Positions 1-20,416 of a DNA stretch of 20,416 nt are shown here, one piece after another (the stretch's first letter is position 1; the number at the start of each line of letters is the position of its first letter). A program made the position numbers and the translations under genes. Source of the DNA: a virus; the IMG/VR virus record IMGVR_UViG_3300026250_000243. The stretch is one strand, 5' to 3'. The notes under the pieces are model-generated. The model was given only the letters and a program-made list of their open reading frames with translations. It did no database searches and was not told where the DNA came from.

Positions 1-44
1 CTCCGAGGTCGCTTCTATCGGGGGGCATCGCCATCGATTCCCGG

Positions 45-127
45 GCGGGGGTTGCCAAGTGGCCAAAGGCGCGGGACTTAAGATCCCGTCTCGCAGGAGT
101 TCGCGGGTTCGAATCCCGTTCCCCGCA
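45..127 (+). tRNA. trnL: tRNA-Leu (anticodon TAA), long variable arm, CCA not encoded
   Basis: Acceptor stem GCGGGGG(45-51)/TCCCCGC(120-126) plus discriminator A127; anticodon stem CGGGA/TCCCG with loop CTTAAGA (TAA at 79-81); variable arm CTC-GCAG-GAG; T-arm GCGGG-TTCGAAT-CCCGT. Confidence 0.97.
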
Positions 128-128
128 C
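112..128 (+). repeat. attL core (tRNA 3' end) AATCCCGTTCCCCGCAC
   Basis: Identical to 20066-20082. Confidence 0.92.
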
Positions 129-141
129 CTCATTACCAGTA

Positions 142-153
142 AAGCTTAAATAG
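142..153 (+). promoter_or_regulatory. BRE/TATA-like promoter (AAGCTTAAATAG) of the RHH-integrase operon
   Basis: TTAAATA at 146-152; the same 12-mer lies on the minus strand at 13240-13251, upstream of another gene. Confidence 0.6.
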
Positions 154-185
154 TATTGGGTCCACTTATTTATTTGGTGGATGCC

Positions 186-695
186 TTGGTTAAGCCTGAC
201 AAGTCTCGTTATGTCTACGTCTATCTTCCTTCTGCTGAGGATAAGGCGCGCTGGGATAAGCTCGCCTCGGAGGCAGGCGTTCCTCTTTCAAAGTTCGTGA
301 TCGAGATCGTGGAGAATGCCCTGGCTGAAGAGTCGGATATCAAGCCTCGCGCGGAGATTGTCAAAGAGCTGGGATCTCTGAAGGACGAGATCCGAAAGCT
401 ACAGGATGAGCTGAGACTCAAGAACGTTGTTCTCGACAAGTACGAGAATGAACTCAAGAGATATCGGAGTGCTACCTTTTTAGATGACGACTTCAAAGGT
501 ACCAGAGAGTACAGCAAGGGACTCATCAACATCTTGAAGCGAGGCAATGTTATTGATAGCTACAAGATTCTTGAAGAGCTTGGCATCGATCCTCGCGACG
601 CGGATCTGGTTAAGGCCGTAACAGTGGAGCTTGATAATCTTGAGGCATATGGTCTAATCACATCCACCCCACGGGGCTGGAGGTGGGTTGAATGA
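186..695 (+). CDS. Integrase-associated protein: N-terminal ribbon-helix-helix, central coiled coil, C-terminal winged-helix-like region
   Basis: YVYVYLPSAEDKARWDKLASEAGVPLSKFVIEIVENAL fits a strand-helix-helix RHH pattern; heptads in LKDEIRKLQDELRLKNVVLDKYENELKR; stop overlaps the integrase ATG (ATGA 692-695). The track start at 156 lies inside the promoter; TTG186 after GGTGG is preferred, with 174 or 177 possible. Confidence 0.8.
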   Translation: MVKPDKSRYVYVYLPSAEDKARWDKLASEAGVPLSKFVIEIVENALAEESDIKPRAEIVKELGSLKDEIRKLQDELRLKNVVLDKYENELKRYRSATFLDDDFKGTREYSKGLINILKRGNVIDSYKILEELGIDPRDADLVKAVTVELDNLEAYGLITSTPRGWRWVE

Positions 696-1675
696 TGAGA
701 ACATCCGACATGGAGTTTGAGACAGGTCTTCGACCTTCAAGAGAGAGCCTCCCAGATATCAACTACCTGATCGAAGAGTACAAAGACGACTGTGAGAGAA
801 GAGGTCTGACAAGAGAAACCATCAGAAGATACCTCTCATCTATAGGAATATTCGTCCAGTATCTTGAGGATAACAAGCTAGACCTATACTCGTCCGACAG
901 GGATATTCTCAGGAGATTTCTCGATTACCTCCGAAGAGACCGCAAAATAAAGCAGAGGACCGTTGAGAACTACTTTGCCGCCTTATCAAGCTTTTACGAG
1001 TTTCTTGAGTATGAGAAGTATATCGATAAGAATTCGGTTCAATCAATAAGAAAGCGGTACATACGGCGCTTCAAAGATAACGACGAAGGCCAGATGCGTA
1101 AGCTCATCTCCATCGAAGAGATGACACACCTCATCAACTCCACCATGGAAAGCCGCGACAAGGCTGTAATCACCCTTCTCGCGAAGACGGGGATCAGGAG
1201 GCGAGAGCTGATCACGCTTGACGTCGATGATATTGACTGGGTGGAGCAGAGCATAAGGCTCAAGCCAACGCCCAAGAGGACGAATAGGATAATTTTCTTC
1301 GACGACGAGACCGCCTTCATCCTGAAGAGGTGGCTACGATCCAGAGGATCGCGCAGCAATATCAAGTCTAAGGCCCTCTTCATCAACGGCGTTGGCAATC
1401 GACTAGACCGTAACGGCGTCTACACCGCCGTCACCAAGGCAGCGGAGTTTGTGGGATTACACGACCCCACCTCCGACCGGATGGAAGACCACTTCTCGCC
1501 TCACTGTTGCCGCCACTGGTTCACCACCCACCTCCGACGGGCGGGGATGCCCCGCGAATTCATCCAGGAGCTGAGGGGAGATGTGAGGAAGGAGGCCATC
1601 GATATCTACGATCACATAGACCGAAAGGAGCTTCGCGAAAGCTACCTCGCCCATATCCCGCAACTGGGGATATAG
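692..1675 (+). CDS. int: Tyrosine recombinase/integrase (XerC/D-like fold, probably SNJ2-type archaeal integrase)
   Basis: Catalytic motifs LAKTGIRRREL (R), LKPTPKR (K), HCCRHWF (HxxR), ELRGD...IDIYDHI (Y); N-terminal SAM-like core-binding domain; SD GGAGGTG upstream; gene is intact. Confidence 0.95.
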   Translation: MMRTSDMEFETGLRPSRESLPDINYLIEEYKDDCERRGLTRETIRRYLSSIGIFVQYLEDNKLDLYSSDRDILRRFLDYLRRDRKIKQRTVENYFAALSSFYEFLEYEKYIDKNSVQSIRKRYIRRFKDNDEGQMRKLISIEEMTHLINSTMESRDKAVITLLAKTGIRRRELITLDVDDIDWVEQSIRLKPTPKRTNRIIFFDDETAFILKRWLRSRGSRSNIKSKALFINGVGNRLDRNGVYTAVTKAAEFVGLHDPTSDRMEDHFSPHCCRHWFTTHLRRAGMPREFIQELRGDVRKEAIDIYDHIDRKELRESYLAHIPQLGI

Positions 1676-1736
1676 CTTCTGTGTGAGTAAACCCTAAGAA
1701 TAGTAAAATCAAATAAAACTGAAGAGTGCCGTCATC

Positions 1737-1746
1737 TTTATATATA
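1737..1746 (+). promoter_or_regulatory. TATA box TTTATATATA pointing into the hairpin region downstream of the DUF3800-like gene
   Basis: Strong archaeal TATA sequence with no plus-strand ORF downstream; expected start site ~1765-1770. Confidence 0.45.
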
Positions 1747-1769
1747 GGGCATAAGATAGGTATAGGTAA

Positions 1770-1842
1770 TCCAATTGCTTGGAGGTGGATGTCCGGAAGG
1801 ACAGCGTAGGGGGATCATGGGCTGACCCCCACGGGACCCCTA
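1770..1842 (+). ncRNA. Candidate structured small RNA next to the DUF3800-like gene (strand uncertain)
   Basis: Three tandem hairpins: TCCAA-ttgc-TTGGA (1770-1783), TGTCC-GGAA-GGACA with a GNRA loop (1790-1803), and a G/C-rich stem 1806-1832. DUF3800-associated RNA motifs are known from comparative RNA screens. Confidence 0.45.
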
Positions 1843-2634
1843 TTATAACAACACTTTTCCGTATCCCCATATCCGACCTTCAGATTTTCTGCAGTTGTAT
1901 TTTCCATTCATAATTTCAGATAATTTTAGCGCAAAATCGGTCCTATCGTCGGCGATCAGACCCTTCTCCACAAGAATTTGCTTTTTAATATCATATGCAA
2001 GCAAATCTGCGAGTTGTAAGCCCGAAATGTTTTTATCTTTTTTCTTCATTTTAATCTTATGGCTAGTGAGTGTCTGATTAAAAAATGAGGGTTTATGATA
2101 ACGCGTGCCAAAGTTGAATAAATAATCATACGCTCGGTTGAGTTTTTCATCTTCAGTTCGACCACGACTTTCTACCATTACATCCCCCACAGCATTGTAG
2201 AAATTCAAATAGCCACAGTAGCGTTCTAAGAGTACTGCCAGACAATAATGATAAGGATGAAACGCCGCGTTCCCATACCGCTCATAATGATTTTTTTTGT
2301 CAATTGTTACTCCAATAATCACATATTCCTGGGAGGCGAAGAACTTTTGCAAATCGATATTGAACGCAATTTCTTTCTCTTTATCTCTCAATACCTTAAA
2401 TACTCCTTTTTTATCCACTATATCTCTGCGATGAAAAATAACCGGATCGTTATCGGGACATTGATGGAAATGAATATCTTTAAGCGCCTCCATTGTTGAG
2501 TGGAAGCATGAATTATAATTATGAGATTCTATAAAAGTACCCACTAAACATAAGTATCTGTTATTATTTTCATCTAAATCCCCTGTAGTATGATCCCCAG
2601 ATTCATCGACATAGAGACGATAACGTTTTTTCAT
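1843..2634 (-). CDS. DUF3800-family protein (RNase H-like fold, putative nuclease)
   Basis: Motifs YRLYVDESG, VESRG...D and SGLQLADLLAY. Start ATG 2634 follows a GGTGA SD; TATAAA on the minus strand at 2676-2681; low GC (19/60 at 1981-2040). Confidence 0.85.
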   Translation of the reverse strand: MKKRYRLYVDESGDHTTGDLDENNNRYLCLVGTFIESHNYNSCFHSTMEALKDIHFHQCPDNDPVIFHRRDIVDKKGVFKVLRDKEKEIAFNIDLQKFFASQEYVIIGVTIDKKNHYERYGNAAFHPYHYCLAVLLERYCGYLNFYNAVGDVMVESRGRTEDEKLNRAYDYLFNFGTRYHKPSFFNQTLTSHKIKMKKKDKNISGLQLADLLAYDIKKQILVEKGLIADDRTDFALKLSEIMNGKYNCRKSEGRIWGYGKVLL

Positions 2635-3073
2635 TTTACTCACCAATTATCGATATTCCGTAATATGAATGCTGGTTTATACCTCTTTTGCCAGAAAAGA
2701 GAGGGACTCGGAGATATACACGAGTTAGTCGGAGGCGAAACCTACTCGCTTCCCCGTGCTGTCACTCTTACACTATTTTATTCCTCGATTCAAATTGAAT
2801 TCATAGATACATTTTTATGGTAGATTCTTATGTAACTAACCGTACAAGATGGATAGGAGGCAGGCTACATAAGAAAATCTGGGGGGGCGGAGCTTCACTT
2901 ATCCCAGAGCGAAGGCCCGGAAGCCGAAGGCGGAGGCGCTAGGGTTCCGATCCCTCATTTAGTTATTTTACCCTGTGATAACGTATATTGCATAGGGTCA
3001 CATAACCGACACCGAAACATTTTTCGGCGATCATGACAGTTCCCCACGCCAGAGGAGGGAGATTAAGACGAGA

Positions 3074-3745
3074 GTGAGATCGATTTTGGCCCTGTTGATC
3101 CTGGCCTATCTTTTGCCGATCCTGGCGGCGGCGGCCCCCGACGAGGCGAGCGGGATAGTTACCAACGTGGTGGACGGCGACACCTTCGACCTCAGAATCG
3201 ATAAGACCGACCCCCGGATCATCTATGAAATCGAGCGGGTGAGGCTGGCGGATGTGGACTCCCCGGAGATGAGCACGCCAGACGGACCGCCGGCGAAGGT
3301 CTTCGCCACCGATATCCTGTTGGGGAAAAAGGTCTGGCTGGATATCGATGATAAATCGAGGGACGGGCGGGACCCTTACGGCCGGCTTATCGCCGTGGTC
3401 TATCTGGAGGACCGGGACGGGACGATCAACACCACCCACCCCTTTAACCGGCTTCTGGTGGATGCCGGCCATGCCGTAGTTAAGGATTTCACAAACAACG
3501 AGTTCGACCCGGCGACGTGGTGGGAGGAGGGGATACCTCAGCCCGAACTATCCCCGGTCCCGGAGATCTCCACCACAACCGCGAAGAGCGGGCAATTTGT
3601 GGGGTCTCTGGAGTCGGATAAGTACCATTATCCCTCCTGCAGGTGGGCGAAAAAGATTCTGCCTCAAAATGAGATCTGGTTCTCAAGTTCTCAGGATGCG
3701 AGGGCGGCGGGATACGTACCTTGTGGGGTGTGCAAGCCGCCATGA
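3074..3745 (+). CDS. Secreted thermonuclease (SNase-like) with C-terminal Ada-like Zn-binding domain
   Basis: Hydrophobic signal peptide; VVDGDTF, RVRLADVDSPE and DPYGRLIAVVY motifs; C-terminal KYHYPSC...GYVPCGVCKP. Confidence 0.9.
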   Translation: MRSILALLILAYLLPILAAAAPDEASGIVTNVVDGDTFDLRIDKTDPRIIYEIERVRLADVDSPEMSTPDGPPAKVFATDILLGKKVWLDIDDKSRDGRDPYGRLIAVVYLEDRDGTINTTHPFNRLLVDAGHAVVKDFTNNEFDPATWWEEGIPQPELSPVPEISTTTAKSGQFVGSLESDKYHYPSCRWAKKILPQNEIWFSSSQDARAAGYVPCGVCKPP

Positions 3746-4140
3746 AGATAAGAGTCGTCAACTCTAGGGACCAGATAGCGAAACTTGATCCAAGGGAGAG
3801 GGTCGTCCATCTGGCCTTCCCCCTCCCCGCCGTCGTCCTCTTCGAGCTGATGAAAAGATGCCCCCGACTGAAGGCTATCGAGGTCCCTCCATCGCGGTTC
3901 ACAATGCTTTCTAAGCCTACTATGTGCCTCCTGGAGGTCCAGGGGGTGAAGGTCTTTCCGGGGCTGGTATGGGGCCATAGGACCGACATAGACGAATATT
4001 ACACCGTTGATGAGGGGGCGATCCTCCAGAGGGCGGGGGAGCTCCGGGCCGAGGGGCTGGACTCCGAGGAGATCGTCGCGAAGGTGGCGGAGGAGGCGGG
4101 GGTCTCACCGGGGCTGGTGGGGTTCATCTTAGGGATGTGA
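3742..4140 (+). CDS. DUF1699-family protein with HTH-like C-terminus
   Basis: MKIRVVNSR...ERVVHLAF...VWGHRTDIDEYY matches the Methanosarcinales DUF1699 pattern; ATG3742 overlaps the nuclease stop (ATGA). Confidence 0.82.
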   Translation: MKIRVVNSRDQIAKLDPRERVVHLAFPLPAVVLFELMKRCPRLKAIEVPPSRFTMLSKPTMCLLEVQGVKVFPGLVWGHRTDIDEYYTVDEGAILQRAGELRAEGLDSEEIVAKVAEEAGVSPGLVGFILGM

Positions 4141-4164
4141 CACCAAAACCTTTTTCGTATAATG
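4081..4164 (+). repeat. Copy A of an 84-bp diverged direct repeat (DUF1699 3' end plus downstream motif)
   Basis: 63/84 identical to 5268-5351 by hand alignment. Confidence 0.8.
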
Positions 4165-4297
4165 AAGCGTGGCATTGAGGCGTATAGCATCGATCGACTA
4201 CAAGGACGAGGCCCGAGCCCGAAGAAGAAGAAGAAGCATAAAGTCAAGAGGTGGCGATCGGGACGGAGAGCACGTTCATGCGGGGAGGTGTTTGGTG

Positions 4298-5221
4298 ATG
4301 ATAGGCAAATTACAGAGGGTTCCGCTTCGCGAAGTATGGAAATATGAAGCTTTAGAGTTCACGCCTTGGCTTCGAGATAATATCGATGTACTTAATGATG
4401 TGCTTGATCTCTTCTTATCTAATGCAGAAAGTGAGCAATCGGCTGGCGATTTCAATGTTGACCTAGTTGCAGAAGATGAAGCGGGAAATCCGGTCATAAT
4501 CGAGAACCAGCTTGAGAAGAGCGATCACGATCATTTGGGGAAACTCATCACCTACTTAACCGCAATAAATGCAAAACAAGCAATCTGGATAGTAGCTTAT
4601 CCTCGCCCTGAACACGTAGCTGCTATATCCTGGCTTAATGAATCTTCAGCAGCGTCTTTTTACCTGCTAAAGGTTGAAGCCGTCAAAATAGGCGAATCTC
4701 TTCCAGCGCCTCTATTGACTTTAATCGTCGGCCCAAGCAAGGTGGGTCGTGAAGTAGGCGAGATCAAAGAGAAATTGGCAGAAAGGGAAGTGCTCCGTCG
4801 TCGTTTCTGGGAAGCTTTACTCGAAAGAGCAAAGGATAGGACAAAACTTCACACAAATCTAACCCCAGGACCGTCCAATTGGATGGGAACAGGAGCAGGC
4901 AAAGCTGGCCTTACTTACCAATATAATATTCGACAGCACGATACGATGGTGTTGCTTTATATCGATCAAGGTAAGGATTCATACGACCAGAATAAAGAGG
5001 TATTCGATACATTCTATGCGTCTAAGGATGCCATAGAAGCTGATTTTGGGGGCACCCTGGAGTGGGAACGGCTTGATGACAGAAAGTCATGTCGAATTAT
5101 GAAAACGATAGATCTTGGAGGCTATCGTGATGAAGATAAGTGGCCAGAAGTGCATGATGCGATGATAGATGCAATGATACGCCTCGAAAAAGCAATTCGA
5201 CCACATATAGCGAGCTTATAG
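4298..5221 (+). CDS. NucS/EndoMS-like PD-(D/E)xK nuclease fused to a DUF4268-like domain
   Basis: DLVAEDEAGNPVIIENQLEKSDHDHLGKLITY nuclease core; C-terminal RRRFWEALL...LEWERLDDRKSCRI...MIRLEKA region; start ATG4298 after SD GGAGGTG (4284-4290). Confidence 0.8.
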   Translation: MIGKLQRVPLREVWKYEALEFTPWLRDNIDVLNDVLDLFLSNAESEQSAGDFNVDLVAEDEAGNPVIIENQLEKSDHDHLGKLITYLTAINAKQAIWIVAYPRPEHVAAISWLNESSAASFYLLKVEAVKIGESLPAPLLTLIVGPSKVGREVGEIKEKLAEREVLRRRFWEALLERAKDRTKLHTNLTPGPSNWMGTGAGKAGLTYQYNIRQHDTMVLLYIDQGKDSYDQNKEVFDTFYASKDAIEADFGGTLEWERLDDRKSCRIMKTIDLGGYRDEDKWPEVHDAMIDAMIRLEKAIRPHIASL

Positions 5222-5267
5222 GTGTAATTCATAACTTTATTCTATTTGGCCGATTGAGTCTTGAGAG

Positions 5268-5327
5268 ATCGTGGCGAGGGAAGCAGGGGTATCGCAGGGG
5301 GCGGTGGGATTCATCCTGGGAAGATAA
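5268..5327 (+). pseudogene. Remnant 3' end of a second DUF1699-like gene
   Basis: Translates as IVAREAGVSQGAVGFILGR*, against KVAEEAGVSPGLVGFILGM* at the end of 3742-4140; in-frame stop at 5262-5264 and no start codon. Confidence 0.75.
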
Positions 5328-5351
5328 CACCAAAACGTTTTTCACATAATG
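5268..5351 (+). repeat. Copy B of the 84-bp diverged direct repeat
   Basis: CACCAAAACGTTTTTCACATAATG (5328-5351) against CACCAAAACCTTTTTCGTATAATG (4141-4164), 21/24 identical. Confidence 0.8.
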
Positions 5352-5385
5352 GTACGTGCTATTCAGTCGTAGGGAGACGTTCGAG

Positions 5386-8253
5386 ATGGCACGTGCAGAA
5401 AAAGGCTCAAAAAAAACCGTTGATCAGTACGATCATAAGGACAAGACCCGGCTCAACAACCCGCCAGTCGGCCTTGTTACTCCAGAGACCGATATCCAAG
5501 AAGAGACGAAGACCTATAACTACGACCCTCATATCGATCCATCCCTCCAGTTTGATCCCCGCCGCTCCCAGATAGAGAAGATCATCGAAGATGGCCTTGG
5601 CGCCGAAAGCCTGGAGGGAGCAAAGGCCTCTCTGGCAAAGCTGGAGAAGCTCCAGACTCCCTATCTCAATTGGGCCGGAAAGGCAGAGCATACCACCTTC
5701 GAAGTCCCCACCGTCTCCCTCCACGTCCACGAAAGGATCGATCCTAAGACTATAATCCGAGCCGTCCGGAAGGGGAACGGGGAGGAGGGGCAAAAGTCCC
5801 TCTTCGACTTCTCGGGGGAGAATCCGCCCCTTCGAGAGGCGATCGAATTCTATAAGCATAAGCATAACTGGTCCAACCGCCTCATCGCTGGCGACTCCCT
5901 CTTGGTGATGAACTCCCTCATCGAGAAGGAGGGGATGGCCGGCCAGGTCCAGATGATCTACATCGATCCACCTTACGGCATCAGGTACGGTTCGAATTTT
6001 CAACCCTTCGTCAACAAGAGGGACGTGAAGGACGGCAAAGACGAGGACCTCACCCAGGAGCCCGAGATGATCAAGGCCTTCCGGGACACCTGGGAGCTGG
6101 GGATTCATTCCTATCTTACCTATCTTCGGGACCGGCTCCTTTTGGCGCGGGAGCTGTTGAGCGACAGCGGAAGCATTTTCGTGCAGATTTCGGATGAAAA
6201 CTTGCATCACGTTCGGGAGCTGATGGATGAGGTATTTGGAGTAATAAATTTTGTAAGTTTGATTGCTTACTCAACAACGAGCGGACTAACTTCGAACACA
6301 CTCAGCCGTGCAGGAGATTATTTGCTCTGGTATTGCAAGGATAAAATAAAGATTAAATACCGACAACTTTTCAATGAAAAACTTGACCCACTTGAAGACC
6401 CTAAATCAAGATACGATCAATTAGAAATGACTGACGGAAGCCGCCACGCACTAACTTTAAAGGAAAAAGCCACGCGACTTCATCTTCCTTCAGGTGCAAG
6501 AGTGTTTTCACTCAGTGGAATTGATAGTCAAGGAAGTGCTGGTATCGTCACACCTTTTGAGTACGAAGGTGTAGTCTTTGAACCCCCCACAGGCCGTCAC
6601 TGGACCGCCAATTATCCCGAAGGAATGGAACGGCTAAAAGTGGCAAAAAGGCTAGCTGTAATGGGCAAAAGATTAAGGTACGTCAGGTATTTTTCTGATT
6701 TTCCATTTCAGCCTATTCACAATATCTGGCTGGATATTGCTGGAAGCGTGCAGAGTCGGTCTGATCCTAAAGTATATGCTGTTCAAACCGGCACACCTAT
6801 AGTAGCCCGTTGCCTCCTCATGACCACCGATCCTGGTGATATAGTCCTAGATCCCACTTGTGGCTCAGGGACAATAGCCTATGTGGGGGAAGAATGGGGT
6901 CGTCGTTGGATTACATGTGACACCTCTCGCGTGGCTATAGCCCTGGCTAAGCAACGTCTAATGACTGCACTCTTCGATTATTACGAGCTGGCTTACCCCG
7001 ATCAGGGCGTAAGCTCTGGCTTCAATTACAAGACCGTCCCCCACATCACCCTAAAGTCGATCGCCCATAACCAGGAGATCGACGCCATCTACGAAAGGGT
7101 CCACCCCAAGATCGAGGAGTCTCTCGCAGAATTGAACCGAATCACAGGCTTGTCGATGGAGGAGTGGGAGGTCCCGAGAGACTGGGATAAGTCCTGGTTG
7201 CAAGATGCCAAATATCATTTCGACCAGTTCTGGCGGCTGAAGAGAGAGATGCAGGAGGCGATGGACGCATCGATCCAGAAGAACGCCCCCCAGGAGACCC
7301 TCTACGACCAGCCCTTTGTGGACTCATCAAAGGTTCGGGTCACTGGTCCCTTCACAGTTGAGGCCGTCCCCGCCCCGGTGGTCAAGCCCCTCGCCGAGAT
7401 CGAGGCCCCGAAAGGAGAGGCAGACGAGTCGATAGCCCGCTCTGGCGAGACCCTCCGCCAGTCAGAATGGAGGGAAGAGCTTCTCAAGACCGGCATAAGG
7501 GGCAAAGGAGGCCAGAAGTTCCAGTTCTCCAGGGTGGAGCCTCTCCTGGGGGCTCGCTGGCTCCATGCGGATGCCGAGACGAAGAACGGCGACGGTCCCC
7601 AGAGGGCGGTCATATCCTTCGGGCCGGAGCACGCCCCCTTGGACCAGACTCAGGTGGCCCGAGCCGTAGAGGATGCTCAGAAGCTCGTCCCTAAACCCAA
7701 GATCGTCGTCTTTGCCGCCTTCCAGTTCGATCCCGAGGCCTCCAAGGATATCGACGAGATGAACTGGCCGGGGGTGACTCTCCTCAAAGCCCAGATGAAC
7801 GGCGACCTTCTCACCGAGGACCTGAAGAAGAAACGGGCCAGCAACGAGAGCTTCTGGCTCATCGGCCAGCCCGACGTCAAGCTGGAGAGGATCGAGGAAG
7901 GCGACGACCTCGGCAAGTACTACGTCGAGGTTCTGGGGTTCGACTACTACAACACCAGGACCGGAAACGTGGAGTCGGGGGGCGTCGGAAACATCGCCCT
8001 CTGGATGCTGGACCCGGACTATGATGGGAGGAGCCTCTATCCCAGGCAGGTATTCTTCCCCATGGCCGGCTCCAAGGACGGATGGGCAAAGCTCGCCAGG
8101 AACCTCAAAGCCGAGATCGACGAAGAAAAGATCGAAGCTTATCGAGGGACCCGTTCTCTCCCCTTCAAACTTGGCGATAACAAGAGGGCAGCCGTTAAGA
8201 TCGTGGACGACCGGGGGATAGAGAGCCTGAAGATCCTGGAGGCAGATCAGTGA
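5386..8253 (+). CDS. mod: Type III R-M modification subunit (beta-class amino-methyltransferase)
   Basis: Motif IV IYIDPPYG precedes the TRD, which precedes motif I DPTCGSGT; stop overlaps the res start (GTGA); ATG5386 preferred. Confidence 0.93.
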   Translation: MARAEKGSKKTVDQYDHKDKTRLNNPPVGLVTPETDIQEETKTYNYDPHIDPSLQFDPRRSQIEKIIEDGLGAESLEGAKASLAKLEKLQTPYLNWAGKAEHTTFEVPTVSLHVHERIDPKTIIRAVRKGNGEEGQKSLFDFSGENPPLREAIEFYKHKHNWSNRLIAGDSLLVMNSLIEKEGMAGQVQMIYIDPPYGIRYGSNFQPFVNKRDVKDGKDEDLTQEPEMIKAFRDTWELGIHSYLTYLRDRLLLARELLSDSGSIFVQISDENLHHVRELMDEVFGVINFVSLIAYSTTSGLTSNTLSRAGDYLLWYCKDKIKIKYRQLFNEKLDPLEDPKSRYDQLEMTDGSRHALTLKEKATRLHLPSGARVFSLSGIDSQGSAGIVTPFEYEGVVFEPPTGRHWTANYPEGMERLKVAKRLAVMGKRLRYVRYFSDFPFQPIHNIWLDIAGSVQSRSDPKVYAVQTGTPIVARCLLMTTDPGDIVLDPTCGSGTIAYVGEEWGRRWITCDTSRVAIALAKQRLMTALFDYYELAYPDQGVSSGFNYKTVPHITLKSIAHNQEIDAIYERVHPKIEESLAELNRITGLSMEEWEVPRDWDKSWLQDAKYHFDQFWRLKREMQEAMDASIQKNAPQETLYDQPFVDSSKVRVTGPFTVEAVPAPVVKPLAEIEAPKGEADESIARSGETLRQSEWREELLKTGIRGKGGQKFQFSRVEPLLGARWLHADAETKNGDGPQRAVISFGPEHAPLDQTQVARAVEDAQKLVPKPKIVVFAAFQFDPEASKDIDEMNWPGVTLLKAQMNGDLLTEDLKKKRASNESFWLIGQPDVKLERIEEGDDLGKYYVEVLGFDYYNTRTGNVESGGVGNIALWMLDPDYDGRSLYPRQVFFPMAGSKDGWAKLARNLKAEIDEEKIEAYRGTRSLPFKLGDNKRAAVKIVDDRGIESLKILEADQ

Positions 8254-11093
8254 AACGAACCCAAATAGACACCCTGATAATCAACTCTCCCTACGAAAAG
8301 CCTTCAGAGTTTTGGAAGTACGACCCCAAGACCAGGCTCTTCGAGAGAGTGGCTGGGAGAAGGCCCGCGGGTTACGTCATCGCCTCCGGCCGGTCCGGAT
8401 CTTATGACGACTCGGGCTTGATCGTAGAGATCCCCCTCGTCAACAAGATCAGGGAGCGGGTGGACTCCTGGAGGGAGAAAGGCTATCCGGGCGTTACGGG
8501 GATCACTCGGCGCCTCCTGGAGCACTGGAACGACCCTCAGCAGAGAAACCTTCGATTCTTCTTCTGTCAACTGGAGGCGATCGAGACCCTGATATGGCTC
8601 ACCGAGGCCCCTGATGCCGAGAAGGTCGGTATCGAGATCCCCTCAGATGGCGGCTCTTGGAGGCGGCTATGCTCCAAGATGGCGACGGGATCGGGAAAGA
8701 CCATCGTTATGGCGATGCTCATAGCCTGGCAAGCTTTAAACAAGACCGCCTACCCCCAGGATGCCCGTTTCTCTAAATACTTCCTGGTGGTGGCGCCTGG
8801 CTTGACCGTAAGGAGCAGGCTCCAAGTCCTGATCCCATCAGCACCAGGCAATTACTACGACGTCTTCGGAGTGGTTCCCACAGGCTTGCGAGAGAAGCTC
8901 AATCAGGGCAAAGTCAAAGTTGTCAACTGGCACGCCCTCAACTGGGAGACCCCTGAGCAGATCGCCAAGAAGAAGGGCGTAGATAAGCGGGGGGCCAAAA
9001 GCGATGAGGCCTATGTCCGGGAGGTTCTGGGCGATATGGCTCAAATCAGGAACCTGGTGGTGATAAACGATGAGGCTCATCACGCCTGGAGAGTTCCCGC
9101 CGAGTCCAAAATAAAGGGGTTCACGAAGGAGGAGATCGAGGAGGCGACCAAGTGGGTGGGGGGACTGGACAGAATTCACCGAACCCGAAACATCCAGGCA
9201 TGTTACGACTTTTCGGCTACACCTTTCGCCCCCACGGGAAAGACCAGCTCCGAGGCAGCTCTATTCCCCTGGATAATCAGCGACTTCGGGCTCAACGACG
9301 CCATCGAATCGGGTCTCGTCAAGACCCCCAGGATGGTGATAAGGGATGATGCCCTACCAGACTCCAAGACGTACAAATCTAAGCTCTATCATATCTACAA
9401 CGATCCCGACGTTAGAGAGGACCTCAGCAGGAGGGCAGAGGAGCACGACCCCCTCCCAAAGCTGGTGACGAACGCTTACTATCTGCTGGGCACCGACTGG
9501 CTCGCCTGGGCAAAAAGGTGGGAAGAGGAGGGCTCGGACGTTCCGCCGGTGATGATAACCGTCACCAATAAGACTGAGACCGCGGCACGCATCAAATACG
9601 CCTTCGACCATAACAAGTTCCTGATCGAAGAGCTATGTGATCCGGCCAAAACCCTTCACATCGATTCCAAGGTTATGAAGGAGGCCGAGTCTCAGGAAGA
9701 TCTTTCGGGAAATGTCCTCGACCTCTTCGACGACGAAGACACCGACCGGAACCTCTCCAAGAAGGATCAAGCTCAACTGCTCCGCATCCTGGTAGATACC
9801 GTTGGTAAAAAGGGAAAACCAGGCGAGAAGATTCAAAACGTCATCTCGGTGGGGATGCTCTCGGAAGGTTGGGATACCAAGACGGTAACTCATATTATGG
9901 GACTTAGAGCCTTCTCCAGCCAGCTCCTTTGTGAGCAGGTGGTAGGTCGAGGCCTGAGACGAATCTCCTATGAGATAAACGAGGATGGGAAGTTCGATCC
10001 TGAGTACGTCAACATATTCGGAGTTCCCTTTGCTTTCCTGCCTCATGAGTCGAAGGAAGGTATCCCTGGTCCCCAGCCGAAGCCCAAGACCCAAATTGAG
10101 CCAGATCCGGAGAAGGTGGAATTTGAGATCAAGTGGCCTAACTTGATAAGGATCGAGCACCAATACAAACCGCATCTCACGCTGAAATGGGACGAGATTT
10201 CTCCTCTCACCTTGGACATTAGCGACACCATCACCAAAGCCGAGCTGGCGAGAATCATCGGGGGCAATGCAGACCTCACCAACATCTCTGAGATCGATTT
10301 GAGGGCTTTAGCTGAGAAGTTCAGGATGCAGAGGATCGTATTCGAGACCGCAAGAGACGTTTACGACCAGATGAAGCCCGACGACTGGAAAGGAGACAAG
10401 TTCGAGCTTCTGGCTCAGGTGGTCCACCTAGTAGAGGAATTTTTGGCTTCGGACAAGATCAGGATAAACCCGCCAAACTGGTGCGATGATCTTCAACGGC
10501 GCATCCTATTAACCTCCAACATGGGGAGGGTGGTCCAGCACATCTGGCAATCCATCTATTTTCAGAATACCGAATCTATGGCGCTAGTCACTGATAAAGA
10601 GAAACCCATCAGATCGACTGGGGATATGGGGACCTGGTATACCGGCAAACCTTGTGAACGGGCCGCAAAATCGCATATTAACTTCTGCGTCCTGGACAGC
10701 ACTTGGGAGGCGTGCGAAGCCTTCGAGCTTGACCACAACCCCCACGTGAAAGCCTGGGCAAAAAACGACCATTTGGGGTTCGACATCTACTACATCTTCG
10801 AGGGTAAGACCCATCGGTATTTGCCTGATTTCATCATAAAGCTCGACGCAGATCCGGAGGGCCAGAACGAGGATCAGGAGTCGGCCCCTTCAGGGTATTA
10901 TCTTGTCCTTGAAACGAAGGGACGAGACACCCAAAAGGACAAGATCAAGCGGGACTTCTTGGACGAGTGGGTGAGGGCGGTCAATGAAGATGGTGGGTTT
11001 GGCTATTGGCAATGGGCCGTTTCCCGAGATCCGGCTGATGTTCGAGGAATCATCGGGGACGCGGTATCAAAAGTGGAAAGTAAAAGGTCATGA
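8250..11093 (+). CDS. res: Type III R-M restriction subunit (SF2 helicase-like ATPase plus PD-(D/E)xK nuclease)
   Basis: KMATGSGKT (Walker A), INDEAHH (DEAH), SATP, LSEGWD, QVVGRGLRR; C-terminal YLPDFII...VLETKG. Confidence 0.93.
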   Translation: MKRTQIDTLIINSPYEKPSEFWKYDPKTRLFERVAGRRPAGYVIASGRSGSYDDSGLIVEIPLVNKIRERVDSWREKGYPGVTGITRRLLEHWNDPQQRNLRFFFCQLEAIETLIWLTEAPDAEKVGIEIPSDGGSWRRLCSKMATGSGKTIVMAMLIAWQALNKTAYPQDARFSKYFLVVAPGLTVRSRLQVLIPSAPGNYYDVFGVVPTGLREKLNQGKVKVVNWHALNWETPEQIAKKKGVDKRGAKSDEAYVREVLGDMAQIRNLVVINDEAHHAWRVPAESKIKGFTKEEIEEATKWVGGLDRIHRTRNIQACYDFSATPFAPTGKTSSEAALFPWIISDFGLNDAIESGLVKTPRMVIRDDALPDSKTYKSKLYHIYNDPDVREDLSRRAEEHDPLPKLVTNAYYLLGTDWLAWAKRWEEEGSDVPPVMITVTNKTETAARIKYAFDHNKFLIEELCDPAKTLHIDSKVMKEAESQEDLSGNVLDLFDDEDTDRNLSKKDQAQLLRILVDTVGKKGKPGEKIQNVISVGMLSEGWDTKTVTHIMGLRAFSSQLLCEQVVGRGLRRISYEINEDGKFDPEYVNIFGVPFAFLPHESKEGIPGPQPKPKTQIEPDPEKVEFEIKWPNLIRIEHQYKPHLTLKWDEISPLTLDISDTITKAELARIIGGNADLTNISEIDLRALAEKFRMQRIVFETARDVYDQMKPDDWKGDKFELLAQVVHLVEEFLASDKIRINPPNWCDDLQRRILLTSNMGRVVQHIWQSIYFQNTESMALVTDKEKPIRSTGDMGTWYTGKPCERAAKSHINFCVLDSTWEACEAFELDHNPHVKAWAKNDHLGFDIYYIFEGKTHRYLPDFIIKLDADPEGQNEDQESAPSGYYLVLETKGRDTQKDKIKRDFLDEWVRAVNEDGGFGYWQWAVSRDPADVRGIIGDAVSKVESKRS

Positions 11094-11150
11094 AATAAGA
11101 GACGGCGGCGACGGAAGCGTTGGAGAAGATCCGGGCGGGGCGGTGATGAT

Positions 11151-11663
11151 ATGACGGATGTCTCATTAAAAGCGACTGCCTACCATGAGGCGGGCCATGC
11201 TGTCGTATCTTTCGTTTTAGGGCGGAGGTTCAAGCGGGTTAGCATCGAGCCGATGGACGACGCGGCCGGGTATGTCGAATACTACGATGACCGGATCATC
11301 AGGAAGATCTTGGCGGGTGCGTGTGTGGTTCCCTGGTTGATAGAGCATCCAGACGAGGAGACCAGGATCGTAAATCGTTCCATCAGTTCCGCAATGGCTG
11401 GCTACATGGCTCAAGAGATAGGGGTCCCTGGGAGCGTCACATCTGAGCAATGGGATAGTGATCGAGAACTCATTATAGACATTCTTGTTAGTTGGGACCC
11501 TGATAATGGATGGGATGAAGCTAGACGAGAGGTTGGGACTTTATTATCGAGTAATTGGCATCTAGTGGCGCTTCTGGCGGAGGCCTTGTTATCGAGGAGA
11601 ACGTTGACCGGGAAAGAGGCGAGGGCGATCCTGGTGGGCGAGCCGAGGGCGGGGCGGTTATGA
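11151..11663 (+). CDS. Stand-alone HEXXH zinc-metallopeptidase-like protein (peptidase M41-like domain)
   Basis: TAYHEAGHAVV, ISSAMAGYMAQE and LAEALLSRRTLTGKE resemble the FtsH protease domain; no AAA or transmembrane part. Confidence 0.75.
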   Translation: MTDVSLKATAYHEAGHAVVSFVLGRRFKRVSIEPMDDAAGYVEYYDDRIIRKILAGACVVPWLIEHPDEETRIVNRSISSAMAGYMAQEIGVPGSVTSEQWDSDRELIIDILVSWDPDNGWDEARREVGTLLSSNWHLVALLAEALLSRRTLTGKEARAILVGEPRAGRL

Positions 11664-11664
11664 A

Positions 11665-12135
11665 ATGAAGGCGATTCATAGGCCTTTCGTGTATCTGGAT
11701 TGCCCCTTTACGGGTGATAAAGTCGGGGTTGATAAGTCGATTGCCCCTTTGATCGATCTGATATGGAAGGCGGGAATTGAGACGACGGATAGCTGTATTC
11801 GTCACAGTCATTTCAGGAAGCGTCCGGGGTTCCGATTTGAATGTATTCCCCGAACTTGGATAGCATTTCGAAGTAGTGAGGATGCAGAGCGGTTTATGAA
11901 AATCGTTATGTCCCGACTTGATCCCGACGACGAGATGTATAAGAGGATCAACGGCGATCTAGGGCTTGATTTTGAGCCTGAATACCCTTACCACCAGGGG
12001 CGACACTGGATATATGACGTGTCCCATACTGGGATTTATCAGGGCGACGTTCCAAGGTTCGGGGTATCGGTGTGGTTCCCTCTGGCTGACTTCCCGCGGG
12101 TCCTGGAGCTATTCAAGGCGGGGGTGGTGGGGTAG
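11665..12135 (+). CDS. Hypothetical protein with a TYW3-like N-terminal motif
   Basis: ATG 1 nt after the peptidase stop; VDKSIAPLIDLIWKAGIETTDSC resembles the D-x-x-I-x-x-L...T-T-x-S-C motif. The ORF is likely real; the function is speculative. Confidence 0.65.
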   Translation: MKAIHRPFVYLDCPFTGDKVGVDKSIAPLIDLIWKAGIETTDSCIRHSHFRKRPGFRFECIPRTWIAFRSSEDAERFMKIVMSRLDPDDEMYKRINGDLGLDFEPEYPYHQGRHWIYDVSHTGIYQGDVPRFGVSVWFPLADFPRVLELFKAGVVG

Positions 12136-12152
12136 ATCCTCCCCCTCCCCCA

Positions 12153-12168
12153 TTTCTCTTTTTTTATT
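12153..12168 (+). terminator. Oligo-T archaeal-type terminator candidate
   Basis: TTTCTCTTTTTTTATT just after the stop of 11665-12135. Confidence 0.4.
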
Positions 12169-12321
12169 CGACCTCGTTATTCAATTCTCTACGTGCGTTT
12201 TGTGGGTATCTCGCCCTGGAGGTCCTTAGCCATCGACCGGGCCAGTGATCCTCGCCAGGCGTGGCGATGGAGAGGCCGTCCCGGTGGACGGGGCGATCTT
12301 CTCCCCCTCCCCTCCCCAGTG

Positions 12322-12367
12322 GTTCTATGATATCTCACATGCTATTCCTAATAATATCATAGAACTA
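12322..12367. repeat. Inverted-repeat box 1: GTTCTATGATAT-N20-ATATCATAGAAC
   Basis: Perfect 12-bp inverted repeat (12322-12333 / 12354-12365); the same arms recur at 18714-18758. Confidence 0.8.
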
Positions 12368-12521
12368 TACCAGGTGAAAGGGTCCGGGCTCTCCACCCCC
12401 TCCGGCGGCGGTGGAGATGGGGTGGATATAATAGAAATCGATGTATCGAATGGGGGGCGATAGAGAATCGGGCTTTGTCTAATTTTGTCACTTTGTCAAA
12501 TCGGGGAGGAGATGGAGGGCG

Positions 12522-13217
12522 TCACTCCGCCGAAGGCGCAGGGGTCTCCTCTTTCCCGAACTGTAGCTCTTTGATTGATCGGAGGATTTCTGATACCTTA
12601 TCCAATAACTCTAAATCCTTAGATGTCCACTTGGGAAATTCCATCCCTCTCTCTCTTAGATCCACTGAGTAGCCCATCATCACGGCGGGATCGTAATCCT
12701 GAGTTGCATAATATTTTTTCTCAAGTGTTTCCCATTCACCAGATGCTTTATCGAATGCAATTATTCTATCTCCGGTCCGGTGTTTTCTGAGGGCTAATGC
12801 GTGCTCTCCCATAATCAAGCTCTGCTTAATGTCCCTCGCGGTTGCAGGTCTTGGATCTTTTGCGGCTATAGGGAACCCACGCTCATCAAAACCGGCCCGT
12901 GTCACCACCCACGCTCTCGGATCGTCTTCAGACCATTCGATTCCATAATATCCCAAGACATCCATGAGTTTCTCTGATAACTTGAAAAGTACGATCACAT
13001 GTTCATCTTTTAGCGACGGGGCGACGTTCCACCACTGATCAGAGGGCATGTGCTTCAGGATTAGGGATATATCTTCAAGACTATCCAACCAGGCAGTCAG
13101 TTTCTTTTTCACCCGCACATCGTTGGTATTGCGGGTATGCGGATCTAATGAGTTCCTCGTCTCTAGCCGTTCACGCTCTAAGTCGCTCAAGAGTCTATTT
13201 CGTTTCACGCTTGGCAT
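12522..13217 (-). CDS. Hypothetical protein, divergent from the replication operon (possible regulator)
   Basis: Long ORF with plausible composition; ATG13217 lies ~24 nt downstream of a TTAAATA box, consistent with a leaderless mRNA; helical N-terminus LLSDLERERL...DVRVKKKL...LEDISLIL. Confidence 0.7.
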   Translation of the reverse strand: MPSVKRNRLLSDLERERLETRNSLDPHTRNTNDVRVKKKLTAWLDSLEDISLILKHMPSDQWWNVAPSLKDEHVIVLFKLSEKLMDVLGYYGIEWSEDDPRAWVVTRAGFDERGFPIAAKDPRPATARDIKQSLIMGEHALALRKHRTGDRIIAFDKASGEWETLEKKYYATQDYDPAVMMGYSVDLRERGMEFPKWTSKDLELLDKVSEILRSIKELQFGKEETPAPSAE

Positions 13218-13239
13218 AACTCTTATAGTGGGGGATAAT

Positions 13240-13251
13240 CTATTTAAGCTT
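13240..13251 (-). promoter_or_regulatory. BRE/TATA-like promoter (AAGCTTAAATAG) for 12522-13217
   Basis: Identical to the 12-mer at 142-153 and correctly spaced for ATG13217. Confidence 0.55.
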
Positions 13252-13296
13252 AGCGATCGAATTGACTCCATATATTTAAGATAGGTGACTCTTACT

Positions 13297-13479
13297 ATGA
13301 GAGTAAAAAGAAAGCGATCCGAGAGGCTAATGGATGCAGTGAGCTTCAGAGTGTCACCATCGCAGCGTGCGTTTCTGGAAAAGATCGCCGAAGAGAAGAA
13401 GGTCGGACTTTGTGAAGCTGCACGCTCAATACTTGATGAAGCGATGGAGAAGCGCGAAAAATTGAGGGGCGAAGTGTGA
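13297..13479 (+). CDS. Small ribbon-helix-helix (CopG-like) DNA-binding protein
   Basis: AVSFRVSPSQRAFLEKIAEEKKVGLCEAARSILDEAM fits an RHH pattern; SD AGGTGA at 13283-13288. Confidence 0.82.
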   Translation: MRVKRKRSERLMDAVSFRVSPSQRAFLEKIAEEKKVGLCEAARSILDEAMEKREKLRGEV

Positions 13480-13480
13480 A

Positions 13481-13708
13481 ATGACCGCTAAAACGCACCA
13501 AATCTTATCCCCATGGATGGAGGCAATCGGCTTATTTCGAGAACTCGTCTCCGATGGTGGAGGGCTACTCGCCGATATAGGGCCGGTGAGAGTATATCTC
13601 CCTCTGGAACTTGAAGCCGAACTTCGCCCAAACATCGGCAAAAAAATCGGAATTATTCGCACCGATGATCCGACCAGGCCATACCGATTCCGACTGATCG
13701 GTGGGTGA
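13481..13708 (+). CDS. Small beta-rich hypothetical protein (75 aa)
   Basis: Starts 1 nt after the RHH stop and ends 18 nt before the primase gene; alternating hydrophobic beta-strand pattern. Confidence 0.7.
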   Translation: MTAKTHQILSPWMEAIGLFRELVSDGGGLLADIGPVRVYLPLELEAELRPNIGKKIGIIRTDDPTRPYRFRLIGG

Positions 13709-13726
13709 CACCAGAGGGCCTGCGAG

Positions 13727-16700
13727 ATGACCTCCTCCTCCGACCTCACTGCAGAGCACTACAAACGGCCCGAAGTAGAGGAGACTATCCTCCGGTGCAG
13801 TCAGGACGGCGAGGCCTGGAGGTGCTTGAACGGCGATCAAGGCTGGTACATCACCGCGGAGAACGGCGGCGTAAGGCTGAGGGGGCCGGAAGACTACGAT
13901 AGGACGACGGAGGAATTTAGGACCCTTTATTGGTCCCTGGATCTTTTCGAGCCCGAAGTCAAAAGCATCACCGAGAAATGGGACGAGGCCCGGAAGAGGC
14001 CGGTCCACCCCATCGGAACCCTTCGAGAATGTAGAGCGTATTCTCTCGGCGTTGATATCGATGCAGTAGGCCACAATGCTTTCGATGATCTCGACACCAC
14101 GAAGGCGCTGGAGGAGGCAGCGACATTCCTGATTGATCGCCTCAGAGCGGCGGGGATCGAGAAGAGCGTATATGCGCTATGTTCTGGCGGCGGCGTGTAT
14201 GTCTTAATTCATCATGCCCTATTCACGGCTCCTTCTGAATGGGACGGCGAGGCGAGGGAGTCCAGGTTCCGCCACCTCCTCGAAATGTATAACGCTTTCA
14301 TCCGAGACACGGCGGAGGCGTTCTTTGAGGCTCACCCTGAGCATGTCGGGCGCGTGGTCTTTGATGCGTTGAACGGTCAGAAGCGGAAGTTTAAGACTAT
14401 CTTCTCGATTCACAAGACCGTCCCCGCGGCGGTTGTTCCTCTCGATCCTCAGTGCATCAAGATATCAAAAGAAGATGCAACTATCCCCCTCTCCTCCGAG
14501 GTCCTGGAGCGGGGCGCGGCGTGGTATCGAGACTTCGACCCCTCAGATAAGGACCGCCTCCAAGAACTTCTGAGGCCCTACGCTAAGGCAGCGGAAGAGA
14601 AGCTGGAGAGACGGAAGACGGAGACCGGATCTTATGACCTCTTCCGGCGGGATGCCCCCACTCTACCAGATGAATGGTGCCCTCTCATACAGAGGATCGC
14701 CGGAGGGGTGAAGGCGGGGGAGATCGGGCGACACGCAGCTCTGGGGAACCTGGCGCGGCACCTCTATGCCGACGGGTGGAGCATGGAGGCGGCGTTCCGG
14801 CTTTGGTCTCCTCTCGCCGATCAGGCGGGCGTCGAATACCGAATATTCGATACCTCTTTCGGCGAGATCTCCGAGGCGAGATGTGAGGCGATAAACGAGC
14901 CACGGGCCGGATATCCCGCCTCCTCTCTCGGAGGGACCCGGTTTGCTGAGGCGTGCGCAACGTGTCCGAGGCGAAAGGCCGGGCGGTTCCCCTCTGACTA
15001 TGCTCACCTGAAGGCAGAGGAGGCGACGACCTCCACCGAAAAGGACGACGGGATAAAGAGCATCACCGAAGAGGAGCTTATCGGGCTACCTGTAGCGGAA
15101 AACCCGCGGCTATCTATCAACTTGGAGCCGGATAATTTCATTTCGGAGTATGTGGACTACGCTTCCAGCCTCTCGGATGCCTACGTAGAATATCATTATG
15201 CCGGGGGCCTCTTCATGGCTTCGACGGCTATAGATCGAAGGGTGGTCTTGAAGCTAAAGCAGGGGACCGTTCACTCTAACCTGTGGCTCTTCTGTCTCGG
15301 GAACTCCACCACGAGCCGAAAGACAACGGCGATGAATGGACCGGGGGCGATCCTCGATACCTACGAAGTAGGGCGACGACTTCCAAGTTCGTTTAGCCCT
15401 GAGGCGTTGATTGAAGCGTTGGCCGATTGCCCGCGGTCGTTCTTCATGAAGGATGAAGCGGGGTCCCTGCTGGCGGCGATGGGTAAGAAGTACATGGACG
15501 AGGCGAGGGACTTCTTCTCCGAGCTTTACGAGGGGAAAGACTACCATCGAAAGCTGAGGACGGGGCAAAGAAAAGAGAAGCGAGAGTTTCAGATCCTTAG
15601 CCCTTACGTTACTCAGTGGCTCGCCACCACCCCCGATAATTTCAGGGCTTATACGTCGGAGTTAGACGTTACTTCGGGGTGGCTTCTGAGGTACGGGTTC
15701 TTTTGGCCGGATCACGTCAAGCCCTGGAAAGCTTTCGAAGAGGCGACGGAGGAGGACTTTTCCCGGTACACTACGATATCCATAAAGTACCGGGACCTAA
15801 AAGAGAAGTTGGCCGGTCTGGATATCGAAGGTTTGAAATTGAGTCTTACGGCGGAGGGTTGGGAGCATTTCTCCGGCTGGCAACGGGCGATAGAAGAGCG
15901 GGCGATGAGGGAGGAGGATCGGATACTTCAAGCCGTGGCGGGCCGGTTGATGACCTTCGCCCTCAAGCTGGCTATGGTCTTTACCGTCGGGCGGCCAGAC
16001 TTCGACCCCTCCACCACCAGGGCGGTTAGCCTTGAACATGTCCAAGAGGCTACAAGGCAGGTGGAGACCTACTTTTTGCCTACGGCGCGGGTAGTTATCG
16101 AGGAGGTGGCCCGGTCCGAGAGGGAGAACTTACAGAACCAGATAATAGGGACCATCCGAAGGGCTGGCGGGAAAATCGCAAGGCGCGACCTCCTCCGAAA
16201 GCTTCACGTCAAGCTTGAGGACGTTGATAAGGCTATCTGCGCCCTGGAAGCGTCCGAAGAGATAGAGACTCTGCAGGTTGAAGGAAAGGGTCCAATAAAG
16301 TACGTTTACAGGTTAACCGTCTCTAATGTCCCTTCTGTCTCTAATGTCCCTTCTGTCTCTTCTGTCACACAAATACAGGGTAATTCTACACGGTCGGTTA
16401 AATCGGATCGTGATAAATCTAGTGCTTTTGGAGAGACGGTTGTGACAGTAGGGACTGTAGAGACCGTAGAGACAGAGAAGACAGTTACCACCGGGGGGGA
16501 TGGAGGTGCTGAGAGGACGGCGACTCCGTCACCAAAGCCGAAGGGAGAGGGCGACGAGGGCCAGGACCCCACCGCCGAGGAGGCCGAAGCGTTGGAGATG
16601 GCGAGGGCTATCATAGCCGCTGGAAAGCGTGTTACCTTCGGGAACGTCGAGGCCTACCTGGAGAAGCGGGCCGGTGGATACGTCGAGCCGAAGATGATTA

Positions 16701-16780
16701 AGCGGTTCTTGAACGCTCTGACGTCTCAGGGGTGGACGACGGATAAAGAGGGGGCTCTCTCCGAGGGGGTGGTGGGGTGA
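13727..16780 (+). CDS. Replication protein: AEP primase-polymerase, 4-Cys PriL-like domain, DUF3987/YfjI-like P-loop helicase and two winged-helix-like domains
   Basis: GVDID (D110/D112) and SGGGVY...H AEP-like motifs; C318, C386, C410, C413; GNSTTSRKT Walker A (G525-T533), FMKDE Walker B (D576/E577), SGWLLRY arginine-finger-like motif; wHTH-like IARRDLLRKL...DKAICALEASEEI. Confidence 0.85.
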   Translation: MTSSSDLTAEHYKRPEVEETILRCSQDGEAWRCLNGDQGWYITAENGGVRLRGPEDYDRTTEEFRTLYWSLDLFEPEVKSITEKWDEARKRPVHPIGTLRECRAYSLGVDIDAVGHNAFDDLDTTKALEEAATFLIDRLRAAGIEKSVYALCSGGGVYVLIHHALFTAPSEWDGEARESRFRHLLEMYNAFIRDTAEAFFEAHPEHVGRVVFDALNGQKRKFKTIFSIHKTVPAAVVPLDPQCIKISKEDATIPLSSEVLERGAAWYRDFDPSDKDRLQELLRPYAKAAEEKLERRKTETGSYDLFRRDAPTLPDEWCPLIQRIAGGVKAGEIGRHAALGNLARHLYADGWSMEAAFRLWSPLADQAGVEYRIFDTSFGEISEARCEAINEPRAGYPASSLGGTRFAEACATCPRRKAGRFPSDYAHLKAEEATTSTEKDDGIKSITEEELIGLPVAENPRLSINLEPDNFISEYVDYASSLSDAYVEYHYAGGLFMASTAIDRRVVLKLKQGTVHSNLWLFCLGNSTTSRKTTAMNGPGAILDTYEVGRRLPSSFSPEALIEALADCPRSFFMKDEAGSLLAAMGKKYMDEARDFFSELYEGKDYHRKLRTGQRKEKREFQILSPYVTQWLATTPDNFRAYTSELDVTSGWLLRYGFFWPDHVKPWKAFEEATEEDFSRYTTISIKYRDLKEKLAGLDIEGLKLSLTAEGWEHFSGWQRAIEERAMREEDRILQAVAGRLMTFALKLAMVFTVGRPDFDPSTTRAVSLEHVQEATRQVETYFLPTARVVIEEVARSERENLQNQIIGTIRRAGGKIARRDLLRKLHVKLEDVDKAICALEASEEIETLQVEGKGPIKYVYRLTVSNVPSVSNVPSVSSVTQIQGNSTRSVKSDRDKSSAFGETVVTVGTVETVETEKTVTTGGDGGAERTATPSPKPKGEGDEGQDPTAEEAEALEMARAIIAAGKRVTFGNVEAYLEKRAGGYVEPKMIKRFLNALTSQGWTTDKEGALSEGVVG
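16319..16482. repeat. Inverted arrays of 9-bp iteron-like units flanking an AT-richer spacer (candidate replication origin)
   Basis: Six GTC(T/C/A)C-type 9-mers on + (16319-16372) and six on - (16429-16482; five GTC(T/C/A)C, one GTCTT), all at exact 9-nt spacing; spacer ~39% GC. Confidence 0.75.
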
Positions 16781-17052
16781 GACAGATCGATCTCTCCTCT
16801 TTTGCTGAGGGGCCAAATCCTCGACCTCTCGCCGCCGACGACGACGAGGGCGAGGACCTGGGAGGCGTCGTCCCTGGGGGCCGGTGTAGCAGGTGCGGAA
16901 AGCCTCTCCGGGGCGGGGGGCTGAAGGCCTTGGGCTGGCCGGGCCGTGTCTGCTGGAATTGCTTTCACAAGCCGGGACGTCGGGACGGGCGGGCGGATGC
17001 GAGCCGGGACGCGGCGGCGGAAAGAAACTGTGGATATGGGGCGAGGCGGTGA
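16777..17052 (+). CDS. Small CxxC...CxxC zinc-finger protein
   Basis: RCSRCG...VCWNCF; GTGA overlap with the primase-helicase stop. Confidence 0.55.
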   Translation: MRQIDLSSFAEGPNPRPLAADDDEGEDLGGVVPGGRCSRCGKPLRGGGLKALGWPGRVCWNCFHKPGRRDGRADASRDAAAERNCGYGARR

Positions 17053-17054
17053 GC

Positions 17055-17255
17055 ATGTCGAAGGCGGATTTAGAACGGCTTTGGGAGTGGTCCGAGAATA
17101 TCAGGGAGGAGGTGGGGGCCCTCTCGGATGCGATCGCCAAATTGGCGGCTAAGGATCTCCCCGACGAGGGCGACGACAAAGAGACGATCCCAGCGAGCCC
17201 CCCTGGGGTTCGGTGCAAAAACGATATCGGGGGCTATATAAGTGACAGAGAATAA
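17055..17255 (+). CDS. Small coiled-coil hypothetical protein
   Basis: MSKADLERLWEWSENIREEVGALSDAIAKL heptads; starts right after the previous stop (GTG17049 is an alternative). Confidence 0.6.
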   Translation: MSKADLERLWEWSENIREEVGALSDAIAKLAAKDLPDEGDDKETIPASPPGVRCKNDIGGYISDRE

Positions 17256-17472
17256 AAAGAAAAAGACCAGGGGCGTGAGCATCAATAAGCCCTCGGATGT
17301 GAGACGGATAGCCCGAAGGGTGATCTCCGACATCTTCGTCGAAGGGTCACAGATCACCAACGCTGGGAAGGTGAATCAACTTCTTATAACGTGGCTCAAG
17401 GGCTGGGAGTTGGAGAAACTCGAAGACATCGAGCGGCGGCTCTCGGCTCTGGAAGAGGAGCGGCGGGGATGA
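17242..17472 (+). CDS. 76-aa helical protein with basic N-terminus and C-terminal RLSALE coil
   Basis: KKKKTRG N-terminus, two predicted helices, ends LEDIERRLSALEEERRG; overlaps both neighbours. Confidence 0.75.
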   Translation: MTENKKKKTRGVSINKPSDVRRIARRVISDIFVEGSQITNAGKVNQLLITWLKGWELEKLEDIERRLSALEEERRG

Positions 17473-17648
17473 GGTACGGCGATCTGGAGCGACGGCTCGC
17501 CAGGTTCCGGCCGGGGGCGCGGTATGAAGATGACGGCTTTGCCGCTGCCTGTGGTGCTCTCCCCGGCGAGACCGGGCTCGATGCCCTCCGACGGCAGGCG
17601 GCGGATGACTGGAGCGATTATCCCAGGGGATGGGCGGATGAGATTTAG
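17469..17648 (+). CDS. Small protein, N-terminal coil motif (degenerate: DLERRLARFR)
   Basis: ATGA overlap with the previous gene; paralogous to 18058-18240. Confidence 0.65.
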   Translation: MRYGDLERRLARFRPGARYEDDGFAAACGALPGETGLDALRRQAADDWSDYPRGWADEI

Positions 17649-17814
17649 GACCGAAGATAGCCGACTCCGAGCCCTGGAGCGTGGCGGCGGTGATCCCTTG
17701 AGGTATGTTCTACTTTGGGATCATGAAGTAGAGCGGACCCCCGAGGAAGAGGAGGCGTTTATCGCCGGGGGCGGCGAAATTATCCGGCTGAGGTGGCTCG
17801 ATGAGGGGGCTTGA
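17638..17814 (+). CDS. Small acidic protein, N-terminal RLRALE motif
   Basis: ATG17638 overlaps the previous gene by 11 nt; MRFRTEDSRLRALERG. Confidence 0.68.
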   Translation: MRFRTEDSRLRALERGGGDPLRYVLLWDHEVERTPEEEEAFIAGGGEIIRLRWLDEGA

Positions 17815-18061
17815 AAAGCGGCTCAGGACCCTGGAGAGAGGTCTCGCCGACGGCAAAACGCTCACCACCGACGAAGCCGGAAACCCCATCTACTTGGAAG
17901 GTGGCGGGCTCTCCCTGGCGTTCCGGTTGATGGAGATCCAAGACGAGGGGGGCGAGATCCCCGACGACCTTCGGCGAGAGGCGGTTCGCTGGAGTCGGTC
18001 GTTCCCGGAGTCGCCGGCGGAACGAGAGATAAAATCACTATGTGAGAAGGCGATCTCTTGA
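17801..18061 (+). CDS. Small protein, N-terminal RLRTLE motif
   Basis: MRGLEKRLRTLERG; 14-nt overlap with the previous gene. Confidence 0.72.
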   Translation: MRGLEKRLRTLERGLADGKTLTTDEAGNPIYLEGGGLSLAFRLMEIQDEGGEIPDDLRREAVRWSRSFPESPAEREIKSLCEKAIS

Positions 18062-18240
18062 GATATGCGAGCCTGGAGGGGCGGGTCTCAAGGCTGGAGC
18101 CTCCTCCACCCTGGATTGACCGGGACGTTGATAACTTCCTGGCGGCGACGGGCGGCCGTCCGGGTGAGAAGGTGTACGAAATTTTGGAACGAAGAGCGGC
18201 CGATATTTGGGCCGACTGGACTGAGGCCGGCGAGGGATGA
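18058..18240 (+). CDS. Small protein, N-terminal RVSRLE motif
   Basis: TTGA overlap; MRYASLEGRVSRLEP; paralogous to 17469-17648. Confidence 0.68.
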   Translation: MRYASLEGRVSRLEPPPPWIDRDVDNFLAATGGRPGEKVYEILERRAADIWADWTEAGEG

Positions 18241-18479
18241 GGGCATACAAGCTTGATTCGAGGCTGCGAAAACTGGAGGGCGAGGCGGCGGAAGTGATCG
18301 ATCCACCCCCTGGGGCCTGGATGATCCGGACCTTCGATGATCTGGTGCGCTGGAGCGAGTACGGAGGGGATTCTGAATGGGATCTATCCGAGTGTCCGGA
18401 GTGGCTTTTGCGGGATCTTCACGAGGCTCTGATGGAGCATAAGGAGGAGCTGGCGAGGGGATCATTTGAAGGGGATTGA
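18237..18479 (+). CDS. Small acidic protein, N-terminal RLRKLE motif
   Basis: ATGA overlap; MRAYKLDSRLRKLEG; paralogous to 18466-18660. Confidence 0.72.
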   Translation: MRAYKLDSRLRKLEGEAAEVIDPPPGAWMIRTFDDLVRWSEYGGDSEWDLSECPEWLLRDLHEALMEHKEELARGSFEGD

Positions 18480-18660
18480 AAAGAGGCTGGAGGCGCTGGA
18501 GGCGTCCAAGTCGGGGGGGTTCAAGATCCGTTCTCTTGTGGATTTGGTCAACTGGGCGGAACTGGGGGAAGACATACCGCCGGATCTCACCGAGTGTGAT
18601 GATGAGCTTCTGAGGCTGATCTACGAATCCACAAAGGACGACGAGGAGGGCGAGCCGTGA
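18466..18660 (+). CDS. Small acidic protein, N-terminal RLEALE motif
   Basis: 14-nt overlap; MKGIEKRLEALEA; 18 D/E against 8 K/R. Confidence 0.72.
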   Translation: MKGIEKRLEALEASKSGGFKIRSLVDLVNWAELGEDIPPDLTECDDELLRLIYESTKDDEEGEP

Positions 18661-18711
18661 AGTTGGGAGGACGAGAGGGCGAAAACATCTCTCCCCGAAG
18701 GGCTCTCCATT

Positions 18712-18760
18712 TAGTTCTATGATATTATCGAAAGCTATAAGTACTAATATCACAGAACTA
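18712..18760. promoter_or_regulatory. Inverted-repeat box 2 enclosing the BRE/TATA (AAAGCTATAAGTA, 18731-18743) of the next gene
   Basis: TAGTTCTATGATATTA (18712-18727) and TAATATCACAGAACTA (18745-18760) form a 15/16 inverted repeat; ATG18767 is at leaderless spacing. Confidence 0.75.
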
Positions 18761-18766
18761 TATACC

Positions 18767-19144
18767 ATGCACAAGACAGAGACCGGCGAGAAGATTAAGG
18801 CGATGAAGGCGGAAGCGGCGAGAGCCGAGAAGGAGGCGGCAACCCTGGCGAAGGTCCGAGGACTGGAGGAGGGGGCGATGGAGAGGGAAGAGGAAGCCCG
18901 ACGGCTTAGGGATGAGGCCGATGACCTGAAGCCCAAGGCGCGGCTTGAGGACCTGAGCGTCTACCAGGTGGAGAGGGTGAAGACCACGGCGAAGGGCGAG
19001 GCGAGAACCTATACCTACTGGCACGCTTCCTGGTGGGAGGGCGATCGAGCCCGGAACGTATACCTGGGGAGCGTCGCGAAGCTCTCGGAGGAGGCGGCCC
19101 TGGAGAGGGCTCGGAAGATGAAAGCCGACGCCTTGGGGCTTTGA
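18767..19144 (+). CDS. Coiled-coil protein with a C-terminal AP2/integrase-arm-type DNA-binding-like domain
   Basis: Long A/E/R helical N-half; C-terminal TYTYWHASWWEGDRARNVYLGSVAKLSEEAALERARKMK fits three strands plus a helix. Confidence 0.72.
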   Translation: MHKTETGEKIKAMKAEAARAEKEAATLAKVRGLEEGAMEREEEARRLRDEADDLKPKARLEDLSVYQVERVKTTAKGEARTYTYWHASWWEGDRARNVYLGSVAKLSEEAALERARKMKADALGL

Positions 19145-19210
19145 TATATGATATGATCGAGAAGATGCTGGAAACCGGCGAACTGGAAAAGTGAAAGGGC
19201 GGGACCAAAT

Positions 19211-19221
19211 AAGCTTTAAAT
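19211..19221 (+). promoter_or_regulatory. BRE/TATA-like promoter AAGCTTTAAAT for the 44-aa ORF
   Basis: TTTAAAT at 19215-19221, then SD AGGAGGT (19244-19250) and ATG19256. Confidence 0.55.
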
Positions 19222-19255
19222 GGAAAAAGCGCATAGTTGAAATAGGAGGTTAAGC

Positions 19256-19390
19256 ATGGATAAGATGAGCCAGGAAAAGGTCGCGACCCCAGTTCGAGGA
19301 ATTGAAGCGTTGCCGCCAGAAATTCGCGATCGATATCATGAGGTCGTCAGCTATCACCACGGCTTATTGAAGCGGTTGGCTCAGAAATAA
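19256..19390 (+). CDS. 44-aa candidate antitoxin peptide (not in the ORF track): MDKMSQEKVATPVRGIEALPPEIRDRYHEVVSYHHGLLKRLAQK
   Basis: Own TATA box and strong SD; C-terminal Y..LLKRLA resembles the C-termini of Doc-neutralising antitoxins; stop overlaps the doc 3' end. Confidence 0.62.
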   Translation: MDKMSQEKVATPVRGIEALPPEIRDRYHEVVSYHHGLLKRLAQK

Positions 19391-19779
19391 TCGGATAGAG
19401 GACGCTGTTTCTCTGCCCACCACTTCCGACGTATCCTTTTCAACCAGAGTTCAATCTGCCGTGTATTACATTTGTATTCTGAAATTCTTATCAGCGCATC
19501 GTATATTTCCTCTTCGTCAGTGCGGCTCAAGTAATATCCATAGCTCCTTAAAATTATAGCCGCTAATGTGAATGCTGTCCGTTTTTGTCCATCATAAAAC
19601 GGATGAAATTTGGCTATACATAACGCCCAGGTGGCTTTTTCAAAAACGCCTTGAGCCCTATTTATTCGGTCCACTAGGCAATCGAGAGTTCCGCGATTAA
19701 GAATGCCCAAGGTGCCTCCTTCCATCTGGATGAGGTCATCATGAATTGAGATCACCATTTCTGGAGTCATTTCTATCAT
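19381..19779 (-). CDS. doc: Fic/Doc-family toxin (Doc-like)
   Basis: ISIHDDLI...GILNRGTLD and Fic motif HPFYDGQKRTA, where K marks the Doc subfamily. Confidence 0.88.
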   Translation of the reverse strand: MIEMTPEMVISIHDDLIQMEGGTLGILNRGTLDCLVDRINRAQGVFEKATWALCIAKFHPFYDGQKRTAFTLAAIILRSYGYYLSRTDEEEIYDALIRISEYKCNTRQIELWLKRIRRKWWAEKQRPLSDYF

Positions 19780-20065
19780 GGAACAATCACGTGAATGGCA
19801 TACGGCTAAAAAACATTTTCGGAGGACCCCTTTCGACCTTCTCTACAGGAGCTTCGATAATCCCAGCGGAGCCCCCGGCGCCCGCTTGACTCTCGTATCC
19901 ATCCAGCTTGAGCAACTATTTTACAGTGCAGAAGGCGATACGAATGAGAATATCACTTGAATCGTGTCGACCCACTCCCGGATTTCAGCTTATAAGAACA
20001 GGACAAGGTCTCCCTCTATACTCAATGAATGGTCCGCACATATTTTACTAGTAAATACGTGCGAA

Positions 20066-20082
20066 AATCCCGTTCCCCGCAC
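20066..20082 (+). repeat. attR core AATCCCGTTCCCCGCAC
   Basis: Identical to the tRNA 3' end at 112-128. Confidence 0.92.
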
Positions 20083-20416
20083 TATATTACGCCTTATGTT
20101 GTTGATCGTAATCGACTTTTTCCGCCGCCTTGATCTCGCCCCCCTCTCTTCTGGATCGATCTATTGGCTCGATCCTCTCCGCCGGAGACGACGGGCTCAT
20201 TATTCTCGCTGGAGAGGAATCAGGTCACCGCCGCCGGGAGAATATTTAACCTATTATTTTAAATGCCCAATGGTTCTTTGGTCCGGTGGCCTCTCCCGCC
20301 GCAATTCGACGATCCGATCGGCCCCCGCGATAAGATCCTCGCCCTTTCCAGGCGGCCTCCTCATCGAATCATCATCTTTTTTACGATATCCCGCAAGAAT
20401 ACCGTCCATGGACTAC

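Follow-up and report, generated by a model that had tools for sequence, protein, structure and literature searches.

In PKS/NRPS docking domains, a short C-terminal helix of one protein has its counterpart in a short N-terminal helix of the following gene products. In phage lambda, the C-terminus of gpNu1 binds the N-terminus of gpA, and phage satellites (PICI/SaPI TerS, PLE) redirect packaging. In digesters and wetlands, Methanothrix ranks among the main acetoclastic producers of methane; to our knowledge, hardly any studies have dealt with its mobile elements. Among coiled coils, R-hxxhE is the trimerisation motif of short parallel structures such as coronin-1, ccbeta and GCN4p-M3 (Kammerer and co-workers; PMC3653964), and in GCN4p-M3 a Glu placed two residues before the Arg takes part in a salt-bridge network (PMC3653964).

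We analyzed an array of small genes bearing this motif in a window of 20,416 nucleotides (IMG/VR record IMGVR_UViG_3300026250_000243). The layout of the array fits no described family. The explanation that we put forward, on which our judgement is evenly balanced, is that the shared motif would serve as a docking helix and that the first protein, O1, would be the hub to which the others dock.

The array and its element

The window holds an element bounded by att repeats (112-136 and 20066-20090) which carries, besides these att sites, an integrase and a primase-helicase. This 20-kb element is integrated in a Methanothrix-type methanogen. Capsid, portal, scaffold and prohead protease were without match in Pfam searches of the larger ORFs and the whole operon and in PHROGs searches of the operon genes, and TerL is absent from the element. 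The seven consecutive overlapping ORFs of the + strand listed by the first-pass annotation are all present (Table 1). From O1 to O7 the successive overlaps are 4, 11, 14, 4, 4 and 14 nt; the O1/O2 junction is an ATGA overlap, O5 starts at a TTG within a TTGA overlap, and G-rich SD-like tracts are found 5' of each array start. Upstream, U overlaps the start of O1 by 14 nt; its N-terminal part is variable, with an identity of only 51% in locus L001. We read the seven-gene stretch 17242-18660 as an operon with coupled translation, carried by an integrative element that lacks a capsid and has a Methanothrix-type archaeon as its host.

Table 1. Genes of the array and its immediate surroundings in the window
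Feature	Coordinates	Strand	Description	Terminal sequence
CxxC...CxxC protein	16777..17052	+	91 aa; 5' of U	
U	17055..17255	+	Acidic coiled-coil protein, 66 aa from ATG at 17055; ORF open from 16893	
O1	17242..17472	+	Basic, 76 aa, GTG start; proposed hub	C-terminus ...DIERRLSALEEERRG
O2	17469..17648	+	Tagged client, 59 aa, degenerate tag LERRLARFR; paralogue of O5	N-terminus MRYGDLERRLARFR
O3	17638..17814	+	Tagged client, 58 aa, EDSRLRALE	N-terminus MRFRTEDSRLRALE
O4	17801..18061	+	Tagged client, 86 aa, LEKRLRTLE	N-terminus MRGLEKRLRTLE
O5	18058..18240	+	Tagged client, 60 aa, LEGRVSRLE then PPPP; paralogue of O2	N-terminus MRYASLEGRVSRLE
O6	18237..18479	+	Tagged client, 80 aa, LDSRLRKLE; paralogue of O7	N-terminus MRAYKLDSRLRKLE
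O7	18466..18660	+	Tagged client, 64 aa, IEKRLEALE, TTG start	N-terminus MKGIEKRLEALE
D	18767..19144	+	125-aa protein; closes module in 22 loci	

O2-O7 are acidic (pI 4.2-5.0, net charge -3 to -10) and contain 1-4 Trp each. To this extent the earlier description of six different acidic, Trp-containing bodies holds; the bodies are not all different, as O2 and O5 form a paralogue pair (tblastn E 1e-8 to 1e-10), as do O6 and O7 (tblastn E about 1e-7), the latter with some likeness to O4. A G-x-x-IP-x-DL turn is common to O4 and O7. The genes differ in their fate across related elements: O3 is 100% identical across L001, L002 and L012, is missing from the L004-L009 lineage and has its ATG changed to ATA in L010, and O7 is frameshifted in L010 and L011. 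Some changes fall inside the tags, since the O7 tag is longer by ALEALE in L004, L005 and L009 and O4b, a variant found in other elements, has an O4-type body behind a tag that is O3-like. D has a long N-terminal coiled coil, which holds K-V-R-G-L-E, and a C-terminal Y-x-Y-W-H-A-S-W domain; in its L016 homologue a short tag, NIESRLKALE, replaces the long coil.

The nine operon proteins gave no significant Pfam, PHROGs or NCBIfam family, U and O1 each being without a match in Pfam, PHROG and NCBIfam, and ten further client types compared with Pfam likewise gave no significant family. A client with two CxxC motifs had a weak Rad50 zinc-hook-like match. The AF2 model of O6 (pLDDT 69.6) has an N-terminal helix (residues 3-14) that a Pro linker connects to a small beta-alpha-beta-alpha body; searched against the PDB and the ESM Atlas, it returned nothing with E <= 0.001, with TM-scores < 0.45. 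An ESM Atlas feature search returned unnamed clusters only. In this search, the neighbours of O4 are partly labelled Uroviricota (score 0.92-0.93), which we note as a lead only.

The tag and its constraint at the protein level

O2-O7 begin with h-E-x-R-h-x-x-h-E and O1 ends with IERRLSALE, as had been seen before. The unit Arg(g)-[ILVM](a)-x-x-[LIV](d)-Glu(e) is matched exactly by O1 and by five of the six clients, the tag of O2 being degenerate (RLARFR). Translating the whole window in six frames yields 11 occurrences of R[LIV]xx[LIV]E, 6 of which lie in the array, in frame and at protein ends. The tag is predicted to be helical (residues 3-14 of O6 and 41-75 of O1), and the exposed helices offer no more than 3-4 core positions, few for a coiled coil that is to be stable by itself. 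Among 125 distinct tagged proteins, L or I is found at position -3 in 83% and E at position -2 in 60%; the search pattern had left both positions free, and they are conserved nonetheless, with codons mixed synonymously. In the same set, a Pro occurs at most 12 residues past the tag in 77% of proteins, and 87% of the bodies are net acidic. A reading of the tag as a signal peptide was dropped, no hydrophobic stretch being present.

The Arg residues of the tag are encoded by CGG, AGG, CGA, CGT, AGA and CGC and the Leu residues by CTT, CTG, CTC and TTG. As these codons vary synonymously, the constraint lies on the protein, and the earlier claim to this effect is borne out by the codon spread together with dN/dS values of 0.2-0.5 for every array gene between diverged orthologues (O2: 0.19-0.47). 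A different view would be that the repeated motif reflects a nucleic-acid constraint (re-initiation, mRNA structure, a protein binding or recombination site) or that the ORFs are not genes. With the genes so tightly coupled, 5' coding sequence could matter for re-initiation, and the two residues that end the tag (Leu-Glu) are most often encoded by CTGGAG, which contains GGAG. Support from RNA consists of low-depth contigs: parts of O1-O4, O7 and D were found at 99-100% identity and depth 2-5 in metatranscriptome contigs from four studies, which are not counted as proof of expression because DNA carry-over is possible. However, conserved tag positions mix CGN with AGR for Arg and CTN with TTG for Leu, dN/dS values of 0.2-0.5 extend over whole genes, bodies that have diverged to 40-60% identity are still conserved at the protein level, and the minus strand carries tagged ORFs at background only. 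We consider a nucleic-acid origin of the motif extremely improbable. Iterons or an origin within the array were also dropped, given the spacing of 180-260 bp and the synonymous variation. Combined, the sequence comparisons indicate that the array ORFs are real genes and that the tag is constrained at the protein level.

O1 and the genes behind it

O1 is a basic protein (pI 10.0) whose AF2 model (pLDDT 88.6) is a helical hairpin (H17-34, H41-75) with a disordered, Lys/Arg-rich N-terminus; I-E-R-R-L-S-A-L-E (about 17428-17454) lies on the protruding C-terminal helix. A profile search of O1 against solved structures gave a best E of 0.58, and a fold search of its model against the PDB gave nothing with E <= 0.001. 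The O1 homologues form 433 clusters at 90% identity, every one from Methanothrix or Methanotrichaceae. Of 105 Methanotrichaceae species genomes, 30 contain O1; about 287 other genomes of the class contain none.

Tagged ORFs occur at 2.0/kb within 2.5 kb 3' of O1, against a background of 0.12/kb elsewhere on the + strand and 0.115/kb on the - strand. Of 68 distinct O1 loci, 50 have a tagged gene immediately after O1, and tagged genes also trail strongly diverged O1 homologues. Array size ranges from 0 to 7 across loci, with a 4-nt overlap at 74 of about 157 junctions and 11-17 nt at most others. Arrays are found after O1 across the Methanotrichaceae and are conserved in related elements, and the lack of conservation that the first-pass annotation had named as an objection to its own proposal was not encountered. 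The tag is carried by about 24 body clusters that are unrelated by BLAST, including a 2xCxxC protein, a 172-aa protein, a 247-aa protein, a D-type domain and a terminase large subunit. Judged from these comparisons among loci, the tag is modular and co-occurs with O1. Comparison supports two parts of the earlier proposal, the modularity of the tag and its tie to the 76-aa protein that precedes the arrays and bears the motif on its C-terminus, and co-assembly is a putative third; as to interchangeability within the window, the bodies are partly paralogues. In some loci, e.g. L105 and L106, O1 is followed directly by D with no tagged gene; O1 must therefore also do something when clients are lacking.

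Variable clients are probably linked to an O1 hub by the tag, which would act as a portable docking helix. In this scheme, the C-terminal helix of O1 would offer one complete Arg(g)-h(a)-x-x-h(d)-Glu(e) unit, and each client would carry such a unit at its N-terminus, followed by a Pro-rich linker and a variable body. Pairing of the O1 helix with the client helices in a parallel coiled coil would leave the bodies of O1 and of the clients at opposite ends, and O1 would collect any clients that the element encodes. We infer this physical pairing and its stoichiometry; a complex prediction for O1 (44-row alignment) and O7 (23-row alignment) scored 0.03 where the mark is 0.32, which is a verdict neither way. 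Because all parts are small soluble proteins, docking is directly testable.

Alternatively, each mini-protein might homo-oligomerise through its own tag, as a homotrimer or otherwise, with O1 merely sharing motif and operon; the tag would then be a convenient cassette for oligomerisation, which tandem duplication and recombination among adjacent genes would have spread. Parallel homotrimers are the best-known setting of R-hxxhE (PMC3653964), the O2/O5 and O6/O7 pairs represent duplication, the O4b chimera and the ALEALE expansion represent recombination or slippage inside tags, and the exchange of a long coil for a short tag between D and its L016 homologue is as for a generic oligomeriser. 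This leaves unexplained why tagged genes are at background rate everywhere but directly behind O1, and why the sole tagged TerL among 120 stands beside O1, or why a terminase ATPase would need to trimerise. Moreover, no client family comes near O1 in conservation and spread (for O1, 433 clusters at 90% identity, compared with about a dozen representatives at 50% for clients, in searches that differ). We hold self-assembly without a hub to be rather unlikely.

Links to DNA packaging and comparison with described systems

The positional link of the module to DNA-packaging genes is new relative to the first-pass annotation. In one lineage (L019 = L051), O1 lies 5' of TerL with one small ORF between them. 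The tagged terminase large subunit of L019 (Terminase_6N, E 2.6e-11) bears the tag on an 18-aa extension found, among about 20 TerL genes of the family, only in the copy beside O1; of the 120 nearest TerL homologues among 5.8 billion proteins, this copy alone is tagged and it alone adjoins O1. In L107, a PHROG terminase-small-subunit match (E 1.3e-10) lies directly upstream of O1; an HTH protein upstream of O1 in L094, L105 and L106 has a homologue that precedes TerL in L112. The N-terminal 27 residues of the CxxC...CxxC protein upstream of U resemble, weakly (E 2e-5, pairwise only), a protein encoded ahead of a TerS-like gene and TerL in L110. TerL is not near O1 in the other roughly 90 loci, and most O1 loci have no terminase-related neighbour. 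A hhalign comparison of O1 with two neighbouring TerS-like proteins gave a probability < 1%, and the O1 model is a two-helix hairpin without HTH; O1 as a terminase small subunit by homology was rejected, there being no TerS profile similarity and no HTH. Two side observations concern the same neighbourhoods: the gene next to TerL in L112 is portal-like by position, and tape-measure-like genes are linked to the module in some relatives.

The element carrying the O1 module is possibly satellite-like, and the module may occupy the terminase slot of this capsid-less element. More speculatively, it may belong to DNA packaging or helper-virus exploitation, O1 having a small-terminase-like recruiting role and the mini-proteins acting as adaptors, decoys or co-delivered effectors. 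The fullest version, which we regard as unlikely, is an undescribed Methanotrichaceae docking system in which O1 captures an exchangeable acidic panel in the first satellites of archaeal head-tail viruses, with DNA coupled to the helper packaging motor or counter-defence cargo co-packaged; the tag would be so positional that a TerL landing behind O1 acquired it. As for the combinatorial interference or anti-defence proposed earlier, nothing in the comparative evidence points specifically there.

The tag might also be a targeting peptide read by a third party, such as a helper-virus scaffold, portal or capsid, a chaperone or a protease, with O1 and clients sorted together, e.g. co-packaged with the DNA and delivered to the next host. 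It resembles in this the capsid targeting sequence of T4 internal proteins in a fast-turnover locus, relatives of the module are in part linked to TerS-like, TerL and tape-measure-like genes, and inside its att borders the element lacks capsid genes. Yet no cleavage site or protease goes with the array, no helper virus has been identified, and IMG/VR viral contigs scanned with O1, O4-type clients and D contained no relatives. The motif is a self-complementary coiled-coil unit, and pairing among its bearers is thus simpler than recognition by a third party, which we consider quite improbable.

If true, docking to O1 would be a natural minimal plug-in tag of about 12 residues that fixes arbitrary small domains, even an enzyme, to one hub, and could give a compact heteromeric tag for protein engineering. 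It would also bear on the organisation and exchange of accessory genes in archaeal elements and on the existence of satellites of archaeal head-tail viruses.

The C-terminus of O1 and the tag fit R-hxxhE, with L/I/V at h(a) and L at h(d), and usually have the extra Glu two residues before the Arg. They differ in holding a single motif unit with 3-4 core residues and Pro or Gly flanks, and known cases are single proteins, unlike the set encoded here by one array. The T-even internal proteins (IPI, IPII, IPIII, the polymorphic ip locus) likewise combine a short conserved N-terminal peptide with diverse, small, adjacent proteins in a fast-changing locus, and the array shows the same combination, its locus being polymorphic and its bodies diverse behind a conserved N-terminal peptide. 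In contrast to them, the tag has no sequence similarity to the capsid targeting sequence, the window element has no scaffold core, prohead protease or capsid, and the motif is a coiled-coil unit, also present on the C-terminus of the preceding protein, in an archaeal host.

As in terminase pairs, O1 of L019 lies 5' of a TerL whose N-terminal extension matches the O1 C-terminus, and TerS-like HTH proteins adjoin O1 in several loci. As in satellites (PICI/P4/PLE), the window element has an integrase and a primase-helicase and structural genes are absent, redirection genes being hypothesised only. O1 differs in lacking TerS homology and an HTH, and no helper virus, cos or pac site or particle is known to go with the element. 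Cohesin-dockerin and PKS/NRPS systems would share with the array the match between a C-terminal helix of one product and N-terminal helices of the following ones, and the principle of one hub and many interchangeable clients; there is no homology, and the array proteins are of 58-86 aa with no enzyme domains. Where PKS/NRPS docking builds a specific ordered chain, the array has a proposed O1 hub followed by many clients with the same tag.

The tagged operon and its element

An array of mini-genes sharing a coiled-coil tag had been proposed by the first-pass annotation, and its ORFs, coordinates and in-frame motifs were all confirmed. The array is part of a single tightly packed operon (17055-19144, + strand), in which U precedes O1, the proposed hub, followed by the six small clients O2-O7 and the closing gene D. 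Each junction from U to O7 is an overlap of 4, 11 or 14 nt, with a G-rich SD-like tract ahead of every start. O1 ends in D-I-E-R-R-L-S-A-L-E-E-E, and each client carries h-E/D-x-R-h-x-x-h-E 2-8 residues past Met, the O2 copy being degenerate. When the window is translated in all six frames, R[LIV]xx[LIV]E appears 11 times, and six of the copies are in the array and in frame.

The window holds an integrative element that is complete, about 20 kb long and capsid-less; the ORFs scanned between its att borders gave no match to a capsid, portal or terminase. The methyltransferase, ResIII and M41-like genes serve the element as restriction or defence cargo, and further cargo genes are present besides the methyltransferase/ResIII pair. 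Downstream of D, a 208-nt contig from the X17 metatranscriptome (word depth about 250) covers a 44-aa ORF converging on the Fic/Doc gene, at a depth far exceeding that across the remaining stretch.

Features of the window and of related loci
Sequence	Feature	Position	Strand	Remarks
Window	tRNA-Leu	45-129
Window	att direct repeat	inside 112-136 and 20066-20090		17 nt exact, AATCCCGTTCCCCGCAC; tRNA-Leu 3' end and near window end
Window	tyrosine integrase	692-1675
Window	N6_N4 methyltransferase and ResIII helicase-like protein	within 5356-11093		965 aa and 947 aa; 4-nt overlap
Window	protein with Peptidase_M41-like HEXXH segment	within 5356-11093		170 aa; after the pair
Window	DUF3987 primase-helicase	within att borders		1017 aa
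Window	tandem 18-nt repeats (9-nt sub-period)	16319-16363		GTCTCTAATGTCCCTTCT; primase-helicase gene 3' part; encode VSNVPS repeats
Window	U	from 17055	+	first operon gene; acidic coiled-coil protein
Window	O1	17242-17472	+	76 aa, pI 10.0
Window	O2-O7	between O1 and D	+	six acidic proteins, 58-86 aa, pI 4.2-5.0
Window	D	18767-19144	+	about 125 aa; 103-nt gap after O7
Window	X17 contig	19254-19461
Window	Fic/Doc gene	19381-19779		Fic E 4.3e-7
L004, L005, L009	O7 with longer tag	807-1019, 6176-6388, 4218-4430
L005, L010	O4 variant	5457-5771, 1745-2053
L010, L011	O7 frameshifted	2461-2651, 1177-1367
L016	D homologue	1687-1965
L019	O1 homologue to ParB_N-like protein	10001-11906
L092	tagged protein upstream of O1	7595-8014		139 aa, MKSGGIDRRLSRIEAK...
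L150	protein behind O1 array	1231-4032	-	933 aa; no match
L158	large protein behind O1 array	4203-6578		PHROG endolysin (E 1.7e-14) and tape-measure (E 1.7e-8) matches

O1 as the constant gene and the tag behind it

O1 homologues formed 433 clusters, and those with a named source all came from Methanothrix, Methanosaeta or Methanotrichaceae. The gene was present in 30 of the 105 species-level genomes of Methanotrichaceae, in up to six copies, and in none of about 287 other genomes of the same class; it was not found in IMG/VR. About 100 O1 loci were compared using one mechanical definition of a tagged ORF, in which [RK]hxxh[ERT] had to follow a start codon by no more than 12 codons. Over the 2.5 kb downstream of O1 the density of tagged ORFs was 2.0/kb, compared to 0.12/kb (+ strand) and 0.115/kb (- strand) elsewhere. 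The gene immediately after O1 was tagged in 50 of 68 distinct loci, tagged chains had 1-7 members, and 4-nt overlaps accounted for 74 of about 157 array junctions. The pattern was also found behind strongly diverged O1 homologues. Some elements carry D directly after O1, without an array, which is therefore optional cargo between two constant genes. One locus, the sole such case among those seen, has a tagged protein upstream of O1 and not downstream (L092). The O1-array-D module is joined to three different replication proteins: its window copy to the DUF3987 primase-helicase, its L001 copy to D5_N/DUF5906 and its L005 copy to AEP-TOTE; the replication protein of the O1 locus L019 is an MCM.

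In 125 distinct tagged proteins, positions free of the search pattern were conserved too (L/I at -3, E at -2), a Pro lay at most 12 residues after the tag in 77%, and bodies were net acidic in 87%. Their tag codons were mixed, Arg being encoded by CGG, AGG, CGA, CGT, AGA and CGC. A dozen contigs, which come from digesters and from Euryarchaeota MAGs, carry close relatives of the array. Pairwise Nei-Gojobori dN/dS was 0.2-0.5 for every gene wherever substitutions sufficed. RNA-library contigs from four studies covered the operon partly and at low depth, and were given little weight. That the motif reflects a constraint on the nucleic acid, or that the ORFs are non-genes, appears highly improbable.

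Gene turnover in the array resembles that of genuine accessory genes. O3 is absent from one lineage and has ATA in place of its start ATG in L010; in one lineage O7 has a frameshift behind residue 18, where tag and body meet. A 6-residue duplication adding ALEALE to the O7 tag (LEALEALEALE) in three loci shows that tag length is polymorphic. In two loci an O4 variant with an O4-type body starts with MRYRTEDDRLRRLE, close to the O3 tag MRFRTEDSRLRALE, which looks like recombination between the tags of neighbouring genes. Divergence differs sharply between adjacent genes (in the same locus pair, dS of 1.3 for O1 versus 0.24 for O5), and the operon is therefore a recombination mosaic.

Client bodies and packaging genes

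The first-pass annotation had also seen a different domain behind each of the six tags. The bodies are in fact partly related: O2 is clearly a paralogue of O5, and O6 of O7, and O4 can be aligned to O7 over a region centred on a helix, G-x-x-I-P-x-D-L, helix core. In an AlphaFold2 model of O6, of moderate confidence, a helix at the N-terminus (3-14) is joined by a disordered linker with Pro to a small beta-alpha-beta-alpha body; a fold search with the model gave no match. None of the bodies matched Pfam, PHROG or NCBIfam, and an exhaustive search of 1.84 billion representatives with the family profile HMM found no more than about a dozen small relatives; the client families of the window are tiny and lineage-specific. 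Across loci, tagged bodies fell into about 24 clusters unrelated by BLAST, none with a Pfam family, and included a 2xCxxC protein, 172-aa and 247-aa proteins and a D-type domain. D itself has a conserved K-V-R-G-L-E within a long N-terminal coiled coil; in its L016 homologue a short tag, NIESRLKALE, replaces the entire coil directly before a Y-x-Y-W-H-A-S-W domain.

A tag was also found on a terminase. L019 (= L051), from a Methanothrix harundinacea MAG, carries integrase, MCM, O1, a small ORF and TerL in that order, and no capsid genes were seen in the 20 kb covered. The O1 homologue is followed by a 93-aa ORF whose C-terminal piece is O4-like, a tagged ORF for the TerL ATPase domain (Terminase_6N, E 2.6e-11), the nuclease domain (Terminase_6C) in the next ORF, and a ParB_N-like protein. 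This TerL begins M-Q-T-K-G-L-E-R-R-I-A-V-L-E-S-I-V-S-P. About 20 further TerL genes from the family, none of them near O1, lack the extension. Of the 120 homologues closest to this TerL in a collection of 5.8 billion proteins, no other has it; the segment before the Walker motif has a modal length of 43 residues there versus 61 in L019. Although confined to one lineage, the tagged TerL has no easy explanation other than selection for the tag on proteins encoded behind O1. It is improbable, in our view, that a third party reads the tag as a targeting peptide, in the way of the T4 capsid targeting sequence.

Other loci also place O1 beside packaging genes. In L107, a protein matching several PHROG terminase-small-subunit families (E 1.3e-10) lies directly upstream of O1, and an HTH protein upstream of O1 in L094, L105 and L106 has a homologue in L112 that precedes TerL and a next gene, a portal-like candidate by position. 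No homology was found between O1 and its TerS-like neighbours. Behind the O1 array of L158 lies a tape-measure-like protein; the large protein in the same position in L150 has no match (see table). Gene positions hint weakly that the proposed assembly would act in DNA packaging or would let a capsid-less element exploit a helper virus; a role as counter-defence cargo would also be compatible with the acidity and fast change of the clients.

Proposed assembly through the tag, and known systems

The published trimerisation unit is Arg(g)-h(a)-x-x-h(d)-Glu(e), and in GCN4p-M3 a Glu two residues upstream extends the inter-chain salt-bridge network (PMC3653964). The tag equals this unit, upstream Glu included. 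The O1 model (pLDDT 88.6) has a disordered basic N-terminus and a helical hairpin whose second helix extends to the C-terminus; in this predicted structure the one heptad seam left free consists of L60, I63, L67 and L70, and it bears the motif. In a parallel coiled coil the basic O1 body would stand at one end and the acidic client bodies at the opposite end, without clash, because the unit is C-terminal in O1 and N-terminal in the clients. This placement, together with the identity of the motif, leads us to favour, at about even confidence, a hub-and-client assembly of O1 with the tagged proteins, the O1-client pairing being putative. The helices that would pair are short. The same unit might instead build independent homo-oligomers, which we consider possible but rather unlikely.

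In a limited search of the literature on satellites and dark-matter islands of archaea and on mobile elements of Methanothrix, this layout was not found; one archaeal 'dark matter' family is annotated just 'Methanosaeta specific', and none of the array genes could be matched to it. The tag motif itself is already known. Judged by those of their defining features that could be checked, the array is a member of none of the analogous systems, among which the closest in function are the T-even internal proteins with a capsid targeting sequence, the docking helices at the ends of PKS/NRPS subunits, cohesin-dockerin scaffolds and the lambda-type pairing of the TerS C-terminus with the TerL N-terminus.
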